64,000 bases of DNA from Candidatus Dojkabacteria bacterium. GTDB lineage: Bacteria; Patescibacteriota; Dojkabacteria; SC72. A program made the translations under genes and the position numbers. The notes under the pieces are model-generated. The model was not told the origin of the DNA, searched no databases, and saw only the letters and a list, made by a program, of their open reading frames with translations. The stretch lies in NCBI GenBank assembly GCA_016182915.1, contig JACPFP010000003.1:251685-315684 (forward strand), written 5' to 3'. Position 1 is the first letter of the stretch, and the number at the start of each line of letters is the position of its first letter. This document shows positions 1 to 64,000 of the stretch, piece after piece.

Positions 1-1054
1 GCCAGTAGTTTATACCCAGCTTTTCAACTTCCTCAACCATCTTTTTATAACCAAGTGCAACAGGAGTATCTTTATTATAAAAGTTTCTTTGATAAGTAAA
101 TTGATCTAACTGAACATAGTCTACTCCATAACTATGTAGTCTTTTAATCGTTTCAATACACTTTGAATACCATTTTTCATTATTTGGGTTCATTACATAG
201 AAAGGATGAGCTTTATAAAGTTCTACTACAGGAGTACTTTCCAAACCATTTGATTTTATCGTAGCATCATAAAACTCTGGATTTTCTTTTACCCAATCGT
301 AATCAGCAATTCTTGGAATAAAATGGTGACTTGTGAAAAGACCTTTTGAATGAATATATTCTAAGAGTTCTCTAAATCCTTCCTCACCTCCTAAATCCTC
401 AGCTATTTCATACCTAGGAAACATCCTATCAAAGCCTGAAGGATCAGTACCAAAGAAATGGACTATATGTCCGTGTCCGACATGCTCAGCATACTTATCA
501 ACTATGTAGTTTAAATCGCTAAACTTCTTGAACTTAGGAACACCATCAGGGGCAATGACACCTATTTGCAGTAAATACTTTGGAGTATCGAAATTAGTAG
601 CTACTTCAGGCACAATTCCATAGAAATCTTTATATGTTTTTATAGCGTTCTTCCAATCACCAACAAACGGTATAAATATGAAATCATGTTCACATGAAGT
701 GATTGTTATTTCAACTTGATTTCCTTCTATGCGTCTGATACTAAGTTTGCAAAACTTCTCAGTAGGTTTTCCACCGATGAAAATACCATCATTTCCCTTT
801 GTGAATAAGACAAGGGACTTTGTGGATGCGGTACCAGGATAACTTAAGGAATAGCTGAATTTTGTAGGCAAAGAGGTAATATCTTTTATGAATTCACCCT
901 CCTTAGACGGCCAAATAATAGCTTCAAGATCGATACAGAATGAAAAGGTGGTCTGTTCATCAAAAGTCTTAACAACTCTGAGGCTATTTCCATGAATCTG
1001 AACCTCTACTTCACGGAAAATTGACTTTAAATAGCTAATCGTTTCAGCTGGCAT
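1..1054 (-). CDS. hypothetical enzyme-like protein with complete N-terminus, truncated by the window edge; possibly a glycoside-hydrolase-like TIM-barrel protein
   Basis: ATG at 1054..1052 on the minus strand opens a frame that stays open to position 1. Translation begins MPAETISYLKSIFREVEVQIHG and contains ...HVGHGHIVHFFGTDPSGFDRMFP...WYSKCIETIKRLHSYGVDYVQLDQF, which reads as a globular enzyme. It is absent from the ORF track because it has no in-window stop. Confidence 0.5.
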   Translation of the reverse strand, partial: MPAETISYLKSIFREVEVQIHGNSLRVVKTFDEQTTFSFCIDLEAIIWPSKEGEFIKDITSLPTKFSYSLSYPGTASTKSLVLFTKGNDGIFIGGKPTEKFCKLSIRRIEGNQVEITITSCEHDFIFIPFVGDWKNAIKTYKDFYGIVPEVATNFDTPKYLLQIGVIAPDGVPKFKKFSDLNYIVDKYAEHVGHGHIVHFFGTDPSGFDRMFPRYEIAEDLGGEEGFRELLEYIHSKGLFTSHHFIPRIADYDWVKENPEFYDATIKSNGLESTPVVELYKAHPFYVMNPNNEKWYSKCIETIKRLHSYGVDYVQLDQFTYQRNFYNKDTPVALGYKKMVEEVEKLGINYW

Positions 1055-1195
1055 AACTAGTTTTTCAAAATTATCCCACTTACATTACAAGTCGTTAAAC
1101 AATCAATGATTAACTATTTATAACTTGAGTACTTCTTCATAGTAATTCTACAGATACTTTCTGTCAAGCAATATTTCTAATACTATACAATATCA

Positions 1196-1639
1196 CTACT
1201 TAACCACCAGGAATTCAACGGAAGCCCCTTCACTGGCTGAAAACACCCCCTCATACGTATACTCTTTTATAACTTCTACACATGCTTGAAAGGTTTGTGG
1301 TTGGGAAACCTTCAGTTTAATTGATACCTGTTCAGGAAAACTCTCCCTCACTATAGCTGAAACATCGGTTAGATAACAGGGAGTAGGGAGGAAACCCGTG
1401 ATTACATATGTCCATTGACTGTTCCCTTCGTAACGATACTTAAGCGTGAAGTCACCAGAGGACTGAGTATTGTAATCCCCTGAGTCTGTACTCGTTCCCG
1501 GCGATGGGACAGGATCAACAGTATTAGTATCTGTATCAGGATTATTCAGAGTATAGTCATTTGAGAAATATAGATAGGCGGCTAAACCTCCAAATATCAC
1601 AATCAAGGTAACAAGGGTATAAATAATAATCTTTTTCAT
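1196..1639 (-). CDS. hypothetical membrane-anchored protein (N-terminal TM helix, Thr/Asp/Pro-rich linker)
   Basis: 147-aa ORF with N-terminal hydrophobic helix IIIYTLVTLIVIFGGLAAYLYF. No recognisable family. Confidence 0.45.
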   Translation of the reverse strand: MKKIIIYTLVTLIVIFGGLAAYLYFSNDYTLNNPDTDTNTVDPVPSPGTSTDSGDYNTQSSGDFTLKYRYEGNSQWTYVITGFLPTPCYLTDVSAIVRESFPEQVSIKLKVSQPQTFQACVEVIKEYTYEGVFSASEGASVEFLVVK

Positions 1640-1772
1640 AAAGTTTATGATTAACTTATATCCTTCAATCTAGCACAAAGTTGTGGATTTGTATCTTGTA
1701 TTGCAACTTGTGCTGATATTGGTATAATGGCGAACACGTTATAGGATAACTTTAAAGTATTATTTTGTATAT

Positions 1773-2057
1773 ATGACAGAAGGACAAAAATGGCCGGAAA
1801 GTCCAGAGGAATTAAGAGCCCTTGCAAAGGAGATTCTTCAAAATGCTGAAGATAGTAGTCGTGGCGTTTTTACATACACATACGACATTGGTGATCCAAA
1901 GGCAATAACAATTTCGGTTACGGCCGATTCAAGAGTGAGTTTAATATTATTTATTGGAAGCCTTGAAGCCGAAATCGCTCAGAGAGATTTTTATTCACAC
2001 TCCAGTGGGTTAGACGAGAAGAATACCTATTGGACAACAATCACTCCCAAGAATTAA
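1773..2057 (+). CDS. hypothetical small protein
   Basis: 94-aa ORF in an otherwise unexplained gap, with plausible residue composition. No family recognised. Confidence 0.35.
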   Translation: MTEGQKWPESPEELRALAKEILQNAEDSSRGVFTYTYDIGDPKAITISVTADSRVSLILFIGSLEAEIAQRDFYSHSSGLDEKNTYWTTITPKN

Positions 2058-2094
2058 TAGATTTTAAAGACGTAATCCTGTTATAATAGCAGAT

Positions 2095-2544
2095 ATGAAT
2101 AAAGAAATATTTGAATTTCTAAAGCATAATAAGCTGATAACCCTTGCAACAAGTGATAGTGAATTTCCGTGGGTATGTAACCTATACTACGTTGTAGATG
2201 ACAATCTCCACTTCTATTTCCTCTCTTCACCTCAGACTATCCATGCAAAACAGTTGATGGAAAATAACAAAGTCGCATTTACGGTGACAGATACCCACCA
2301 AACCCCTACAGACAAAAAAAAGGCAATACAAGCAACAGGTATAGCAAAAAAAGTAACTGATTTAAAAAAGGTTATCTGGTTTATATCCCAATTTACAAAA
2401 GATCCCAAGAAATATAACGCCAAGGAAATTGTTAAAAGTATAGGGAGGGTCGTATACGAGATAACTCCGACCAAAATGAAATTTTTCAATCAAGAACTTT
2501 ATGAAGAAGAGGGCGGTTTTAAATGGGTTGAAATTAAAGAATAA
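2095..2544 (+). CDS. pyridoxamine 5'-phosphate oxidase-like FMN-binding protein (general stress protein 26 family)
   Basis: 149 aa. The N-terminal pattern LKHNKLITLATSDSEFPWVCNLYYVVDDNLHFYFLS is typical of the PNPOx-like split-barrel family. A TGnTATAAT-like -10 (ctgttataat, 2071..2080) sits close upstream of the ATG. Confidence 0.6.
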   Translation: MNKEIFEFLKHNKLITLATSDSEFPWVCNLYYVVDDNLHFYFLSSPQTIHAKQLMENNKVAFTVTDTHQTPTDKKKAIQATGIAKKVTDLKKVIWFISQFTKDPKKYNAKEIVKSIGRVVYEITPTKMKFFNQELYEEEGGFKWVEIKE

Positions 2545-2607
2545 CCAATATGAATAAGCCCTCCTTAACAACGATTACCCATTAAGACATTATCTTTATC
2601 CAACATT

Positions 2608-2970
2608 ATGTCACCATTCGTATTAAGACAAACATTATCCAAGGATCTTCCTTCCGTGAGTGATAAATATGGTGCTGAAAGTATTAACTCTGCACTAAAA
2701 GGAGTACTACCTATAAAAATTACTCTAGATAAAAAACCATACTGGCAATACAACGGTCCTGGAACTAACCCGATTAACGTGAGTGCTGAAGCCGGAGAAT
2801 CCGATAGTATTGATATTAACCTAGGAGAACATGTTGTACATTTCGTTTCAGGATCACTAATCGGAATTGAATACAGTAAACTGGAAAATAGGGACACCGT
2901 AAAAGTAAGCATAATTTCCAAAGACACGGCAGAAGGTATTAACCTAACGATATGGGGAATAATTCCCTAG
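2608..2970 (+). CDS. hypothetical protein
   Basis: 120-aa ORF. Its composition is more protein-like than the overlapping antisense ORF 2565..2927. Its end overlaps the 3' end of msrBA by 4 nt in convergent orientation. Confidence 0.35.
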   Translation: MSPFVLRQTLSKDLPSVSDKYGAESINSALKGVLPIKITLDKKPYWQYNGPGTNPINVSAEAGESDSIDINLGEHVVHFVSGSLIGIEYSKLENRDTVKVSIISKDTAEGINLTIWGIIP

Positions 2971-3899
2971 TTCTTTCTTAATTCATGCAATACTTTATCT
3001 AGTTTAGGTTTAATTACAACTCTGCAGTAGCTTCCATTACTATTATTCTCGTAATAGTTTTTATGATAATCCTCAGCCTCGTAAAAGGTATCAAGCTTTC
3101 TCACTTCCGTTACAATTGGAGCCGTGAATTCTTTGCTCACTTTCTTAATAACTTTTTGAATAGCTATTAAATCCATATCTTCACTGTAAAGTATTATAGA
3201 CCGATATTGAGTACCAACATCATTTCCTTGCCTATTAAGGGTTGTTGGATCATGAGCAAGATAGAAAACTTCTAAAATCTTCTCTAATGTTATGATACTC
3301 GGGTCAAAAATCAACTTGGCCACTTCGGCATGTCCTGTCCTACCCGTCGTTACCTGCTCATAGGTTGGATTTGCAACAGTTCCGCCTGCATAACCCGAAA
3401 TAGTTTCCAAAATACCTGGAACCCTTTTATATACAGCTTCGATACACCAGAAACATCCTCCTCCAAGAACAATCTCTCTCTTTTCTACAGTCTTCGCCTT
3501 TATATATTCCCCCGCTCTCTCAACAGGTATGAATCTAATTGATATGGAATTGACACAGTGCCGTGTATCCTTCTCCGTCATATTTTCACCTTTAAAGACG
3601 TGACCTAGATGACCACCACATCTATTACAAACAATCTCAGTTCTATATCCATCGGAATCTACAAGCTCTCTTACAGAGTCAGGGAAGGTATCATCAAATG
3701 CAGGCCATCCACATCCTGCTTCAAACTTAGCTTTAGAGTCAAATAACGGGTTGTCACACTGTTTACATACATATATCCCGTCCTTAAAAAAATCATCATA
3801 CTCCCCTGTAAAGGCTCGTTCTGTAGATTTCTCGAGTATAACCTTTCTCTCCAGCTCTGTAAGTTTATTCATACTTCCATTATATGATACACTGAACAA
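2967..3899 (-). CDS. msrBA: bifunctional methionine sulfoxide reductase, MsrB (N-terminal) fused to MsrA (C-terminal)
   Basis: The N-terminal half carries the SelR/MsrB zinc ribbon CKQCDNPLF...CNRCGGHLGHVF with GWPAF. The C-terminal half carries the MsrA active site GGGCFWC...GHAEV. Confidence 0.9.
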   Translation of the reverse strand: MFSVSYNGSMNKLTELERKVILEKSTERAFTGEYDDFFKDGIYVCKQCDNPLFDSKAKFEAGCGWPAFDDTFPDSVRELVDSDGYRTEIVCNRCGGHLGHVFKGENMTEKDTRHCVNSISIRFIPVERAGEYIKAKTVEKREIVLGGGCFWCIEAVYKRVPGILETISGYAGGTVANPTYEQVTTGRTGHAEVAKLIFDPSIITLEKILEVFYLAHDPTTLNRQGNDVGTQYRSIILYSEDMDLIAIQKVIKKVSKEFTAPIVTEVRKLDTFYEAEDYHKNYYENNSNGSYCRVVIKPKLDKVLHELRKN

Positions 3900-3902
3900 T
3901 AT

Positions 3903-4844
3903 ATGAATATACTGCCTACAATACTCTCACTCATAGTCTTAATATTTTTTCTGGTCAAATCTGCAGACCTGCTAGAAGATTCTTTCGTAGGAGTATCAAA
4001 AAAGCTCGGAGTCAATACATTTGTAGTCGGCTTCCTAATCCTTGCGATGACCTCATCCCTTCCCGAAACCTTTGTGGCCATCAATGCCGCCGCCAATGAT
4101 TACTCATCTCTCTCAGTGGGTAATATTGTTGGAGCAACAATTCTAATCCTCACACTAGTACTGGGATTAAGTGCTATAAAAAATGGTAGGACACCTTTTC
4201 GAGGATTATATAGTACTAAAGAGGTACTAATCTCACTTGCAATTATCTACGTTCAGATAATTGCCCTGATAGATGGGAAACTTGTATGGATGGAAGGTTT
4301 CTTTCTCATTACCATTTATACAGCCTTTCTCATATATATAATTGGAAAAAGTAGGGTACTTGATCTAAGTAAACATAGAAACGGGGCTTCGGTTCCCTTA
4401 ATTTTTGCCAAGGGTGTATTGGGAGTTTTTGGATTAATAATCACATCAAACCTAACTGTAGCCCAATCTATTTCCCTTGCCCACCAGATTAGCATACCAC
4501 CAGTATTAATTGGTCTTCTTGGAATAAGCATTGGAACAAGTCTTCCTGAATTAACAATACTACTTAGGAGCCACAATAAGGAAACAAACACCCTAGCGGC
4601 AGGTAACTTCATTGGAAGCGCAACGTTTAACACTGCAGTTCTGGGACTCCTTACAATCCTAAACCCAACTATACTAAGGAACTTCACAAGTTTAGTTCCT
4701 GCGATTATGGTACTTTCAATAGTTATCTTTATGTTTTCTTTAATGGTAATAAACGACAGGGATATAACCAGAAGAGAAGGCTTTATTCTCCTCTTTACAT
4801 TTATTTTGTACATAATCCTCGAAGTATTCCTAAATTTTCGATAG
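3903..4844 (+). CDS. Na+/Ca2+ exchanger (CaCA) family membrane protein
   Basis: 313 aa and polytopic. It has the two alpha-repeat signatures G(T/S)SLPE (TSSLPETFV and IGTSLPELTI) characteristic of YrbG/CaCA exchangers. Confidence 0.8.
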   Translation: MNILPTILSLIVLIFFLVKSADLLEDSFVGVSKKLGVNTFVVGFLILAMTSSLPETFVAINAAANDYSSLSVGNIVGATILILTLVLGLSAIKNGRTPFRGLYSTKEVLISLAIIYVQIIALIDGKLVWMEGFFLITIYTAFLIYIIGKSRVLDLSKHRNGASVPLIFAKGVLGVFGLIITSNLTVAQSISLAHQISIPPVLIGLLGISIGTSLPELTILLRSHNKETNTLAAGNFIGSATFNTAVLGLLTILNPTILRNFTSLVPAIMVLSIVIFMFSLMVINDRDITRREGFILLFTFILYIILEVFLNFR

Positions 4845-4848
4845 ATAT

Positions 4849-4885
4849 CTTGACAGGCGTTAGCACTCGACGTTATACTCTGCTA
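4849..4885 (+). promoter_or_regulatory. sigma70-like promoter (TTGACA 4849..4854, TATACT 4873..4878) overlapped by a CIRCE-like inverted repeat TTAGCACTC-N9-ctcTGCTAA (4859..4885) upstream of hsp20
   Basis: The left arm matches the CIRCE consensus half-site TTAGCACTC exactly. The right arm matches GAGTGCTAA at 6 of 9 positions with the canonical 9-nt spacer. The element sits 57 nt upstream of the Hsp20 start. Confidence 0.45.
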
Positions 4886-4941
4886 AGAGGATATATGTGT
4901 AAACATCTACCTCGTATTTAATTTATTATTTATTAAATACT

Positions 4942-5391
4942 ATGCAAATAATCAAGAGAAATAGCGACGGAAATAAGGTCGTTTACAGACCATTCAGGTC
5001 TGCCTTTGACGATTTATTTATGTCACCGCTTGATGACTTCTTCTCTGTAACTCCAACATTAAGCACAAGAAATATAAGTGCAGATATGTGGGAAGAAGGA
5101 GAGAATGTCTTCGTTAAGATGGCGCTTCCTGGTATGAAAGAGGAAGATGTAAAGATTAGCATTGAAAACGATGTCTTAACCGTTTCCGCCTCAAATAAAC
5201 AGGAGGAGAAGGAAGAGGATAAAAAGACATACCTATACAGAAGTATGGAAACCTCGTATGAGCAGAGGTTTAATCTTCCATGCAAGGTCAATGTCGATGC
5301 TTCTGAAGCTAAGCTTGATAATGGTGTTATAACAGTTAGAATGCCAAAGTCAGAGGAGCAGAAGGCAAAAGAGATTAAGGTTTCGAAGTAA
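4942..5391 (+). CDS. small heat-shock protein, Hsp20/alpha-crystallin family
   Basis: 149 aa. The alpha-crystallin domain pattern DMWEEGENVFVKMALPGMKEEDVKISIENDVLTVSA...RFNLPCKVNVDASEAKLDNGVITVRMPK is present. Confidence 0.85.
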   Translation: MQIIKRNSDGNKVVYRPFRSAFDDLFMSPLDDFFSVTPTLSTRNISADMWEEGENVFVKMALPGMKEEDVKISIENDVLTVSASNKQEEKEEDKKTYLYRSMETSYEQRFNLPCKVNVDASEAKLDNGVITVRMPKSEEQKAKEIKVSK

Positions 5392-5413
5392 TCAAAGGAT
5401 TTTCCATTGATTT

Positions 5414-5444
5414 GAAAAGAGGAGGTATATACCTCCTCTTTTTC
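5414..5444. terminator. bidirectional rho-independent terminator between convergent hsp20 and copA
   Basis: A perfect 20-nt palindrome GAGGAGGTATATACCTCCTC (5419..5438) is flanked by an A4 tract upstream and TTTTT downstream. Confidence 0.7.
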
Positions 5445-5450
5445 TCCGTC

Positions 5451-7802
5451 CTACTTACCTACTTTATAAACTAACTTAAGCCTAAGACTGTTAAGAACAA
5501 CCGAGACAGAACTGAACGCCATAGCAATTCCAGCAATAATTGGGGAGAGCAATACACTTAAAAATGGATACAGAAGACCGGCAGCAACCGGGATTCCAAC
5601 AATATTGTATCCGAAAGCCCAGAAGAGGTTTTGTTTAATAACCCTGAGTGTTTTCTGGGAGAGTGTTATTGCATCAACCAGCTTATTTAAATCGCCTTTT
5701 ATGAGAATAATGTCTGCAGATTCTATTGCAACATCCGTCCCAGTCCCCATAGCAATACCTAAATCTGCCTGAGCTAGTGCAGGAGCATCGTTAACCCCAT
5801 CCCCAACCATTGCAATTATTTTACCTTTGTTCTGCTCCATGAGCTCTTTAATTACCCTAGCTTTATCTGTTGGTAAAACATCCGAGATAACATTGTCTAT
5901 ATTCAATTCCCTTGCAATCTTCTGGGCTACTCCACTATTGTCTCCCGTTAACATTATCGTTTTGATTCCCATCCTGTGAAGCCTTACAAGAGCCTCTGTT
6001 GATTCAGGCTTGATAATATCTGCAATACCTATTACAACCACAGCTTGCCCATCTATAGCGGCTATAACTGAGGTCTTTGCCTCCTCACTTAGCTTCGAAA
6101 CCTTTTCCTTTATATCTTCCCCCATTTTCATATTTAACTTCCCATATAATTTCTCATTACCAATAGTTACAAGTTTTCCCTCAACATACCCACTAACCCC
6201 CATACCTTCGTGATTTTCAAATTTCTCAACTTTGATTACCTTAGAATCCGTCATCGTTGAAACAATATATCCAGTTACCGCAGTTGAGAGTGGATGCTCT
6301 GAAAGATCCTCCACACTCCTAATCATAGATACTTCCTCATTACTCAAATCCCTTATCTTAAGGAAGTCAGTTACCTCAGGTCTACCAATTGTGAGGGTGC
6401 CTGTCTTATCGAAGACTATACTATCGATCTTATGAGCAATCTCTAGTGCCTCTGCATTTTTAAGAAGAATTCCATTTTCAGCCCCAAGTCCAGATCCAAC
6501 CATTATCGCAGTTGGGGTTGCGAGACCAAGAGCACATGGACATGCAATGATGAGAACGGTAGTAGCAATATAGATAGCAAGTTGAAGAGTATTTACGTCT
6601 GCACTAATGATTCCTAACATCGGAGCAATAAAGAACCAGAAAAGGAAAGAGAGTGCAGAGATAGCTATGACAATGGGAACAAATATACTCGATACCTTAT
6701 CCGCCAACTTTTGGATTGGAGCCTGAGAAGCCTGAGCCTCTTCAACGATCTTAATAATCTGAGAGAGCATTGTATCTGCCCCAACCTTCTCAACCTTAAA
6801 CTTTAGTGATCCGGATCTATTTATAGTTCCTCCTATAACCGAATCTCCCTTTCCTTTTGTAACAGGAAGTGACTCCCCAGTTACCATTGATTCATCAACG
6901 GTTGATTCGCCTTCAACAATTACACCATCAACCGCAATCTTCTCTCCAGGTTTTACAATTACAATATCCCCCATAACCAGTTCCTCTAATGCTACTTTGA
7001 TAACCTCACCATCCCTCTCTACCATTGCATCTTTTGCCTGTAGTTGTAGAAGTTTCTGGATTGCACTATTTGCCTTTCCCTTTGCCCTCGCTTCAAGAAG
7101 CCTACCTAGAAGGATAAAGAATATTATAAAGACGGAGGCTTCAAAAAAGACTTCAGCTTCTCCCGTTACCCCTACAAAAAGAGATGGAAAAAATGTTACA
7201 ACTGTGGAGAAAAGCCAGGCGGTGAATGTTCCGACAGCAATCAAGGTATCCATATTAGCAGTTCGAACTTTAAAGGCGGTAAGGGCACTTTTGAATATTC
7301 TACTTCCTGCCAAAAAGAGAATTGGCGTCGCAAGTATAAACTGGAGCAGGAAGAAAAGAGGAATTGCATATCCCTGAGGACCAAAGACAACCTCTCCAAA
7401 AAATTCCATCGGACTACCTGCACTTCCACTCTTAAAGAGAAGCATCCAAATCATAAAAACAAGAAAAGGGATAGATCCAAGACCACTCCATAAGACACTT
7501 CTTTTGAGTGCTTTCAAATCTTCCTCTTTTAACATGGCGGCATGGTCGTGAGCAGAATGTCCATGGCTTTGTGCACTCTCACTCTCATCTCCGGTAACTA
7601 GTTTATAACTTCCTACGCTTGATACAGCCTCTTTAATACTCTCTAAACTTGTATTCTTCTCATCGTATTCCACACTAAGCTTCTCTGCTGCGAAGTTAAC
7701 CATAGCACTCTGTACACCTTTCAGTTCACCTACACTATCCTCAATCAGCGCTTTACATGATGCACAGTGCATACCTATAACTGGATATATCTCCTTTTTC
7801 AT
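5451..7802 (-). CDS. copA: copper-translocating P1B-type ATPase
   Basis: 783 aa. It has an N-terminal HMA domain [15 protein letters not shown], the CPC motif [11 protein letters not shown], the phosphorylation motif DKTGTLT, and [10 protein letters not shown]. Confidence 0.9.
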
Positions 7803-7819
7803 TTTAATCTTTGATAAAC

Positions 7820-9283
7820 TTAGATTACCTCAACAGTTACCGGTGAGACCATTCCCATCGTACAGGTTATCTTGTAGACACCTTTCTGGGGTGTACCAAG
7901 GTCAATTTCATTCCTTCCTGGTTTAAGTTGAACATAGTTATTCATAAGTCCTCTAGCTAGTAGGTATGATCCGCAGCCTTGAATGCCATTATTCTGAACA
8001 ACAAGCTTCGTTGGAACTCCAGCCTTAATCTTGCTTCCACTTTTAATTTCATATTCAAAACCGCTAGCAGTGAGATTTATAATCTGATATCCCTCTTTGT
8101 CCGGCTCTACCACAGAAGTACCACTTGTCTTTGGAGCACTGTATGAAGGAAGTTTAATATCACTTAGACTTTTAAGACCTAATACATTTAACTGAGCATT
8201 GAAGTTGTATAGTGCGAAGAACAATACCAGTGCACCAGCAACATAGTTAAAAGTTGCATTAAGTTTGGGTCTCTTTGAAACCTCTACACTTGTAAGGCTG
8301 ATGAGGGCAAGGATTGGGAGGGTTCCTAGAGAGAAGAAAAGCAGAATCATTGCACCAGAAAGGAAGGACCCAGAGGTTAAAGCTAATGCCTGTGCAGTTA
8401 TAGTAAAGCCACATGGGAGAAAGAATGTTAAAGCTCCAACCACTAATGGCATATACTTTCCCTGAAAGTCTTCCTCAGATGTTATTTTTCTGGATATAAA
8501 CTTGGGGACTTTAAACTGAAACTTGCTGGCCCACTCAATACCAAGCATCTGCAATCCAAGAATTGCCATAATTAAAGAGACAAGAACGACTCCGATTGTT
8601 GTAAAGGTAGAGGACCCTTCTATTGTTAATCCTAGTGTTCCACCGAGTAACCCAAGAAGTCCACCAAGGAGAGTAAAAGATATAATTCTTCCAATATTAA
8701 ACATGGTAAATGGAATTAGTTTCTGAACTTTGGAGCTAGAGTATATATATACTTCTGACCACTGTTTAGAGAGTGAGAGAAGAAGTCCACCAATTAATGC
8801 TGCACAGCTTGAAAGTCCTGCGACAATCCCAAAAAGGAAGAATGCAGGATATGAGGAGGATGAGGAAACAGATATTCCTGAGGCTAATCCACTCTTTTCG
8901 AGGGTCTTGAAAAGCACAACAAAGACAATGAAAAGAAAAAGAGTCCTAAGAAGAGTCTTCATCTTATCTGTATTGATACTAAGAAAACCATTCTTAATTG
9001 AGATTAATGGAGTTAGATCTTTATAGTATTTTTTCTGTGAGAACATATATCCTGTCTCGTGAAAGATACTGTTTAGTTCCTCTTCAGTCGGCTTGCTCCC
9101 TTTATAGCTAATATTCAATTCTCCCTTTGCAAGTGAGGCATCTACAAATTCCAAATCATCATACTTTTTAAGAAGTTTCTTCTCAATTAGTACTTCACAT
9201 GATGCACAGTGCATTCCGTTTACATAGTATTTACACTGTTTAATCTCAGATTGAAACACTTTTTTTCTTTTGCTCTTACTCAT
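7820..9283 (-). CDS. HMA-domain membrane protein: N-terminal heavy-metal-associated domain, DsbD_2/TauE-like permease core with intramembrane Cys, and a C-terminal cupredoxin-like domain; putative copper handling
   Basis: The N-terminus has the HMA motif [14 protein letters not shown]. About 8 TM helices carry conserved Cys ([19 protein letters not shown]). The C-terminal ~100-aa beta-rich domain has QGCGSY...KITCTMGM (Cys/Met). It lies between csoR and copA on the same strand. Confidence 0.65.
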
Positions 9284-9291
9284 AACTATTC

Positions 9292-9549
9292 TTAGTTTAA
9301 TTTATAAATATCGAGAAGTTCTTTAACTGCACTTTCACTTTTACCTTCTTTAATCTGATCTACTAAACATGTGGTCATATGGTTTTCAATGATGACCATA
9401 TCTAGTTTCTTTAGGGCTTTCTGTACAGCAAGAGATTGCAATACTATATCCACACAGTATGCATCTTCTTCTATCATTCTTTCAATAGCGTTGACATGTC
9501 CTTTGATTATTTTCATTCGGTGAACTACCTTTTCTTTATGTGTTTTCAC
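9292..9549 (-). CDS. csoR: CsoR/RcnR-family metal-sensing transcriptional repressor (GTG start)
   Basis: 85 aa. RMKIIKGHVNAIERMIEEDAYCVDIVLQSLAVQKALKKLDMVIIENHMTTCL aligns with the CsoR core, including the Cys...His...Cys ligand positions. It is the first gene of the copper operon. Confidence 0.8.
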   Translation of the reverse strand: MKTHKEKVVHRMKIIKGHVNAIERMIEEDAYCVDIVLQSLAVQKALKKLDMVIIENHMTTCLVDQIKEGKSESAVKELLDIYKLN

Positions 9550-9567
9550 TATAAATATACCTTTATG

Positions 9568-9596
9568 TTATATCCCCCATGGGGGGACTAGATATT
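9568..9596 (-). promoter_or_regulatory. putative CsoR operator: GC-tract palindrome CCCCCATGGGGG with AT-rich flanks, just upstream of csoR
   Basis: tatatCCCCCATGGGGGGactagatat starts 25 bp upstream of the csoR start. Known CsoR operators are G/C-tract pseudo-palindromes with AT flanks. Confidence 0.4.
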
Positions 9597-9629
9597 TATA
9601 ACAAAGTTTAAAAAGAATTGCAAATGGAA

Positions 9630-9878
9630 TTAGAGAAGCTCTATGAGAAACTCACTATCACCAGGTGCATAGCGGATAAGGGCGGTGAATGCATCCCCCA
9701 CTACGGAATCCCAGCCTAAAACTTCAAGAGTGTCTTGACCACTAGCAAACCTTGCCTGGTCACCCGAAATAATTTGAAGATCCGTAACTTCGCATCCTTT
9801 CTTGGACGCTAGTTCTGCTAGCGCATTTTCAACGACATCATTTTGAGGTTTTTCAAGATTTGGAAAGTAATCAGACAT
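9630..9878 (-). CDS. small hypothetical protein; possibly a remnant of a PfkB-family sugar-kinase C-terminus
   Basis: 82 aa. ...LEVLGWDSVVGDAFTALIRY resembles the PfkB C-terminal DTTGAGDAF signature region. It is too short to be an intact kinase. Confidence 0.3.
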   Translation of the reverse strand: MSDYFPNLEKPQNDVVENALAELASKKGCEVTDLQIISGDQARFASGQDTLEVLGWDSVVGDAFTALIRYAPGDSEFLIELL

Positions 9879-9939
9879 AAATACTTACATAAAAAATATG
9901 TGAGAAGGATTATAGGATACAGATGAGTGGATTGGCAAT

Positions 9940-10015
9940 GGTGGATGTGCTGGGATTCGAACCCAGAACCTAACGGTTAAGAGCCGCTTGCTCTACCAGT
10001 TGAGCTACACATCCA
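9940..10015 (-). tRNA. tRNA-Lys (anticodon CTT)
   Basis: Minus-strand 76-nt sequence GGATGTGTAGCTCAACTGGTAGAGCAAGCGGCTCTTAACCGTTAGGTTCTGGGTTCGAATCCCAGCACATCCACCA folds as a cloverleaf. Acceptor GGATGTG pairs with CACATCC. D-stem GCTC pairs with GAGC. Anticodon stem AGCGG pairs with CCGTT around the loop CTCTTAA. T-stem CTGGG pairs with CCCAG around TTCGAAT. The 3' CCA is encoded. Confidence 0.85.
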
Positions 10016-10064
10016 CGGCTAAATCTGTAGATAATATCAATATTATCTCATTTTTTCAATATCT

Positions 10065-11885
10065 TTACTTCATCCCTATATTCAATCTTATAACAGCTTT
10101 CATATAGAAACCGAAGGCAGGAATATAGAAAAGGAGGAGAATGAGGTTAAACAAGTTAGTACTTCTTTCAAAGGTATGTATTGCAACTACCAAACCCAGA
10201 AGTGTTACGAGAAGATTCAAGTACTTAATGAGGTGTATCGCTTTAAGTTTAGCCCTTTCTGACTTAACTTCTTTAGACATCATATCCATTGGATCGATAG
10301 GGATGGAGATATTCATTGGGTTACGCTTAGAAACAATTACCACATTACCTCTATATACCCTTTCATACTTCTCATCGACATCTTTTTTAACAATTATACT
10401 AGGAAATAGGTAACCTTTTCTTGAGACTATAATCCTATATCTACCTGTATCAAAATTACCTGTAAACCTTCCCTTGCCATCTGTAATATCTCTTCTAATT
10501 AAAGAATTATTATGATTATAGATAGAGACAAGAGCAAATCTAATTGGTTTTTTGCTCTCTCCGTCATATACAATTCCACACGGAGCTCCAGGTTTAATTA
10601 AGCCAATGAATTTCCAGATACGAGAGAAGAAGTAGGCTACAGCCATAGGCACAAGAGAAAGTCCTCCAAATAGAACGTAGATTGAAAGTATAACGGAGAG
10701 GAAAAGGAGAATAATACCTATTATAGTTAGATATATAGCCTTTATACTTACAAGATACCCAGTTATTAAGCTATCGAAATCATTAAGGAGAGAATTTGTA
10801 TTTTTAAACACATAGTTTATTACCTCAGTAAAGATGGGAATATCTATATCTGTATACTCTTTTAAGTGTATTTCAAATTCACAGTTTTGTGCCATATTCC
10901 CAGCCTGGTCTGAGGCCTCTACGCAGAAAACATACCTATCCCTGAAGTTCTGAAACAACCCTTTTTCAAGTTCGTCGAGAGATATAAGGGCAGTATAACT
11001 GCTACCTGTGGATTGTAGCGTTCCACACTCTTCCAGACCTCCAGTATTTTGACAATATAGACTTACAGACTGCAAAGTTAGATTATCAGTAACATTAAAC
11101 TTGAAAACTACTTGGTAACTCCCCCCTACTTTCTCAAGATCAGGAAGCTCAGTAGCAACAATAACTGGTGGTGTTGCATCTTGAACACTGAAAACTGAAT
11201 CAGACCACTCACTATACTCCCCTCCCGTATTGAGAGATCTAACACGATAGAAGTACATTTGAGAATTAGTGAGATTAGTAAAGGTGTATGATAATCCATC
11301 AAGTAGTGGCGAGGTTTGAACAACAGTACTGAAATCAGATTTATTTGAAACTTGCACCTGATACTCGTATACGGTATCAAGACCGTCTACTTCGAGCCAT
11401 TCTACAAGATTGCTTGATCCCTTTGTGTAGTATGGTTCAGGCTTGAATACTGGGGAAGGGATTGGAAATACGTATACATCAGCACTTACCTGGATAAGGA
11501 TATCTTCATCGTAGGTTGTATCCTTTGCTTTAACAGTGTAGACGCCAGGTGAGAAGTACCTAACCTTCCCGACTGCATATCCATCACTATCTGTCACAGG
11601 GGGTTGAACAAATTCAACCTCTTCAGAGGTATCTGAATATATGGAAACTGAATGTCCGGAGAGTGGGTTACTATTTCTATCCGTTATCCTAACCCTTACG
11701 TTCCTCCAAAGTCCAACCTCAGTATTCTCATTATCTATCTCTACCGTAGAATATGGATCTATATCTATAAATCCAGAAACCTGAGTCACAAACTCCTCAG
11801 CAGAGACATTATTCTTTAATGAAAAGAAACCAAGAAAAAGGCAAAGGAGAGTAAATATAATTTTATAGGCAGTTATCTTCTTCAC
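10065..11885 (-). CDS. hypothetical surface/membrane protein with signal peptide, fibronectin-III-like and carboxypeptidase-regulatory-like domains and C-terminal TM helices
   Basis: 606 aa. The N-terminal signal is FTLLCLFLGFFSLKNNVSA. The FN3-like segment reads YEYQVQVSNKSDF...YFYRVRSLNTGGEYSEWS. The CarboxypepD_reg-like segment reads RRDITDGKGRFTGNFDTGRYRIIVSRKGY. Several hydrophobic helices follow. Confidence 0.55.
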   Translation of the reverse strand: MKKITAYKIIFTLLCLFLGFFSLKNNVSAEEFVTQVSGFIDIDPYSTVEIDNENTEVGLWRNVRVRITDRNSNPLSGHSVSIYSDTSEEVEFVQPPVTDSDGYAVGKVRYFSPGVYTVKAKDTTYDEDILIQVSADVYVFPIPSPVFKPEPYYTKGSSNLVEWLEVDGLDTVYEYQVQVSNKSDFSTVVQTSPLLDGLSYTFTNLTNSQMYFYRVRSLNTGGEYSEWSDSVFSVQDATPPVIVATELPDLEKVGGSYQVVFKFNVTDNLTLQSVSLYCQNTGGLEECGTLQSTGSSYTALISLDELEKGLFQNFRDRYVFCVEASDQAGNMAQNCEFEIHLKEYTDIDIPIFTEVINYVFKNTNSLLNDFDSLITGYLVSIKAIYLTIIGIILLFLSVILSIYVLFGGLSLVPMAVAYFFSRIWKFIGLIKPGAPCGIVYDGESKKPIRFALVSIYNHNNSLIRRDITDGKGRFTGNFDTGRYRIIVSRKGYLFPSIIVKKDVDEKYERVYRGNVVIVSKRNPMNISIPIDPMDMMSKEVKSERAKLKAIHLIKYLNLLVTLLGLVVAIHTFERSTNLFNLILLLFYIPAFGFYMKAVIRLNIGMK

Positions 11886-12517
11886 TATGTCATCTCCAAA
11901 AGTAGGTTATCTATGTACTTATCAAGTGCAATTGTAAATTTAGTATTTGAGTAAAGCTCTCCATTAACGGCAATAACGTCATTAGTAGACCACTTTTTAC
12001 TACTATAACAATTTTCACATAGCAATACAAAAATAGAGAGCTGGAGATGGTTGAGTCCATCAGGCGCCCCACATATTCCACAGCTATGCATGCTATTTAT
12101 GAGCCCCTCTTCAATTAGGAAGAGTAGTCTAAACCTATTTGTAAGATCAGTTGTCAGATCTGACTTAATGGCTTTTACAAGGGCTTCATATATTTTCACA
12201 TACGCTTGTTCGTCAGGGATTAACCTACTTATTAATCTAAGAACTCTCGTACTATTTTTAACTTCAATCGTTGTGAAATCTGGAATATGCACAGATTTAG
12301 ATTCCAGAAGCAATGCCAATCCTTGCGCCTTGTAAAAGGAGATATCCGCAATAGAGAGGGTCTGCATATTCCCCCTATTCTTACTACTCAACCTCCTCAT
12401 TCCCTTTGCTAGTATTGAAAATTTACCGAATTCACGACCAAAAACCGTGAGTATTTTATCTGCTTCAGAGTAATTATTTGATTTTAGGATTACAATTTGA
12501 TCCCTATGTGTTCTCAT
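11885..12517 (-). CDS. recO: DNA repair protein RecO
   Basis: 210 aa. The N-terminal OB-fold region is ILKSNNYSEADKILTVFGREFGKFSILAKG. The C-terminal Cys4 zinc finger is CGICG...CENC. Confidence 0.75.
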   Translation of the reverse strand: MRTHRDQIVILKSNNYSEADKILTVFGREFGKFSILAKGMRRLSSKNRGNMQTLSIADISFYKAQGLALLLESKSVHIPDFTTIEVKNSTRVLRLISRLIPDEQAYVKIYEALVKAIKSDLTTDLTNRFRLLFLIEEGLINSMHSCGICGAPDGLNHLQLSIFVLLCENCYSSKKWSTNDVIAVNGELYSNTKFTIALDKYIDNLLLEMT

Positions 12518-12521
12518 TCAT

Positions 12522-13169
12522 CTATTCTACCGCACCTCTTCGGGTAATCATAACAATTGGAGTTTGAATGATGATTTTTATATCCTCAAGTATATTACGC
12601 CTACGAGCATAATCCGCTTCCATCTTATATCGTGCAGGAATAGTTATTGAGTTTCTACCGGAGACCTGCCATACACCTGTAAGCCCAGGCTTTACAGAGT
12701 ATGCTACGTTAACATCCTTCTCTGTGTCTGGGAACTCCGCAATATATCTATCAAGCTCTTCAGGGTATGGTGCACGTGGACCAACAATACTCATCTCGCC
12801 TTTCAAAACATTAAATAGCTGTGGAAGTTCATCTAGATCTGTCTTCCTTATAATTCTCCCAACCTTCGTTATTCTAGGGTCTTTATCGATATGTAGCTTT
12901 CCAATTTTCTTCCACTCCTTTTCAACCTCTTTTAATTCAGGATGGTTTTCCCAGAAATCTACATGAGCACCTGGAACCATAGATCTAAACTTATACATGT
13001 AGAAAGGCTTCCTTCCTTTCCCAATTCTAGTCCCAATATCGACAAAGACAGGGCCTTTTGTCCCATCAAACTTCACAGCTAAAGCAAAGAGAAGAAGTAT
13101 TGGGGAAAAAACGATAAGGGCAACAATGGCAACCAGAAGATCAAGAGCTCTTTTTAGAAAGGAATACAT
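12522..13169 (-). CDS. small monotopic initiating phosphoglycosyltransferase (bacterial sugar transferase, PglC/WbaP C-terminal-domain type)
   Basis: 215 aa with a single N-terminal TM helix. The hallmark motif DELPQLFNVLKGEMSIVGPR is present, as are KPGLTGVWQVSGR and the PR...P motifs. Confidence 0.85.
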   Translation of the reverse strand: MYSFLKRALDLLVAIVALIVFSPILLLFALAVKFDGTKGPVFVDIGTRIGKGRKPFYMYKFRSMVPGAHVDFWENHPELKEVEKEWKKIGKLHIDKDPRITKVGRIIRKTDLDELPQLFNVLKGEMSIVGPRAPYPEELDRYIAEFPDTEKDVNVAYSVKPGLTGVWQVSGRNSITIPARYKMEADYARRRNILEDIKIIIQTPIVMITRRGAVE

Positions 13170-14304
13170 CTTTCACATATGCATCAAATTTATATCTGAA
13201 AAGTTCAGAGGAAAACTGTTCCGCCTGCTTTCTACAATTATAGGGGTCGAACTGCTCAATATCAAATTCCTCAACAATCTTTGCAAGCTCTAACGCATTC
13301 CATTCATTGAAAAAAACACCTGTCTTTGGATTACTCTCAGATATAGTTTCCATAGTTCCCCCACTTCGAAGAGCGATAACTGGGACACCAGCAGCATTTC
13401 CTTCTACAGCTACAATTCCGAAATCTTCTTCTTTAACGGGAAAGATTAGTGCCTTGCATTTAGATAGGTGTTCGTATTTCTGTTCGTCTGGAAGAGGGCC
13501 TAGGAATTTTATAAGTCCCTTAGCATTAAGCTCTGTAACAAGGTTTTTCATATCTTCAATCTGAGTACCTGTACCAAGGATTTTTAATGGGACTCTTGCC
13601 TGTGCACACGCTGCAATTGCAAGATTAACCCCTTTATATCTCTCAACCCTCCCGACGTATAGAAACCAATTCTCTCTCTCATCGCTCTTTTTAAAAAAGG
13701 GTATACTTGCAACTTCCACAGGGGGATATATAACCTCTGTATCCAAGCCGTAGTACTCTTTAACCCTTTCCTTTACCGTATTTGATATTGAGATAACATA
13801 ATCGGCTTTCCTTGCAGCTTTTCTATCCCAATACTGCCATATCTTTTCAAGAACAGTATCCATGAAAAAGGCGTAGAAACGGTATGAGAATTTGGAGTCA
13901 TCTTTATGCGCCCTTCCCTCCTTCATCCAAAAGAATTTAGGGGGAGTTAAACAGTACAGGATGTGCTTAGTTTTTCGTCTCCATGGTCTTACATATTTAG
14001 CAAAACCTGATGAGACGGAAATTACAATATCAAAGCTAAGAAATGGAAATAGTCTGTATGCCCACGGATACAAGAGATATAACTCTTTTCTAAGGTACTT
14101 TTCAAAAGGTAGGTATTGGATAAAAGATTTAATAACTCTATTCTTTGGGAAGTTCTCTTTAATGAACTTAGGATCTGCAATTGAGGTATACAGCGTAGCA
14201 TCTGGATATAACTTTATAAGCTGGTGTACAACCTTTTCTGCACCACCTGATGTAAGGAGAGCATCTGATACAATTGCTACTCTAGGGTTTTCACGCTTTC
14301 TCAT
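13141..14304 (-). CDS. glycosyltransferase family 4 (GT-B fold)
   Basis: 387 aa. Its C-terminal half carries the GT4 EX7E-like region EDFGIVAVEGNAAGVPVIALRSGG. Confidence 0.8.
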   Translation of the reverse strand: MRKRENPRVAIVSDALLTSGGAEKVVHQLIKLYPDATLYTSIADPKFIKENFPKNRVIKSFIQYLPFEKYLRKELYLLYPWAYRLFPFLSFDIVISVSSGFAKYVRPWRRKTKHILYCLTPPKFFWMKEGRAHKDDSKFSYRFYAFFMDTVLEKIWQYWDRKAARKADYVISISNTVKERVKEYYGLDTEVIYPPVEVASIPFFKKSDERENWFLYVGRVERYKGVNLAIAACAQARVPLKILGTGTQIEDMKNLVTELNAKGLIKFLGPLPDEQKYEHLSKCKALIFPVKEEDFGIVAVEGNAAGVPVIALRSGGTMETISESNPKTGVFFNEWNALELAKIVEEFDIEQFDPYNCRKQAEQFSSELFRYKFDAYVKDVFLSKKSS

Positions 14305-15466
14305 AAATTCCTTTAATGTAATCTGTTATTTCTGATATAAAAATATCTTCTGTAAACTTTCGTGCTCTAATTATACACCATTCTGGTTTAATCTTGCTCC
14401 ATAGTTGTTTCTTTAGTAATTTTACAAGTTCATCGTATGTAGAGAAGAAGAAACCTGTCTTCCCTTCTACAACGGTTTCATTTAATCCTCCGACATTAAA
14501 TGCGAAAACAGGACTTCCTGAAGCCATCGCCTCAACGGGAATCAAACCAAAGTCTTCAATACCGCAAAAAAGGAGTACAGAGGAAAGTTTATGAATTGTA
14601 TGAGACTCCTGGTCATCAATATCATCAAGGAATATTACCTGTATACCCTTCTTATTGTTTTTTCTCACTATCTTTTTAAGATATGAGAGGTCAGGACCAC
14701 GACCAACAACAACAAGGTTCTGGCCTGCTTCAATGGATGCTCTTATTGCCCAATCCACATGTTTATAGTCAAAGAGCCTTGAGACAACAAGATTAAACTC
14801 ATCAGGAAGGTTATACTTTTCCTTAACCCTTTTCTGTTCCGCTTCCGAAATCTCTTTAAACCAGAATGCTTTTATTCCTGGGTATATAACCTTTGAGTTT
14901 CTTCTGTATCTTTTAAAAACTTTTCTTCGAATAAAGTTTGAAATGGATATAATATGATCCACTCTCTTTACTGCGGTCACATCCCAAATACGTATATAGC
15001 TCGATATAATTTTAGATCCAAGATAGTATATATTTCTAAGTATAGAGCCGCGTACATTAATATCATTGTCCCACTGATGACGTGGGGGGGTACATATGAT
15101 TGAGATATGTTTCTGGCTAGGGTATGTAATTACACCTTTTGAGGCTCCTGCGGAAACGGAAATAACTAGATCAAATCCTCTTAGATCAAACTGTTCGAAA
15201 AGGAAAGGGAGTAATACTGTAATCCTTCTTCCAATGCCCCATTTAAGAATACTACCAAAAAACTTAGGTACATGAACTTTGTTTTGCAAATTAGGATAGT
15301 TCGCTTTACTAAACGTAGAGGTATAAATCTCCGCTTGGGGAAAGATTAGAAGCAGGGATTCAATAACTCTATCAGATCCTCCAATGCTGTTAATAAATTC
15401 AGTTACAATAGCAACTTTTAGCTCTTTCATTGCAAGAAGTTTAACAAGACAGCAGATATAGCACAA
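14291..15466 (-). CDS. glycosyltransferase family 4 (GT-B fold); true start is probably MKELK at 15430
   Basis: 391 aa. The segment EDFGLIPVEAMASGSPVFAFNVGG is present. It begins 14 to 50 nt downstream of the stop of the giant surface-protein gene and is co-oriented with it. Confidence 0.8.
   Translation of the reverse strand: MCYICCLVKLLAMKELKVAIVTEFINSIGGSDRVIESLLLIFPQAEIYTSTFSKANYPNLQNKVHVPKFFGSILKWGIGRRITVLLPFLFEQFDLRGFDLVISVSAGASKGVITYPSQKHISIICTPPRHQWDNDINVRGSILRNIYYLGSKIISSYIRIWDVTAVKRVDHIISISNFIRRKVFKRYRRNSKVIYPGIKAFWFKEISEAEQKRVKEKYNLPDEFNLVVSRLFDYKHVDWAIRASIEAGQNLVVVGRGPDLSYLKKIVRKNNKKGIQVIFLDDIDDQESHTIHKLSSVLLFCGIEDFGLIPVEAMASGSPVFAFNVGGLNETVVEGKTGFFFSTYDELVKLLKKQLWSKIKPEWCIIRARKFTEDIFISEITDYIKGIYEKA
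15433..15461 (-). repeat. 3'-flank repeat caagaagtttaacaagacaGCagatatagCaca, a paralogous copy of 19865..19896
   Basis: The two copies are nearly identical 29 to 32-nt segments. Each lies immediately after the stop codon of one of the two giant surface-protein genes. Confidence 0.6.
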
Positions 15467-15480
15467 GAGAGAGGAAAAAC

Positions 15481-16263
15481 TTAGAGTTCAACTACATTAG
15501 CTCTCTTTCTGAAAAGGAAGAATGAGACCCCAGCAACTAATAGAATAGCAACAAGAACAAGAACTACGGTATTAATATTTAGTCCTTGGTCTGTATCCTC
15601 TTTAATCCTAATGACTATCCCCTTCTCCTGACTATCCTCGGCTATGACAATCTCCTGTTTTACAACCTTAGCACCGAGTACAAACTCTATGGTATACGTA
15701 CCAGGATCTAAATTCTCTACATAGATATATCCATTGCTATCTGTCGTATATACAACATTATCTATTTTAACCTGGGAATTTCTCAATGGAGTTCCGCCTG
15801 GGGATAGAATCTGCAATCTAGTTATATCAGGAGCAGTAGTATCAGGCTCAGAATCTTCGCCTTCTTCACCATCCTCCTCAACAGGAGGGGTTTCTCCATC
15901 ATCATCCGTATCTCCACCTGAGCCATCTTGATCATCTATCTCATCACCAAAAAGGTCATCAGGGAAAAATTCTTCACCTATAATCAAAGTTAAGGTACGT
16001 TCATCAGATTTATTTTCAACAGTGTCGGTAGAGTAGTAGGTTATTGTGTTTTCACCTAAGGTAAGTTCTGGAGTATCTAGCGTAATAGTGAAGTTACCAT
16101 TTGAATCTGCGTAGACAATATAACTTGTGCTTCCTTCTTTAAATACAACTTTTGAACCTGCTTCCGCCCTACCACTTATTTTAGGTGTTGTAGATGTGAA
16201 ATAGTATAGAAGATTATCAAGGTCTGGAATCGTAGTAATCAATCCTATACTTGTTATAACAAC
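15481..16263 (-). repeat. conserved C-terminal module, copy A (paralogous to 19913..20719)
   Basis: The ~260-aa tail VVITSIGLITTIPDLDNLLYYFTST...TTDSNGYIYVENLDPGTYT...FRKRANVVEL is shared with gene 2 at ~80% amino-acid identity with clear nucleotide similarity. Confidence 0.7.
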
Positions 16264-19200
16264 ATGATCTGGTGCAGAATTATCAAGAGTTATACTGTCT
16301 GAAAACGTACCGGATATATTACCCGCCCAATCCTTAAATTTAACATAGACAGTTTTCAAACCATCACCAGAAGGGAGTGTTATATTCTTTGATGTACTAT
16401 AATCCTCCCACTGAGCACCCACAAAACTCGAGCTTGTAGAAACCATCATCTCAGATACACCTGGGTTTGCATCAGTCGCATTGATTGTTAGAGATGCACT
16501 TCTTGAGGAGGTATTGGTTGCTCCTCCATTTATAACAACAGAGCCGACAGGAGCAGTTGTATCAAAACTAATCCTTACAAAGTTGGAGGCATTAGTTCCA
16601 TTTATTGTAGAGAAGCTTCCTGCAATATAAAGATCTGAGCCTGAACGCAACATATCCTGAATTGTTCCTAGGATAGAGATATCTCCATCCACATCTTCAA
16701 CATCAGTAGTTTGATCTATTCTAGAGAAAGTTTGGATACCACCAAGTAGGATATCAGAGCCATCTGGCAGTAGATCAAATACAGAGGAGACTGTTGTGGG
16801 GTTAAAATCGGCATCAGGATAGTTTGTAGACAAAGGCACCTTCGAAGCGAATGAGTCACTCTCTCCGTTTACCATTGAAGTATAGGCACCTCCTACGTAT
16901 AGGTCAGAACTACTTTTAGCAATTGATCTTACACTGGACTGGGCACTAGGATTGAAGCTCAAATCTGCTGTACCTGACGTGGTTGAAAGTTTTGCAATTC
17001 TGGAACGAGATTGGCCACCAATAGTGGTGAATTCGCCACCAACATACAAAGAAGATCCTGAAATGGCAAGAGTGTTTACCGTATTATTAGAGTTTGGACT
17101 AAATGTTCCATCAACTGCTCCTGTTGAAGCATTTAACTTAGCAAGCCTACCACTCGCAACACCATTAATCACACCAAAGGCACCGCCAACATATATATCA
17201 GAGCCAGAAACCTCCAAAGTACGGACAGAGCTTCCACCATCACTAGATCCAGAGATATTAAACGTAGTATCTAACGTTCCGCCTATTGTATCTATTTTCG
17301 CCAGACGCTGCCTTCCAGTCCCTCCAACTGTACTAAAGTATCCTCCAATATATAAGTCCGAACCGACCAATTGCATAGCGTATACCCAATGACTGACAGA
17401 AATAGTGAATGTAGCATCGCCAACTCCTGTATTTGCATTTAATCTTGCAAGATACGGTTTCGCCAAACCTCCAATTGATGTGAAATCCCCTCCCACATAT
17501 AAGTCAGAGCCTGAAATTGCAAATGACCTTACATAATTATTGGACGTTGCATTAAATCCTGTATCAGCCACTCCAGTTGTTCCATCTAGTTTTGCAATAT
17601 AGTTCAATGCTTCCCCTCCAATATTTGTAAATGCCCCACCTACATAGAGGGAAGAACCAGAAAGAACCATCGAAAGCACAGTACCATTGGAATCAGGATT
17701 AAAGTTACTATCTACAGACTTATCGGAGTTGATGTGAGCAATTCTGTTTCTGGCAACCCCACCTACCGAGGTAAAACTTCCTCCGATATACCATCCCCCG
17801 TTTCCATCGCTTATAACCTTCTCAATAGTTCCATTTGGCCTTGGCCAACCTGATTCAGGCATCAAAGAATCTATCTCATAATCAGCACCATATGCTACAT
17901 TTCTCCCGAGTTGCGAAAAGTGACCGCCTAAATATAAAGTGTCGTCAGTTACGGCAATAGATTCAACCCAATGGTTTGTAATCAGATCAAATCCAGAGTC
18001 ACCAGCTCCGGTCGTTGTATTAACTTTTGCTATAAACCTTTGGCCAGTAAGTCCTCCAATTGACTGAAAGTTTCCTCCGGCATACAAGCTGGAACCAACC
18101 AAATCAATCACGTAGACATCACCACTGGCATCAGGATTAAAGGTTGCATCGAGTACTCCTGTTGCATGGTTAACCTTTGCTAAACGATTTCGGCTCTGTC
18201 CATCGATAGAGGTGAAACTACCTCCAACATAGAGACTAGTTCCATCAGTATCAAAATCAAACACTTGAAAATTAGGGTTCAAAGAAAAGTTTGCGTCAGC
18301 CGCACCTGTAGTGATATTAAGTTTAGCAAGGTTAGTCAAAGTTTCTCCACCTATTGATGTAAAAGACCCTCCTACATATAAGTCACTCCCTATAAGCTCT
18401 AACGCATTTACAACGCCACTAGAATTGAGATTAGGATTAAAAGTTGTATCAAGAACCCCAGTATCAATATCAATTTTTGCAAGGCTTTTTCTTGTCGTTA
18501 CCCCAAGAGAGGTGAAAGCCCCTCCAATAAATAAGTTAGAGCCGTAAGTATCCACGGCTATAACATCATTATTTACCCTTGCGTCGAGGCTAGAATCAAC
18601 CAACCCCGTTAAAGGGTTAACTTTAATAAACGAGCCTACAAATTCGGTGTCAGAGTAATCGAAATATCCACCCAAATAGATATTATTTCCACTAATAAAA
18701 ACTTTTAATACCACATCGTCAAGAAGTGCGTTGAAATTGGGGTCTGCAACTCCAGTAGTAGGGTCAAGTTTAGCAACCGAAACAAGGTCTAAACCTCCTA
18801 TATAAGAAAACCATCCACCCACATATAAAGATCCATCAAGTAAGGCAAATGATTCAACGACAGAATCTGGGCCAGGGTTAAAAGTCAAATCAACTACCCC
18901 TGTGGTAGCATCTAATTTAGCTGCATAATTAAGCGCTTCACCACCAATTGTATCGAACGAACCGCCTACATATAAATCTGATCCTGACAGCAAAATAGTA
19001 ACAACTTCATCGTTTGGCTCAGGTGTAAAACTCATATCTACAACTCCAGTAGTAGAATTCAGTTTTGCCAAGGCAGTAACATTTTCCCCTCCTATGCTGA
19101 AAAAACCTCCTCCAACATATAGTGTGGAACCACTAAGAACCATGGTTCTGATAGCATCATCAGGGTTGGGTGCAAAGCTAGTGTCTACGACTCCCGTAGT

Positions 19201-19749
19201 AGAATTCAATTTAGCAAGCCCAGTAATTGACTCTCCACCAATCGTTGCAAAATATCCGCCAACATAAAGATTGCTTCCAGATAAGATTAATGATGTGACT
19301 GTACTATCAGCACCTGGATTAAAATTCGGGTCAACCGTACCATCTGATAATATATGCGCAAGACTCACTCGGGCTACCTCTCCCACTTCTGTAAAGTCTC
19401 CACCAATATACCAACCCCCGCTACCATCGCTAACTGCAGAGTAGACTACAGAGTTTGGAGTTGGCCAGTCAGGGCTTGGTTCCCCTGTAGAACTGTTTAT
19501 TTGGACACCATAAGGAATATGCGGCCCAACAGAATTAAAACTTCCACCAATATAAATATAATCATCATCTTTTACGACTGCATTAGTCTGTCCATCGACA
19601 ACCCACATATTTTCAACAACTGTTCCGGCTGAAACAGGTTGCGAGAAAATAAAAAAAAGAAAGAAAAAGGACACAACCTTTACTAAGGGATTTAATCCAT
19701 GCATAATCCTCATCGTAATCTTATCATGGATTGTACAGGGCTGAGACAC
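15481..19749 (-). CDS. giant surface protein with delta-60 (beta-propeller) repeats; C-terminal Big-like domain, acidic linker and TM anchor
   Basis: 1422 aa with an N-terminal signal or TM segment (FFFLFFIFSQPVSA). More than 15 copies of a ~55-aa repeat (S)GS.LYVGG.F..IGG......LAKL...TG..D..F.P match the delta-60 repeat pattern. The C-terminal 260 aa are ~80% identical to the C-terminus of ORF 19913..24481. Confidence 0.8.
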   Translation of the reverse strand: MSQPCTIHDKITMRIMHGLNPLVKVVSFFFLFFIFSQPVSAGTVVENMWVVDGQTNAVVKDDDYIYIGGSFNSVGPHIPYGVQINSSTGEPSPDWPTPNSVVYSAVSDGSGGWYIGGDFTEVGEVARVSLAHILSDGTVDPNFNPGADSTVTSLILSGSNLYVGGYFATIGGESITGLAKLNSTTGVVDTSFAPNPDDAIRTMVLSGSTLYVGGGFFSIGGENVTALAKLNSTTGVVDMSFTPEPNDEVVTILLSGSDLYVGGSFDTIGGEALNYAAKLDATTGVVDLTFNPGPDSVVESFALLDGSLYVGGWFSYIGGLDLVSVAKLDPTTGVADPNFNALLDDVVLKVFISGNNIYLGGYFDYSDTEFVGSFIKVNPLTGLVDSSLDARVNNDVIAVDTYGSNLFIGGAFTSLGVTTRKSLAKIDIDTGVLDTTFNPNLNSSGVVNALELIGSDLYVGGSFTSIGGETLTNLAKLNITTGAADANFSLNPNFQVFDFDTDGTSLYVGGSFTSIDGQSRNRLAKVNHATGVLDATFNPDASGDVYVIDLVGSSLYAGGNFQSIGGLTGQRFIAKVNTTTGAGDSGFDLITNHWVESIAVTDDTLYLGGHFSQLGRNVAYGADYEIDSLMPESGWPRPNGTIEKVISDGNGGWYIGGSFTSVGGVARNRIAHINSDKSVDSNFNPDSNGTVLSMVLSGSSLYVGGAFTNIGGEALNYIAKLDGTTGVADTGFNATSNNYVRSFAISGSDLYVGGDFTSIGGLAKPYLARLNANTGVGDATFTISVSHWVYAMQLVGSDLYIGGYFSTVGGTGRQRLAKIDTIGGTLDTTFNISGSSDGGSSVRTLEVSGSDIYVGGAFGVINGVASGRLAKLNASTGAVDGTFSPNSNNTVNTLAISGSSLYVGGEFTTIGGQSRSRIAKLSTTSGTADLSFNPSAQSSVRSIAKSSSDLYVGGAYTSMVNGESDSFASKVPLSTNYPDADFNPTTVSSVFDLLPDGSDILLGGIQTFSRIDQTTDVEDVDGDISILGTIQDMLRSGSDLYIAGSFSTINGTNASNFVRISFDTTAPVGSVVINGGATNTSSRSASLTINATDANPGVSEMMVSTSSSFVGAQWEDYSTSKNITLPSGDGLKTVYVKFKDWAGNISGTFSDSITLDNSAPDHVVITSIGLITTIPDLDNLLYYFTSTTPKISGRAEAGSKVVFKEGSTSYIVYADSNGNFTITLDTPELTLGENTITYYSTDTVENKSDERTLTLIIGEEFFPDDLFGDEIDDQDGSGGDTDDDGETPPVEEDGEEGEDSEPDTTAPDITRLQILSPGGTPLRNSQVKIDNVVYTTDSNGYIYVENLDPGTYTIEFVLGAKVVKQEIVIAEDSQEKGIVIRIKEDTDQGLNINTVVLVLVAILLVAGVSFFLFRKRANVVEL
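16720..19600 (-). repeat. intragenic tandem array of delta-60-type ~165-nt coding repeats
   Basis: The motif LY(V/I)GG.F..IGG...LAKL recurs in the translated sequence throughout this span. Confidence 0.65.
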
Positions 19750-19820
19750 TATCGTAATTTATGAACTTAAAAAACTATTACATCAATAATAGATTACCTC
19801 ACTTGATATATCAATGCAAT

Positions 19821-19896
19821 ATTGGAGATTATTCTAAAGTTCTGGTAAACCGTCTGACCACATACAAGAAGTTTAACAAGACAATAGATATAGTAC
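19821..19896 (-). repeat. duplication junction: 5'-flank repeat (19821..19858, copy of 24561..24598) abutting 3'-flank repeat (19865..19896, copy of 15433..15461)
   Basis: attggagattattctaaagttctggtaaaccgtctgacc at 19821..19858 matches attggaattattctaaagttctggtaaaccatctggcc at 24561..24598. caagaagtttaacaagacaatagatatagtac matches the flank after the gene-1 stop. Confidence 0.7.
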
Positions 19897-19912
19897 AGGG
19901 GAAAAGTGATGA

Positions 19913-20719
19913 TTAGACTTCAGTTAAATTGGATCTCCTTCTGAAAAGGAAGAATGAGACAACTGCAACTAAGAGAATAGCAACTAGGGCAAGAACTATT
20001 GTATTAATATTTAGTCCTTTATCCGCATCTTCTTTAATCTTTATAACTATACCCTTTTCTTGACTATCATCACCAATGACAATATCCTGTTTTACAACTT
20101 TGGCACCAAGTACAAACTCAAGAGTATACGTCCCAGGATCTAAATTCTCCACATAGATATATCCGTTGCTATCTGTAGTATATACAACATTATTTATTTT
20201 AACTTGAGAGTTTTTCAATGGTTTCCCATTGGGAGTTATAATTTGCAATCTAGTTAAGTCCACTGTATTACCGTTATCGCCATTATCACTTACTTCTTTA
20301 TCTTCACCGGTAGTAGTATCTTCGTCCTCCGAAGGATTCTCTTTCCCTCCTTCGTCATCACTTGTATCTCCACCAGTACCGTCTTGATTCTCTACCTCAT
20401 CTCCAAAAAAGTTCTCTGGAAAGAACTCTTCTCCAATTATTAATGTTAATGTTCGTTCATCAGATTTATTATCTGAACTGTCCATAGAGTAGTATGTAAG
20501 GATGTTTTCACCTAATGCCAATGCGGGGGAATCAAGCGTGATTACGAAGTCGCCATTTGAATCTGCATAAACTACATAACTAGAACTACCTTCATTGAAT
20601 ACTATCTTGGACCCCGCCTCCGCTTTACCAGTTATCCTTGGGTTGGTAGAGGTAAAATAGTATAGAAGAGTATCTTGGACTGGTATATCGGTAATTATAC
20701 CTATACTTGTGATAACAAC
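19913..20719 (-). repeat. conserved C-terminal module, copy B
   Basis: Paralogous to 15481..16263. Confidence 0.7.
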
Positions 20720-23700
20720 TTTTACTGGTTTAGTTGTATCAAGATTACTTTGTGGGGATAGAATTTTAAAGGCCGATAGCCCGGAATTCGCAGTAACGTA
20801 TTCGGATATACCCCCCTTAATATCTTCCGCTTTTACACGCCAGTAGTACGTTCCTCCAGATAAAATTTGCCCTTGAGTTCCCTGTGTATACGACCCTGAC
20901 CCAGCAGGTTGCCCCACTTGGAAGCTTTTACTTCCTGCTGTACCAAATTCTGAAACGTACTCTATAATTGGGGAACTAAAGTCAGCATCCGTATCTATCT
21001 GGACAGTATATTTTATAGTGTCACCAAAGTCTGAGTCAGCAATATCAAATGTTAATGTTGGGGTAGAAGTAGTAATAAAATCTCCGCTTACATAGTCAAT
21101 CGGGCCGAGTGTCGATACCGAAGGGAGATTACATGTTTCTGCAACCATCCCTTTTATATCGTTAGTTCCAAGTACGTATCCTGTAACAACATTATTTCCG
21201 TCAATTGGAAGTCGATGAAGAACAGTGAAGTATGAAACAAGGAATTTTGATTCAGGAATAGAATACATCATGGAGGTAGCCTCTCCGTAGTCTAGACCAT
21301 ATATGTAACTAATCGGAATATTTGTTACGCTAAGTGTGTTTGGGTTAATGGATTCAAAGACTGGTGATGAGTTTCCTGACAGATGGTATAACAAACCGTC
21401 TACAGGATTGTAGCCAATGGTTTCACCGCTGTCTCCTCCTCCAAGCGTAAGCTTAGATGTAGTCGAGCCATTCAATGTACTAATTGTATATAATGTAGAG
21501 GGTTGGTTGGATTCACCCTTTCCTGTTATTCCCCATAGGACTCCATCTCTTGTAAAGGCAATTCCGGCAAACTTCTTCCCGGTATTACCAACGGATGTAG
21601 CAATGCCTGTTGTAGGGTTAATTTTAACTAACTGTCTTCCCGATTGTCCCTGAAGTTGAATTACCGAATACATCTCACACGTTAAAGGGTTGTAAGCAAG
21701 GCCATTACTACCATTAACGGTATAACCAGCTAAGGTTATTGACTGAGAGCTCAATTCCTCTGCCGTAATGGCATTCAAAAGACTAAGCTGGTCAGACCAA
21801 GGGTTAACAGTATAAACATTGTAATCAAAGCCAAGATTAAGAGTTGTATCAAAGATCCAATTAATGTTATTCCCAGAGTCTATACTCCCCGTACCGCTAA
21901 GATTAATAGTTGTAGCACTATCGTTTCTGCCTCCTTTAATATCAAGATATGAAAGAGCCCTTGATCCACTTGAATTTATTCTCCAATAACAAGCATTACA
22001 AGTACCACGTAACTTAAGAAGGTTACCGGGTGTCCCAGTGAGTTCCAAGGTCCCCGAAATATCAGGAACTGTTCCTGTATTTGAAAAGGTAAGAGTATCT
22101 TCACTTGTAGTAGCCTTCTTAAAATTAAAGAAGTCTAAAGTACCCGAGCTGTGATAAAGGGATAGCGCCTGATTGGAACCGTTTAGGACTATATTTCCGC
22201 TATTATGATTAAAAGTAGCAGGAGAAGAAAGAAATATGGTTACATTTCCAGCAAGATTTAAATCCCCACCCGGAGCTGTAAAAGTTACATAAAGGGTGAA
22301 ATTTCCCGTAACAGTCATATCTCCGGAAGCCGGCGCAGTGAAACTACTACTGGTCCCAATAAGGTTGAATAGTCCCGAAACTGTCATATTTCCACTCGCT
22401 GGTGCAGTAAATGAGTTATTTGTGTTAGACATCGTAAATGAGCCTCCTACAGACATGTCCCCAGCGCTCGGAGCAATGAAGGTACAGTTTGCGTTAGACA
22501 TTGTAAATGTGGAAGCTAAAGTAACAAAACTATAACTACTTAAATCAACTGTTGTACCTGTACCTATTGACATTGAACTTCCAGTGAACGAAGAGAACCC
22601 AGAGAGGGAAAAGCTTGAGTTGAGAGTAAGAGTTCCACTGGATATAGTTAGAGTTCCCGTCCCCGTAAGTGTTCCATACAAATTTATACCGTTAGGAATA
22701 GTTGGGTTATTACCAAGGGATAAGTTACAGAAACTATTTATAGTCTTTACTCCGGTTTGTCCTGCGAAGCTGGCATTATTAAAAGTATAACCTCCACATG
22801 TTAGAGAGGCTACACCTCCGCTAAAAACAACAGCAGTGCTATTATTATTAAATATGGTCGAAGGATCAAGGGTTACATTTCCTGATAAATATAGATTCCC
22901 CCCTGGAGAATTAAAAGTTGTACCCGAACTAGAGAGAGTAAAGGAACTCGTAACTGTCATATCGCCTACAACTGGTCCGACAAACGTACTCGTTGAGTTA
23001 GTCATTGAAAAGCTTCCAACCGTTATGCTTCCACTATTTGGTGCGGTAAAGGAGGTGTTTGGGGCCGACATAGAAAAATTTGCAATAGTCATACTCCCAC
23101 TACTTGGACCTATAAAAGAACTACCTGAACTAGACATAGAAAAGGTTGAACTCAAGGAAACAGAGCTAAAACTACTCCAGTCAATGCTTGATACTAAGCC
23201 AATTGATATAGTATTCCCGGCAAAAGAAGTGAATCCTGTAACGTCGGAACTATCAGTAAGCGTTAAAGTACTTGTCGACATCGTAAGAGTCCCTGTTCCA
23301 GAGAGGGTACCATTTAAGGTTATACTGTTAGGAATTGTTGGATTATTACCGAGAGGGAAATTACATGAGCTGTTTATAGTCTTTGTACCAGTTTGTCCTG
23401 CAAAACTAACGATATTAAATGTACTCAGATTCCCACACGAGAGAGTTGCGGTGGAGCCACTAAAAACGACTGTACCATTATTGTGGTTAAATGTCCCAGA
23501 TACTGTAAAAGCTTTTGGAACAGTCAGATTTCCACCTGGAGCTGTAAATGTTGCTGTGCTACTAGATATTAGAAAAGTTCCGCCGGTATACAGGTCTCCA
23601 GTACCTGGCCCAGAAAACGAGCTATTACTACCACCCATAGTAAAAGAGTTAAATATTGAACTCAATGTTACAGAGTTCAAACTACTCCAATCTACAGTTG

Positions 23701-24481
23701 CTCCTGCACCAATATCCAGCTGATATCCTGAAAAATCCGTAAATCCCGAGATAGAACCGCCAGTCATGGACAACGTCCCAGCTGTCATTGTAAGGGTTCC
23801 CGTACCACTAAGAGTTCCTGCTAAAGAAATACTATTGGGAATGATCGGATTGTTCCCGAGAGGGAAATTACATGTACTTTGTATCGTTTTTGTGCCGGTT
23901 TGTCCCGTAAAGCTTACATTGTTAAAAACTTGATTCCCACATGAGAGTGTTGCTGAGGCTCCACTAAAAATGACAGTACCATTGTTATGATTAAAAGTTC
24001 CCCCTGAAATTGTAACAGCAGAACTAATTGTTGTTGTTCCGCTGGTAGCTGTAAATGTTCCTGAACTCAAAGTGAATGAAGTAATCGATAAAGTTTGATT
24101 ATTCGCATCAAAAGTGCCGGAATTTTGTGTTAAGCCATTAGATGTAAACGAAAATGTTTTATTTAAAGTTACAACTCCTGTATATCCTGAGTTAATCTGT
24201 AACCACGACACTGATGATGCAGAGAAATCTATATCGATAACCGAGTCTTTACTTGAGGTAGCATCAAGGATCACTGTATCAATAGATACAGGGCATATGT
24301 CTGAGCTCCAGTTCACACAGTCACTCCAGTTGTTTGTGGTTCCTCCTCCATCCCACGTTCTCGTCGACGCATAAACATTTGTTTCATAAAATCTAATAGG
24401 GATAAGCACGAAAAATAGGGTTGCAATGAGCATTACAAATAATTGGAGTTTACCAAATTCAGTCTTTCTTTTCACAAACAT
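19913..24481 (-). CDS. giant surface protein: N-terminal TM/signal, threefold ~200-aa Thr/Ser/Gly-rich beta-helix-like repeats, beta-propeller-like and FN3-like regions, and the shared C-terminal module with TM anchor
   Basis: 1522 aa. The repeats begin TFNHNNGTV(I/V)FSG..ATLSCG...FAGQTGTKTI.S.CNFPLGNNPTIPN...GTLSGTGTLT. An FN3-like region reads GTYYWRVKAEDIKGG. The C-terminal 268 aa are paralogous to the gene-1 tail. Confidence 0.8.
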   Translation of the reverse strand: MFVKRKTEFGKLQLFVMLIATLFFVLIPIRFYETNVYASTRTWDGGGTTNNWSDCVNWSSDICPVSIDTVILDATSSKDSVIDIDFSASSVSWLQINSGYTGVVTLNKTFSFTSNGLTQNSGTFDANNQTLSITSFTLSSGTFTATSGTTTISSAVTISGGTFNHNNGTVIFSGASATLSCGNQVFNNVSFTGQTGTKTIQSTCNFPLGNNPIIPNSISLAGTLSGTGTLTMTAGTLSMTGGSISGFTDFSGYQLDIGAGATVDWSSLNSVTLSSIFNSFTMGGSNSSFSGPGTGDLYTGGTFLISSSTATFTAPGGNLTVPKAFTVSGTFNHNNGTVVFSGSTATLSCGNLSTFNIVSFAGQTGTKTINSSCNFPLGNNPTIPNSITLNGTLSGTGTLTMSTSTLTLTDSSDVTGFTSFAGNTISIGLVSSIDWSSFSSVSLSSTFSMSSSGSSFIGPSSGSMTIANFSMSAPNTSFTAPNSGSITVGSFSMTNSTSTFVGPVVGDMTVTSSFTLSSSGTTFNSPGGNLYLSGNVTLDPSTIFNNNSTAVVFSGGVASLTCGGYTFNNASFAGQTGVKTINSFCNLSLGNNPTIPNGINLYGTLTGTGTLTISSGTLTLNSSFSLSGFSSFTGSSMSIGTGTTVDLSSYSFVTLASTFTMSNANCTFIAPSAGDMSVGGSFTMSNTNNSFTAPASGNMTVSGLFNLIGTSSSFTAPASGDMTVTGNFTLYVTFTAPGGDLNLAGNVTIFLSSPATFNHNSGNIVLNGSNQALSLYHSSGTLDFFNFKKATTSEDTLTFSNTGTVPDISGTLELTGTPGNLLKLRGTCNACYWRINSSGSRALSYLDIKGGRNDSATTINLSGTGSIDSGNNINWIFDTTLNLGFDYNVYTVNPWSDQLSLLNAITAEELSSQSITLAGYTVNGSNGLAYNPLTCEMYSVIQLQGQSGRQLVKINPTTGIATSVGNTGKKFAGIAFTRDGVLWGITGKGESNQPSTLYTISTLNGSTTSKLTLGGGDSGETIGYNPVDGLLYHLSGNSSPVFESINPNTLSVTNIPISYIYGLDYGEATSMMYSIPESKFLVSYFTVLHRLPIDGNNVVTGYVLGTNDIKGMVAETCNLPSVSTLGPIDYVSGDFITTSTPTLTFDIADSDFGDTIKYTVQIDTDADFSSPIIEYVSEFGTAGSKSFQVGQPAGSGSYTQGTQGQILSGGTYYWRVKAEDIKGGISEYVTANSGLSAFKILSPQSNLDTTKPVKVVITSIGIITDIPVQDTLLYYFTSTNPRITGKAEAGSKIVFNEGSSSYVVYADSNGDFVITLDSPALALGENILTYYSMDSSDNKSDERTLTLIIGEEFFPENFFGDEVENQDGTGGDTSDDEGGKENPSEDEDTTTGEDKEVSDNGDNGNTVDLTRLQIITPNGKPLKNSQVKINNVVYTTDSNGYIYVENLDPGTYTLEFVLGAKVVKQDIVIGDDSQEKGIVIKIKEDADKGLNINTIVLALVAILLVAVVSFFLFRRRSNLTEV
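22216..23998 (-). repeat. intragenic tandem coding repeats (3 units of ~500 to 640 nt) within gene 2
   Basis: The repeat unit starts at aa 162, 330, 543 and 756 (TFNHNNG / IFNNNST / TFNHNSG). Confidence 0.6.
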
Positions 24482-24560
24482 TCGCCAATTAATTGATATA
24501 TGCGTTTAAGAATAACAGTCCGAGAATTTGGAGTCAAACCTCACTCGCTAGGGTACAAGT

Positions 24561-24598
24561 ATTGGAATTATTCTAAAGTTCTGGTAAACCATCTGGCC
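24561..24598 (-). repeat. 5'-flank repeat, copy B; it also encodes the last residues (DGLPEL*) of the zinc-ribbon protein gene
   Basis: Matches 19821..19858 with one indel and two substitutions. Confidence 0.65.
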
Positions 24599-25082
24599 CT
24601 AGATCCTCAAGATCTTTTGTTACATCTTCCTCCTCTTCATCTAGTGCGCTTAAGGCCTTCTGAAAATCTACATCTGGTTCTAAGCTACTTGGAGCACCCT
24701 CATCAGGAAAAATATCTGTAAGTCCTGGAGTATCTTCAAATGTATCTTCGGGAATCCCTCTTATAGGTATATCTAAACCGTCAAGATCATCATCTCCAAT
24801 TCCACTATCTTCATCGTCATCATCTTTCTTCTTTGGAGTAACTGAGTCTGAGCTCCATACGCCTTCTCTTTTAAGATGCGCAAGGTAGCTTTCTGCATCT
24901 TCACCGAATTTTTCAATAACCTGTACAACCTTCATTGTCGAATTACACTCTTTACAGAGTTTTAATTCTTCCAATTCTTCACCGCAGTTTGAGCAACCGA
25001 ATACAACTATATGTATACTTTTTACGGGTTGTACAACCTTTTTATCGGTTGTCTTTGTATTTGAGGCAGTCATTTGAAACAC
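24573..25082 (-). CDS. hypothetical zinc-ribbon protein with a long acidic C-terminal tail
   Basis: 169 aa. A CxxC...CxxC pair (FGCSNCGEE...CKECNS) is followed by a D/E-rich disordered tail. Confidence 0.5.
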   Translation of the reverse strand: MFQMTASNTKTTDKKVVQPVKSIHIVVFGCSNCGEELEELKLCKECNSTMKVVQVIEKFGEDAESYLAHLKREGVWSSDSVTPKKKDDDDEDSGIGDDDLDGLDIPIRGIPEDTFEDTPGLTDIFPDEGAPSSLEPDVDFQKALSALDEEEEDVTKDLEDLGPDGLPEL

Positions 25083-25231
25083 AAAGAACTTAATTATTTA
25101 TTACATTTCAGGATATTATGGACACTATACGGTTGTCAATTGACCTATAGATAAACATTTATGCAAAACGCCTTTAAAAAAGGATATTCCTATCTCTACC
25201 CATTAGGAATAATCACATTCTTTAATTAGCA

Positions 25232-28210
25232 TTATCTCCCAGACATGAGCTTTCTATGCTCAGGGGTATTTAGAAGGCCACACTTCTTATATTTCTTACC
25301 GCTTCCACAAGGGCAAGGATCGTTCCTACCAGCCTTTACACTATTTGTAACTGTTACTTGTACCTTTCCTGCATCTGAGGCCTTCTGTGCCATCTCAAAC
25401 GGTTTCTTTACATCTTCCTTTACCTCTTCCCCCTCTACCTTCTGTTCACTTACAACCCTAACCTTGAAGTATCTAGTTACTAGGCTTTCATCTATACTTA
25501 ACATTAGGGTATCAAAGAGCCCAAACCCCTCATTCTTATACTCAACTAGTGGATCTCTTTGAGCAAGGTTCCTCAGGCTGATTCCTTCTCTTAAATCTTG
25601 CATATTATCAAGATGGTCCATCCAGAGATTATCGATTGTTTGTAAAGTTAGAAGTTTAGTAATATCAACAATTGCTTTATGCCCAAGGGAATTAACATGG
25701 AAGACAAATCCTGTGACGACAAGGTGAAGTAGCATATCCAACTTCTTAGTTCCTTCCGATCCCTCATAGAACTTCTTTATGAAGTCATCACTATCCTTAT
25801 ATCCAAGAAGCTTAACAGAGATATTAAATAGCTCTTCGGTCATAAAGGATTGAACATGGGAGATAGATTTCTTCTCCTCACTACTATCCACCTTCATATC
25901 ATCACTGAGCTGATCAAATATAACCTCTCTTGTATGGTCAATTACTTTTTTGAGGAGCCAGAATATAATTGGGTGATCTATCTTTACTACCTTTTTCACA
26001 TATCCTAAGTTCCACTGTTCAGGATTACTTAACATAAAGGAGCTAAGTTCGTCTTGGAGTTTAGAGATATCAATATCCCTGATATCACTCTCCTTTATTT
26101 TGATATCCCTATCTACAATCTTGATACTCTCAGATGACTGAAGAATCTTTCTCCTTATGTCATATATAATATCTCTCTGTTTGTTTAGGACATCATCATA
26201 GTCAACAAGGTTCTTTCGAATATCGTAGTTATATGCTTCAACTCTCTTCTGTGCAGACTCAATACTCTTTCCAAGGATCCCCAATGAGACAGGTGTGTCA
26301 TCACCTAGCCCCATTCCTGTCATAAGGGCGTTCATCTTTTCTCCACCGAAAAGCCTCATCAGTTCATCTTCAAAAGAAACATAGAATCTAGACATACCAG
26401 GATCTCCCTGTCTTCCAGATCTTCCTCTAAGCTGATTATCGATTCTTCTGGACTCATGTCTTTCAGAGCCAATTATGTACAGTCCACCAAGCTCACGAAC
26501 TCCCTCACCAAGAGAGATATCAGTTCCTCTACCTGCCATGTTTGTAGCGATAGTTACCTGACCTTTAAGTCCGGCCTCAGAAACAACTCTTGCTTCCTGT
26601 TCATGTTGCTTTGCGTTTAATACGTTATGTTTAATACCTTCTTTTGAAAGCATCTCGGAGATAATCTCGGATCTTTCGACAGAAGTTGTACCTACTAGAA
26701 TTGGCTGTCCAACCTTATTGTGTTCCTTAATATCTTCAACAATTGCTTTGAATTTAGCATCTTGAGATCTAAACACAATATCGGAAAGATCCTCTCTAAC
26801 CATAGGCCTGTTGGTTGGGATAACGACAACATCAAGACTGTAGATTTTGGAGAATTCCTCCGCCTCTGTAAGGGCGGTACCGGTCATTCCAGCCATATAT
26901 TTATAGAGACGGAAATAGTTTTGAAGAGTGATGGTAGCGAGGGTTCTTGATTCTCTCTTAACTTCAACTCCCTCTTTAGCTTCAATGGCTTGGTGTAATC
27001 CCTCACTGTATCTCCTGCCTGCAAGCACACGACCTGTAAACTCATCTACGATGAGAACTTCACCATCTCGAACAATATACTCCTCATCAAGCTTATACAA
27101 TTCTTTAGCCTTAAGGGCATTCTCAAGATGGTATGCAAGCTGAGCATCCTCATATACATTCTCTACCTCTAAAGCTTTCTCGACCCTATCCATACCACCA
27201 TCTGTTAGGGAAACGGCATTTGACTTCTCATCAACAGTATAATCTTCCTCTCTCTTAAGAGCCCTTACAACCTTGGCAAACTGCTTATACATATCATTTG
27301 AGGCTTGAGCACTTGTAGAGATAATGAGAGGGGTCCTAGCTTCGTCAATCAGGATTGAGTCTGCCTCGTCAACGATTGCAAAATACAGTGGGCTTTGAAC
27401 AATATCTCCAGTGTTCTGAGCCATGTTGTCCCTTAGGTAATCGAAACCGAATTCGTTATTAGTTCCATATACCACATCACATGCATACGCTTCTGTTTTA
27501 CTACACTCAATTAGGTTAACCCCTGTCATATGATCATATTTTAAACGACCCGCTTCTTTAGCCTTCCTCTCTCTTTCCTTAATGAGTTTCTTGGCTTCAT
27601 CACCCTTCAGTTTTATAGCTTCTGTATCAGAGATATATCTAAACTGTTGACTATTGTTTATGACACCTACGGTAATTCCAAGAGAGTTTAGAATCTGTCC
27701 GTTCCACTCTGCATCTCTTCGTGCAAGGTAGTCGTTAACTGTAACAAGATGAGCTCCTCGACCAGTCAAACCGTATAGGTATAGGGGCATATTTGCAGCA
27801 AGTGTCTTTCCTTCTCCCGTAAACAGCTCGACAACCTTATTTTGATAGAGGAAGTATCCTGCCAACATCTGCACATCGAAGTGCCTATGGTTGGAAACTC
27901 TTTTTGAGGCTTCACGAACTGTTGCGAATGCCTCAGGAAGAATACTATCGAGCATACTCCTCTCCTCTGCTAATCTCTTCTTAAGCTGGGTGTCGGAGAG
28001 CGTTAGGAAATCGGTTCTTCGTTTCTCCTCACTATATTTAATTCTCTTTCTAAATTCGAGAGTTTTTTCCTTCAACTGCTCATCACTTAACTTTGACATC
28101 TTATCCTCGAAAGTGTTAATACTATCTATAATTGGTTGAGATTTCTTCAACTGTTTCTCATTAGAATCGAATAGTCCTGCGAGTAGTTTAAACATTATAT
28201 TTATATTCAA
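25232..28210 (-). CDS. secA: preprotein translocase ATPase SecA
   Basis: 992 aa with DEAD-like motor motifs (VDEADSILIDEARTPLIIS, ATNMAGRGTDI). The C-terminal zinc-binding motif is CPCGSGKKYKKCGL. Confidence 0.9.
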   Translation of the reverse strand: MNINIMFKLLAGLFDSNEKQLKKSQPIIDSINTFEDKMSKLSDEQLKEKTLEFRKRIKYSEEKRRTDFLTLSDTQLKKRLAEERSMLDSILPEAFATVREASKRVSNHRHFDVQMLAGYFLYQNKVVELFTGEGKTLAANMPLYLYGLTGRGAHLVTVNDYLARRDAEWNGQILNSLGITVGVINNSQQFRYISDTEAIKLKGDEAKKLIKERERKAKEAGRLKYDHMTGVNLIECSKTEAYACDVVYGTNNEFGFDYLRDNMAQNTGDIVQSPLYFAIVDEADSILIDEARTPLIISTSAQASNDMYKQFAKVVRALKREEDYTVDEKSNAVSLTDGGMDRVEKALEVENVYEDAQLAYHLENALKAKELYKLDEEYIVRDGEVLIVDEFTGRVLAGRRYSEGLHQAIEAKEGVEVKRESRTLATITLQNYFRLYKYMAGMTGTALTEAEEFSKIYSLDVVVIPTNRPMVREDLSDIVFRSQDAKFKAIVEDIKEHNKVGQPILVGTTSVERSEIISEMLSKEGIKHNVLNAKQHEQEARVVSEAGLKGQVTIATNMAGRGTDISLGEGVRELGGLYIIGSERHESRRIDNQLRGRSGRQGDPGMSRFYVSFEDELMRLFGGEKMNALMTGMGLGDDTPVSLGILGKSIESAQKRVEAYNYDIRKNLVDYDDVLNKQRDIIYDIRRKILQSSESIKIVDRDIKIKESDIRDIDISKLQDELSSFMLSNPEQWNLGYVKKVVKIDHPIIFWLLKKVIDHTREVIFDQLSDDMKVDSSEEKKSISHVQSFMTEELFNISVKLLGYKDSDDFIKKFYEGSEGTKKLDMLLHLVVTGFVFHVNSLGHKAIVDITKLLTLQTIDNLWMDHLDNMQDLREGISLRNLAQRDPLVEYKNEGFGLFDTLMLSIDESLVTRYFKVRVVSEQKVEGEEVKEDVKKPFEMAQKASDAGKVQVTVTNSVKAGRNDPCPCGSGKKYKKCGLLNTPEHRKLMSGR

Positions 28211-28247
28211 GATTAGATATCTTTCGGATTATACCACTTGGGAGAAA

Positions 28248-28688
28248 CTAGTCACTAACAATACTAAACTCTTTTGTGAGTTCATTAGCTCCCTCTAATG
28301 TAACAGTTAAAAGATACTTACCTAAAAGCCAACCGGTAGTAAGGTCTTTTTCAAGTTTAAGCTGTATAACTTCATCATTGAAAACATCCTTGTCAGCCTC
28401 CGCTATTACGCTTTTACTTCCACCCTGTATGAATTCCCATTTTACCTTTAGTACTGAGTTTGTAATATCTTTAGGTTGGATAGTTGCATAAATATCCCCG
28501 TTATCCTGCGATATTTTAGTGGTATCCTGTGCACATGCAGAGTTATACGAAACGAATTCACATACTCTTAAATCCTCTATCCTTGGTCCCTCAGACTTTC
28601 CCTCTTCCACCTTGTTTATCCATGTGTATCCTACATATGTTAGGCCGAGAAGAAGAATGATAACGATTGTGGTTAGAAATTTTCCCAT
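28248..28688 (-). CDS. hypothetical membrane-anchored exported protein
   Basis: 146 aa with an N-terminal TM helix FLTTIVIILLLGLTYVGYTWI. Confidence 0.45.
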   Translation of the reverse strand: MGKFLTTIVIILLLGLTYVGYTWINKVEEGKSEGPRIEDLRVCEFVSYNSACAQDTTKISQDNGDIYATIQPKDITNSVLKVKWEFIQGGSKSVIAEADKDVFNDEVIQLKLEKDLTTGWLLGKYLLTVTLEGANELTKEFSIVSD

Positions 28689-28794
28689 GCTGTTTCTCTA
28701 TAAGTTAGTACTTCATTATACACAGGAATTGAGTTCAGATAAATTTCATTTCTGTTTGAGAGAATATATATAACTAAATTATTAGACATACCTT

Positions 28795-30666
28795 ATGAAA
28801 AACCTCCTTGTACCGATTTTCATATCACTTTTCTTTCTACATTCCTCGCTAAATGTATTTGCGGGAGAGAAAGAGATTAAGATACCAATTAGAGAGGATG
28901 CATATGTAGAAAGTATATTCTTTGATGAATCCTTTGGAATGCTTAAGCAACTACTACTTGGCTTTAACAACAGTTCAAGAGAAGGTATAACAAGAATATA
29001 CGTCAAATATGATACAAGAGAACTAGGGAATGTTTTTGTTGATAACATAAAGAGTGCCAGTTTGAAATTGTATCAGTATAAAGTGAATAGTACTTTCGAT
29101 TATCCAATTAGAGTTGCATACCACTTTGAGCCGTGGAGTGAAAATACCATAATGATGATGAACACATTGATTAACCCAACACGACAGGAAACAACTTCCG
29201 TTATCCCAGCAACCGTAGGTTGGACTTCAGTAAATATAACCGAGAAGTTTTTGGAGCATATGCTTAATCCAGAAAGTAACCGTGGAGTGGCCCTTCTCAT
29301 GAAGAATGAGGAAGAGAAAGGAGGGGTATTCTGGTCAAAGGATTGCGTTACTCTTCCCGCCTCATGTAACCCTGAATATATCCCCTACGTTAGTGTTATT
29401 GTAAAAACTGTAGATGAAGTTCCAGCGGAAGAGAATGAAGAAAAGGATGAAGAGAAAGATGAAGACATTGAAAGCAAAACGGATTCTGATATTGAAAAGC
29501 TCACTGAATCAATTGATAGTTCCACAGATAGAATTGTTGAAGCAATATCTGATATAGAAGAGACTCCTGAAACAACCCCAAGTATAGTTAAGGAAGAAAG
29601 CAATATTACAGAAGATAATGTAGTAGATACAACAAGAACGACATCAGGAGTACTGGGAGTTAGGAGTCATCAAGGGTGTAAATATATTTGGAACGCGACT
29701 ACCGATGTAGTTAGAAAATTCGTATGCACATTGGATACTCCAGTTATTAAATCTACCAAAATTGAGTACAGGAAGAACACCGGTACCTACATTACAACAA
29801 ATATAACTCTCCCCAAAAGTTTAGAGGTTACACTAGAGAAAAGAGAATGTTCTAAGGCTTCCATAACAAATCCCATTACACTCTTTAAATGTGTAGAGAA
29901 ACAAATTTCAACAAGGAACATAACAGATTCCTCACCTTATATCGACATATATTTAAATATAGATGGGAAATGGTATCCAACCTTTAAAAAGGAAACTTCA
30001 ACCGGCTATACAACCTCTCTCAACCTATCGTTTAAGCCTAAAAGCGAGCTGATACAGGCAAAATACCTACTAAGCAGTTCTACAAAACTTAAAGAGAGGG
30101 TATGGTTAGATATATTCGAAATGTCCCCGCACTCTGTACAGAGTAGTTTTAAAATAATTGAGCAAGCCTCTCCAACATATGTATTTCCACTAAAGACCCT
30201 TTCCAATGTAACTCAGTGGCATGGGAAAACGGCATACAGCAACCATACAGGAATAGATTTTGAAGCAGGAAGAGTTCCCGTGTTAGCAACCTCAGATGGA
30301 ACAGTAGATTACATTGGCTGGGATAATTCCTCCGGAAAGTGCCTCTCTGGAGGGAACTATATTAAACTAAAACATAGTGATGGGAAATACTCCACCTATC
30401 TTCATCTCAACAGCTTCACAAAAGGGCTAAAGAAAGGAAGTCCCGTTAAAAAGGGAACAGTCATTGGCATATCCGGAAACTCTGGAATGTATAACTGTGA
30501 ACCCCTTACAAATCATCTTCATTTTGAGGTTAGAAAATCCCCTCCTCTCTCATCTCACATAAATCCTGTACCTCTAATTAACATTGACTGGGCAAAGGTA
30601 AAGACGGCTAGAGCAAACATATATCCTGTTAGGCTCACGGGGGATAATCCTCATCCAAAGTATTAA
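28795..30666 (+). CDS. secreted M23/LytM-family metallopeptidase with a large N-terminal domain of unknown function
   Basis: 623 aa. A signal peptide is present. The C-terminal M23 domain reads HTGIDFEAGRVPVLATSDGTV...YSTYLHLNS...GISGNSG...HLHFEV, with the H.H zinc ligands present. Confidence 0.8.
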   Translation: MKNLLVPIFISLFFLHSSLNVFAGEKEIKIPIREDAYVESIFFDESFGMLKQLLLGFNNSSREGITRIYVKYDTRELGNVFVDNIKSASLKLYQYKVNSTFDYPIRVAYHFEPWSENTIMMMNTLINPTRQETTSVIPATVGWTSVNITEKFLEHMLNPESNRGVALLMKNEEEKGGVFWSKDCVTLPASCNPEYIPYVSVIVKTVDEVPAEENEEKDEEKDEDIESKTDSDIEKLTESIDSSTDRIVEAISDIEETPETTPSIVKEESNITEDNVVDTTRTTSGVLGVRSHQGCKYIWNATTDVVRKFVCTLDTPVIKSTKIEYRKNTGTYITTNITLPKSLEVTLEKRECSKASITNPITLFKCVEKQISTRNITDSSPYIDIYLNIDGKWYPTFKKETSTGYTTSLNLSFKPKSELIQAKYLLSSSTKLKERVWLDIFEMSPHSVQSSFKIIEQASPTYVFPLKTLSNVTQWHGKTAYSNHTGIDFEAGRVPVLATSDGTVDYIGWDNSSGKCLSGGNYIKLKHSDGKYSTYLHLNSFTKGLKKGSPVKKGTVIGISGNSGMYNCEPLTNHLHFEVRKSPPLSSHINPVPLINIDWAKVKTARANIYPVRLTGDNPHPKY

Positions 30667-30672
30667 ATTTAA

Positions 30673-31380
30673 ATGAATAGAACTATGTTTAGAATAATTT
30701 TGATAGTGTCCCTAATTGCATCGTTTGTAATCTGGCTAAATATGCCCAGAAGAGATAAAGAGGAAAAGGTGAGGTATTCAAATATAGTAGTTTCAAAAGA
30801 TGGTGACATCGATGAGGTCTCCTGGATTAGTAACGAGAAGTTACAGTATAGATCAGGTGAACAAATAGTGAGATATAACATAAAAGAGAGGGAGAGCGAA
30901 GAGATATATAAAAACAGTAGTGAAAATACACAACTAATTATGAATCAGAAGAATCCTGATCTCTTCTGCACATGGGAAAACCACATCAAGAAAGAGGTAT
31001 CGGATATTGGAACAACTATAAAAATAGTTCACTCAAAAGAAGGGGCTAGAAAAGAGTTTAGGATTAAAGAAACTGTTAAGATTGAGGTCTGTGACAATGA
31101 AAAAGTATATCTATCAGAGGCTTTTCCATTCATGCAGTCTCAAAGTTACATATTAGATATCAATTCTGGTATGGTTAAGAAAGGTGATAACTCCGACAAA
31201 AATGATGAGTATAGTTTAGTGAGGAAATCGGGATGGTGTGAGGTATTTGATGGTCAGAGAAAGAGAATACTTGGCTTTAAGTGTATCGGTAATATAACTA
31301 TGTTCAAACTTTCAGCAAATAAACAATCAATTGCATATATAGATGAAAATGGAAACCTCTGGGTTTACGGACCTAACTGA
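30673..31380 (+). CDS. hypothetical membrane-anchored protein
   Basis: 235 aa with an N-terminal TM helix. It lies 6 nt after the M23 peptidase gene. Confidence 0.45.
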   Translation: MNRTMFRIILIVSLIASFVIWLNMPRRDKEEKVRYSNIVVSKDGDIDEVSWISNEKLQYRSGEQIVRYNIKERESEEIYKNSSENTQLIMNQKNPDLFCTWENHIKKEVSDIGTTIKIVHSKEGARKEFRIKETVKIEVCDNEKVYLSEAFPFMQSQSYILDINSGMVKKGDNSDKNDEYSLVRKSGWCEVFDGQRKRILGFKCIGNITMFKLSANKQSIAYIDENGNLWVYGPN

Positions 31381-31831
31381 TTATTGAGATGAGGGTTAGA
31401 GACATCCCGATAGTTATAACAACCTTCATAAGAATACTGCCCAATAATCCGACCACAGTACCGAGTCCTGCCTTAAAAGCAATATCTGAGGGTTTCTTGG
31501 CTATGAGGTATTCAAAAAGAAATGCTCCAAAGAAAGGTCCTAATATTCCCCCTGCTAGGTTACCTATTAAAATTCCTACAATTAATCCAACCACCGCACC
31601 AATCATCCCCCATTTCCCACCTCCGAACTTCTTTGCCCCAAGGATAACCAAGAGGTTGTCAACAATAGAAGCAAATACAGCAAGGAAAATAAATATTGCA
31701 TAGGTACTTGGTTTAATATCAAAACTACTTGAAGCAAAGAGAGTTGCAATGAATATAATCCAAGGGCCTGGAAGGTTTAGGAAAGAGATTAAGATTCCAA
31801 ATATAATCAAAGCATATATTAGTATCTCCAT
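31373..31831 (-). CDS. small polytopic membrane protein (DUF456-like)
   Basis: 152 aa with 4 predicted TM helices and Gly-rich GGILGPFFGAFLFEY. Confidence 0.5.
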   Translation of the reverse strand: MEILIYALIIFGILISFLNLPGPWIIFIATLFASSSFDIKPSTYAIFIFLAVFASIVDNLLVILGAKKFGGGKWGMIGAVVGLIVGILIGNLAGGILGPFFGAFLFEYLIAKKPSDIAFKAGLGTVVGLLGSILMKVVITIGMSLTLISIIS

Positions 31832-31840
31832 TTGTAGTAT

Positions 31841-33046
31841 CTAATTATTTAATGATTTAGATAGTACATTATACGTCTCTTCGGCTGCTTTTTCCCAACT
31901 GTAGCTTGAAGCTATAACTTTTCCCTTTTCGGAGAGGCTTTCCGCATATTTCCTATCTTCAATTATCTTCTCAATCGCCTGTACTACAGAATCTATGTTA
32001 CCTGCATCTACAACATGTGCACCATCCTTTACAACCTCAGGATAACAGGAGGCATTACTTGCAATTGTAGGGGCTCCCGCTTTCATCCCTTCAAGGAGTG
32101 CAATTCCAAAGCCTTCGTAGGCAGAAAGGTTGATTGTTAGAAGGCTATTTTTTAGTAGTGAATACCTATCGTCATCTTCATAACGCCCAGGGAAATGAAC
32201 AAGGCCTTCAATGCCAAGACTATTTATTTTTCGATGAAGGTTTCTAACATCCTTTATAGATCTATCCTGAAAGTTTTTCCCTGCGATTACAAGGTATGGT
32301 GGGACTTTATTCTTACCCTTGCAAACCTCCACGTACTTTGCGTATGCATCTATAATTCCTCCCGTATTCTTATTCTTTGTATATCCTCCACCTAGATTAA
32401 TAATGTAGCCTTTTTCACGCCAATCTTGAGGGAGAAGGCGGTTTACATCCTTCTCCACCAGCTCGATATCAAGTCCAAGATAAATGGGGAACATCTTCTC
32501 CCTAGGATATTTGGGAAGGTAGTGGAGATATTCATCAATTGTAAACTGAGCATCGGTTATAATGGCCTTCGCTTTTAAAGTTTTAAACATCTCAATCCAG
32601 TATGTAACTCCTCTAGCGATATTATGTAGAAAAGAGATCTGTGAATATATATTGAATCGTGGGAAGGCAAGGTCGTGTATAGTCACAACAAATGGGATTG
32701 AGGAAGGAATGCCACCCCAGAAAAATGGTGAGAAAAAGAGGTCTCCCTCTTTATATACCCTCTTCAAGGTTTTCAGCATATCAATACCGGGAAGCAGCTG
32801 ATTTAAGTACCAGATGGGATTAAAGAGGTTTTTCTTTTTAAAACCACCGATTCTAACTACCTCAAGATTTTCAAGATTACTACTGAGCAATCCTTCTATT
32901 TCCGAAGGGTTGTCGTACATAAGGAGTATGAATTTTGTATCTGAAAACTGTGTTACAAGGTTACTTACAATATTTCTAGTATAGAAACCAATACCGTTGG
33001 ATCTCCATTCGTTCTGCGTAGTTGTTGCATCAATTAAAACTCTCAT
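31841..33046 (-). CDS. glycosyltransferase family 4
   Basis: 401 aa. The segment EGFGIALLEGMKAGAPTIASNAS is present. Confidence 0.8.
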   Translation of the reverse strand: MRVLIDATTTQNEWRSNGIGFYTRNIVSNLVTQFSDTKFILLMYDNPSEIEGLLSSNLENLEVVRIGGFKKKNLFNPIWYLNQLLPGIDMLKTLKRVYKEGDLFFSPFFWGGIPSSIPFVVTIHDLAFPRFNIYSQISFLHNIARGVTYWIEMFKTLKAKAIITDAQFTIDEYLHYLPKYPREKMFPIYLGLDIELVEKDVNRLLPQDWREKGYIINLGGGYTKNKNTGGIIDAYAKYVEVCKGKNKVPPYLVIAGKNFQDRSIKDVRNLHRKINSLGIEGLVHFPGRYEDDDRYSLLKNSLLTINLSAYEGFGIALLEGMKAGAPTIASNASCYPEVVKDGAHVVDAGNIDSVVQAIEKIIEDRKYAESLSEKGKVIASSYSWEKAAEETYNVLSKSLNN

Positions 33047-33049
33047 ATT

Positions 33050-34072
33050 TTATGAATTGAGTTTAATATCGTGCTCTACCATGATTTTAACAAGTTGATC
33101 TAACTTTGTCTTTGGTTCCCAACCTAAAACCTTCTTCGCTTTAGAAGCATCTCCAGTTAAAATATCTACCTCTGCGGGTCTAAAGTATGAAGGGTCTACA
33201 ACCACTAGAAGTTCACCTGTCTTTGAATCATATCCCTTCTCCTCTACTCCCTTTCCTTCCCATCGTACTTCCACATTTATTGCATTAAATGAATAGTTTG
33301 TGAAATCCCTTATGGAGTGTGTTTCCCCAGTTGCAAGAACGAAAGTATCAGGTGTCTCATGTTGCATCATCATATACATTCCTTCTACATAATCTTTTGC
33401 ATATCCCCAATCTCTGCTGCTATCAAGATTACCAATTCGTAATTCCGCCTTGTTTCCTAAGGAGTACTTTGCTACATGGTCTGTAATCTTTCTAGTTACA
33501 AACTCTTTCCCTCTAAGCTCGGATTCGTGATTGAAGAGGATACCGCAGGTAGCAAATATATCGTAGCTTTCACGATAGTTGATCATCATCCAATGGGCAT
33601 ACTGTTTCGCAACGCCGTATGGGCTTCTTGGGTACAAGGGAGTTTTCTCTGTTTGTGGTGTCTCCTGAACCTTTCCGTATAGTTCTGAAGTTGAAGCCTG
33701 ATATATCTTTGTTTTAGGAAGGAAGGTTTTTACAATATCAAGGATATATGCAACCCCGATTCCATCAATCATGCTTGTAGAGATTGGTTGTTTAAAGCTA
33801 GCTGCAACGAAGCTTTGGGCTGCAAGGTTGTATATCTCATCTGGTTGGATTGAAGTGATGACATCGTGAATATTGCTGTAATCGAGAAGGTCAAAGTCTA
33901 CAATCTTTACCTTATCTTCGATTCCGAGATATTTAAGTCCATACATATTTCGATTACTGTTTCTTCTTGAGGCTCCGTATACTTCATAACCTTTATCGAT
34001 TAGAAGTTTGGAGAGCCAGGCTCCGTCTTGTCCTGTAATTCCTGTAACAAGTGCTTTTTTATTTTGAGACAT
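33050..34072 (-). CDS. gmd: GDP-mannose 4,6-dehydratase
   Basis: 340 aa. The N-terminus ALVTGITGQDGAWLSKLLIDKGYEVYG and the catalytic region SPYGVAKQY (YxxxK) follow the Gmd pattern. Confidence 0.85.
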   Translation of the reverse strand: MSQNKKALVTGITGQDGAWLSKLLIDKGYEVYGASRRNSNRNMYGLKYLGIEDKVKIVDFDLLDYSNIHDVITSIQPDEIYNLAAQSFVAASFKQPISTSMIDGIGVAYILDIVKTFLPKTKIYQASTSELYGKVQETPQTEKTPLYPRSPYGVAKQYAHWMMINYRESYDIFATCGILFNHESELRGKEFVTRKITDHVAKYSLGNKAELRIGNLDSSRDWGYAKDYVEGMYMMMQHETPDTFVLATGETHSIRDFTNYSFNAINVEVRWEGKGVEEKGYDSKTGELLVVVDPSYFRPAEVDILTGDASKAKKVLGWEPKTKLDQLVKIMVEHDIKLNS

Positions 34073-34146
34073 GAAGGGTAATGCTAAAATTAAGATATTC
34101 TCTATTAAATTGTGCTAAATGATATCTTCAAGTATAATTTTTTGCA

Positions 34147-35382
34147 ATGGAAATACGAGGGAATATTAAAAATATCATATACATGTTTGGGGGAGAAGTT
34201 CTTATTAAGGCCGTATTTTTTATCGCGAATGCAATTTTAGCCAGATTCTTAGGGGTTTCCACTTATGGGGAGTTTTCAAATATTTTCTCGATAACCGCGA
34301 CAATTTCATTTCTTGCGGATTTTGGATCTTCAACAGTTGTAACAAGAGATATCGCATCCGGGAAAAGATCCCCGGAAGAAGTACTTAAAGTATACACAAA
34401 AGCAAAACTGGAGATCTCCTTACTCGTTCTCTTCTTGTTCGCAATAATTGGTTTCTCTTTTGATAGAAGCAACATGCACCTATACCTCCTTCTGGGAATC
34501 TACAATATAATTCAGAATGGAGTATTACTTTTCTATTATGCAATACTTAGAGGTAAAAAGGCCTTTAAAGAAGAGTCTCTGAGCAAGCTGATTAATCTAT
34601 CGGGAATGATAGTTGGATTTGGCATATTCATATTTTTTCAAAACATGGTTGCGGCATCCCTTATGTACTTACTTTCAGCTCTTTTCCCATTATTCTACCT
34701 ATACAAGTATCTTAACAAAAAGTACTCATTAAAATTTGAAGACCTTTGGAACAAGGTTCAATCGATTAGAAGTTTTCACTTACATTGGAAGATAGGCGTA
34801 GGCAATTTCTTTGAAGGCTTAACCCAGATCATTCCAATAATAGCAATAAACTATTTAAGTGGAGCTTACTCGTTGGGTCTCTTCTCAGCAGCATATAGAC
34901 TAATTACTCCTTTTCTGCTTTTAAATACAATTGCAAATTATTTCTTAATGCCATATATAGCAGAAAACTACGGTAAGATCTCACTCTCCAAAAAGAAAAT
35001 ACTCGCAGGTATCCTCCTCATAGTTTCTTATATAGGAATCTCGTACCTAGTTTCAGAACCTTTAATCAAAGTCATATACGGCCTTGATTATATTGGAGCA
35101 TTGCACTTGTTTAGAATTCTAATCCTGCTACCGATATTTGATATCTTTGCTCTTGTACAAATGACACAATTAGCATCAAGAGAAAGAGAGAAAACTTATC
35201 TTTTTAGTTCAATCGCAAATGTATTTATAACGGTTTTAATGATATTTATTGCTATCTCACTTATAGAGGAGACTGCCCTTGCGGTAACAATAGCCGTAGT
35301 GGCGAATAGATTTATAGCGATTTTACTACGCATTATTCTAAATAAGATTTATGATAATAAATATGAAAAAAATAATCTTTGA
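34147..35382 (+). CDS. polysaccharide biosynthesis protein / oligosaccharide flippase (Wzx-like, MOP superfamily)
   Basis: 411 aa with ~12 TM helices, divergent from gmd. Confidence 0.65.
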   Translation: MEIRGNIKNIIYMFGGEVLIKAVFFIANAILARFLGVSTYGEFSNIFSITATISFLADFGSSTVVTRDIASGKRSPEEVLKVYTKAKLEISLLVLFLFAIIGFSFDRSNMHLYLLLGIYNIIQNGVLLFYYAILRGKKAFKEESLSKLINLSGMIVGFGIFIFFQNMVAASLMYLLSALFPLFYLYKYLNKKYSLKFEDLWNKVQSIRSFHLHWKIGVGNFFEGLTQIIPIIAINYLSGAYSLGLFSAAYRLITPFLLLNTIANYFLMPYIAENYGKISLSKKKILAGILLIVSYIGISYLVSEPLIKVIYGLDYIGALHLFRILILLPIFDIFALVQMTQLASREREKTYLFSSIANVFITVLMIFIAISLIEETALAVTIAVVANRFIAILLRIILNKIYDNKYEKNNL

Positions 35383-36577
35383 CCTAACAGAGGCCCAGCC
35401 ATATAAAAAAGTGAAATACCATGGTGGAGGAAACTACGCAAAAGAGTTTTTTGTAAAAATGGCGGAAGAGATAAAGGATACTCCAATCATAGTTGTCTTT
35501 TATAAGGAGATACCCTTTCAAGATTGGGTCTCTAAGTATTTCACAGGTAAGAATGTTGAGACGAGGCCTCTGAATAGTCTTAAAGATTATAAAGATATTA
35601 TCAGCCAATACGATAAACCTGAAAACGAATTCGTTTTCCCATTAGAAGCAATTGCATATAAGTTAATGAGACTAGGGTTAACAATTAAGAAAGCTAAGGT
35701 AACAATAACAATACATGGGTTACGAACGATTGAACTCCCCAATGATAAATACGAATACCTGTATGAATATCCAAATTTCCCCAGAGTTATACTTAGATAT
35801 ATAAAAAGTGTCCTTCCAAATAAACTTCTTACACTGAAAACTAAACAATTTTATGAGACCATTCTAAGGTTCCTTAAGATGGGAGATCAGATATTGACCG
35901 ACTCAGAGTACTCAAAAACTTCAATCCTATTGAACTTTCCTTCGTTAGTAGTACCTGAACAAATTCAGATTGTTTATCCACCTATTAGGGTGATAAAGAA
36001 TCCTAAAGTATCGCCTGAAATCGAAAGACTCGTTAAAAGGAATCCTAAATATATGCTTTTCATAAGCGGAAACAGATATGAAAAAAACCTTGTCAGGGTA
36101 CTTGAATCCCTGGAGCTGTTCAACCTATTCAAATATCATTTTTCTGATGTGAAATTAGTCGTAACGGGAGTGAATACTGGATTACAGAAACTACTAAACT
36201 CCAGGTATAAGAATTTAAAATCAAATATTATACTTCTAGACTACCCTTCTTTGGAGGACTTAAATTTCCTATTTGCAAAAGCAACCTTATTTTTATATCC
36301 CTCACTTAACGAAGGATTTGGTCTTCCACCTCTTGAAGCCATGTCCCATGGGATACCTGTGATAGCTTCCGCTACAACTTCAATTCCAGAAGTAACACAA
36401 GGTGCCACCCTTTATATAAATCCATACAGTGGCGACGACATATCAAATGCAATATATCGCGGACTTACAGATGGTGAACTTAGAAAGAGATTAATAAAAG
36501 CTAGTCACGAGGTATTAAGAGATATTAATATAGAAACTGAGACACAGTGGAGTTACCTACTTAAAAGGATTAGATAG
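35351..36577 (+). CDS. glycosyltransferase family 4; start probably at MKKIIFDL (35363)
   Basis: The segment NEGFGLPPLEAMSHGIPVIASATTSIPEV is present. Confidence 0.75.
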   Translation: MIINMKKIIFDLTEAQPYKKVKYHGGGNYAKEFFVKMAEEIKDTPIIVVFYKEIPFQDWVSKYFTGKNVETRPLNSLKDYKDIISQYDKPENEFVFPLEAIAYKLMRLGLTIKKAKVTITIHGLRTIELPNDKYEYLYEYPNFPRVILRYIKSVLPNKLLTLKTKQFYETILRFLKMGDQILTDSEYSKTSILLNFPSLVVPEQIQIVYPPIRVIKNPKVSPEIERLVKRNPKYMLFISGNRYEKNLVRVLESLELFNLFKYHFSDVKLVVTGVNTGLQKLLNSRYKNLKSNIILLDYPSLEDLNFLFAKATLFLYPSLNEGFGLPPLEAMSHGIPVIASATTSIPEVTQGATLYINPYSGDDISNAIYRGLTDGELRKRLIKASHEVLRDINIETETQWSYLLKRIR

Positions 36578-37298
36578 AGGTTGAAGTTGATTTTACAATC
36601 ACAACTCCATTGCTAGTAAAGGTATCCCTGTCAAATTTGAAATCTTTCATTTCCTGTACCCTCACTTCTTTCCAGTTATTTGTCGATGGAACTTTGGCTA
36701 AGCATATAACATTTTCAAACAAATTTTCATTGAATAACATATTATCGAGCTCTGGATTATACCCAACAGGGAAAGAAAACATAATAATACCTTTAGGAGA
36801 TAACATTGATTGCATATGTAGAAGTGCTTTTCTAACTTTACCAGCCTCTACAATAGCTTCATCAAGGCCAACATGTTCTAAAGTTGAGATACTGAAGATA
36901 GTGTCATATTTTTTACCAGGAGAGTAATCAATAATATCTTCGTTAACAACATTAGTTCCATGTTCATACTTATCTAGAATTTCATATTCGTTCCTGTAAT
37001 AGTGGGAGTATACATTCCCCACTTCCAAAATATTCCCTTTTCTTGCATTTAAAAATGCTTTAAAGATTGGAAGCTCAACAGTTCTTTCGTTCAACCATGT
37101 GTAATTATATCTATGAACAAAGTAGTTATATATGTCACCACCTACAACGAACTTAGTAGAGGATTTGAAAAGAGAGTTAAAAAGATACACTAGGTAGCTT
37201 CTATTAAAAACATTTAATAGAGAGCCCAATACCTTACCCGTTTTCTTTCCCAAGAGGTCAGATACAATCTTCGATACAGGATTTTTACGCTCGTACAA
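36570..37298 (-). CDS. putative SAM-dependent methyltransferase-like protein
   Basis: 242 aa with GNILEVG and IFSISTLEHV, which resemble the class-I methyltransferase motifs I and II. The match is weak. Confidence 0.45.
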   Translation of the reverse strand: MYERKNPVSKIVSDLLGKKTGKVLGSLLNVFNRSYLVYLFNSLFKSSTKFVVGGDIYNYFVHRYNYTWLNERTVELPIFKAFLNARKGNILEVGNVYSHYYRNEYEILDKYEHGTNVVNEDIIDYSPGKKYDTIFSISTLEHVGLDEAIVEAGKVRKALLHMQSMLSPKGIIMFSFPVGYNPELDNMLFNENLFENVICLAKVPSTNNWKEVRVQEMKDFKFDRDTFTSNGVVIVKSTSTSI

Positions 37299-37465
37299 CT
37301 TGTGATATATGGTCGTAGGGAATCAAATTTAGTTATTTTCAAGTTTTTTAAACTCTGCTCAATATTACAGATAAATTAATTCAAATTCAATACAAGGCTG
37401 TTATTGCATTATCTGTTAGTTCATGTTCAAATAGGTATTGCAATTAATTATAAGCAACCAAGTAT

Positions 37466-38185
37466 ATGTCATATCTCAATAGCCATTATCGATATATTCT
37501 GTCTAAGCGGAAACCGAACTCCCATGAGAATAGAATGTACTACAAGATTCTATCACCATATATAAGCAAAGACTCCAGCATATGTGATATCGCCTGCTCT
37601 AATGGTGATTTTTTAAGATTTCTGAAGGATAACGGGCATGAGAAGCTACAAGGGATTGACATGGATAAAGATTCGATAATTGAGGCTAGAAAAAACAATC
37701 CAGACATCTATTTTGAAGTTACATCTCTGAACCAATTTATAGATAAAGGGTTGAGAAAGGGTGAAAGATACCATCTACTAACATTTCTAAGTATTGTGGA
37801 ACATTTACCTCAATCAGATGCCCGAAGACTAATTGAAAGTCTTCCAAAGCTCCTCCACAAGGATGGCATAGCCTTTATAAAAATACCTAACGCAGGAACC
37901 ATATATAATAATCACTGGTTGTTTGATGACATAACCCACAGAGGATATTACACAGTAAGAAGTATATCTCAACTAATCCGCGAGACTGGAATAGACGACC
38001 AACATTTCGAAGTGTTAAATGATAAGGGATTGACCAATGGCCTAGTTAGAAAATGGAGATTACCTTTTATCTGGTCAGCCCAGCTTCTTGATTTCATATT
38101 CCTTGGTAAATCGATAAACATTAGCTACCAGTACCCAGGTTTGTTGGTAATAATAAAACCAAATAAACCTATTTCGGAGAAATAA
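37466..38185 (+). CDS. class I SAM-dependent methyltransferase
   Basis: 239 aa with ICDIACSNGDFL (motif I) and LLTFLSIVEHL. Confidence 0.6.
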   Translation: MSYLNSHYRYILSKRKPNSHENRMYYKILSPYISKDSSICDIACSNGDFLRFLKDNGHEKLQGIDMDKDSIIEARKNNPDIYFEVTSLNQFIDKGLRKGERYHLLTFLSIVEHLPQSDARRLIESLPKLLHKDGIAFIKIPNAGTIYNNHWLFDDITHRGYYTVRSISQLIRETGIDDQHFEVLNDKGLTNGLVRKWRLPFIWSAQLLDFIFLGKSINISYQYPGLLVIIKPNKPISEK

Positions 38186-39950
38186 TCTCATAAAGGAGAT
38201 CACCGTTAGAATTAGACCTCAGCTTTAGTTGTGTAGTTACGTAAACTATTCGCACTTTTGTGCTGAAAGGGATATATAGATATTTAAGAGTGGGGTACTT
38301 ATCTACGATATCATCAAGCAAAATTTCTCTTGAGTATTGTAACGGGCTTAGGTCTATGTAATCCAAGTTTGAGACCCCTCCTTTTCTAAAGAGAACGTCT
38401 TCACTTCCTAAAAAGGTCCAAAGACTATCTAAGTATCCGACATTTAAAATAGCCCCTTTATCGTAAGACGACAGTTTAGCGATTACTTCCAAGTCTGATG
38501 TATCACCAAAAACTCCAAATCCGCTATAGCCAAGATATTTTGAAGACAGGTAAGGATCCACTGTTGTAATTATTTGGTTCGGGTAGTTAAGTCTCCCAAC
38601 CTGTATGAATAGGCATAACAAAACAACAAATGCTGTGATTGCAAATCTTCCAACTTTTATCGATATGAAACCTAATATTGTATATGTCACAATAATAATA
38701 GGAATCGTAGTTATATAGAAATATAGTAGATTACGTGAAAGGGAAATGAAGAGTGCATCATAAGGTGCCACCCCAACAAATATATATGCTATATTTGCTA
38801 AAATATGAAAGTAGACAATTGTAGATTCGAGACTATTTAACTTGATTCTCTTCGTAACTAAATAAAGATAAAAAAGAGAGCTCGTGATTGCGAAGAAAAA
38901 CCCATTCCAGGTAAACATTGGATTCACTATAAACATAGCGATGAAATTTACAAGCAATCCTGTTATCCATATAAGGACTGATATTACTGGCTTACCAATA
39001 AAGTTAAGAATCGTTAATCTTAAATATTTCAAGAAGATTTCCTTGATAATTATGAAAGAGCTGATAAATAAGAGATACCAATGGTAAAATCCTAACCTAC
39101 TGAGAGCAAAATAGAGTGGAATGGAAACTATAAGAGAAACCATTTCAACTATAAACCATTTATTTAAAGATTTCTTTTTTTTCTCGAAAAGTCGATATAG
39201 GGAAGAGAAAGCAATAAGAACAATGAAAGTTATGCTATGACTATATAATGAGCCTACAAGGAGAATGAGATACCAGACTACTTGATCAGTTGGAGAAAGT
39301 TTTTCTTTATACATCAGAAATACGAGGAGAGAAAGGATTAAGACAGTCCCGAGATTATGTGTGATAGCGCCGTTTATTATATTATTATAAAAAGAGGGAT
39401 GTAGAATCAAAATTGAAAGTGCTAAGAGGAGATTTATATTACGAGTTAGTTTGGTGAAGAGTAAAGTGCCCCAGTATACGAATTCCATAACAAAAACGTA
39501 CTGCATTACTAGGAAAGTATCTATTAATCCCAACTTTGTGATGTCGTTAAAAGCGGACATTATTACATGCAAACTTTGAGGGTAAGGCTCCGTTAAATCT
39601 TTTGATGTCACCATAAATAGATGTAGAGCAGAATCTGCTCCTGGCGGAACTGAGTATCTTGTCAGCAATGATATATAAACAATAGCGACAATAATCAAGA
39701 AAAAGTAGGGTAATAAAGAAGTATTCCCTACATTATTGGGAGGCTTTGGTATCTGTAAGCTCCAAGAAAAAATTAGAATGAGTATTGATATCACCAACCA
39801 TATACTAATATCGTAAGAAAAGAGAAAATAGCTTATGGAACCGACTGACAGGAGGACAATCATAGGAGTGAAAAGAAATGTGCCCCGTCTTAATGAGACC
39901 CAAAGCAAGAACATATATATAAAAGTTATGATAATTAATGCAGTTAGCAT
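38169..39950 (-). CDS. hypothetical polytopic membrane protein (>=12 TM); candidate glycan polymerase or ligase
   Basis: 593 aa, almost entirely hydrophobic helices, lying in the glycan locus. Confidence 0.45.
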   Translation of the reverse strand: MLTALIIITFIYMFLLWVSLRRGTFLFTPMIVLLSVGSISYFLFSYDISIWLVISILILIFSWSLQIPKPPNNVGNTSLLPYFFLIIVAIVYISLLTRYSVPPGADSALHLFMVTSKDLTEPYPQSLHVIMSAFNDITKLGLIDTFLVMQYVFVMEFVYWGTLLFTKLTRNINLLLALSILILHPSFYNNIINGAITHNLGTVLILSLLVFLMYKEKLSPTDQVVWYLILLVGSLYSHSITFIVLIAFSSLYRLFEKKKKSLNKWFIVEMVSLIVSIPLYFALSRLGFYHWYLLFISSFIIIKEIFLKYLRLTILNFIGKPVISVLIWITGLLVNFIAMFIVNPMFTWNGFFFAITSSLFYLYLVTKRIKLNSLESTIVYFHILANIAYIFVGVAPYDALFISLSRNLLYFYITTIPIIIVTYTILGFISIKVGRFAITAFVVLLCLFIQVGRLNYPNQIITTVDPYLSSKYLGYSGFGVFGDTSDLEVIAKLSSYDKGAILNVGYLDSLWTFLGSEDVLFRKGGVSNLDYIDLSPLQYSREILLDDIVDKYPTLKYLYIPFSTKVRIVYVTTQLKLRSNSNGDLLYEIISPK

Positions 39951-39951
39951 A

Positions 39952-42405
39952 TTAATTCGACTTTATTACTAGATTATTTAGGTGAATACCCTCTCTTCCA
40001 TACGATTTTATTTGAATATCCAGCTTCTGACCAGGTACTAACGTAAGAGATTTACGGCTTCCATTAAAATATACTTTACTACACAGTTCTGAAGGTGATG
40101 TAAGCTTTGGTTTAATATACTGGAAAGTTCCGGCATCGGTAGAATAGAAAGTATTAGCATCTTTCATACTTGAATTACTACGGATACTAACTCCAGCAAT
40201 GTTGCTACCCACCAATGGTTGGCTCTCAATTTTTCTACCACCCTCATATAAAGTGAGCCCATCAATGTTTTGGAAGTAAATCTTTATATCCTTCGGTAGA
40301 ATTGTCTCTCCCCTAAGACCTCTTAAAATCACTATGCCAGATGAAACTTCTAAAGAGTCTATACTAACAGAGCCTTTTACTCCCTTCAAAGAAATATTCC
40401 CTCCTAAGTAGTTTTCAAGGTCGTAGAAAGCTCCCTGGAAAATCACGAGATAGTATAACCCCGATGAATCTACCCTACCCTCCAGGGTGAGATCGTTGTT
40501 CTTAACACTCACTTCATAGTCTTGACTAGAATCCCATATAGTTTTATAGGACACAATGTCTCCTTCATATGAGTACAGAGCAACAGTGAGATCCCCACGA
40601 TTGAAGTAACGGTTTGTATCAGTAGAAGATATTTTCACACGGTAGTCATCTTTAAGATACACATAACCTTCTATTCCTCCAAAGTTTCCAAAGAATTTTA
40701 GATTAGTCGGCACACCTAAAGAATTCGGCACTTCAGATGAAATATAGTCTGGAATGACTCCAGAAGCTTTTCGTAAAATCGGATTTATAAAACTAGAAAG
40801 ATTTTCTCCGTAGCAAATGTCTCCCTCAGGGTTAAGCCCTGTATAACTTGCAATCCCGTTATCATAAAATTCCGGAGTTCCTTTTAGATAAGGGGAATAT
40901 AATAGGCCAGGCAGTGTCATCCCGCTAGTAGAAAATTTATAATACACACTAGAATTGATATTTTCATGATCAGAACTTAACGAGGCCTTATCAATCTTGT
41001 AATATTTATCAGCGACCCCTGTAAAATCCCTTCTATTATGAAATACCGTATCTCCAAGATATCTATCTAATTTCATAGTATGAGCAGGATAAATCAAGAA
41101 TGCAAAATCGGATGTTACCATAATAGTCACGATTATTAATGCGGCAACTGAGTATTTTACTAGTGGAGTTAAGTGATTAAAAATGCGAGAAAGGCTTTTG
41201 GCATATCTGATGTAAAGCAAGTACAGCGAGGGTAAAAGAATTGTAGTTAAGACATAGGTAAGGATTATGCTGTAATAAGGAAGGGACTCTAAGAACTGCG
41301 GAAGGAGATACTTATACTCTTCGATAATTTTGAAGAAATCAACAGTGATAGACCCAATCGCAAAATCAGGAAAAAGAAGGGAAAGAATGTAAATGAGTGC
41401 AAAAAGCAGAAAGATAACGGAGTTGGCAGCAAGAAAGAAAATAACGAATCGGTTAAAGGCATTCTTAAGATGAAACCTTTTAGGAATTAATGCATAGATA
41501 AAGGAGAAGGTAATTATCAACCCCGCAATAATAGGTAAAATAGTATCCCATCCAATTGCTTTTGAGTCTGAGAGGAGAGCGATTTTAAGATTTAAGAATT
41601 TTTCTAAAATATCGGAGTCAAGATTGAGAACTGACCTTGAGACCGCAATTACCCTCCCCTTACCTGTTGGTATCTCACAAAGATATGTCCATTCAGCAAT
41701 TGCAAACTCAAGCCCATTGGGACAGTTTAGCGAGATTAAATCCCCTAGTCGCTTAAAACCAAGATCGACAAATGGGTTACCTATTTCATCTGAGATGCTA
41801 TCCGTGTATTTTATTTTTTTATGAGAAATTCCAGCCGATTTATAAGCAGTATCTGAGTAGATAAAGACATTTCCCCCTTTTATTGCAAAGGATTTTGCAA
41901 CATCAAAAGAGTCTTCAGATGAGACATACATTACGTTACCTTTATAAGGAAACTGCGACTCAGCAATTTTTATATTTCCAACCTGGGATGTGCTAAAAGA
42001 AGCTGTCACTCTATATCGTCCTGGATTAATCTTCCATGAGCTAGTAACGGAGCCTATGTACTCAACTTTTTCACCACTCTTTAGATTCTCAAAAATAAAC
42101 ATATCCTCGTCTGAGAGTGGTATATCAGTAATTATCTTTAGGTAGGCCTTTTCCACAACAAGTGAGACAATAACAGTTCCATGGTCATTTGTAAGGTTCG
42201 CCAGAACAGTATCCCCGTCTGTAATAGTGAGGTGCTCAGAACCAAGCAAAGGGTTTAAATATGGAGAAAGGTCATTATATACTGGAAAGATAACAGGGGA
42301 AATCCAGTCAAGATCACGTCCATCCGCAAAAACAGGTGTAAAAGAAATAATGAGAATTGAAAACAGAAATAGTATGTATCGCAATATCTTTAGTATCATT
42401 TTCAC
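39952..42405 (-). CDS. hypothetical large membrane protein: N-terminal exported domain, ~8-TM core, large C-terminal exported domain
   Basis: 817 aa with a signal/TM at the N-terminus. The hydrophobic core spans ~aa 290 to 440. Confidence 0.45.
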   Translation of the reverse strand: MKMILKILRYILFLFSILIISFTPVFADGRDLDWISPVIFPVYNDLSPYLNPLLGSEHLTITDGDTVLANLTNDHGTVIVSLVVEKAYLKIITDIPLSDEDMFIFENLKSGEKVEYIGSVTSSWKINPGRYRVTASFSTSQVGNIKIAESQFPYKGNVMYVSSEDSFDVAKSFAIKGGNVFIYSDTAYKSAGISHKKIKYTDSISDEIGNPFVDLGFKRLGDLISLNCPNGLEFAIAEWTYLCEIPTGKGRVIAVSRSVLNLDSDILEKFLNLKIALLSDSKAIGWDTILPIIAGLIITFSFIYALIPKRFHLKNAFNRFVIFFLAANSVIFLLFALIYILSLLFPDFAIGSITVDFFKIIEEYKYLLPQFLESLPYYSIILTYVLTTILLPSLYLLYIRYAKSLSRIFNHLTPLVKYSVAALIIVTIMVTSDFAFLIYPAHTMKLDRYLGDTVFHNRRDFTGVADKYYKIDKASLSSDHENINSSVYYKFSTSGMTLPGLLYSPYLKGTPEFYDNGIASYTGLNPEGDICYGENLSSFINPILRKASGVIPDYISSEVPNSLGVPTNLKFFGNFGGIEGYVYLKDDYRVKISSTDTNRYFNRGDLTVALYSYEGDIVSYKTIWDSSQDYEVSVKNNDLTLEGRVDSSGLYYLVIFQGAFYDLENYLGGNISLKGVKGSVSIDSLEVSSGIVILRGLRGETILPKDIKIYFQNIDGLTLYEGGRKIESQPLVGSNIAGVSIRSNSSMKDANTFYSTDAGTFQYIKPKLTSPSELCSKVYFNGSRKSLTLVPGQKLDIQIKSYGREGIHLNNLVIKSN

Positions 42406-43574
42406 TTGTATATAGACATTATATTCTGAGTAATGGAGTTCCAGGTATAATCCTTAATCACCATTTCAATAGCATGCTTACCATAAAAGTCTTTTTTTGA
42501 AATAGCTTCTACTATAGATTTTGCTATAGACTTTGGTTCTAGAGAGGTCAACAGCCCTGAGTTATAATTAACTATTTCAGGGAAATTACAACCATAGGAA
42601 AGGACTAGTGCACAACCACTAACAGCAGCTTCAAGAACAACCATTGAAAATCCTTCAGCTTCAGATGGGAGGCAAAAAACGTCTGCGTACTTTAGAAGGT
42701 TAACCTTTGCACTTCCTGAAATTGGGCCAATCAACTTTATATTGTTACTAATTTTAGGCTCTTGAGCAAGTCTTATACATTCACCTAAGTATCCATCATC
42801 TGGGCCAGCAATAATAATATTAATCCCCGGGAATTTATCCACTAGATACTTTGAGGCCTCAATAAGCAAATGAGCTCCTTTTATCTTATGGATACGAGCA
42901 AGAAAAAGAACGGTTGGAGACTCTGGATTAAGATTATAATCAGAAATTACCTTATTTTTATCCCTCAAAGTAAGCTCATGAGACAGGAAATCCTCAGCAT
43001 CAACTCCATTTGGGATAACGGTTATCTTTTCGGATTTGAAACCAAGAGATACAAGATTTTTCTTCTCCACCTGGGTAAGAGCGTGAATGGCTCTAAATGA
43101 AGAGGAAAGAGACCTTATTAGCTTTACCAAGATAGATTTAATCCCCTTTCGATACTTAATCCTATCAAGAAGCAGTGAGCCGTGAGGAGTAATTACGGGT
43201 CTAATACCTTTAAGCTTACAAACTAGCAAAGAGAAGATACTAAAAGGATTAAATACACTGTGCAAATGCACAACATCGTACTTCTTTATTCCGTTAAATA
43301 ACCATATTGCATAACGACAACTCCCAGTATAAAGATTAAACCGATTTGCCAAGTAGTTGCTTAGATTCTTAAAATAGTAGACTGTAATACCTTTTAAATT
43401 AGTAGGAGATGAGGACGGTTTATACCGAGTATTTCTGTTGAACACATCTGTTGTTACAACCGTAACCTCATTCCCCTGCTCCAACTGTTTTTTGGAAATA
43501 CTAGAAACGACAGTTACGACACCTCCATAAGAGAATGCTGGCTCAAAGTATGGGGTAATATGAAGAATTCTCAT
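42402..43574 (-). CDS. glycosyltransferase family 4
   Basis: 390 aa. The segment EAEGFSMVVLEAAVSGCALVLS is present. Confidence 0.8.
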   Translation of the reverse strand: MRILHITPYFEPAFSYGGVVTVVSSISKKQLEQGNEVTVVTTDVFNRNTRYKPSSSPTNLKGITVYYFKNLSNYLANRFNLYTGSCRYAIWLFNGIKKYDVVHLHSVFNPFSIFSLLVCKLKGIRPVITPHGSLLLDRIKYRKGIKSILVKLIRSLSSSFRAIHALTQVEKKNLVSLGFKSEKITVIPNGVDAEDFLSHELTLRDKNKVISDYNLNPESPTVLFLARIHKIKGAHLLIEASKYLVDKFPGINIIIAGPDDGYLGECIRLAQEPKISNNIKLIGPISGSAKVNLLKYADVFCLPSEAEGFSMVVLEAAVSGCALVLSYGCNFPEIVNYNSGLLTSLEPKSIAKSIVEAISKKDFYGKHAIEMVIKDYTWNSITQNIMSIYK

Positions 43575-44377
43575 TATCGCTTTACTATTTTAAGCAGGTA
43601 ATTCCCAAAAACCTTTTTATAATCCTGAAACCGACTCTTTATTAGTAACAGGGGATTAGAAGTATATTTCTTTGTTATAGAGAAGTGTTCATTAATATGT
43701 GAAAATGCCCCAGATCCAGTCTTTGATTCATCATAAAATCTAAAATCAGATAAATAATCCTCAATTAAACCAAGTGGGTACTTAACACCTATCCTACACC
43801 AAAAATCGTAATCAAACGAATAATTTAGACCCGTATTAAAATACCCGATTTCGTCATGTAATGACTTTCTCCAAAAGGTAGAGGGTTGAGATATAAAGTT
43901 ATTTTCAGTTAAAAGTTTTGTATAAGTATAAGACAAAAGTCTTTTGTTTTTATACTTCGTGATAAACTCTCTTGAAAGATCAATATTTCCCTCTCTATCC
44001 ACAATATTGCAAAATCCAGTTAACCATTTATATTCGGGGTTTCCAATAAAAAAGCAAGCTACTTTATCAAGAGCCCCTTGTGTATACCTGTCATCAGCGT
44101 TAAGAAAAGCCACTACATCTCCTGACGCAAGTTTAAGTCCCTTATTAATAGCATCAGCTTGACCGCTATCTTTTTCACTAACAAGGACTATTTTATCTGA
44201 ATACCTTTCTAAAATCTCAAGGGTACCATCTGTAGATTTAGCATCCATTACAATATACTCAAGGACAAAATCCCCATTTTGTGAGAGAACGCTTTTAACG
44301 GTATCCTCTATAAAAGGGACCATATTATAAACAGGAGTTATTATCGAGATTTTCAGCTTACTTTTTAGATTTCCCAT
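43574..44377 (-). CDS. glycosyltransferase family 2
   Basis: 267 aa. The GT-A N-terminus reads ISIITPVYNMVPFIEDTVKSVLSQ...DAKSTDGT, followed by a DxD region. Confidence 0.8.
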   Translation of the reverse strand: MGNLKSKLKISIITPVYNMVPFIEDTVKSVLSQNGDFVLEYIVMDAKSTDGTLEILERYSDKIVLVSEKDSGQADAINKGLKLASGDVVAFLNADDRYTQGALDKVACFFIGNPEYKWLTGFCNIVDREGNIDLSREFITKYKNKRLLSYTYTKLLTENNFISQPSTFWRKSLHDEIGYFNTGLNYSFDYDFWCRIGVKYPLGLIEDYLSDFRFYDESKTGSGAFSHINEHFSITKKYTSNPLLLIKSRFQDYKKVFGNYLLKIVKR

Positions 44378-45332
44378 ACTTAAGACTTTTTATTTCATAT
44401 AGAATTTTTTCCTGATTATGGAGTAGTCGATCCTGCATATCAGCAAGAAACCCTAAAAGCCAAATAACAAAGGATACAGACAGAATATATATGGAAGCGA
44501 AACCTAGATATTTATACGGGGTAAAAGAGCCTGTTCGAATCCAATGAATAAGTACAAATATGGCGGCAACAAAACCAGTCACAAAAGGGACAAGCCCTAG
44601 AAGGCCAAAGAACTTAAGGGGGGCATAATCTCTAAAGGAACTCATTATTGAAATTCCTGATTGTAAAATGTACTGCAAAATACTCACTACAACCCTCGAC
44701 TTCCTCCCTTTGAAATACTTAACCTCTACGGGAACGAATTCTATATTCATTTTTTTAGAAGCAAGAACCAGGAAGGACTCTTGAGTGTATGTAAACTTCC
44801 CATTTATATTCAAGTTCAATAAAGCCTCTTTTGAGTATGCCCTAAACCCACAGGTCACGTCTGGATACTTTTCTCCTGTAATCGTACTAACCAACCAAGC
44901 CCCCACTCGATTACCAAAATATTTAGCAACAGGCATATTATCTGGTTTAACTGTTTTTCCGGTCTCAGGATTCTCGAACCTATTAGCAGAAACAAAATCT
45001 GCTCGACCAGAGACGATAGGTTCAACCATTGTAGGAATGAATTCTGGAGAGAACTGCAGATCCGCATCTATACTAACAGCAATATCGGCTCCCATATCCA
45101 ATACGGTCTCTATCCCTTTCATATGCGTATATGCCACTTTTTTCTTCCTCTTGTTTTCGATTACTTTTACGCCAAGGTTTCTAGCAATAGCAACCGACTT
45201 ATCAGTACTACCATCATCAACCATCAACAGTTCAATACTATCAATTCCCTCAATCTTCTTTGGCATCCTTTTGAAAAGCTCACTTAAAGTGGCTTCCTCG
45301 TTTTGACAGGGGGTAAAAATTACAAGCTTCAT
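44358..45332 (-). CDS. GT2 polyprenol-phosphate glycosyltransferase (DPM1/GtrB/ArnC-like) with C-terminal TM helices
   Basis: 324 aa. The N-terminal GT-A domain reads LVIFTPCQNEEATL...MVDDGSTDKS. Two C-terminal TM helices match the architecture of lipid-phosphate sugar synthases. Confidence 0.75.
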   Translation of the reverse strand: MKLVIFTPCQNEEATLSELFKRMPKKIEGIDSIELLMVDDGSTDKSVAIARNLGVKVIENKRKKKVAYTHMKGIETVLDMGADIAVSIDADLQFSPEFIPTMVEPIVSGRADFVSANRFENPETGKTVKPDNMPVAKYFGNRVGAWLVSTITGEKYPDVTCGFRAYSKEALLNLNINGKFTYTQESFLVLASKKMNIEFVPVEVKYFKGRKSRVVVSILQYILQSGISIMSSFRDYAPLKFFGLLGLVPFVTGFVAAIFVLIHWIRTGSFTPYKYLGFASIYILSVSFVIWLLGFLADMQDRLLHNQEKILYEIKSLKYGKSKK

Positions 45333-45382
45333 TTAAGGTAAATATTCAGATTATCAATACAGAATATATCATTAAAAAAGGC

Positions 45383-47440
45383 CTAATTAAAGTCCGAGAC
45401 CCTATATAAAAACAACAACTTTTCACCTTTTACATACTGGAGAGGGATAATACCTTCACAGTAGTTACCTAATAAGCCTACTGGGCAAAGTGGAATTGAC
45501 CTGTAATCATAACTATATTTCACAGAAAAATTAGGAATACTCCTCTGCGTAGACATAAAATGCGTTCTATATTTAATTGTATAAACATAACTAATACGAT
45601 TACTTGAAGAAGCCACTTTGTAAGAAGTAAGGAGATAGTACTTATCTATTGAAGATATCTTTCCAAACTCTTCAATATCTCTTAAATTCTCGATAACAAC
45701 GATTTGACCATTATAGAAATATTTCAAAGGAGTCAGCAGAAAACTGTTCGGCCATGAAGGATCCTGTAAATAGAATACTACGGTCTTGGAGTCTATGATG
45801 TTACTAATCGTTTTAAAGGAAGTATCATCAGCTCCATAAGTCTTACCTATTTGCGGGAAAGAAAAAATGAGACTATATACAACCCATAAAGCTATGACAA
45901 GATACCCCAAGATTCTTCTTAATCCAAAAGATGATATCATCTGTGAAATACCAAAGGAGGCAAGAATAATTCCATATGGAATTAACTCAGATACTTGATA
46001 CCGAACAAAATAATAGTGGTGTGGGATAAACTTTAATATAATAATTGAATGCGATAGGAATACTAGAAACAGAACATTAATATATACTAGGAACGGTTTA
46101 CCTAAATATCCTTTGTTCAAAATAAAGTATAAATATCCGATAACTCCTAACGGAGAGACATAAAGGACTAGAGAAAAGAGCGACAGATCCTTTATTGCAG
46201 AAAATCCAGACTCAACTATTTTCCAGAAAGTATCATAAATACTTCCAGAAAAAACATTAGTAAAGCCAAATAAGTACACTAGGATCATCGAGTATATAAC
46301 TAAGCAAGTCAGTATAAATACAGTAAATAGATCTTGTCGTATAAATAGACTTTTTATAATCGAGATATATTTTGGATTCCCTCTTAATGTTCTTTCTCCC
46401 AAGTATATTCCTAGTATGACAAATCCAAAGCATATGATTAGAACCAAATTTAGGATAGAAGTTGACATGAAAAACGACGTTAATAGAGTCGGAATATTTG
46501 TTAGATAGAATAATAACGAAGTAATCCAGAGTGCAGAAAGTCCGAGAAAGAACTTCTGGAAAGCAACTCTATTTATATCTCTATTTTGCATCAAGGAAAG
46601 GTACATAAAAGCGAAAACTGGCATCATAATTACTGAAGTTATTCTGGTGAAAAACGATAGCCCAAACAGTAATACAGATATTAGAAGGGATAAAGACACC
46701 CTATTAGGCCGAACCACGGTTGCTTTATACAAGTAGTAAAATCCTCCTGAAGTAAGGAATAGCATCAATATTTCTGTTACCGGGAAGTTTGAGAAGAATA
46801 TATGCGCAGGATTGATTGCTAGCAAAAGAGCAGATAGATTACCAACAACCCGACTCTTTGTGACACCTCTCGCGAGGAGATAGATATTGAGAATTGATAG
46901 AATAGAGACAAGTGTTAGATATTGAGCCCTATTTCCATCTCCAGCTAAAAAGCCTGTTAATGACATCCATAGAGGATGTAGTGGGTAAAATGAGAATTGA
47001 TAATCGAATTCAGAGTTATCACTACTTTTTAGGGCCGTAACTTTATTGAGGTCGTTCCTTTTGTATAGTTCCTTTTGGTTAGAATTTAACTTATCTAAAA
47101 GAGAGTCCTTTATATATAAACTTTTATTCACCTCATACTGTTTTGACATTGATACATATACCCCCTGATCCTGTCCTCCTTCTAAATACAAGCTAGGAGA
47201 CAACCTGAACCCAGTAGCCAGAATTAGTATGGAAACGAGAATAAAATCTACCTTTATCTTTAAAGGTGAAATCTTAACTTTAGTTAGGATAAGAACAAAA
47301 ATAATACATAGGGAAATTAAAAGCGTAGTACCAGGGGAATATTGCCTCACAGAAAGGAGAATCATTCCGACAACACTAATAACTACAAATGAAAGGAGAA
47401 AGAATTCGTATAGATTAATTGGATACTTTTTGTTTATCAT
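45383..47440 (-). CDS. large polytopic membrane protein; putative GT-C-type glycosyltransferase that uses the lipid-linked sugar
   Basis: 685 aa with >=12 TM helices, immediately upstream of and co-oriented with the GtrB-like GT2. Confidence 0.45.
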   Translation of the reverse strand: MINKKYPINLYEFFLLSFVVISVVGMILLSVRQYSPGTTLLISLCIIFVLILTKVKISPLKIKVDFILVSILILATGFRLSPSLYLEGGQDQGVYVSMSKQYEVNKSLYIKDSLLDKLNSNQKELYKRNDLNKVTALKSSDNSEFDYQFSFYPLHPLWMSLTGFLAGDGNRAQYLTLVSILSILNIYLLARGVTKSRVVGNLSALLLAINPAHIFFSNFPVTEILMLFLTSGGFYYLYKATVVRPNRVSLSLLISVLLFGLSFFTRITSVIMMPVFAFMYLSLMQNRDINRVAFQKFFLGLSALWITSLLFYLTNIPTLLTSFFMSTSILNLVLIICFGFVILGIYLGERTLRGNPKYISIIKSLFIRQDLFTVFILTCLVIYSMILVYLFGFTNVFSGSIYDTFWKIVESGFSAIKDLSLFSLVLYVSPLGVIGYLYFILNKGYLGKPFLVYINVLFLVFLSHSIIILKFIPHHYYFVRYQVSELIPYGIILASFGISQMISSFGLRRILGYLVIALWVVYSLIFSFPQIGKTYGADDTSFKTISNIIDSKTVVFYLQDPSWPNSFLLTPLKYFYNGQIVVIENLRDIEEFGKISSIDKYYLLTSYKVASSSNRISYVYTIKYRTHFMSTQRSIPNFSVKYSYDYRSIPLCPVGLLGNYCEGIIPLQYVKGEKLLFLYRVSDFN

Positions 47441-47873
47441 CAGAAGTATTATAACTTCCCTTCACCTGTCTGTACAATCTCCAACTGTAATATGCCAACG
47501 CAACCATCACAACAACAGACCCCCAACACCATACGCAGAAAGCTCCAATCTTAAAGTATTCTACATACCTAAGATATACTGTATATGAAATACCAAAGAT
47601 AACGCCTAAGAAATACAGGTTAAACAACCCCTTACTCTCCTTCTTAAACAACATCATGGCCATTACAAACATTCCAAAATAGTAGAGGAGACCCCAAAGA
47701 GCTACAGGGATCCCGAGCATATAGGAGTATGGACTTGCATCAACAATATCGCAACCCGAGTTAGGACAGATTACAGATACATTCAGAGCCTTAGAAACAT
47801 ATAAATAGCCAGATAATAATACCCCTACACTAAGCAGGAGTATTATTATTTTTAGAAGCTTACTTCTACTCAT
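47415..47873 (-). CDS. vitamin K epoxide reductase (VKOR) family protein
   Basis: 152 aa with 4 to 5 TM helices. A loop Cys pair (CPNSGC) and the active-site CxxC sit at a TM border (FCVWCW). Confidence 0.75.
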   Translation of the reverse strand: MSRSKLLKIIILLLSVGVLLSGYLYVSKALNVSVICPNSGCDIVDASPYSYMLGIPVALWGLLYYFGMFVMAMMLFKKESKGLFNLYFLGVIFGISYTVYLRYVEYFKIGAFCVWCWGSVVVMVALAYYSWRLYRQVKGSYNTSDDKQKVSN

Positions 47874-47875
47874 TT

Positions 47876-48712
47876 CTATTTAAGAAGTTTATCCAAAACA
47901 TTTTGGAAATCTGCATATGGATATGCACCTGCAAGAAGTGTTCCTTCAGTTACATTACCCTTACTGTCTAATTTCCCTATAATGAATCCTGGAGTTCCAG
48001 TTACACCTGCAGCGCTACCATCTGTGATATCTGCTTTAATTTCATCTGCAAATTTCTTAGAACTGTAACATGACTTATACTTACTTACATCAGCACCGGC
48101 CTGTTTTGCATAACTTTCCATAGTTGCATCTCCACCAGGTACTCCTTCACCATTAGCAACTGTATTTGTGAAATATAGATCGTGGAATTTGAAGTATGCT
48201 TCGTTACCCTTCTGTTCAAATACACACTGAGCTGCTAAAGCTGCATTAGTTGCCTTAGGATCATGGAAGCTGAGTGGGAAGTCTCTGAATACGAGGATTG
48301 CCTTTCCAGTATCAACATAGTTCTTAACTAAATCTGCATGTGTTTCTGTGAAGTGTCTCTGACAGAATGGACACTCATAATCACTGAACTCAACAATTGC
48401 AACTTTCGCCTTCTTCTTATCTCCTAGGTATGGGTCATCATCAATTGTTATTTTTGCAGTCCCATCTCCGGTTGTTCCAGTATCGTTTCCAGTGTCGGAA
48501 CCTGTATTTGTATCCGTTCCTGTATCTTTTCCGTCATTATTTATACTTGTACCTTTGAGGGTGAAGATAATAGCAAGAGCTATCATCAATCCTGCAATCA
48601 AGATTGAAAAAGGAATAAGGAGCTTATCCATATCAAGAACCATTACGTTCTCTTTCTTCACAGGAGCAGAAACTGCTTCAGGTTTACTAACTTTCTTAGT
48701 GGTCTTAGCCAT
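47876..48712 (-). CDS. DsbA-like thioredoxin-fold thiol:disulfide oxidoreductase, membrane-anchored, with a Thr/Gly/Asp-rich linker
   Basis: 278 aa with an N-terminal TM, the low-complexity linker DTGTDTNTGSDTGNDTGTTGDGT, and the active site CPFCQRHF. Confidence 0.8.
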   Translation of the reverse strand: MAKTTKKVSKPEAVSAPVKKENVMVLDMDKLLIPFSILIAGLMIALAIIFTLKGTSINNDGKDTGTDTNTGSDTGNDTGTTGDGTAKITIDDDPYLGDKKKAKVAIVEFSDYECPFCQRHFTETHADLVKNYVDTGKAILVFRDFPLSFHDPKATNAALAAQCVFEQKGNEAYFKFHDLYFTNTVANGEGVPGGDATMESYAKQAGADVSKYKSCYSSKKFADEIKADITDGSAAGVTGTPGFIIGKLDSKGNVTEGTLLAGAYPYADFQNVLDKLLK

Positions 48713-48771
48713 TATTTACGTATTTAAGAAATTAAATGTACACACTAGGTTATCGAATACCTTCAATTATG

Positions 48772-49578
48772 TCAATCAAAGAACACCAGAGAGTTGAATA
48801 TCGTGCCCAAATCTGCTTTAACTTTATCATTAGTACTGTGAGAAAGTGACGAGACCAGGTATATGTGTTCATCTGTTACATAAAGATATGCATCATATTT
48901 TGAGGCATCAACAGCAGTATTGTACTCTACATTAATTTTCTGAACTGTTTTCCCCCACATAGTGACAGCCCCTTTATCTGTATACTTAACCCCACCAAAT
49001 TCTGTCATTTGTATATTCTGTTCATCTAAGTACTTTTTATAGTCTGTTATTAATGTTGCAAGAGTATACTTATCCTTATTGTCTCCGCACTGAACAGTTA
49101 CAAGACCAGGTATAAATCCACTCGCATCATCATCAGAGAGAAGAGATACGCTAAACAAGTTTCTCATCTTCCCCATTAGTGGGTTAACATCACCTTCCTC
49201 TCTTTGACGATTACTCGCTCTCCAAGTTCTTGATAGTTCACCATCAACATAAACGGTATTCCTGTCAGGAATTTGCATGCCTGCATTACACTGTGAGTTT
49301 GCTACCATTACCCAACCAACCTTTGTCACTGGAAGAGCAACCTTCTTCTCAACAATAACTTCCTTAACAGTCTCCTCGCACTTATTGTCACATTCCTTTT
49401 TAACTACTTTAGAATTCATATACATATATCCAGCTGCACCTAATCCTAGAAGAGTTGTTATAACGAGGAGAATAATCAAACCATTCTTCTTGGTTGCGCT
49501 TCTGTGCACAGGAGTTTCAACAACAATAGGTCCAGGGGTTACATCGGGCATAGGAGATACTTCATTTGTTGGATTCAT
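48772..49578 (-). CDS. hypothetical membrane-anchored exported protein with several Cys
   Basis: 268 aa with one N-terminal TM. The extracytoplasmic part has Cys at CDNKCEE, SQCNAG and VQCGD. Confidence 0.45.
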   Translation of the reverse strand: MNPTNEVSPMPDVTPGPIVVETPVHRSATKKNGLIILLVITTLLGLGAAGYMYMNSKVVKKECDNKCEETVKEVIVEKKVALPVTKVGWVMVANSQCNAGMQIPDRNTVYVDGELSRTWRASNRQREEGDVNPLMGKMRNLFSVSLLSDDDASGFIPGLVTVQCGDNKDKYTLATLITDYKKYLDEQNIQMTEFGGVKYTDKGAVTMWGKTVQKINVEYNTAVDASKYDAYLYVTDEHIYLVSSLSHSTNDKVKADLGTIFNSLVFFD

Positions 49579-49639
49579 TCAACTATAGAAATAATTTTAT
49601 CTACTTTTCATATTACCTCTACCAGGCACCTAGCTACAA

Positions 49640-50812
49640 TCATCCTATAATATATAATTCCTCACTTGCACGGGTTACGGCAGTATACAACCATCTTTTC
49701 CACATATCATGCTCCATGCTTGAAAACTTTTCTTCGAAGACAACAACCCTTCTTGCCTGACTTCCCTGTGCTTTATGAACAGTCAGTGCATATCCGAAAT
49801 CAAAAAGGTCAACTTCAGGAGTTTTCTCTGCATGAATTGTCTCCTTCGCACCAAATTGGTTGTATGAGATTAATCCCTCAAAATCATAACCTTCTCGATC
49901 ATCCAAGGATATTCTCGCTTTATAGTACTTTCCCCAATCGTCAGTTATGGTTTCAATACTCTTAATCCTTCCCATCATCCCATTTGATAGATGTTTGTCG
50001 TAGCTATTGCGAAGACATATAACCCTGTCACTAACCTGGGGTTCTTCACTTTCAAATCCAAGAAGCCCTCTAATTGCCTTGTTAAGTTTAACCCTCGTAT
50101 TGTTATATCCAACCAATACGAGCATGTCATCATCATAGCTAAGAAAGAGATCTGAGAGAAACTCTTGAGTATCTGGATTTGTTCTACTCATCTTCACGAC
50201 CCCTTTTCCATACTCCATTGTCGGGATTATTCCCCTTGTTCTAGCCATCTTTGAGACAAAAACGATTGGATTATCTTTCTCCTGACGATATATCTCCTCT
50301 AACCTCAATTCAGGATCATCCATAAGGTTGAACCTTCCTTCTATAGGGGGAAGCTGACCGTGATCCCCTATAGCGAGGATTGGGACATCGCACTGTAGGA
50401 GGTCTTCCCAAATTGTTTGGTTAACCATTGAAGCCTCATCAACAATTATCAATCCATACTTAAATTCTTTCTCACTCTTTCTTCTCCATCCAATTACAAC
50501 CCCATCATCATTTAGCTGAGGTTCATATATTAGTCTGTGGATTGTACTTACACTATCGTCAGGAAATATTGATTTTGAATCCTGTAACTTCCTATCCATG
50601 ATTCTAACCGCCTTTCCAGTATAGCTGCAAAATGCAACTTTAAGCTGTGCATCTCCCTCTCTTAATTGCTTGCTTATAAAGCCTATGAGGGTTGTTTTAC
50701 CTGTTCCAGCATAACCTCCAAGGGTTATGTACTGTTTTCGTGCAGGGCTTTTAAACCACTGAAGTATCTTAGTTATAGTCTCCTGCTGTTGCATTGAAAG
50801 CTCTATCTCCAT
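49640..50812 (-). CDS. RecD/Dda-like superfamily-1B DNA helicase
   Basis: 390 aa with Walker A GGYAGTGKTT, Walker B LIIVDEASMV, GDHGQLPPI and C-terminal YALTVHKAQGSQ. Confidence 0.75.
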   Translation of the reverse strand: MEIELSMQQQETITKILQWFKSPARKQYITLGGYAGTGKTTLIGFISKQLREGDAQLKVAFCSYTGKAVRIMDRKLQDSKSIFPDDSVSTIHRLIYEPQLNDDGVVIGWRRKSEKEFKYGLIIVDEASMVNQTIWEDLLQCDVPILAIGDHGQLPPIEGRFNLMDDPELRLEEIYRQEKDNPIVFVSKMARTRGIIPTMEYGKGVVKMSRTNPDTQEFLSDLFLSYDDDMLVLVGYNNTRVKLNKAIRGLLGFESEEPQVSDRVICLRNSYDKHLSNGMMGRIKSIETITDDWGKYYKARISLDDREGYDFEGLISYNQFGAKETIHAEKTPEVDLFDFGYALTVHKAQGSQARRVVVFEEKFSSMEHDMWKRWLYTAVTRASEELYIIG

Positions 50813-50992
50813 ACATCAATTTTAATCCATTTATACTAAGTATACAAACCGTCGACCTATCTTGAGGGCGAAAAAATGAACTTTCATAACTAAACATAGT
50901 AACTTTCACCAAAGTCCCCATTTAATAACCCTGAAGCTCTGATTAGCAGGTTCATCAGGATAGATTCCACAGGTTCACAGCGACATAGCCGG

Positions 50993-53900
50993 TCATACTT
51001 CAGATACCCTTTTCCTTCCTTTTATTACAACGAGGGTAATAATAGATAGTATGGCGACTCCCAAAACTACTAGTAAGATTATATTATTCGAGATAAGATT
51101 GCTCAATGAAAAATCCTCTTCTGATATATCTTTATTTGGATCCTTGGTATCACTATCAACCGGCTTTGTAGGGGAATTGTCACCTTCAACCCTCATACTA
51201 TACATATCAGTGTAATGATTTGAGCCATCTATAATGTTAATTGTTATTTTATGATCCCCCTCTTCTAAATCCTCATCAGGAGTCCAGACCCAATACCCTT
51301 CACTATCTGCCACGGTTTCTCCCTCTATTAGCTTGGAATTAATCGTTATTTTAACAATCGCATTTGGATATGTTTTTCCACTAAAGGTTGGACGTTTTTC
51401 GGATACAATCAAAATATTATCTACAATTTTAGAATTAAGTATTGTGAAGGTAGACTGAGAGTTAGTATCATCAGGAACTTGACCATCCCCCTCTCCATTG
51501 TCTTCGTTTACATCCGGTGAGGTACTTTCAAGGAGTTCAATTGTGTCACTATATACCTCACTTGTGTTTCCTTCGCTATCTCTATACTGTGCAAACACCT
51601 CACGAACCCCCGTTCCCGCAAGTAGTGCCCAATATCCGCCCTCATTATAGTTTTTCCAAGTACAACCAGTGAAAGTATCATTATTACATACCCTCATACT
51701 TGTAACCGTCGAGAAATCATCTTGGGCAATAGTTGTAAGCCAGACGTATGGCCAGTCAGTAGATTCTGCATTCCCACCAATTACAACACTCCCTTCGGGT
51801 GGGTATGTATCAGTGTCATAGTTAATCTCTACTGACTGAATGATAGGAGTAAGTTCTTCGTTAGTGGTGCTCAAAACGAATTTATACTGCAGATACCTAC
51901 CATTTGGAGAGACAATACTATCACCATCAACTAACTCCCAACTACTCCACGTACTATTTGGGGTAGATGAATTCCCTGTACGTGTATATTTTACAATGGA
52001 TGTACCAACCGGAACTGTAGAAGAGTCCACAACTTCGTTCCACTTTGTATTACGTCCTCCATCAATAACCTTCGATATGTACTCCCCGCTCGGTTGATAT
52101 CCAGAGTTAAACGAGACCTCAGTTACTGAAGGAGTAACGGAAGTGTTTGTGGTTGTAAGGGTTAACTTATACTGAATGTATTCATTTCCTACCAAGTCTG
52201 CGGGATCTATATAACAGCCATAACGATTAAAGCAAATATCATTCCATGAAGACCATTCACTATTGGGGAGTTCAACTGTAATCCAATCAATTTCATAACT
52301 GTCAGAAGGCTGCCAAGTATACGACGAAAGCGGGTCAATATATGGCTCAACCCCTATCTTACTAAATGGGAGAGTTGGAATTAATGTCAGGTACACCCAA
52401 TCGTTTACGGTATAGTAGTACGACGATCCATCTTCCCATTCGTCTGTGAATAGGTAATCAGAATAAGAGAAGGGTTCACTCGATTGGTCTACACCAACAT
52501 TACTTCTAACCTTCATTCTAACCATGGAACCCGCTGGGAAATAATCATCCGCCTTTCCGGTATCAATCCACATTGTAGCCCATTTATTATCGACAGGATC
52601 ATCCATAGTAAGAATGCCATTGATAGTCTCTACACTATTGAAGGGGGCCCCCCAACCATAGAAATCGGTAATATAACTTACATCATTACTGTTAAAATTA
52701 TCCTCCCAAACACCATTGACATCGGCTGTTCTATATTGAATTCCAACCGTCGTATTTGCAGGAAGGTCTGAGGTAAGGGAGAGTAGATCCGATGGCGTTT
52801 CTGAAATCTTTTTCGCTTTCGAAATATACTCACCATACTTTGTTTTTCGCCCATCTAGATAAACGGAGAATAGGCCCTCAAAAGTATTAATATATAATCT
52901 CGAATCATTTTTATCTAAATACGTAGCGAGACTATAGGTATCCGGATTGCCAATTCCATCTTCCCAATTGTATGTTCTGTGGATTGTATCGTCGGAGGGA
53001 TCAACAGTTAAATGAGTATCAATGATTGCAATCCCGTATGTCGGAGACGATAAATATAACATTCCCTCGTCACTATCAAGGAGTGTACTATATGTCCAGC
53101 TTGGATTAGTTAAAGAACTTGATCCTATGGCTGGTGTACTCGAAGTGTTATATGATACTAATAGCTCATCATCTGAGGGGGCAACGGTACCCTTCCGGTC
53201 AATTACATCAACCCCACTTCTTGAACTAAGGTAAAGTAAATCATTAGCAGAATCGATTGTAAGATGGTACATATTATTATCAGTAATTGCGGGTGTGGAG
53301 CTTGAGGTATATGTAAATATTCTTTCATCATCTGCAACTGAAGTCGTTCCCTTTGTATCTATAACATTAAGTCCTGCATTGAAGCTTACAATATATATAA
53401 GGTTGTTGGCAGAATCAACTACGGAATGGGTTACCCCATTTCCTGCTATGGAAGGGGAAGAGGTGGTCCGGTATGTAATTAGAAGCGTATCATCAATTTG
53501 AGTAGTTGTTCCCTTTGTATCAATTACACTAAGTCCCCCACCGTTCTGAGATATATACAACAAATCTGTAGTTTGATCTAAGTATGAGTGATAGACTCCA
53601 CTGGTCGAAATTGCTGGAGATGAAGTGGGGGAATATGTTGCGACAATAACATCATCACTCATGTCCAAAGTATCATTTGTGTCAATCACTTTTAATCCTG
53701 ATCCAAAAGCTGATACATATAGAAGACCGGTCACAGTATCTAAATATGTATGGCGAACCTGATCCGCTCCCAAGGAAGGAACTGAGGTCGAGGAATAGTG
53801 TGCAACGACTACATCATCACTAATATCATTTAGATTGTTTTGATCAATAACAAAAAGACCCTCATATGAACTAAAATATATAACGTTATTTATTTCATTA

Positions 53901-54256
53901 ACCCAAATATTTAAGCCCTGAATACCTATATCATATCCAAAAAACTCATCACTATAATGCACAAACTCTGAAAGTTCTAAATCTGCATCTGATGGAGCAA
54001 TATTAACTTTCGAGCCTGCCTTCAAACCTTCTTCAAGGGTATCACTCAAAACATTCCTATTCTGTTTCAACGATATGCTTCCAGGGGATAGATTTGTTTC
54101 GAGTGTATTACCTACAGTCCCCTGTTGAAAATCACTTTGTGTAGTATGAACTACTGAAGATGATACGGCATAAAGGGGAGTTATACACCCTCCTAGAAGG
54201 ATAAACATAAGCCCTCCCCCAAGAAAGCTTGTTATGTAATATATTATTTTTGACAT
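50993..54256 (-). CDS. large surface protein with LVIVD-type beta-propeller repeats and a C-terminal Big-like domain plus TM anchor
   Basis: 1087 aa. An N-terminal signal/TM is present. About 6 repeats contain LFVID, LKVID, LSVID, LNVID, VDVID and IAIID, preceded by SS(T)P(A)I. The C-terminus is ...ILLVVLGVAILSIITLVVIKGRKRVSEV. Confidence 0.7.
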   Translation of the reverse strand: MSKIIYYITSFLGGGLMFILLGGCITPLYAVSSSVVHTTQSDFQQGTVGNTLETNLSPGSISLKQNRNVLSDTLEEGLKAGSKVNIAPSDADLELSEFVHYSDEFFGYDIGIQGLNIWVNEINNVIYFSSYEGLFVIDQNNLNDISDDVVVAHYSSTSVPSLGADQVRHTYLDTVTGLLYVSAFGSGLKVIDTNDTLDMSDDVIVATYSPTSSPAISTSGVYHSYLDQTTDLLYISQNGGGLSVIDTKGTTTQIDDTLLITYRTTSSPSIAGNGVTHSVVDSANNLIYIVSFNAGLNVIDTKGTTSVADDERIFTYTSSSTPAITDNNMYHLTIDSANDLLYLSSRSGVDVIDRKGTVAPSDDELLVSYNTSSTPAIGSSSLTNPSWTYSTLLDSDEGMLYLSSPTYGIAIIDTHLTVDPSDDTIHRTYNWEDGIGNPDTYSLATYLDKNDSRLYINTFEGLFSVYLDGRKTKYGEYISKAKKISETPSDLLSLTSDLPANTTVGIQYRTADVNGVWEDNFNSNDVSYITDFYGWGAPFNSVETINGILTMDDPVDNKWATMWIDTGKADDYFPAGSMVRMKVRSNVGVDQSSEPFSYSDYLFTDEWEDGSSYYYTVNDWVYLTLIPTLPFSKIGVEPYIDPLSSYTWQPSDSYEIDWITVELPNSEWSSWNDICFNRYGCYIDPADLVGNEYIQYKLTLTTTNTSVTPSVTEVSFNSGYQPSGEYISKVIDGGRNTKWNEVVDSSTVPVGTSIVKYTRTGNSSTPNSTWSSWELVDGDSIVSPNGRYLQYKFVLSTTNEELTPIIQSVEINYDTDTYPPEGSVVIGGNAESTDWPYVWLTTIAQDDFSTVTSMRVCNNDTFTGCTWKNYNEGGYWALLAGTGVREVFAQYRDSEGNTSEVYSDTIELLESTSPDVNEDNGEGDGQVPDDTNSQSTFTILNSKIVDNILIVSEKRPTFSGKTYPNAIVKITINSKLIEGETVADSEGYWVWTPDEDLEEGDHKITINIIDGSNHYTDMYSMRVEGDNSPTKPVDSDTKDPNKDISEEDFSLSNLISNNIILLVVLGVAILSIITLVVIKGRKRVSEV
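52860..53900 (-). repeat. LVIVD-like coding repeat array (~55-aa units)
   Basis: Seen in the translation of ORF 50993..54256 at aa ~120 to 465. Confidence 0.6.
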
Positions 54257-54395
54257 AACGATAGTTAGATAGTATCAACGTAGATATTCTATGTCAAACT
54301 TCTATTTTAGCTCCAAATTTGAAAAACTATTATTTTGTAACACATCGTAAAAATAGGTTTATAACTTATACATGCTAAATTAATTTAATGTATAA

Positions 54396-55250
54396 TTGAT
54401 TATGAAAAAATATTTCATAATACTAGCAGCAGTTCTTGGAGTTATATTTCTTGTCTATGTTATACAACTTTTCTGGCCCAATAAGGTGGAGAAGAGCAAG
54501 GATACAAAGAGTAACGAAGGGGTTGAGAATAAGGTAGAAGATACACCGAGAACAGGAATTTCAGAAGCTCCACCACAGCTAGTATACGACGAAACTCCTG
54601 TATACGAAGGAGCAGGATACTTTGAAAAGTTTCCGGTTATAGAAGGGCAACAGGCATACCTAGCCTATCCTCGAGTTATCAATCCAGAAAAGCCTCCAAG
54701 ATTGATTGTATACAGCCACGGTTCGAATACAACAGTCACAGCAAACATAAATGACCTATTCATGCAGGACCTTCAACTATATGGAGCATTTTTCACGGAT
54801 CTTGGTTACGCATTTGCAGCATCAAATCAGCATGGTATGAACTATGGAAACCAAACATCAATTAACGATACAAAATATATGGTTGATTGGATTGGAGGAA
54901 AGTATAAAATCCAGGAGAAAGTTAATCAGATTGGATTTAGTATGGGTGGACTTCCTGCTATCTACTTTACAACCCAGTATCCAAATCGTGTTAATGCAAT
55001 GGCCCTCCTCGCCCCCGTTACCTATGAGTGGGGTTCGAAGATCTACACTCCTCTTGAAAATATCCCTATAAAGATATGGCATGGGACTGCTGACGCAAAT
55101 GTTGGATATAGCGCCAGTACAGGTTTCATTCAAAGAGGGAGTGGGTATAAGCTGAAGGTGGAATTAAGAACAATTCAGAATGTAGGTCACTTTGCCGTTG
55201 ATACAGAGTATATGAATGAAATCTCAGAGTTCTTTAAGGCCAATGAATAG
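54396..55250 (+). CDS. alpha/beta-hydrolase fold esterase/peptidase, membrane-anchored
   Basis: 284 aa with an N-terminal TM. The nucleophile elbow is GFSMGG (G-x-S-x-G), with a His near the C-terminus. Confidence 0.65.
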   Translation: MIMKKYFIILAAVLGVIFLVYVIQLFWPNKVEKSKDTKSNEGVENKVEDTPRTGISEAPPQLVYDETPVYEGAGYFEKFPVIEGQQAYLAYPRVINPEKPPRLIVYSHGSNTTVTANINDLFMQDLQLYGAFFTDLGYAFAASNQHGMNYGNQTSINDTKYMVDWIGGKYKIQEKVNQIGFSMGGLPAIYFTTQYPNRVNAMALLAPVTYEWGSKIYTPLENIPIKIWHGTADANVGYSASTGFIQRGSGYKLKVELRTIQNVGHFAVDTEYMNEISEFFKANE

Positions 55251-55983
55251 GGTTATAAGTCTGTATAAACCTATTGGCGTCTCCCCCGTAGAATTAATCA
55301 ATCAGTTCAAGGCCGAAAATCCAGAGTATAAAGATGAGGTAGTTAGTTATGCAGGGAGACTGGATCCTCTTGCCCATGGAGTTATGGTTCTTTTAATCGG
55401 AGAAGCAAATAAACAGAGACGGGAGTATGAGAAGAGTGATAAAACATATGAGTTTAAAGCTATCTTAGGTTTTAAAACTGATAGCTACGATATATGTGGA
55501 ATAGTTCAAGCAGAACCAACCGTAAAGATCTTTACAGAAGAATCTTTAAGACCAACTATAGAATCCTTCAAAGGAAAGCAGGAACAGTATTTCCCTCCTT
55601 TCTCTTCTTTCCGAATAAAGGGAAAACCTCTTTTTAAATGGGCTAGAGATGGGAAGTTAGATGAGATTGAGATACCCAAGAAGAATATTGAAGTCTACAA
55701 CATAGAACTTCTTAAGATTGAAACCATAAAGGGAAAGGAACTGCTTAACAAAATAGTTTCCAGAATTAACCTCCTTAAAGGAGATTTCAGACAGGACACT
55801 ATCATTGAAAAGTGGAATGCGGTTATGGATGCGAATAGAGAGTATCAGATACTTTCAATGAAAGCAGATGTATCGTCTGGAACATATATAAGAGGAATAG
55901 TTGATGAACTTGGGAAAAGGTTGGGATATATGGCAACTACATTTGAAATACAGAGAACACGAAGTGGTAAATACACAACATAG
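55216..55983 (+). CDS. truB: tRNA pseudouridine synthase, TruB-like
   Basis: 255 aa. The catalytic-Asp motif YAGRLDPLAHGVMVLLIGEANK follows the TruB HxGTLDPxAxGvL pattern. Confidence 0.7.
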   Translation: MKSQSSLRPMNRVISLYKPIGVSPVELINQFKAENPEYKDEVVSYAGRLDPLAHGVMVLLIGEANKQRREYEKSDKTYEFKAILGFKTDSYDICGIVQAEPTVKIFTEESLRPTIESFKGKQEQYFPPFSSFRIKGKPLFKWARDGKLDEIEIPKKNIEVYNIELLKIETIKGKELLNKIVSRINLLKGDFRQDTIIEKWNAVMDANREYQILSMKADVSSGTYIRGIVDELGKRLGYMATTFEIQRTRSGKYTT

Positions 55984-55999
55984 TGATATAATAATTTCG

Positions 56000-57118
56000 A
56001 TGGTTAAAACTCTTTACAAATATATTCTTAAACCAATACTCTTTCGATTTGATCCAGAGTTTATTCACAACCTCTTTACATCCAGAGGACGGCTTCTAGG
56101 TAGATTTAGGTTAACAAGAAGTATTCTAAAGAACGCATTTCGATATGATTCCCCTTCCCTACATCAAGAGATTGCGGGAATTAAATTTAAAAACCCCGTC
56201 GGTCTGGCTGCGGGTTTTGACTATGACGGAAAACTAACAGAGGTACTTGAAAGTATAGGGTTTGGATTTCAATCAATTGGTACAGTTACATACTCCCCAT
56301 ATGAAGGGAATTCGAAACCGAGGCTCGCTCGGCTTCCAAAATCTAAGTCTCTTCTTGTAAACAAGGGATTTAAGAGTGATGGAATTGAGAAGGTATTAAA
56401 TAGGAATGTAAGGGAATGGAATGAGACATTTAAAGTTGGGATTTCAATTGGTGCTACAAACTCTAAAGAATGTTCAACTCCTAAGGCACAAATTGAAGAT
56501 ATTATTAAAAGTTTCTCCTATCTTAAATCACACAAGCTTCTTGAAAGGTTTTCATATTTGGAACTAAATATTTCATGCCCTAACGTTTTAGGTTCGGGTT
56601 CACTTGCAGATACAGAGAATTTGGAGGATGTACTTAGTAAGATAAAGGAACTAGGAATCGATAAACCTATCTTTGTTAAGTTTCAACTTGAAATTGAGTG
56701 GGAAAAGGCAAGAAAACTTATAGAGATTATTATTAAGTATGGGGTGGAAGCCATTATAATTGCTAATCTTCTCAAGCAAAGAGAAGGGAGTGAGATTAGG
56801 AAAGAGGAACTAGAGAGTGTTAAGAATCTTAAAGGGAACTTCAGTGGAAAACCAACCTTCAATCTTTCAAATGAACTTATAGAGAAAACATATAGAGAAT
56901 TTGGAGATAGGATTAAGATTGTTGGTTTAGGGGGTATTTTCAATGCCGAGGATGCTTATGAGAAGATAAAAAGAGGGGCTTCGCTTGTACAGTTGATTAC
57001 AGGTATGATTTACGAGGGTCCACAGGTCATTGGGGATATTAATAGGGGTTTAGAGCGATTATTACGCAAGGATGGATATAAGAGTGTAGATGAGGCTGTA
57101 GGGAGTGCAGTTAAATAG
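56000..57118 (+). CDS. pyrD: dihydroorotate dehydrogenase (quinone), class 2
   Basis: Contains GLAAGFDYDG (compare GLAAGFDKNG) and the Ser catalytic base region. I placed the start at ATG 56000 (MVKTLYKYILKPILFRFDPEF), which matches PyrD N-termini, rather than the ORF-track start 55901. Confidence 0.85.
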   Translation: MVKTLYKYILKPILFRFDPEFIHNLFTSRGRLLGRFRLTRSILKNAFRYDSPSLHQEIAGIKFKNPVGLAAGFDYDGKLTEVLESIGFGFQSIGTVTYSPYEGNSKPRLARLPKSKSLLVNKGFKSDGIEKVLNRNVREWNETFKVGISIGATNSKECSTPKAQIEDIIKSFSYLKSHKLLERFSYLELNISCPNVLGSGSLADTENLEDVLSKIKELGIDKPIFVKFQLEIEWEKARKLIEIIIKYGVEAIIIANLLKQREGSEIRKEELESVKNLKGNFSGKPTFNLSNELIEKTYREFGDRIKIVGLGGIFNAEDAYEKIKRGASLVQLITGMIYEGPQVIGDINRGLERLLRKDGYKSVDEAVGSAVK

Positions 57119-57761
57119 TGTCTTCGCTTATCTTTCGGTCTACTAGGGCTATTCCTTTTTCAACGTTCGAGGTTTCGACTATAAATCTATGACAAAAAGA
57201 ACCTAAATGATGAATGAAATCTGGTGCAGAAAAAATATCATTACGTTCTTCTTCGGTGAGCTTCTTTCCTTCAATCTCTTCCTGATATATGATTAATCCA
57301 TCCCTTATCTTTTCAAGAAGGTATGAATGAAGAGCTTGAGGAGTAAACATATTTTTGGGGATATCAGGAAAGAGGACGGGAATATGTAATCCGCTAAATG
57401 CACTATCATATCTGCAGTAGAATTGCATCTTTGCTTCATCATTTAAAATCCTTGGACTGATGTGAAGACCCATAGGGGAATGACCAGATGTAAACATAAA
57501 CGATCCTTTTTGACTTGAATCAGGGACCCCCATAAGTTCATCGTAAATAATGATATCTTTTAACTGTGGTAGTGCTCGAACTTCAATCGTTGGAAGTGAA
57601 TCTTGGTAATCATCTCTGTATCTATGGACCCTAATAAATATTGCACATTGTGCAGATTCAGAGGCCTCTTCTTCAATAGTTTTAACAAATTGTTCATGGA
57701 GACCTTTTATATTGGTAACGTGGTTAGGGAGATCAAAGGGTAGGAAATCAGAAGAATACAT
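57111..57761 (-). CDS. hypothetical cytoplasmic protein
   Basis: 216 aa with no signal peptide. It is co-oriented with and downstream of the sortase gene. Confidence 0.45.
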   Translation of the reverse strand: MYSSDFLPFDLPNHVTNIKGLHEQFVKTIEEEASESAQCAIFIRVHRYRDDYQDSLPTIEVRALPQLKDIIIYDELMGVPDSSQKGSFMFTSGHSPMGLHISPRILNDEAKMQFYCRYDSAFSGLHIPVLFPDIPKNMFTPQALHSYLLEKIRDGLIIYQEEIEGKKLTEEERNDIFSAPDFIHHLGSFCHRFIVETSNVEKGIALVDRKISEDTI

Positions 57762-57861
57762 CTGTTGTATAGAGGAGAATAAATAAAAGGGTGGGCTAAT
57801 CCTATAACATATTATACATCATGAGAAAGTATTATGTATAGAGGTTTTTAGGCATCTTTAG

Positions 57862-58542
57862 CTACTCTACCTTGTCTCCTACAACAATTACCCGTTTAAA
57901 GTTAAAACCAGCAGGCCAACAGGTCATAAGGGTAACTGTATCCCTATCTTTATACTTTCCAAGATATTTTACATCTGTAGGGGAAAAGATTTTAACTTCA
58001 CGAACGCTGTACTTGTAGACAGTACCTTTGTAACTGAGGTATATCTCGTCTCCTTTCTCAAGTTTGTTTATGAGGTAGAAGTATACGTTATATTTTCTCT
58101 GCTCATAGAAGTTTACAGCAGAGTGTGCAAAGAGGAATGTATTTCCTTTCTCATTAGGTAGGGCGGTTCCTTTAGCATGGGCCACACCTTTTGTAAGGGC
58201 GCTTGTATACTCTCTTTCTGCATATGCATTTACATTGGGTATTACTACAGAGTTTGCCCCTATCTTGGGAATATAGATACCGAAGTTTGAGTCTATAATT
58301 ACGGGGTCTTTCTCCTTCTGAACTTCCTCTTCTTTTACAACCTCCTGCTCAACCTTCACGATAACATTCTTAGAAACCTTAGGTGAGAATGTATATGTTA
58401 TGTATGCAGATAGATAGTCTTTGTAGGTGAGAAATATTATAGCGAAACCGAGAAGTAAAAGGAGGCCACCAATAATTTTGATAGGCCTCCTTTTCAAATT
58501 CATTTTACTTAATCGTTGGCTTATTGTTTCTATTTCTGACAT
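57862..58542 (-). CDS. srt: sortase (cysteine transpeptidase)
   Basis: 226 aa with an N-terminal TM. The catalytic residues are His in LFAHS, Cys in TLMTCWP (TLxTC) and Arg in KRVIVVG. Confidence 0.8.
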   Translation of the reverse strand: MSEIETISQRLSKMNLKRRPIKIIGGLLLLLGFAIIFLTYKDYLSAYITYTFSPKVSKNVIVKVEQEVVKEEEVQKEKDPVIIDSNFGIYIPKIGANSVVIPNVNAYAEREYTSALTKGVAHAKGTALPNEKGNTFLFAHSAVNFYEQRKYNVYFYLINKLEKGDEIYLSYKGTVYKYSVREVKIFSPTDVKYLGKYKDRDTVTLMTCWPAGFNFKRVIVVGDKVE

Positions 58543-61500
58543 AGAGATATGCTACACCACCAGCTCCAAGAAGGGCAACTGCGAGGAGAACATATTTTAA
58601 CCAATCCCAAACAGTATTCTCATCTTTCTTATTAGAATCACCATTTGTACTCTCTTTGTCTCCAGTTCCTTTAACATCCTCTTCTTCATTATCACCATTG
58701 TCACTTCCATTTCCTCCATTCTCTTCCTCATTTCCACCGTTATTGTTATTTCCTGTTCCAGCTCCTTGAACCTCTCCACCTTCATCGATGATGGTTCCAG
58801 GAACAACTGTTACAACTGTGTCTGCAGTGAAGTCTGAGCTGTTATCTGCATCATCTACTGCTCTAACGGCGTAGAAATACTCAAGGTCGCAGTTAGGAAC
58901 GGTATCGGTGTATGTGACTTCTTGATTTGGTGTTGCTGATATAACTGTAACTAGGGTTGAACTGTTCGCAACAAATGATTTCTCTGTTGACCTGAATACC
59001 TGTACTTTTGATGTTTCTCCATCATTTGCGGTTGTAAAGGTGAGGGTATATGTACATGTACCCTTTGTCTTCTCGTAGTTCTTAACTAGTTCTGGTCCTG
59101 TGAGGTCTAGAAGCATTGAAACTTCAGAAGAGGTTGTAGTATCAGCACCTGCATTAGCTACAACTCTAAATTCATATGTTCCTTCAGTTGAAAGAACTGA
59201 GCTATCAACTACACAGTCTGCGCTATCTCCACCTGCTCCAAGATCAAATGTTGATCCGAAGTTTGAGAAGGATCCTTCTCCTGGTTTCATAACCTGACAG
59301 TCTGCGGTTACGTCTCTACCCTCTATGTCTAAAGCTACGAATCCTAACTTCATACTTGTTTTATTAAATACTGTCTTTGGTTGCTCAACTCTAACGGCTA
59401 GGCTGTCTGCGGCATTTGCCTGCATTGGATTCATTAGTGAAAATACACCTGCAAGTATTACGAATGATGCAAGTACTCCTTTTTCCAATCTTCTCTTATG
59501 TGGTCCTACTGCAAATAGTATTAGACCAACGAGAAGAGAGATAATTCCGAGTATAGTTAGAAGGGTTTCAGCTCCTGTATTTGGGAGGGATACTCCTAAT
59601 ACTTCTGCATTTCCTTCTTCAATATCATTTACAACTCTTACGTTAGAGTCTGCGAAGAACCCTACTTCTCCATCTCCAATAACTGGATCGGAAACTACAT
59701 CGTCACCCTTTACCCATGCTAGATCTTCATACGTTCCTGCATCTTGTGATGTGGAGATGTTAGCAAGGTATGTAAGGACAACTTCGTCTCCTTCTTCCAT
59801 ATCGCCTACCAACCATGTTCCGAGTGAACCATATGATGGCTGAGGTACAGGGATTGAGACTCCATTCTTCTTAGCCGTCCAAGTGCCTGACTCATAGCTA
59901 AATCCTTCAGGCATAAGGTCTGTAACAACTACGTTACTCAAAAGGTATGGAGAGTCCGTAGAAGCGACTTCTACATCTGTTGGTATAACCGCTTCTTCAG
60001 TTGCAGGAGGAGCGGTTACAACTAATGTGTATGTAACGGCATCACCAGCCAAAAGATCGACACCACTCTTATCGTTGAACTTTGTAATCTTAAGTTCAGG
60101 ATTTACTACTTCGTTTCTACACTCATATGTAACAGGCTCGTTGCTTCCAACTTCAACGTTGAAGTCATTAACTACATCAAGAATTTTTTCCTCTTCTTTA
60201 ATATTGCATCCGTGGAATATAAACCCATCCTTTTCAAGCTCAGTTAGGTTGTATGACCCAGGATTGAGGTAATATACAGCTACTTTACTATCATCGCCGT
60301 TATCTGAAATGTATGGACTGTCTTCCACTGCAGAAACTACCTGTCCCTCAGAATCTCTAACTTCAGTTTCAAATTCGACTGAAGAGATAACTTCTTCTAC
60401 TCCTTCTTCAACCTCTCTAAAGAGATCCTTCTCAACTGTCAATATTGCAGGTAATTGCTGGTTTACGATTGTAGCGACAGTTGTTTGATTAGGAACGACG
60501 GTTACCTGGACTCCATCTTCACCAGCTTCCTCATCTCCTTCATATCCATAGATCTGGTAATCAGAGTTCTCTAATTCTGTTACGTCGTACTGTCCTGGGA
60601 GTAGGTTAATATATTCAACGTAGTTTCCTGGAGTTACAGTCTCTGTGTTAGAACCATTTAACTCAAATTGGAACTCAGTTGTATCACCAGCTACTAACTC
60701 TCCATTTACATCAACAAGTTGCTTATATACTTGAATTGACCCTACTTGTACTCTGTTTACACAATATACAGTAACGGAATCGCCACTTGTTAGGTCGTTA
60801 AGTTCTAATTCAGCCGCGAGTTCTCCCTCTCTACCAACTCTACAACCCATATTCTCATATCCATATTCAGAGACTTCTGTAAGGTCATAATCACCAGGAA
60901 CAACTGACAGTACAGCGACCTTTGGTAAATCTTCATCATCAGAAATAACGCCAGAGTCTGAATCCGTAGTATCATCTACTCCATCAAGGTTTACAGTGAA
61001 CTCAGTATTATCGTTAATGTCCTGGTCGTCATAGTTGATAACATCTTTATATACAGTTACTGTTGCATCGTTCTGCCAGTTTGTACATGTAACAACATTA
61101 CCTGTTGTATCATTTGAAGATAGAGTTACACCAATTCCACATCCCATTTCAGTATAATCTGGATTATTTGTTTCCTGAACATAGTATGACCCTGGATTTA
61201 CTACCACATTCAAGTATGGATTCTCTTCCGAGATTGTAATCCCTTCATATCCTACTACTGGATCGTTTGTAGCACTATCATAAACTGTAACTGTGAATTC
61301 TTCATTATCTACAACATCTCCTACTCCATTTGGTCCTAATACATTCTTTTCAATATCAAAACTTGCAACTTTCTGTTTATTAATACATGTTACAGAATTT
61401 TCATGGTCATTACTTTCAACAACAATTTCTAAGTTATCACAGTTCATTCTCTCATAATCATCATTTGGAGTTTCTGTTAAGTAGTATGTCCCAGGATTAA

Positions 61501-64000
61501 GATCTTCAAATGTGGCGTCACTTAATTCTGAGATTGTCTTTGTACTTTCGTATGCATATGTTCCTTCTGTAGTTTCTAGGTTTGCAGTTAAGGTCACATC
61601 AAAAGTCGTTGCATCTGCCACTTCACCACCGTCTGGATTTATAACGTCTTTACTTACAGTTATTGAACCAACCATCTGCTGGTTAGTACAGGTTACAATG
61701 GTTTCTGTTGAACCTGAAGTAAGGGTAACTTCGCTTTCGACACAACCTAATGATGCATAATTTTCATTACCTACTTCTTCTACTGTGTAAGTTCCAGGAA
61801 CCAGCCCATCAACTACCAATCCTGTCTGAGATTCCAAAGCTGCTATTAAACCTGACTCGACGGTTTGGCCTTCGAAAAGAATATTTACAGTAAATTCAGT
61901 ACTATCGTAGACTACACTACCATCTGGATTTAACATCAACTTAAAGATTGTCATCATTGCCAACTTTTGATCATTGACACATGTAATACTTACTTCAGAA
62001 CCGCTTGATAACTCACCTGTTGATAAGTTGTTACAATTTACACTTGTATATAGAGGATTCTCTAGCTCGTTTATGTAATATGTATATCCTGGATAAACAT
62101 CATAATAGGCGCTATTTGCTGTCATCCCTTCGTAAATCTCTTTTGTTCCAAGAGCAACTATTACGTTTAGATCAAAGTCTTTAATTTCAACATTGAAGTG
62201 AGTGTCATCACTTACATCTGTCACTCCATCAGGAGCCATAACCTCTTTATCTACATAGATCCTAGCCCAATCCTGACTATTTGTAATGGTAAGGTTAGTT
62301 GATGTATCTTTAACAACAACTAACTGCGCTCCGGAGGTGTTAACGTCTAGATCAGTACTAAATCCAACAAAGTTATAATCGGAAGGAACAATTTCTGTAA
62401 TAGTGTGATTACCAACTCTTACGTTGAAGAACGTTACGAATTCTCCCCCCTGAACAACCTGAGCTGTTCCCATATTTCCATCAAGTACTACTGTGAAATT
62501 TGTATCATCATTTGTAACTTCGAATAGTCCATCTGGAGTTGTCAAAACTTTTGTAACAACAATATCGCCAACTTGGACTTTATTTACACAGTAAATATCT
62601 ACACTTTGGTTGCTTCCGAGTGTGAGGTCTAATGTAGTATCTAATGATCCGGTTGTGGAAATCTTACAACCCATGTTATCAAATCCAAATTCTGCATCCT
62701 CGGTTAGTAGATAATCTCCAGGTACAACAGTGAAAGTTTCAGGGGTCTGTAACGAGAGATCTAGAGATGTATCTTGAATTGTTCCAGTACCTTCATAAAC
62801 AGTACTGTTAACGCCATCTAGGTTTACAGTGAATTCTGTGTTGTCTACAATATTTGAGTTATCATAATCTCTAACGTCTTTATAAACATTTACGGTTGCA
62901 TTCTTTTGAGCGTTTACACATGTAAGAGAAGTACTTCCTCCTGGTGTAATCGTAAATTCATAACTATTACATTGAGATGCATTTGTTTGGTCGTAGTTAG
63001 AGTTACTATCTTCATTAATCGTATACGTACCTGGGTTAAGGGAAAGTACTGCTGGTGAATTTTCTGAGATAGGTTCATTTGAAATAACCTCTGTACCAGA
63101 AAGATCTACTGTAAAGGTGGTATTATCAACAACCTCTGTTATCCCATCAGGTGCAACTACGTTCTTGTTAATAGTTAATGTCCCTTCGCTCTGTCTGTTT
63201 ACAATTATGATCTCTCTTGTCTGTGCTTCTCCTACAAGAATTTCAGCGCCATCGGAAAGGTCTGAGTCTAGTAGATTTCCCTCCATATCTGTAACTGCAT
63301 ATGCAGTGTAACCAGAAGGCATATTCGTTTCGTTTACAGTATAAGTATCAGCTGCAAGGTCTGTATAATTTACAGATCCTCCGTCAGTTAAAGTTTGTCC
63401 GTCTGCTCCATCTAATGTAACAGTAAACAACTCTGAAACGTCTACAATGTCCTCACCGTTTGGTCCCTGAACATCTTTATAAACAACTAATCCACTAGGA
63501 CTAGGGGTGTTATTAAACTGACATGTAGCATCTACAGCAGTATTTGCAGCAGTAACAGTAGCAGTTGCAATAGATCCATCAAACGTACAATTGGTTCCAC
63601 TTCCGCTATCGAAACCGTAGCCAGGAATAGATACTTCCGTTACTGTGAAATTTGTAGGAGTGTCTGCTATAAGATCAATATTCTGAATAACAACTCTATC
63701 GACTCCATCACCATCTCCAATAATACAGTATGATGATTTTCCGTTTATAGAAGGGCTAACATTAAAGCACCATTGGTTTGGGTTTGCCGTTCCATTTACA
63801 ACATCTTTTATAATTGTAAGGTCAGGAAGCTCAATTACTTGATTCGCTGGTACTGGAACATTTTGCTGTCCAGACTGTTCTAAAACCCCGCCAGATGCGT
63901 TTAATCTACTGTGCTGTGAAGATCCATTACAACCACCAGCCTCTTCTGAAAGCTGTAAAGTATACTCAACTAAAGCTGAACCTGTTGGGTGTGAGAATGT
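58505..64000 (-). CDS. giant cell-surface adhesin-like protein (>1830 aa, 5' end beyond the window) with tandem ~110-aa Ig-like (DUF11/CnaB-like) domains each carrying a Cys pair; an internal LPNTG sortase signal is followed by a further exported FN3-like domain and TM anchor
   Basis: The frame stays open from 63430 to the window edge, so the TTG at 63430 is not the true start. The repeat signature is (V/I)xVxK(D/N)V..PDG...V.D.T.FTV.L ... C...........C(V/T)N. LPNTG at ~59572..59586 is followed by a hydrophobic helix and PHKRRLEKG. The stop at 58505 overlaps the sortase gene by 38 nt. Confidence 0.8.
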   Translation of the reverse strand, partial: TFSHPTGSALVEYTLQLSEEAGGCNGSSQHSRLNASGGVLEQSGQQNVPVPANQVIELPDLTIIKDVVNGTANPNQWCFNVSPSINGKSSYCIIGDGDGVDRVVIQNIDLIADTPTNFTVTEVSIPGYGFDSGSGTNCTFDGSIATATVTAANTAVDATCQFNNTPSPSGLVVYKDVQGPNGEDIVDVSELFTVTLDGADGQTLTDGGSVNYTDLAADTYTVNETNMPSGYTAYAVTDMEGNLLDSDLSDGAEILVGEAQTREIIIVNRQSEGTLTINKNVVAPDGITEVVDNTTFTVDLSGTEVISNEPISENSPAVLSLNPGTYTINEDSNSNYDQTNASQCNSYEFTITPGGSTSLTCVNAQKNATVNVYKDVRDYDNSNIVDNTEFTVNLDGVNSTVYEGTGTIQDTSLDLSLQTPETFTVVPGDYLLTEDAEFGFDNMGCKISTTGSLDTTLDLTLGSNQSVDIYCVNKVQVGDIVVTKVLTTPDGLFEVTNDDTNFTVVLDGNMGTAQVVQGGEFVTFFNVRVGNHTITEIVPSDYNFVGFSTDLDVNTSGAQLVVVKDTSTNLTITNSQDWARIYVDKEVMAPDGVTDVSDDTHFNVEIKDFDLNVIVALGTKEIYEGMTANSAYYDVYPGYTYYINELENPLYTSVNCNNLSTGELSSGSEVSITCVNDQKLAMMTIFKLMLNPDGSVVYDSTEFTVNILFEGQTVESGLIAALESQTGLVVDGLVPGTYTVEEVGNENYASLGCVESEVTLTSGSTETIVTCTNQQMVGSITVSKDVINPDGGEVADATTFDVTLTANLETTEGTYAYESTKTISELSDATFEDLNPGTYYLTETPNDDYERMNCDNLEIVVESNDHENSVTCINKQKVASFDIEKNVLGPNGVGDVVDNEEFTVTVYDSATNDPVVGYEGITISEENPYLNVVVNPGSYYVQETNNPDYTEMGCGIGVTLSSNDTTGNVVTCTNWQNDATVTVYKDVINYDDQDINDNTEFTVNLDGVDDTTDSDSGVISDDEDLPKVAVLSVVPGDYDLTEVSEYGYENMGCRVGREGELAAELELNDLTSGDSVTVYCVNRVQVGSIQVYKQLVDVNGELVAGDTTEFQFELNGSNTETVTPGNYVEYINLLPGQYDVTELENSDYQIYGYEGDEEAGEDGVQVTVVPNQTTVATIVNQQLPAILTVEKDLFREVEEGVEEVISSVEFETEVRDSEGQVVSAVEDSPYISDNGDDSKVAVYYLNPGSYNLTELEKDGFIFHGCNIKEEEKILDVVNDFNVEVGSNEPVTYECRNEVVNPELKITKFNDKSGVDLLAGDAVTYTLVVTAPPATEEAVIPTDVEVASTDSPYLLSNVVVTDLMPEGFSYESGTWTAKKNGVSIPVPQPSYGSLGTWLVGDMEEGDEVVLTYLANISTSQDAGTYEDLAWVKGDDVVSDPVIGDGEVGFFADSNVRVVNDIEEGNAEVLGVSLPNTGAETLLTILGIISLLVGLILFAVGPHKRRLEKGVLASFVILAGVFSLMNPMQANAADSLAVRVEQPKTVFNKTSMKLGFVALDIEGRDVTADCQVMKPGEGSFSNFGSTFDLGAGGDSADCVVDSSVLSTEGTYEFRVVANAGADTTTSSEVSMLLDLTGPELVKNYEKTKGTCTYTLTFTTANDGETSKVQVFRSTEKSFVANSSTLVTVISATPNQEVTYTDTVPNCDLEYFYAVRAVDDADNSSDFTADTVVTVVPGTIIDEGGEVQGAGTGNNNNGGNEEENGGNGSDNGDNEEEDVKGTGDKESTNGDSNKKDENTVWDWLKYVLLAVALLGAGGVAYLYVRNRNNKPTIK

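Follow-up and report, generated by a model that had tools for sequence, protein, structure and literature searches.

Two giant surface-protein genes, here called A and B, lie side by side and in the same orientation in an uncultured Candidatus Dojkabacteria bacterium (CPR/Patescibacteria), and the short DNA segment between them carries the mark of the event that made the pair. This mark, which is the breakpoint of a duplication-type event, is a chimeric mini-ORF (MWSDGLPEL*; 19834..19863) in which, as read from the sequence, the start codon of a glycosyltransferase (GT) gene stands in frame with the tail of a zinc-ribbon (Zn-ribbon) gene. The two proteins share a C-terminal stalk/anchor module and carry unrelated heads. 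The junction is probably younger than the split between A and B, a relative timing which would mean that two diverged alleles were merged. In the best explanation, which in our judgement has about an even chance of being correct, illegitimate recombination within one chromosomal slot merged long-diverged A-type and B-type alleles of this locus. Positions refer to the window, that is, the whole analysed stretch of 64,000 nucleotides; all features of the locus lie on the minus strand.

The slot is bounded upstream by the gene of a Zn-ribbon acidic protein (MBI2357060.1, HYV12_03370; 24573..25073) and downstream by the first GT4 glycosyltransferase gene (14291..15430) of a GT-GT-Bac_transf-RecO block. 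Comparison with related genomes, which an earlier note on this DNA had proposed, found the Zn-ribbon gene directly followed by the GT gene, without A or B, in six related Dojkabacteria lineages. Their Zn-ribbon proteins are 58-79% identical to that of the source, a spacer of 29-64 nt separates the Zn-ribbon stop from the GT ATG, and synteny is otherwise identical. Neither a giant gene between the two nor a single-copy intermediate of the A/B duplication was found among these six lineages. Since the slot is empty in every sampled relative, the 9.1-kb A/B pair is a lineage-specific insertion, and the genes arrived in this lineage. The closest relative has a different sequence after the Zn-ribbon stop, and its contig ends 83 nt past this stop.

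Gene A (15481..19749) encodes 1422 aa from a GTG codon; a probable ATG start at 19704, where the gene call of a contig from a second assembly (Logan) also begins, would give 1407 aa. The protein consists, in this order, of a signal peptide, about 19 DUF5122 beta-propeller blades, an Ig-like domain and the stalk/anchor module. The blades (16750..19617) recur with a period of 49 aa (147 nt) and correspond to the delta-60 repeats already recognised in one of the two genes: DUF5122 (the 'delta-60' repeat, PF17164) scores 183 bits in Pfam over nine stretches, above threshold, and the blade count is backed by the 147-nt repeat families D1 and D3 and by the 49-aa motif spacing. The following Ig-like domain of the GDGxKTVYVKFKD type (16288..16581), with a weak OmpL47-type match, directly precedes the module. 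It is absent from gene B, was found in 34 of 180 retrieved proteins (phmmer) and stands ahead of the module in many family members.

Gene B (19913..24481; MBI2357059.1, HYV12_03365, annotated as hypothetical) encodes 1522 aa, arranged as an N-terminal signal/TM segment, Thr/Ser-rich all-beta repeats, a propeller-like domain, an fn3/SusE-like Ig domain and the stalk/anchor module. The head (21842..24364) comprises at least four all-beta repeats rich in Thr, Ser, Gly and Asn (S 18%, T 16%) of about 169-211 aa each, and the nucleotide repeat families D5, D13, D14, D16 and D17 show spacings of 504-636 nt. Pfam gave no match over aa 1-880 and none to DUF5122 (PF17164) anywhere in gene B, and sequence searches of Pfam, NCBIfam and the PDB returned nothing for the head. 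An AF2 single-sequence model of low confidence (pLDDT 63) is all-beta, and the head is probably solenoid or beta-helix-like; the best Foldseek matches of this low-confidence model to autotransporter beta-helices (Hbp, Ag43, EtpA) are non-significant (E 0.013-0.06, TM <= 0.23). The middle region (20747..21781) combines a propeller-like DUF6923/DUF4394 part (aa ~900-1070; DUF6923 28.2 bits at a cut-off of 27, DUF4394 E 1e-4) with a SusE/fn3-like Ig domain (aa 1138-1245; SusE 25.5 bits at a cut-off of 25.2).

The stalk/anchor module comprises aa 1155-1422 of gene A (15484..16287) and aa 1247-1522 of gene B (19916..20743) and is built of a Big_6 domain, an EEFFP motif, an acidic disordered linker, a second beta-sandwich (CarboxypepD_reg-like), a TM helix and a basic tail. 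These same two intervals form the single significant BLASTP segment between the proteins (70% over 276 columns, E 4e-119), with nothing significant N-terminal of it. At the nucleotide level, 15433..16288 and 19865..20744 are 74.7% identical over 881 nt (blastn, E 6e-167), on the same strand and 4.43-4.46 kb apart. The description in the earlier note of co-oriented paralogues with a common C-terminal module and unrelated N-terminal parts of ~1150-1250 aa thus holds, whereas the identity of ~80% given there for ~260 aa was too high: it is 70-72%, and only the last ~110 aa reach ~85%. Low-complexity noise does not account for the similarity, as conservation is lowest in the acidic linker and the identity sits in the folded parts of the module. 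Big_6 (PF17936) lies above its gathering threshold of 27.6 bits in both proteins (A 32.8, B 28.4); CarboxypepD_reg (PF13620) remains below its cut-off of 32.3 in the A and B modules (23.1 and 19.8 bits) and reaches E <= 1e-4 in 9 of 30 members of the module family. The AF2 model of the module (overall pLDDT 78) contains two beta-sandwiches, a disordered stretch (residues 114-150) and a helix (238-266); the Big_6 part (10-110) is all-beta with pLDDT > 90, and residues 155-227 form a seven-strand beta-sandwich with pLDDT 77-88.

Each gene is bracketed by short islands copied from the slot's own boundaries. The master copy of the 3' island (15428..15461) holds the extended -10-like element TGTTAAACT (15438-15446), followed after 7 nt by the GT ATG (15428-15430). 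Its junction copy (19861..19893) repeats the GT promoter region with a TG-T-TAAACT extended -10-like element (19870-19878) and the GT start ATG (19861-19863), and 27 of 29 positions agree between 15433..15461 and 19865..19893 (blastn). The master copy of the 5' island (24556..24598) is the true 3' end of the Zn-ribbon gene (GPDGLPEL*) together with the first 17 nt upstream of gene B. Its junction copy (19817..19859) consists of the last eight Zn-ribbon codons, the stop and a 17-nt spacer and includes a -10-like TAGAAT (19831-19836); 19820..19859 and 24560..24598 are 92.5% identical over 40 nt (blastn, E 5e-10). These values bear out the two flank repeats reported before, and blastn detected no further copy of either island or of the module segment in the 64-kb window. 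Past the flank copies the homology stops abruptly, and the adjoining upstream regions show no more similarity than shuffles do (428/500).

The junction itself reads ATG TGG TCA GAC GGT TTA CCA GAA CTT TAG. Here the distal end of one unit, with the GT ATG, is joined to the proximal end of the other, which starts inside the Zn-ribbon tail, and this is the tandem-duplication junction (19817..19893) that had been proposed. The Zn-ribbon fragment DGLPEL* recognised at this place is part of the last eight codons within MWSDGLPEL*. The two flank copies are indeed adjacent; they do not abut directly, as had been claimed, but are separated by 5 nt (T-ATG-T) which keep the GT start codon. The junction differs from both master copies in several substitutions, in one deletion and one insertion of 1 nt each, and in the fusion of ATG to TGGTCAGAC.

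This private sequence makes an assembly artefact, in which the assembler would have strung two strain variants of a single-gene locus (Zn-A-GT and Zn-B-GT) one behind the other, extremely improbable. In its favour, the sequence comes from a metagenome-assembled genome, the flanks are as nearly identical as those of strain variants would be, and independent contigs come only from the same run. However, an assembler joins shared k-mers and invents none, so that a fusion, indels and substitutions present in neither master copy argue against such a joint, and modules only 75% identical do not collapse or mis-join. Moreover, two Logan contigs of run SRR12113422, made by a different assembler, show the same path: one runs from SecA through the Zn-ribbon gene, gene B and the junction to the start of gene A (99.99% over 16 kb), the other from the end of gene A to the GT gene (100%). 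They share the sequencing run family with the MAG and are thus not fully independent; together they cover all three gene boundaries. The concern about an artefact raised in the earlier note finds no obvious support.

The ages of the parts do not match. Over 273 codons the A and B modules differ with a dS of 1.03 and a dN of 0.19 (dN/dS 0.18), the pattern of an old pair under purifying selection, and about 56% of their synonymous sites are different (pS 0.56). Against all relatives the module pS is saturated (0.69-0.83), and the lower A/B value therefore places the split inside this lineage. The flank copies, by comparison, are identical at 64 of 69 positions (~93%), for which P is 1e-17 if 44% identity is expected and 1e-4 even at the 75% found for the module. 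The 5' UTRs of A and B cannot be aligned, nor can their heads. The flank copies agree in a run of 24 contiguous nucleotides (GGTTTACCAGAACTTTAGAATAAT) whose codons differ at 3-6 positions in each of the relatives. Ahead of the -10 element they also agree at 14 of 16 nt, in a stretch that differs freely from species to species. Among the matching positions are synonymous sites of the Zn-ribbon tail, which likewise vary freely between relatives. A simple history of duplication followed by divergence was rejected on the contrast between the flanks (64/69) and the module (pS 0.56) with its unalignable 5' UTRs and heads. In the preferred reading, near-identical flanks occur together with a module near synonymous saturation and unalignable 5' UTRs and heads because the junction arose long after A and B had split.

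According to this preferred reading, A and B genes would have entered the Zn-ribbon/GT slot in this lineage, and two copies of the locus, possibly two population haplotypes, would have carried diverged alleles, A-type with the DUF5122 propeller head and B-type with the Thr/Ser-rich repeat head. The unlike heads would reflect the swapping of heads at the head/Big_6 boundary that goes on in the whole module protein family. The tandem pair itself came from one unequal (illegitimate) recombination between two copies of the locus, a step which the sequence shows, with one breakpoint ~27 nt before the Zn-ribbon stop and the other directly after the GT ATG. Look-ups of the exact proteins returned one sample only and two metagenome scans nothing, so that neither an A-only nor a B-only haplotype was found and the two-allele premise is one that we infer.

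Tandem duplications are made by homology-facilitated illegitimate recombination and by unequal crossing-over, as described for Acinetobacter and for the transformation of Streptococcus pneumoniae. Homology-facilitated illegitimate recombination after DNA uptake may be one route to the present joint. It leaves a novel joint with little or no microhomology (here ATG|TGG) beside long homologous DNA (here the SecA-Zn-ribbon side), and it predicts the order donor allele, novel joint, resident allele, which is the A/B structure. As a by-product, the junction copies of the GT extended -10 element and of TAGAAT, which now stand upstream of gene A, may help to transcribe it.

The main competitor, possible but distinctly less probable than an even chance, is an in-situ tandem duplication of one ancestral giant gene with its flanks at a dS of ~1. 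In one copy, recombination at the Big_6 boundary would later have exchanged the 5' UTR, the signal peptide and the head for others, and the islands would have been kept alike as promoters or by short-tract gene conversion. Such a history yields the same junction topology and needs no unseen second haplotype, and it agrees with the A and B modules being mutual nearest relatives whose split is younger than all sampled speciation events. The promoters deserve attention here. The element TGTTAAACTTC-N4-5-ATG in the 3' island is kept upstream of the GT gene in all relatives, a -10/N6-8/ATG geometry recurs at other genes of the source, and SD motifs are nearly absent; this suggests that the genome uses -10-proximal, leaderless starts and that the GT mRNA may be leaderless, arising from the extended -10-like element 7 nt before the ATG. 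The islands overlap these plausible promoter elements (TGTTAAACT-N6/7-ATG, conserved across species, and TAGAAT), and their conservation could therefore be partly functional. In addition, the synonymous similarity of the two modules rises weakly toward their 3' end (83% of the last 32 codons are identical, Fisher p ~0.04), the pattern expected from patchy gene conversion; this rise fits the in-situ history and counts against the merging of alleles. On the other hand, promoters do not constrain whole spacers, and neither the 24 identical nucleotides, variable in every relative, nor the 14/16 match upstream of the -10, unconserved between species, are expected in this case. Islands of 30-43 nt amid unalignable DNA are poor substrates for RecA-mediated conversion, and P(64/69) is <= 1e-4 at the module's own divergence.

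Short, sharply bounded and highly conserved direct repeats around each gene, a slot that is empty in relatives and differently continued in the closest of them, and unrelated heads on a conserved anchor could also point to a dedicated cassette or antigenic-variation system. The islands would then be recombination sites for inserting, exchanging or shuffling surface-protein cassettes, as in integrons, shufflons or pilS/vls loci, with which the A/B locus shares co-oriented genes, short conserved repeats between them and a fixed chromosomal slot. We consider this highly improbable. The islands merely duplicate pieces of the host locus (the end of the Zn-ribbon coding sequence, the GT promoter and the ATG) and are not sites carried by an element, and only two gene copies exist, with no extra island in the window. 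Pfam detected no integrase, recombinase, invertase, transposase or DDE domain in any ORF of >= 100 aa in the 64 kb. The islands contain neither inverted repeats nor attC-like imperfect palindromes, and they fold no better than shuffles (z +1.2, +0.95, -0.67). A and B are complete, each with start, signal peptide and upstream region, and independently expressible; the locus therefore holds no silent or promoterless cassettes. The A/B locus is most probably a case of ordinary modular gene evolution, not a dedicated antigen-variation system, and the analogy drawn in the earlier note is not supported.

A related idea, very unlikely in our view, is that this Dojkabacteria clade uses the spacer between the Zn-ribbon and GT genes as a dedicated 'loading slot' for surface-adhesin genes. 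The islands (Zn-ribbon tail with TAGAAT; GT extended -10 with ATG) would serve as recombination and expression sites at which head-stalk cassettes are acquired, stacked and exchanged between strains, with no locally encoded recombinase. If true, it would be a CPR-specific route to diversify host-attachment proteins.

Paralogous surface-protein genes that stand in tandem, alike in the anchor and divergent at the N-terminus, are known from the streptococcal emm/mrp/enn (M-like) cluster, staphylococcal sdrC-D-E and the Listeria internalin clusters. A and B resemble them as adjacent co-oriented duplicates in which the C-terminal anchor is conserved and the exposed N-termini are divergent or swapped. 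In those clusters, however, the N-termini are usually homologous or of the same repeat type, whereas the heads of A and B are unrelated folds (propeller versus Thr/Ser-rich solenoid), and the flanks of A and B are probably of far more recent origin than their common module. Since gene duplication, allele merging and domain shuffling are familiar processes, the value of the locus is descriptive rather than conceptual. It offers a clean, datable example of how a surface-protein repertoire may grow in CPR bacteria: a slot becomes occupied in one lineage, one illegitimate joint then sets two genes side by side which share a membrane stalk and have unrelated heads, and the second gene receives a copy of a putatively leaderless promoter in front of it.

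The module is not confined to this pair. Many CPR proteins whose heads vary end in it (from MAGs of Saccharibacteria and Dojkabacteria; L002-L008, P0003 to P0142), and the heads of 30 module-bearing proteins include DUF5122, GLUG, NHL, SBBP, LamG and others. Conversely, the B-type head, 34-38% identical, occurs with fn3 and Big_6 on a different, multi-TM C-terminus in P0058, P0083 and P0102. The suggested domain shuffling on a conserved anchor is well supported by both patterns. At a second locus from Dojkabacteria, two genes likewise end in the module and differ in their heads. In a set of 1.84 billion representative proteins the A and B modules are each other's closest relatives, and the next full-length match has E 3e-44 at ~35-38% identity. 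The other module-bearing proteins share the features V-ITxIGLIxNIPDxDxLxYYFTSTxPxIKG ... LIIGxENFP ... YxTDSxG, the TM helix and the basic tail, but are only 29-38% identical to A and B and mostly single genes, and the flank-duplication junction is absent from those found. The claim that this is not a described family stands only in part: the module is a widespread combination (Big_6, acidic linker, beta-sandwich, TM) of known Big_6 and CarboxypepD_reg-like types, for which no family name was found. Searches with it could yield a list of candidate adhesins in Saccharibacteria and Dojkabacteria.

Attachment to host cells is the presumed way of life of CPR bacteria such as Dojkabacteria, and their large surface proteins are the foremost candidates for host recognition. 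As part of the best explanation, and sharing its roughly even chance as a whole, A and B would be large type-I membrane proteins with a signal peptide, an extracellular adhesin-like head, the shared stalk, a single TM helix and a short, basic tail in the cytoplasm. The kinds of domain present and the structural matches point to a possible role as adhesins or host-attachment proteins. The best Foldseek matches of the module are to the tandem Ig-like beta-sandwiches of Ig-repeat adhesins (Bap of Staphylococcus, SiiE of Salmonella, the ice-binding RTX adhesin MpIBP, the pilin BcpA) with E 4.5e-7 to 1e-4, and in these proteins, too, a ligand-binding head is held off the cell by an Ig-like stalk. 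In contrast to them, the A/B module belongs to a CPR host and is only 12-19% identical, its stalk has just two domains with an acidic disordered linker between, and its anchor comprises one TM helix at the C-terminus and a basic tail, without LPXTG, T1SS retention module or pilin polymerisation. Neither gene looks like that of a sortase-anchored LPXTG surface protein, as the C-terminal ...EDTDQGLNINTVVLVLVAILLVAGVSFFLFRKRANVVEL contains no LPXTG motif by eye and Gram_pos_anchor matches neither. Another protein of the window (58505..63430) does carry an LPXTG motif.

The two giant genes of this contig, which comes from a Candidatus Dojkabacteria genome (candidate division WS6, CPR), are neighbours and co-oriented. 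Gene A (15481..19749, minus strand) encodes 1422 aa when counted from a GTG codon, and an independent gene call on a Logan contig starts at the ATG at 19704. Its product consists of a signal peptide, about 19 DUF5122 ('delta-60') propeller blades with a period of 49 aa, an Ig-like domain and a C-terminal module shared with gene B. Gene B (19913..24481, minus strand; 1522 aa; MBI2357059.1, HYV12_03365) is annotated as hypothetical and starts with a signal or transmembrane (TM) segment, followed by four or more Thr/Ser-rich repeats, each 169-211 aa long, for which no family match was found. The repeats are all-beta in an AF2 model of low confidence, and their only fold matches, to autotransporter beta-helices, are non-significant. 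Between these repeats and the shared module lie a propeller-like domain (DUF6923/DUF4394) and then an Ig domain that is SusE/fn3-like. Because of this architecture we conclude that both products are probably anchored in the membrane as type-I proteins and expose a large adhesin-like head outside the cell; a surface location and an adhesin role are what the architecture would predict.

The shared stalk/anchor module (A1155-1422 and B1247-1522) is the sole significant common segment in BLASTP (70 % identity, 276 columns, E 4e-119), and no significant similarity between A and B was found upstream of it. The identity of about 80 % given in the earlier note is thus to be lowered to 70-72 %, while the sharing itself stands. 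At the DNA level 15433..16288 and 19865..20744 are 74.7 % identical over 881 nt. An origin of the similarity in simple repeats or low complexity was rejected, as TRF detects no arrays and the identical residues belong to the folded domains and not to the acidic linker. In an AF2 model of the module, made with a 16-sequence alignment (pLDDT 78), residues 10-110 form a confident beta-sandwich and residues 155-227 a second one; the acidic linker between them (114-150) is disordered, and a TM helix (238-266) follows. Foldseek matches the model to tandem Ig domains in three adhesins, Bap, SiiE and MpIBP. Big_6 scores over the Pfam threshold in both genes, the CarboxypepD_reg match is sub-threshold, and an LPXTG motif is absent from the module.

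When 1.84 billion representative proteins were searched exhaustively by HMMER with a profile of the A/B module, 452 matched at E <= 1e-3, and dozens of these (270-1850 aa) carry the whole module at their extreme C-terminus. Word-index searches with module A or a linker-free A/B profile were uninformative and overlooked even gene B, and a scan with a 6-sequence module alignment returned distant CPR relatives only (33-40 %). Genomic matches are located in MAGs of Saccharibacteria and Dojkabacteria. The heads of 30 module-bearing proteins comprise DUF5122 (6), GLUG (5), NHL (4), SBBP (3), LamG and other domains. Conversely, the head of gene B with its fn3-like and Big_6 domains recurs at 34-46 % identity in three homologous proteins of 2.0-2.2 kaa (P0058, P0083 and P0102) whose C-terminus is of another kind and contains several TM helices as well as two CarboxypepD_reg-like domains. 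It is therefore a general trait of the module family that heads and stalks recombine at the Big_6 boundary. The N-terminus of P0083 and P0102 is response-regulator receiver-like, which reflects either an unusual architecture or a gene call that joined two genes. An older example of neighbouring module-sharing genes exists in another Dojkabacteria contig (PFQB01000048.1), where two genes on the same strand (1466..4609 and 7475..10747) have 38 % identical modules and different heads, an NHL propeller and another type, with one 821-aa gene between them.

No family name was found for the module, which is made of known domains, and literature searches on the module or the locus type in Dojkabacteria and CPR brought up no relevant work. 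In evolutionary terms the A/B pair is like other surface-protein paralogues that stand in tandem and combine a conserved anchor with a variable N-terminus, for example the M-like proteins, the Sdr proteins and the internalins. In function, as judged by architecture, the proteins are like modular Ig-stalk adhesins. By the features tested they differ from LPXTG proteins and integron cassettes, and probably from autotransporters. The finding is real and well characterised, and it is of a known kind.

Both genes lie between a Zn-ribbon gene (24573..25073, minus strand; MBI2357060.1, annotated as hypothetical) and a GT4 glycosyltransferase (GT) gene (14291..15430). Orthologues of the Zn-ribbon protein with 58-79 % identity were traced to contigs of six other Dojkabacteria lineages with otherwise conserved synteny (M23 peptidase, SecA, Zn-ribbon, GT, GT, Bac_transf, RecO and a 600-aa CarboxypepD_reg protein). 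The GT gene of each of these lineages starts only 29-64 nt after the Zn-ribbon stop; therefore, the 9.1 kb with B and A are a derived insertion in the present lineage. The contig of the closest relative (Logan SRR22216451_875740; Zn-ribbon 88-90 % aa identity) extends just 83 nt past the stop (1100..1182) and ends there. These 83 nt resemble neither the upstream region of gene B nor the GT spacer, and the interval may have a third state in that lineage. A mobile element was rejected, as transposase and integrase domains are missing from the 64 kb and the only tRNA (9939..10014) is distant from the insertion. The Zn-ribbon protein is acidic. In all Dojkabacteria relatives it is encoded downstream of SecA and has an invariant (D/E)GLPEL motif at its end; variable inserts between both genes encode an HD-domain protein in one relative, and EamA and Exo_endo_phos in another. 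A functional link between the Zn-ribbon protein and SecA would be conceivable.

The region between B and A reads ...CTATATCTATTGTCTTGTTAAACTTCTTG T ATG T GGTCAGACGGTTTACCAGAACTTTAG AATAATCTCCAATATTG... on the coding strand. Its first part is a copy of the sequence just upstream of the GT gene, ATG included, and its second part a copy of the last eight codons of the Zn-ribbon gene with the stop codon and 17 nt of spacer. The 5' island (19820..19859 and 24560..24598) has 92.5 % identity over 40 nt, and in the 3' island (15433..15461 and 19865..19893) 27 of 29 positions are identical; no further copy of either occurs in the 64-kb window. BLASTP, DNA alignment and direct reading confirmed the two co-oriented genes, the conserved C-terminal module, the flank repeats and the DGLPEL* fragment described in the earlier note, and in a pairwise alignment of the two copies the module and both islands align. 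The flank copies meet at the junction as proposed, not by direct abutment but with 5 nt between them, and the GT start codon is retained, giving a chimeric mini-ORF (MWSDGLPEL*) of GT ATG and Zn-ribbon tail. Unequal recombination between two copies of the locus is evident from the joint itself: one breakpoint lies within the Zn-ribbon tail, the other immediately behind the GT ATG. As sole explanation, separate insertion of the two genes followed by homogenisation of the module was rejected, because it cannot duplicate the Zn-ribbon tail and the GT ATG.

Stitching of the junction during assembly is very unlikely, because two contigs from a different assembler (Logan, run SRR12113422) agree with the sequence, one with 99.99 % identity over SecA-Zn-B-junction-A(start) and one with 100 % over A(end)-GT, and because the junction has substitutions and indels of its own that set it apart from both master copies. 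Exact-protein look-ups led to the source sample only, and metagenome scans with A/B peptide patterns for close relatives, as well as with an exact 24-mer of the 5' island, gave no matches. An attC-like element or structured RNA in the flanks was dismissed (folds no better than shuffles, no Rfam match), as was a terminator (scan at background level). The comparison with surface-antigen variation by cassette shuffling made in the earlier note was not supported: a programmed system of this kind is very improbable, given that the islands are copies of host gene ends, structured sites and, within 64 kb, a recombinase are missing, and genes A and B are both complete.

Upstream of the GT ATG every relative has (C)TGTTAAACTTC, followed by 4-5 nt. 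This conserved element resembles an extended -10 (TGnTAAACT) 6-7 nt before the start codon, a proximity which would imply a leaderless GT mRNA. Such a reading is supported by the rarity of SD-like motifs (4 of the 43 ORFs in the window) and by TATAAT-like or extended -10 hexamers 6-8 nt before the ATG of several genes, at 2095 (+; TGTTATAAT-N7-ATG), 34147 (+), 47440 (-) and 15430 (-), and the pattern suggests that leaderless mRNAs are common in this genome. The 3' island (15428..15461) is accordingly a putative core promoter with the start codon of the GT operon, and its junction copy is now directed into gene A. In the 5' island, the Zn-ribbon stop codon forms part of a TAGAAT, a possible candidate -10 element for the giant genes.

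The islands and the module differ in apparent age. The divergence of the A and B modules (dS 1.03, dN 0.19, dN/dS 0.18; 273 aligned codons) is old and under purifying selection, and yet more recent than their divergence from all relatives, which is saturated (pS 0.69-0.83); both modules are mutually closest by a wide margin, the next full-length match having about 35-38 % identity (E 3e-44). Codon identity rises weakly toward the 3' end of the module (83 % in the last 32 codons, p ~0.04). The island copies are identical at 64 of 69 positions (P 1e-17 at an expected identity of 44 %, 1e-4 even at 75 %). Among the identical positions are sites which vary freely between species: the synonymous sites of GGT TTA CCA GAA CTT, and 14 of the 16 nt upstream of the -10 element. 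Homology is lost right beside the islands: the 20 nt that follow each stop codon align poorly, upstream regions past the 5' island are no more similar than shuffles (428/500), and 5' UTR homology beyond this island was rejected by the shuffle test.

Near-identical islands around an old module are not predicted by a plain history of duplication and divergence. We favour, at an even chance, that the recombining copies already carried long-diverged alleles, one of A-type and one of B-type. These could be two haplotypes joined by homology-facilitated illegitimate recombination, which would leave islands with recent, strain-level divergence and interiors with ancient divergence. The main rival, less probable and still a serious possibility, is an old in-situ duplication after which a head was replaced, the islands being preserved as promoters or by conversion; it requires that 24 contiguous nt, together with spacer positions that are not conserved between species, were kept to an unusually complete degree. 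That the Zn-ribbon/GT spacer serves as a reusable loading slot for adhesin cassettes is improbable, and it is the only part that could exceed known kinds of locus.

Other surface-type genes were found in the window. A 606-aa Big_1/fn3/CarboxypepD_reg protein with a C-terminal TM (10065..11885, minus strand) is kept after RecO in all relatives, and a 1087-aa protein (50993..54256, minus strand) has a Big_13 domain; the profile of the A/B module matches neither of them. A tRNA-Lys (CTT) at 9939..10014 (minus strand) is the single RNA gene detected. The A/B insertion is set in a large envelope-gene-rich region, which at 28795..47440 comprises an M23 peptidase, several GT4/GT2 glycosyltransferases, an epimerase, Polysacc_synt flippase-like genes, VKOR and a DsbA-like thioredoxin, along with several 590-820-aa ORFs without Pfam match (38169..42405, 45383..47440). 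Furthermore, a sortase gene (57862..58542, minus strand) adjoins a gene for a 1641-aa protein (58505..63430, minus strand) with SpaA/SpaA_2 prealbumin-like domains and an LPXTG-type signal, which looks like a pilin-like or sortase-anchored giant protein and like a second, unrelated anchoring system in the window.

Follow-up and report, generated by a model that had tools for sequence, protein, structure and literature searches.

An internal LPNTG sorting signal followed by a second exported, membrane-anchored domain and an adjoining sortase gene in Dojkabacteria

In canonical Gram-positive sorting, as known for protein A of Staphylococcus aureus and SrtA, the substrate has a signal peptide, an LPXTG motif, a hydrophobic helix and a basic tail, and is handled by a cysteine transpeptidase that is anchored in the membrane and carries a TLxTC motif. 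The sorting signal lies, by definition, at the extreme C-terminus. Textbooks and prediction pipelines treat such signals as strictly C-terminal, and a survey of sortase substrates searched the last 50 residues only (PMC12617251). Sortases are present in more than half of CPR (Patescibacteria) genomes (PMC6744442). The episymbiotic lifestyle of these bacteria depends on surface attachment.

Here we describe a giant surface adhesin from an uncultivated Dojkabacteria (CPR) genome that shares the signal peptide, motif, helix, basic tail and type of enzyme of the canonical system, with its sortase signal about 355 residues before the C-terminus. It differs from the canonical substrates in that the 355 aa beyond the motif include a second exported domain, hereafter the module. 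Homologues of the module amount to 480 cluster representatives at E<1e-30, and in this CPR family the sorting signal usually lies over 300 residues ahead of the C-terminus. Routine substrate screens, confined to the last ~50 residues, would miss the fused adhesin-module family. Our literature searches on internal LPXTG motifs, on sorting signals combined with an internal signal peptide, on LPXTG polyproteins and on sortases of CPR, Patescibacteria or Saccharibacteria, with most subscription journals lying outside the search, found no description of this architecture. What is new is a variant of the LPXTG/sortase system in which an internal signal is fused to an unannotated, conserved membrane partner.

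The adhesin reading frame and its internal signals

The DNA analysed is a stretch of 64,000 nt, called the window below. On its minus strand, the adhesin ORF runs from 58505 to past 64000, with no upstream stop as far as the window edge, and its 5′ part lies beyond. A start at 63430 is wrong, since the frame remains open to the edge. Conceptual translation of 58505-63430 (minus strand) contains EVLGVSLPNTGAETLLTILGIISLLVGLILFAVGPHKRRLEKGVLASFVILAGVFSLMNPMQANAADSLAVRVEQP and ends in WDWLKYVLLAVALLGAGGVAYLYVRNRNNKPTIK before the stop codon; the full-length protein is the NCBI MAG protein MBI2357088.1, of 1988 aa. Its N-terminal Sec signal peptide, MKNIFKLLGKYRQSIYSIFVLL...SEVFA↓SP (the start of the protein reads MKNIFKLLGKYRQSIYSIFVLLIMQSYTLIPSMYAIQGSISEVFA↓SP), belongs to the part outside the window. 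The adhesin body (59588..64000, minus strand, extending upstream of the window) is a stalk of SpaA/SpaA_2 prealbumin-like repeats (Pfam SpaA_2, 1e-14; SpaA, 1.2e-11) that ends in DUF11/CLIPPER, with DUF11 scoring 34.2 bits (cut-off 24.6) in the last 181 aa ahead of LPNTG. Within the ORF, Kyte-Doolittle hydropathy exceeds 1.6 (19-aa window) in three segments only, which we call TM1, TM2 and TM3.

The sortase recognition motif LPNTG, read from the translation, occupies residues 1629-1633 (59573..59587, minus strand) and is preceded by a family-wide EVLG motif. TM1, the predicted stop-transfer helix AETLLTILGIISLLVGLILFAVGP (59501..59572, minus strand), follows directly, with a hydropathy of 1.83 and a helix in the AF2 model (model residues 25-47). 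The adhesin thus has the tripartite sorting signal, LPNTG followed by a 24-aa hydrophobic segment and HKRR, and it is the only LPXTG-plus-helix arrangement in the 64-kb window. The signal is not at the extreme C-terminus, and no stop codon follows its charged tail: the same ORF continues for exactly 325 aa beyond KRRLEKG. The earlier note had reported both the internal signal with its helix and basic stop-transfer, and the length of the continuation. The former is borne out by translation, hydropathy and the Pfam Gram_pos_anchor match at the motif (20.4 bits against a cut-off of 20), and the latter is exact to the residue. Among the best 150-odd matches, 103 of 107 long homologues have LPxTG and the other four have LAxTG-like variants; the TM1 equivalents in the family extend for 20-29 aa before the first Lys or Arg.

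The basic segment HKRRLEKG (59477..59500, minus strand), predicted to form a cytoplasmic loop, ends the sorting signal as its charged tail and doubles as the n-region of what resembles a second signal peptide. Loops in the family have a median of 6 aa and about four Lys/Arg. TM2, the Sec-type signal-peptide-like segment VLASFVILAGVFSLMNPMQANA (59411..59476, minus strand; AF2 helix 54-71), has an n-h-c layout of KRRLEK, GVLASFVILAGVFSLM and NPMQANA↓AD. Cleavage by signal peptidase I is predicted at ANA↓AD, where small residues occupy both -3 and -1; the predicted +1 residue is variable in the family. The segment lies at residues 1658-1687 of 1988 and is therefore not N-terminal. It can be matched position by position to the true signal peptide at the N-terminus of a stand-alone homologue of the module, P0007 (alignment A1); the earlier note had read an n-h-c signal peptide with an AxA site from KRRLEKG onwards. 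By a crude home-made rule, the TM2 segments of fused forms are indistinguishable from the signal peptides that begin the split modules, either by their -3/-1 residue composition, which is the same, or by the length of the h+c run (20 aa versus 19 aa). Compared with the closest relative, L019, the hairpin of TM1 and TM2 has fewer non-synonymous (0.35) than synonymous (0.62) differences, within the limits that synonymous saturation and masked bases in the spacer set on this dN/dS comparison, and this argues that the hairpin is translated in the fused frame.

The membrane module and the sortase gene

Beyond the predicted cleavage site lie 205 aa (58796..59410, minus strand) that are modelled by AF2 as two tandem β-sandwich (FN3/Ig-like) ectodomains, with pLDDT of 87-97 across model residues 81-280. 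A Foldseek search of the PDB with the module gave generic tandem FN3/Ig folds only, among them neogenin FN5-6, Tie2 FN2-3 and RbmA (E between 1e-7 and 1e-6; TM-scores low, at 0.2-0.4). The module has no Pfam match at E<=0.01 (the best, CARDB, is at E=0.21), no match in NCBIfam and none in a profile search of PDB sequences. Two Cys pairs are conserved, Cys45/Cys73 in 100% and Cys126/Cys181 in 95% of members, which suggests that the module is extracytoplasmic. A VKOR and DsbA-like pair is encoded in the same window as the adhesin. The linker motif of the module is GPxxPxxYSK, whose Lys is 92% conserved; among 150 members, 139 have Lys at this position, nine have Arg, and Val and His occur once each.

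An acidic, low-complexity spacer of 62 aa, rich in Gly, Asn, Glu and Asp (58610..58795, minus strand; AF2 pLDDT <50), follows the ectodomains and contains a GEVQG motif, of which the general form G[EDQS][VIL]xG is found in the spacers of 111 of 152 family members. The ORF closes with TM3, the putative membrane anchor WDWLKYVLLAVALLGAGGVAYLYV, and the basic tail RNRNNKPTIK before a TAA stop (58505..58609, minus strand; hydropathy 1.84, AF2 helix 345-374), and 124 of the 152 members share a C-terminal helix with a basic tail. The spacer, TM helix and tail are as first described, and the FN3-like fold stands too, while the size of about 270 aa given for that domain does not, as it combines the 205-aa β-sandwich pair with the 62-aa spacer. 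Traits of a pilin were not seen in the module: it has no LPXTG of its own and no YPKN motif (WxxxVxVYPKN), and it ends in a plain helix and basic tail.

The next gene encodes a dedicated sortase (57862..58542, minus strand) with an N-terminal membrane helix. It matches Pfam Sortase (PF04203) at 2.2e-25, with 89.3 bits against a cut-off of 26.6, and its catalytic Cys lies in a TLxTC motif, here TLMTCWP. Among solved structures, class C pilus sortases come closest, yet the protein remains below every NCBIfam class cut-off (bits, with the cut-off in brackets: C, 80.6 (160); E, 53.3 (160); D, 47.7 (165); GN, 22.9 (158)) and passes only the generic model TIGR01076. An M23 peptidase is also encoded in the window.

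How far the sortase gene overlaps the module depends on its start. If translation begins at ATG 58542, the overlap is 38 nt, as the earlier note had it; if it begins at the in-frame ATG 58503, 1 nt after the module stop, the protein starts with MNLKRRPIK followed by the helix and the overlap disappears. Against the view that the overlap is a mere artefact of choosing the longest ORF, in several relatives the only ATG ahead of the helix is 8-56 nt upstream of the module stop. Because both overlapping and non-overlapping starts occur in relatives, the 38-nt overlap is plausible, yet not established. The headline of that note, an internal LPNTG and behind it another exported domain that has a membrane anchor, holds, and under either start the sortase gene adjoins or overlaps the 3′ end of the ORF. 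A sortase homologue is directly downstream of the module in 24 of 24 loci for which DNA is available. The idea that loss of LPXTG was coupled to loss of the sortase in L015 was rejected, as tblastn finds the L015 sortase present and intact.

Fused and split forms and their proposed processing

The cassette order in CPR bacteria is LPXTG adhesin, tandem-FN3 membrane module, dedicated sortase. Proteins were searched in a space of 1.84 billion, and the family counts come from the best 150-odd matches. The fused layout with LPxTG is found in those 103 of 107 long representatives and, across several CPR lineages, in 14 of the 16 GTDB species representatives examined. Fusion is the majority state of the module family. 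In about 38 family members, the module is a separate gene with its own Met, Lys/Arg and signal peptide; five of these loci were verified on DNA, and some other "split" representatives may be artefacts of gene calling or frameshifts. One candidate stand-alone module, P0005, proved to be a fused form that ends at the contig end. In all five verified loci, the upstream LPXTG adhesin terminates after its basic tail, its stop either overlapping the module ATG by 4-8 nt or lying 2 nt ahead of it, and the Shine-Dalgarno motif of the module sits within the codons of that basic tail. The question raised earlier, whether homologues end after the basic tail, therefore has a divided answer: the adhesins checked beside separate modules do, and the 103 long homologues run on. 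The existence of split versions with such close stops and starts bears out the suggestion of two ancestral genes as an evolutionary history.

A rough NJ tree with a Fitch count gives, approximately, at least 18 switches between the fused and split states. Fused and split relatives differ by 1-2 nt of register at the A-rich junction, which here contains the tract GAAAAAGG. In the loops of fused forms, Met is sevenfold enriched (38 of 103), typically as K-x-M-K-K, as would remain if a basic tail had been joined in frame to a signal peptide beginning MKK.

What would become of such a fused protein? We consider it fairly likely that this is a genuine and recurrent fusion within a three-part CPR cassette and that the adhesin-module ORF encodes a membrane polyprotein cut by sortase and signal peptidase, so that one polypeptide probably yields two surface proteins. 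Building on the observed sequence features, conservation, fused and split states and synteny, we infer a topology, two cleavages and an acceptor as follows. The N-terminal signal peptide would direct the ~1600-aa adhesin into Sec, TM1 would halt transfer, and the HKRR loop would remain cytoplasmic. TM2, formerly the signal peptide of the module, would re-insert N-in/C-out and restart translocation, placing the module outside, where its two disulfides can form, and TM3 with the basic tail would hold it in the membrane. Sortase would then cut LPNT↓G and move the adhesin to the envelope, the default acceptor being a cell-wall precursor, while signal peptidase I would cut ANA↓AD to leave a type-I membrane-anchored module and a two-helix hairpin remnant. 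Fusions could arise repeatedly by 1-2-nt changes at the overlapping stop and start of the split form; they would be tolerated and recurrent because the cytoplasmic end of the sorting signal coincides with the point from which a signal peptide starts. Fusion would also supply adhesin and module 1:1 at one translocon beside the sortase. Of the possibilities listed in the earlier note, a single polypeptide giving an adhesin and a separate membrane protein fits best, because both halves keep all their targeting signals in more than 100 diverged homologues and the sortase always follows.

The existence of split relatives, and a register difference of only 1-2 nt at an A-rich junction, would also fit two ordinary genes that were joined in this record when a stop codon was lost or when sequencing or assembly introduced a frameshift. 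We regard this as having almost no chance of being correct: an independent Logan assembly gives a protein identical to MBI2357088.1, the closest relative (L019, 73% identical in the module) is fused as well and carries a one-codon indel in the loop, and fusion prevails in the family. Moreover, this genome has no usable ATG or GTG upstream of the hydrophobic core of the signal peptide, and a split version here would therefore leave the module without one. The same loop bears on whether the module is also, or mainly, made alone by internal initiation, with the fusion only apparent at the protein level. This could be argued from the loop Met of the 38 fused homologues and from the Shine-Dalgarno motifs inside the basic-tail codons of split loci, and it is plausible in some relatives, such as L003, where GGAGG is followed after 7 nt by an in-frame ATG. 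Shine-Dalgarno-like strings are, however, an expected by-product of AGG, AGA, AAG and GGA codons. In the window, the only in-frame start codon in the loop is a TTG (the Leu of RRLEKG, codon 1661); it is preceded by aagagaaga, and no Shine-Dalgarno match was found at a suitable distance before it. Of 20 fused loci, seven, L019 included, have no in-frame ATG, GTG or TTG there at all, and internal initiation, the last of the possibilities listed, is thus very unlikely for this locus.

Signal peptidase processing of an internal signal peptide that follows a TM helix may fail. A signal-like helix behind another helix can serve as an uncleaved signal anchor, and the AF2 model has TM1 and TM2 as a helix-loop-helix; sortase would then cut LPNT↓G, and the remaining three-helix protein (Gly-TM1-loop-TM2-module-TM3) would display the module. 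We hold this to be unlikely, since the fused forms keep the small -3/-1 residues and short h-region of the split forms, in which cleavage is the normal expectation, and if cleavage were not under selection, one would expect these features to erode between lineages that are less than 50% identical. A more radical scheme makes the module the covalent acceptor: once signal peptidase had freed the module, the class-C-like sortase would ligate adhesin-LPNT to a module Lys or to its new N-terminus, the hairpin would be excised by a kind of "splicing", and the adhesin would be tethered to the membrane via the module stalk and TM3. If true, the cassette would be a wall-independent anchoring device based on sortase-driven protein splicing. 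It is tempting in that the nearest solved relatives of the sortase are class C pilin polymerases, enzymes whose nucleophile is a Lys of a protein, that adhesin, module and sortase are always adjacent, with fusion setting a 1:1 ratio, that the Lys of GPxxPxxYSK is so well conserved, and that PamR, a membrane-anchored tandem-FN3 protein, is a proposed pilus tether in another CPR bacterium (bioRxiv 10.64898/2026.03.03.709456). Yet 9 of 150 members have Arg in place of that Lys and 2 have Val or His, which suits an essential nucleophile poorly, and the scheme is further weakened by the missing YPKN pilin motif, the unconserved predicted +1 residue and the score of the sortase under the class C cut-off. 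Direct fusion without a hairpin would be a simpler route to the same product, and the M23 peptidase in the window hints at a peptidoglycan acceptor. For these reasons, we think this scheme improbable and prefer the polyprotein cut by sortase and signal peptidase.

As to the module released from that polyprotein, we would only tentatively suggest a non-catalytic role close to the membrane, in which it partners or tethers the sorted adhesin or the sortase; this role is a guess because the homologues are uninformative and the fold matches are generic. If the processing model is right, the locus provides a natural example of a bacterial membrane polyprotein whose parts are separated by a transpeptidase and a signal peptidase, and sortase cassettes would have a third component, the module, that had so far gone unrecognised. 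The many switches between fused and split states also constitute a natural experiment on the topology rules that permit gene fusion.

Comparison with known systems

Unlike the canonical sortases, the Dojkabacteria enzyme fits no curated class. Its arrangement resembles the dedicated sortase/substrate pairs and pilus clusters, class C and the "marine" class GN with one adjacent target, in which the sortase also adjoins its presumed single substrate. Class C sortases provide the best structural and sequence matches of the enzyme, and the substrate is likewise an isopeptide-domain stalk adhesin, with SpaA and DUF11/CLIPPER. However, the Dojkabacteria cassette has no YPKN backbone pilin, and its third component lacks an LPXTG motif, has a plain TM anchor and is usually fused behind the sorting signal of the substrate.

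At the prM/E/NS1 junctions of flaviviruses, a stop-transfer helix is followed by an internal signal sequence that is cut by signal peptidase. The proposed topology is akin to that of such viral and ER membrane polyproteins, in the sense that a helix ending in the cytoplasm is followed by a signal-like helix that restarts translocation, and that proteolysis on the outer side separates the products. In contrast, the Dojkabacteria case is a bacterial chromosomal gene, and one of its proposed cuts is a transpeptidation by sortase, not a hydrolysis. In the literature searched, no bacterial example of this kind came up.

That the part left in the membrane by sortase can have its own function has a parallel in the "C-pep" of Streptococcus gordonii, a sortase-substrate remnant described, as cited in PMC11326707, as being sensed by a two-component system. 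Going by that citation, the C-pep remnant is a sorting signal of ~30 aa, whereas the Dojkabacteria remnant would carry a folded surface protein of 300 aa. Finally, PamR of the CPR Pam pilus combines RbmA-like tandem FN3 domains with a C-terminal TM helix (bioRxiv 10.64898/2026.03.03.709456). It shares with the module a signal peptide, two FN3-type domains, a C-terminal membrane helix and a location in a CPR surface-filament locus, and V. cholerae RbmA is itself among the Foldseek matches of the module. The Pam pilus, however, is a donor-strand-exchange pilus without a sortase, and the likeness of PamR to the module described here is one of architecture.

Architecture of the adhesin gene and its relatives

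The fused adhesin–module architecture is real, widespread and unannotated, though mechanistically understandable. The minus-strand adhesin ORF has its TAA stop at 58505-58507, and its upstream side is open to the window edge. Its translation reads NAEVLGVS-LPNTG-AETLLTILGIISLLVGLILFAVGP-HKRRLEKG-VLASFVILAGVFSLMNPMQANA-ADSLAVRVEQP, runs on for 300 further residues without a stop, and ends in WDWLKYVLLAVALLGAGGVAYLYV-RNRNNKPTIK before the stop codon. It exactly matches MBI2357088.1, which is annotated as hypothetical in a Candidatus Dojkabacteria (WS6, CPR) MAG, is 1988 aa long and has an ordinary N-terminal signal peptide. It has Pfam matches to SpaA_2 and SpaA repeats and, at the LPNTG motif, to Gram_pos_anchor; the final domain ahead of that motif is of the DUF11/CLIPPER isopeptide type (PMC12617251). 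Kyte–Doolittle values exceed 1.6 in just three segments of the whole protein, and these are the three helices (TM1, TM2 and TM3) that the earlier note had named. Up to the basic tail, everything has the form of a textbook sorting signal, except that it is not C-terminal. Both the LPXTG-plus-helix and the downstream module occur once in the 64-kb window.

A homologue search with the last 520 aa gave matches at 32-47% identity, of which P0001-P0004 and P0006 all have the same order: LPXTG, helix, basic loop, signal-like helix, AxA, module, helix, basic tail. Scanning a single genome for each GTDB species gave 16 loci (14 fused with LPxTG, one fused with a degenerate motif, one split) from MAGs whose titles name WS6, Dojkabacteria, Moranbacteria or Parcubacteria, and from some named Saccharibacteria, Bdellovibrionales or Gammaproteobacteria that may be mislabelled. 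A module profile run against 1.84 billion cluster representatives had 4126 matches at E<1e-3, of which 480 passed E<1e-30; the best 150 of the 4126, together with the first-search matches, made up the 153 proteins inspected. Of these, 108 are long, and about 100 aa separate their module from the C-terminus; P0013, a generic FN3-repeat protein, was set aside. As to whether homologues terminate after the basic tail, a point raised in the earlier note, 103 of the remaining 107 run on past an LPxTG that lies upstream of the module, the other four carry LAxTG, LVITG or AATG variants, and split forms also exist. Across these 107, the length of the first helix ranges over 20-29 aa, and the median loop length is 6 aa, about 4 of them Lys/Arg.

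A short motif of GEVLG type, G[EDQS][VIL]xG, lies a few residues ahead of LPXTG in 100 of the 107 fused adhesins and recurs in the acidic module spacer in 111 of 152 family members (P0001-P0153); its forms in the window are EVLG before LPNTG (59588-59605) and GEVQG in the spacer (58760-58775). The MAG titles of L007, L009, L010, L012, L013, L016, L018, L019 and L020, among them "uncultured Bdellovibrionales", "Gammaproteobacteria" and "Saccharibacteria", look unreliable because by sequence the cassettes fall with those of Parcubacteria, Moranbacteria and WS6. At L005 (ERZ2647912 NODE_4859), a contig with a low coverage of 1.86x, several housekeeping genes (THF_DHG_CYH, SHMT, Thy1) and the sortase too are each in pieces, which suggests frameshift errors; its adhesin–module junction is in frame despite the broken neighbours.

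Fused and split states

The module also exists as a separate gene. Forty-five of the 153 inspected matches are about 320 aa long, and about 38 of these have an initial Met followed by a Lys/Arg n-region and signal peptide; P0005 was rejected as a stand-alone module, being a fused form that ends at a contig end. At all five split loci read on DNA (L001, L010, L022, L023, L024), the upstream LPXTG adhesin terminates properly past the basic tail, the module ATG overlaps or abuts the adhesin stop (ATGAnTAA, ATGA or TAATAATG), and a sortase lies 3' of the module. The Arg/Lys codons of the adhesin tail in L001, L022 and L023 spell out a Shine-Dalgarno motif of AGGAG type.

When 146 modules are placed on a rough NJ tree, parsimony requires at least 18 changes between the two states. 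The loops of 38 of 103 fused forms contain Met, seven times background, mostly as K-x-M-K-K, the expected trace of an in-frame join between a basic tail and an MKK... signal peptide. Where sorting signal and module meet, the sequence is A-rich in fused and split loci alike, with A5-A7 runs within Lys/Arg codons (59477-59500 in the window; L001:1410-1445; L010:5905-5945; L023:365-400), so that ±1 indels would arise easily. It is plausible that these runs are an indel hot spot behind the many switches, or even a means of phase variation.

The earlier note had set a single polypeptide beside two ancestral genes fused by stop-codon loss, frameshift or assembly error and beside internal initiation. 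Assembly error is effectively excluded: an independent Logan assembly is identical across the overlap (the product called there begins 23 aa later), relatives have the fused layout, and the hairpin differs from that of the closest relative, L019, more at synonymous sites (0.62) than at non-synonymous ones (0.35), and is therefore read in this frame. Internal initiation is plausible at L003, whose loop has GGAGG, 7 nt and ATG. In the window, by contrast, the loop's only start codon is TTG, encoding the Leu of RRLEKG, and no Shine-Dalgarno match precedes it; seven of 20 fused loci, L019 among them, have no in-frame loop start. In this genome, therefore, the module is probably made solely as part of the fusion.

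The sortase, the module and neighbouring genes

A sortase homologue lies directly 3' of the module in all 24 loci with DNA. In the window this minus-strand ORF (57862-58542; Pfam Sortase, 2.2e-25; motif TLMTCWP) has two candidate starts. The 38-nt overlap described in the earlier note holds with ATG 58542, and is lost with ATG 58503, which lies 1 nt past the module stop and gives MNLKRRPIK plus a helix. Tight coupling or overlap is nevertheless a family trait, since called sortase starts in split loci lie 1-8 nt beyond the module stop, and in L006, L007, L009, L011, L012 and L017 the sole ATG ahead of the sortase helix is 8-56 nt upstream of the module stop. The protein scores under every NCBIfam class cut-off (best class C, 80.6 bits vs 160), and its nearest solved structures are class C pilus sortases.

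In one Moranbacteria-type lineage (L015:5716-6030 and 7010-7507), VLGAATGT(E/N)T replaces LPXTG, yet the downstream sortase is intact (motif LILMTCWPPG); in other members the recognition motif is LAxTG or LVITG (variant set: P0102, P0104, P0120, P0030). The sortase recognition motif may have drifted in such members.

In the AlphaFold2 model the module consists of two beta-sandwich domains predicted with confidence (pLDDT 87-97 over model residues 81-280); a helix-loop-helix formed by TM1 and TM2 precedes them, and a disordered spacer with a helix at its end follows. Foldseek against the PDB returned only generic tandem FN3/Ig folds (neogenin, Tie2, transglutaminase C-terminal barrels, V. cholerae RbmA), and no Pfam, NCBIfam or PDB sequence model matched. 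The FN3-like character previously proposed is borne out at the level of generic fold, with two domains where one had been described. Two Cys pairs show 95-100% conservation in 150 members, where the linker between the domains reads GPxxPxxYSK; its Lys is Arg in nine, which argues against a nucleophile role. The window also has a VKOR gene adjoining a DsbA-like thioredoxin and, farther off, a DsbD-like membrane protein (47415-48712 and 7820-9283), which fits an extracytoplasmic disulfide-bonded module; such machinery is reported to be linked to sortase and pilus systems and enriched in CPR (PMC6744442).

Immediately 3' of the sortase on the same strand, a 216-aa ORF (57111-57761) without a Pfam or NCBIfam match is probably not a cassette component, because genes past the sortase vary among relatives. 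The sortase appears to have a single substrate inside the window, since the four other large predicted surface proteins (15481-19749, 19913-24481, 50993-54256 and 10065-11885; Big_6, Big_13, DUF5122 beta-propeller, fn3, CarboxypepD_reg) have no LPXTG. Surface-polysaccharide clusters at 31841-45332 and 12522-15466 encode several GT1/GT2/GT4 glycosyltransferases, GDP-mannose 4,6-dehydratase, a flippase-type Polysacc_synt and a Bac_transf priming transferase.

Proposed processing and known systems

By the positive-inside rule, the adhesin would lie outside, TM1 would run out-to-in, the loop would be inside, TM2 would run in-to-out, the module would be outside and TM3 would run out-to-in. TM2 can be aligned with the true signal peptide of P0007, a split homologue (alignment A1). 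By a crude rule it also matches the N-terminal signal peptides of split forms in -3/-1 residue composition and in h+c length (20 vs 19 aa); from this likeness, cleavage by signal peptidase I would be expected at ANA↓AD. At LPNT↓G, the sortase would cleave the adhesin and move it onto an acceptor, by default a wall precursor; a hint of peptidoglycan comes from an M23 peptidase gene in the window. This would leave a surface-linked adhesin, a remnant of two helices, and a tandem-FN3 protein with a type-I anchor. Fusion would be topologically neutral and would force 1:1 co-production through one translocon. The constant adhesin–module–sortase synteny indicates that the module acts together with the sorted adhesin or in the sorting reaction.

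In having an internal signal sequence behind a stop-transfer helix, the order of TM1 and TM2 resembles that of flavivirus and ER polyproteins. Our literature search found no description of an internal LPXTG with a signal peptide behind it, nor of this adhesin–module–sortase cassette. CPR sortases are on record only as a widespread family (PMC6744442), and a sortase substrate screen inspects the last 50 residues (PMC12617251); screens so limited would overlook internal-LPXTG fused proteins. In S. gordonii, a membrane remnant left after the sortase cut is reported to have a signalling role (cited in PMC11326707), and its likeness to the predicted module-bearing remnant is an analogy only. The same holds for the likeness of the module to PamR, a membrane-anchored RbmA-like tandem-FN3 protein of another CPR bacterium, proposed to be a pilus tether (bioRxiv 10.64898/2026.03.03.709456).
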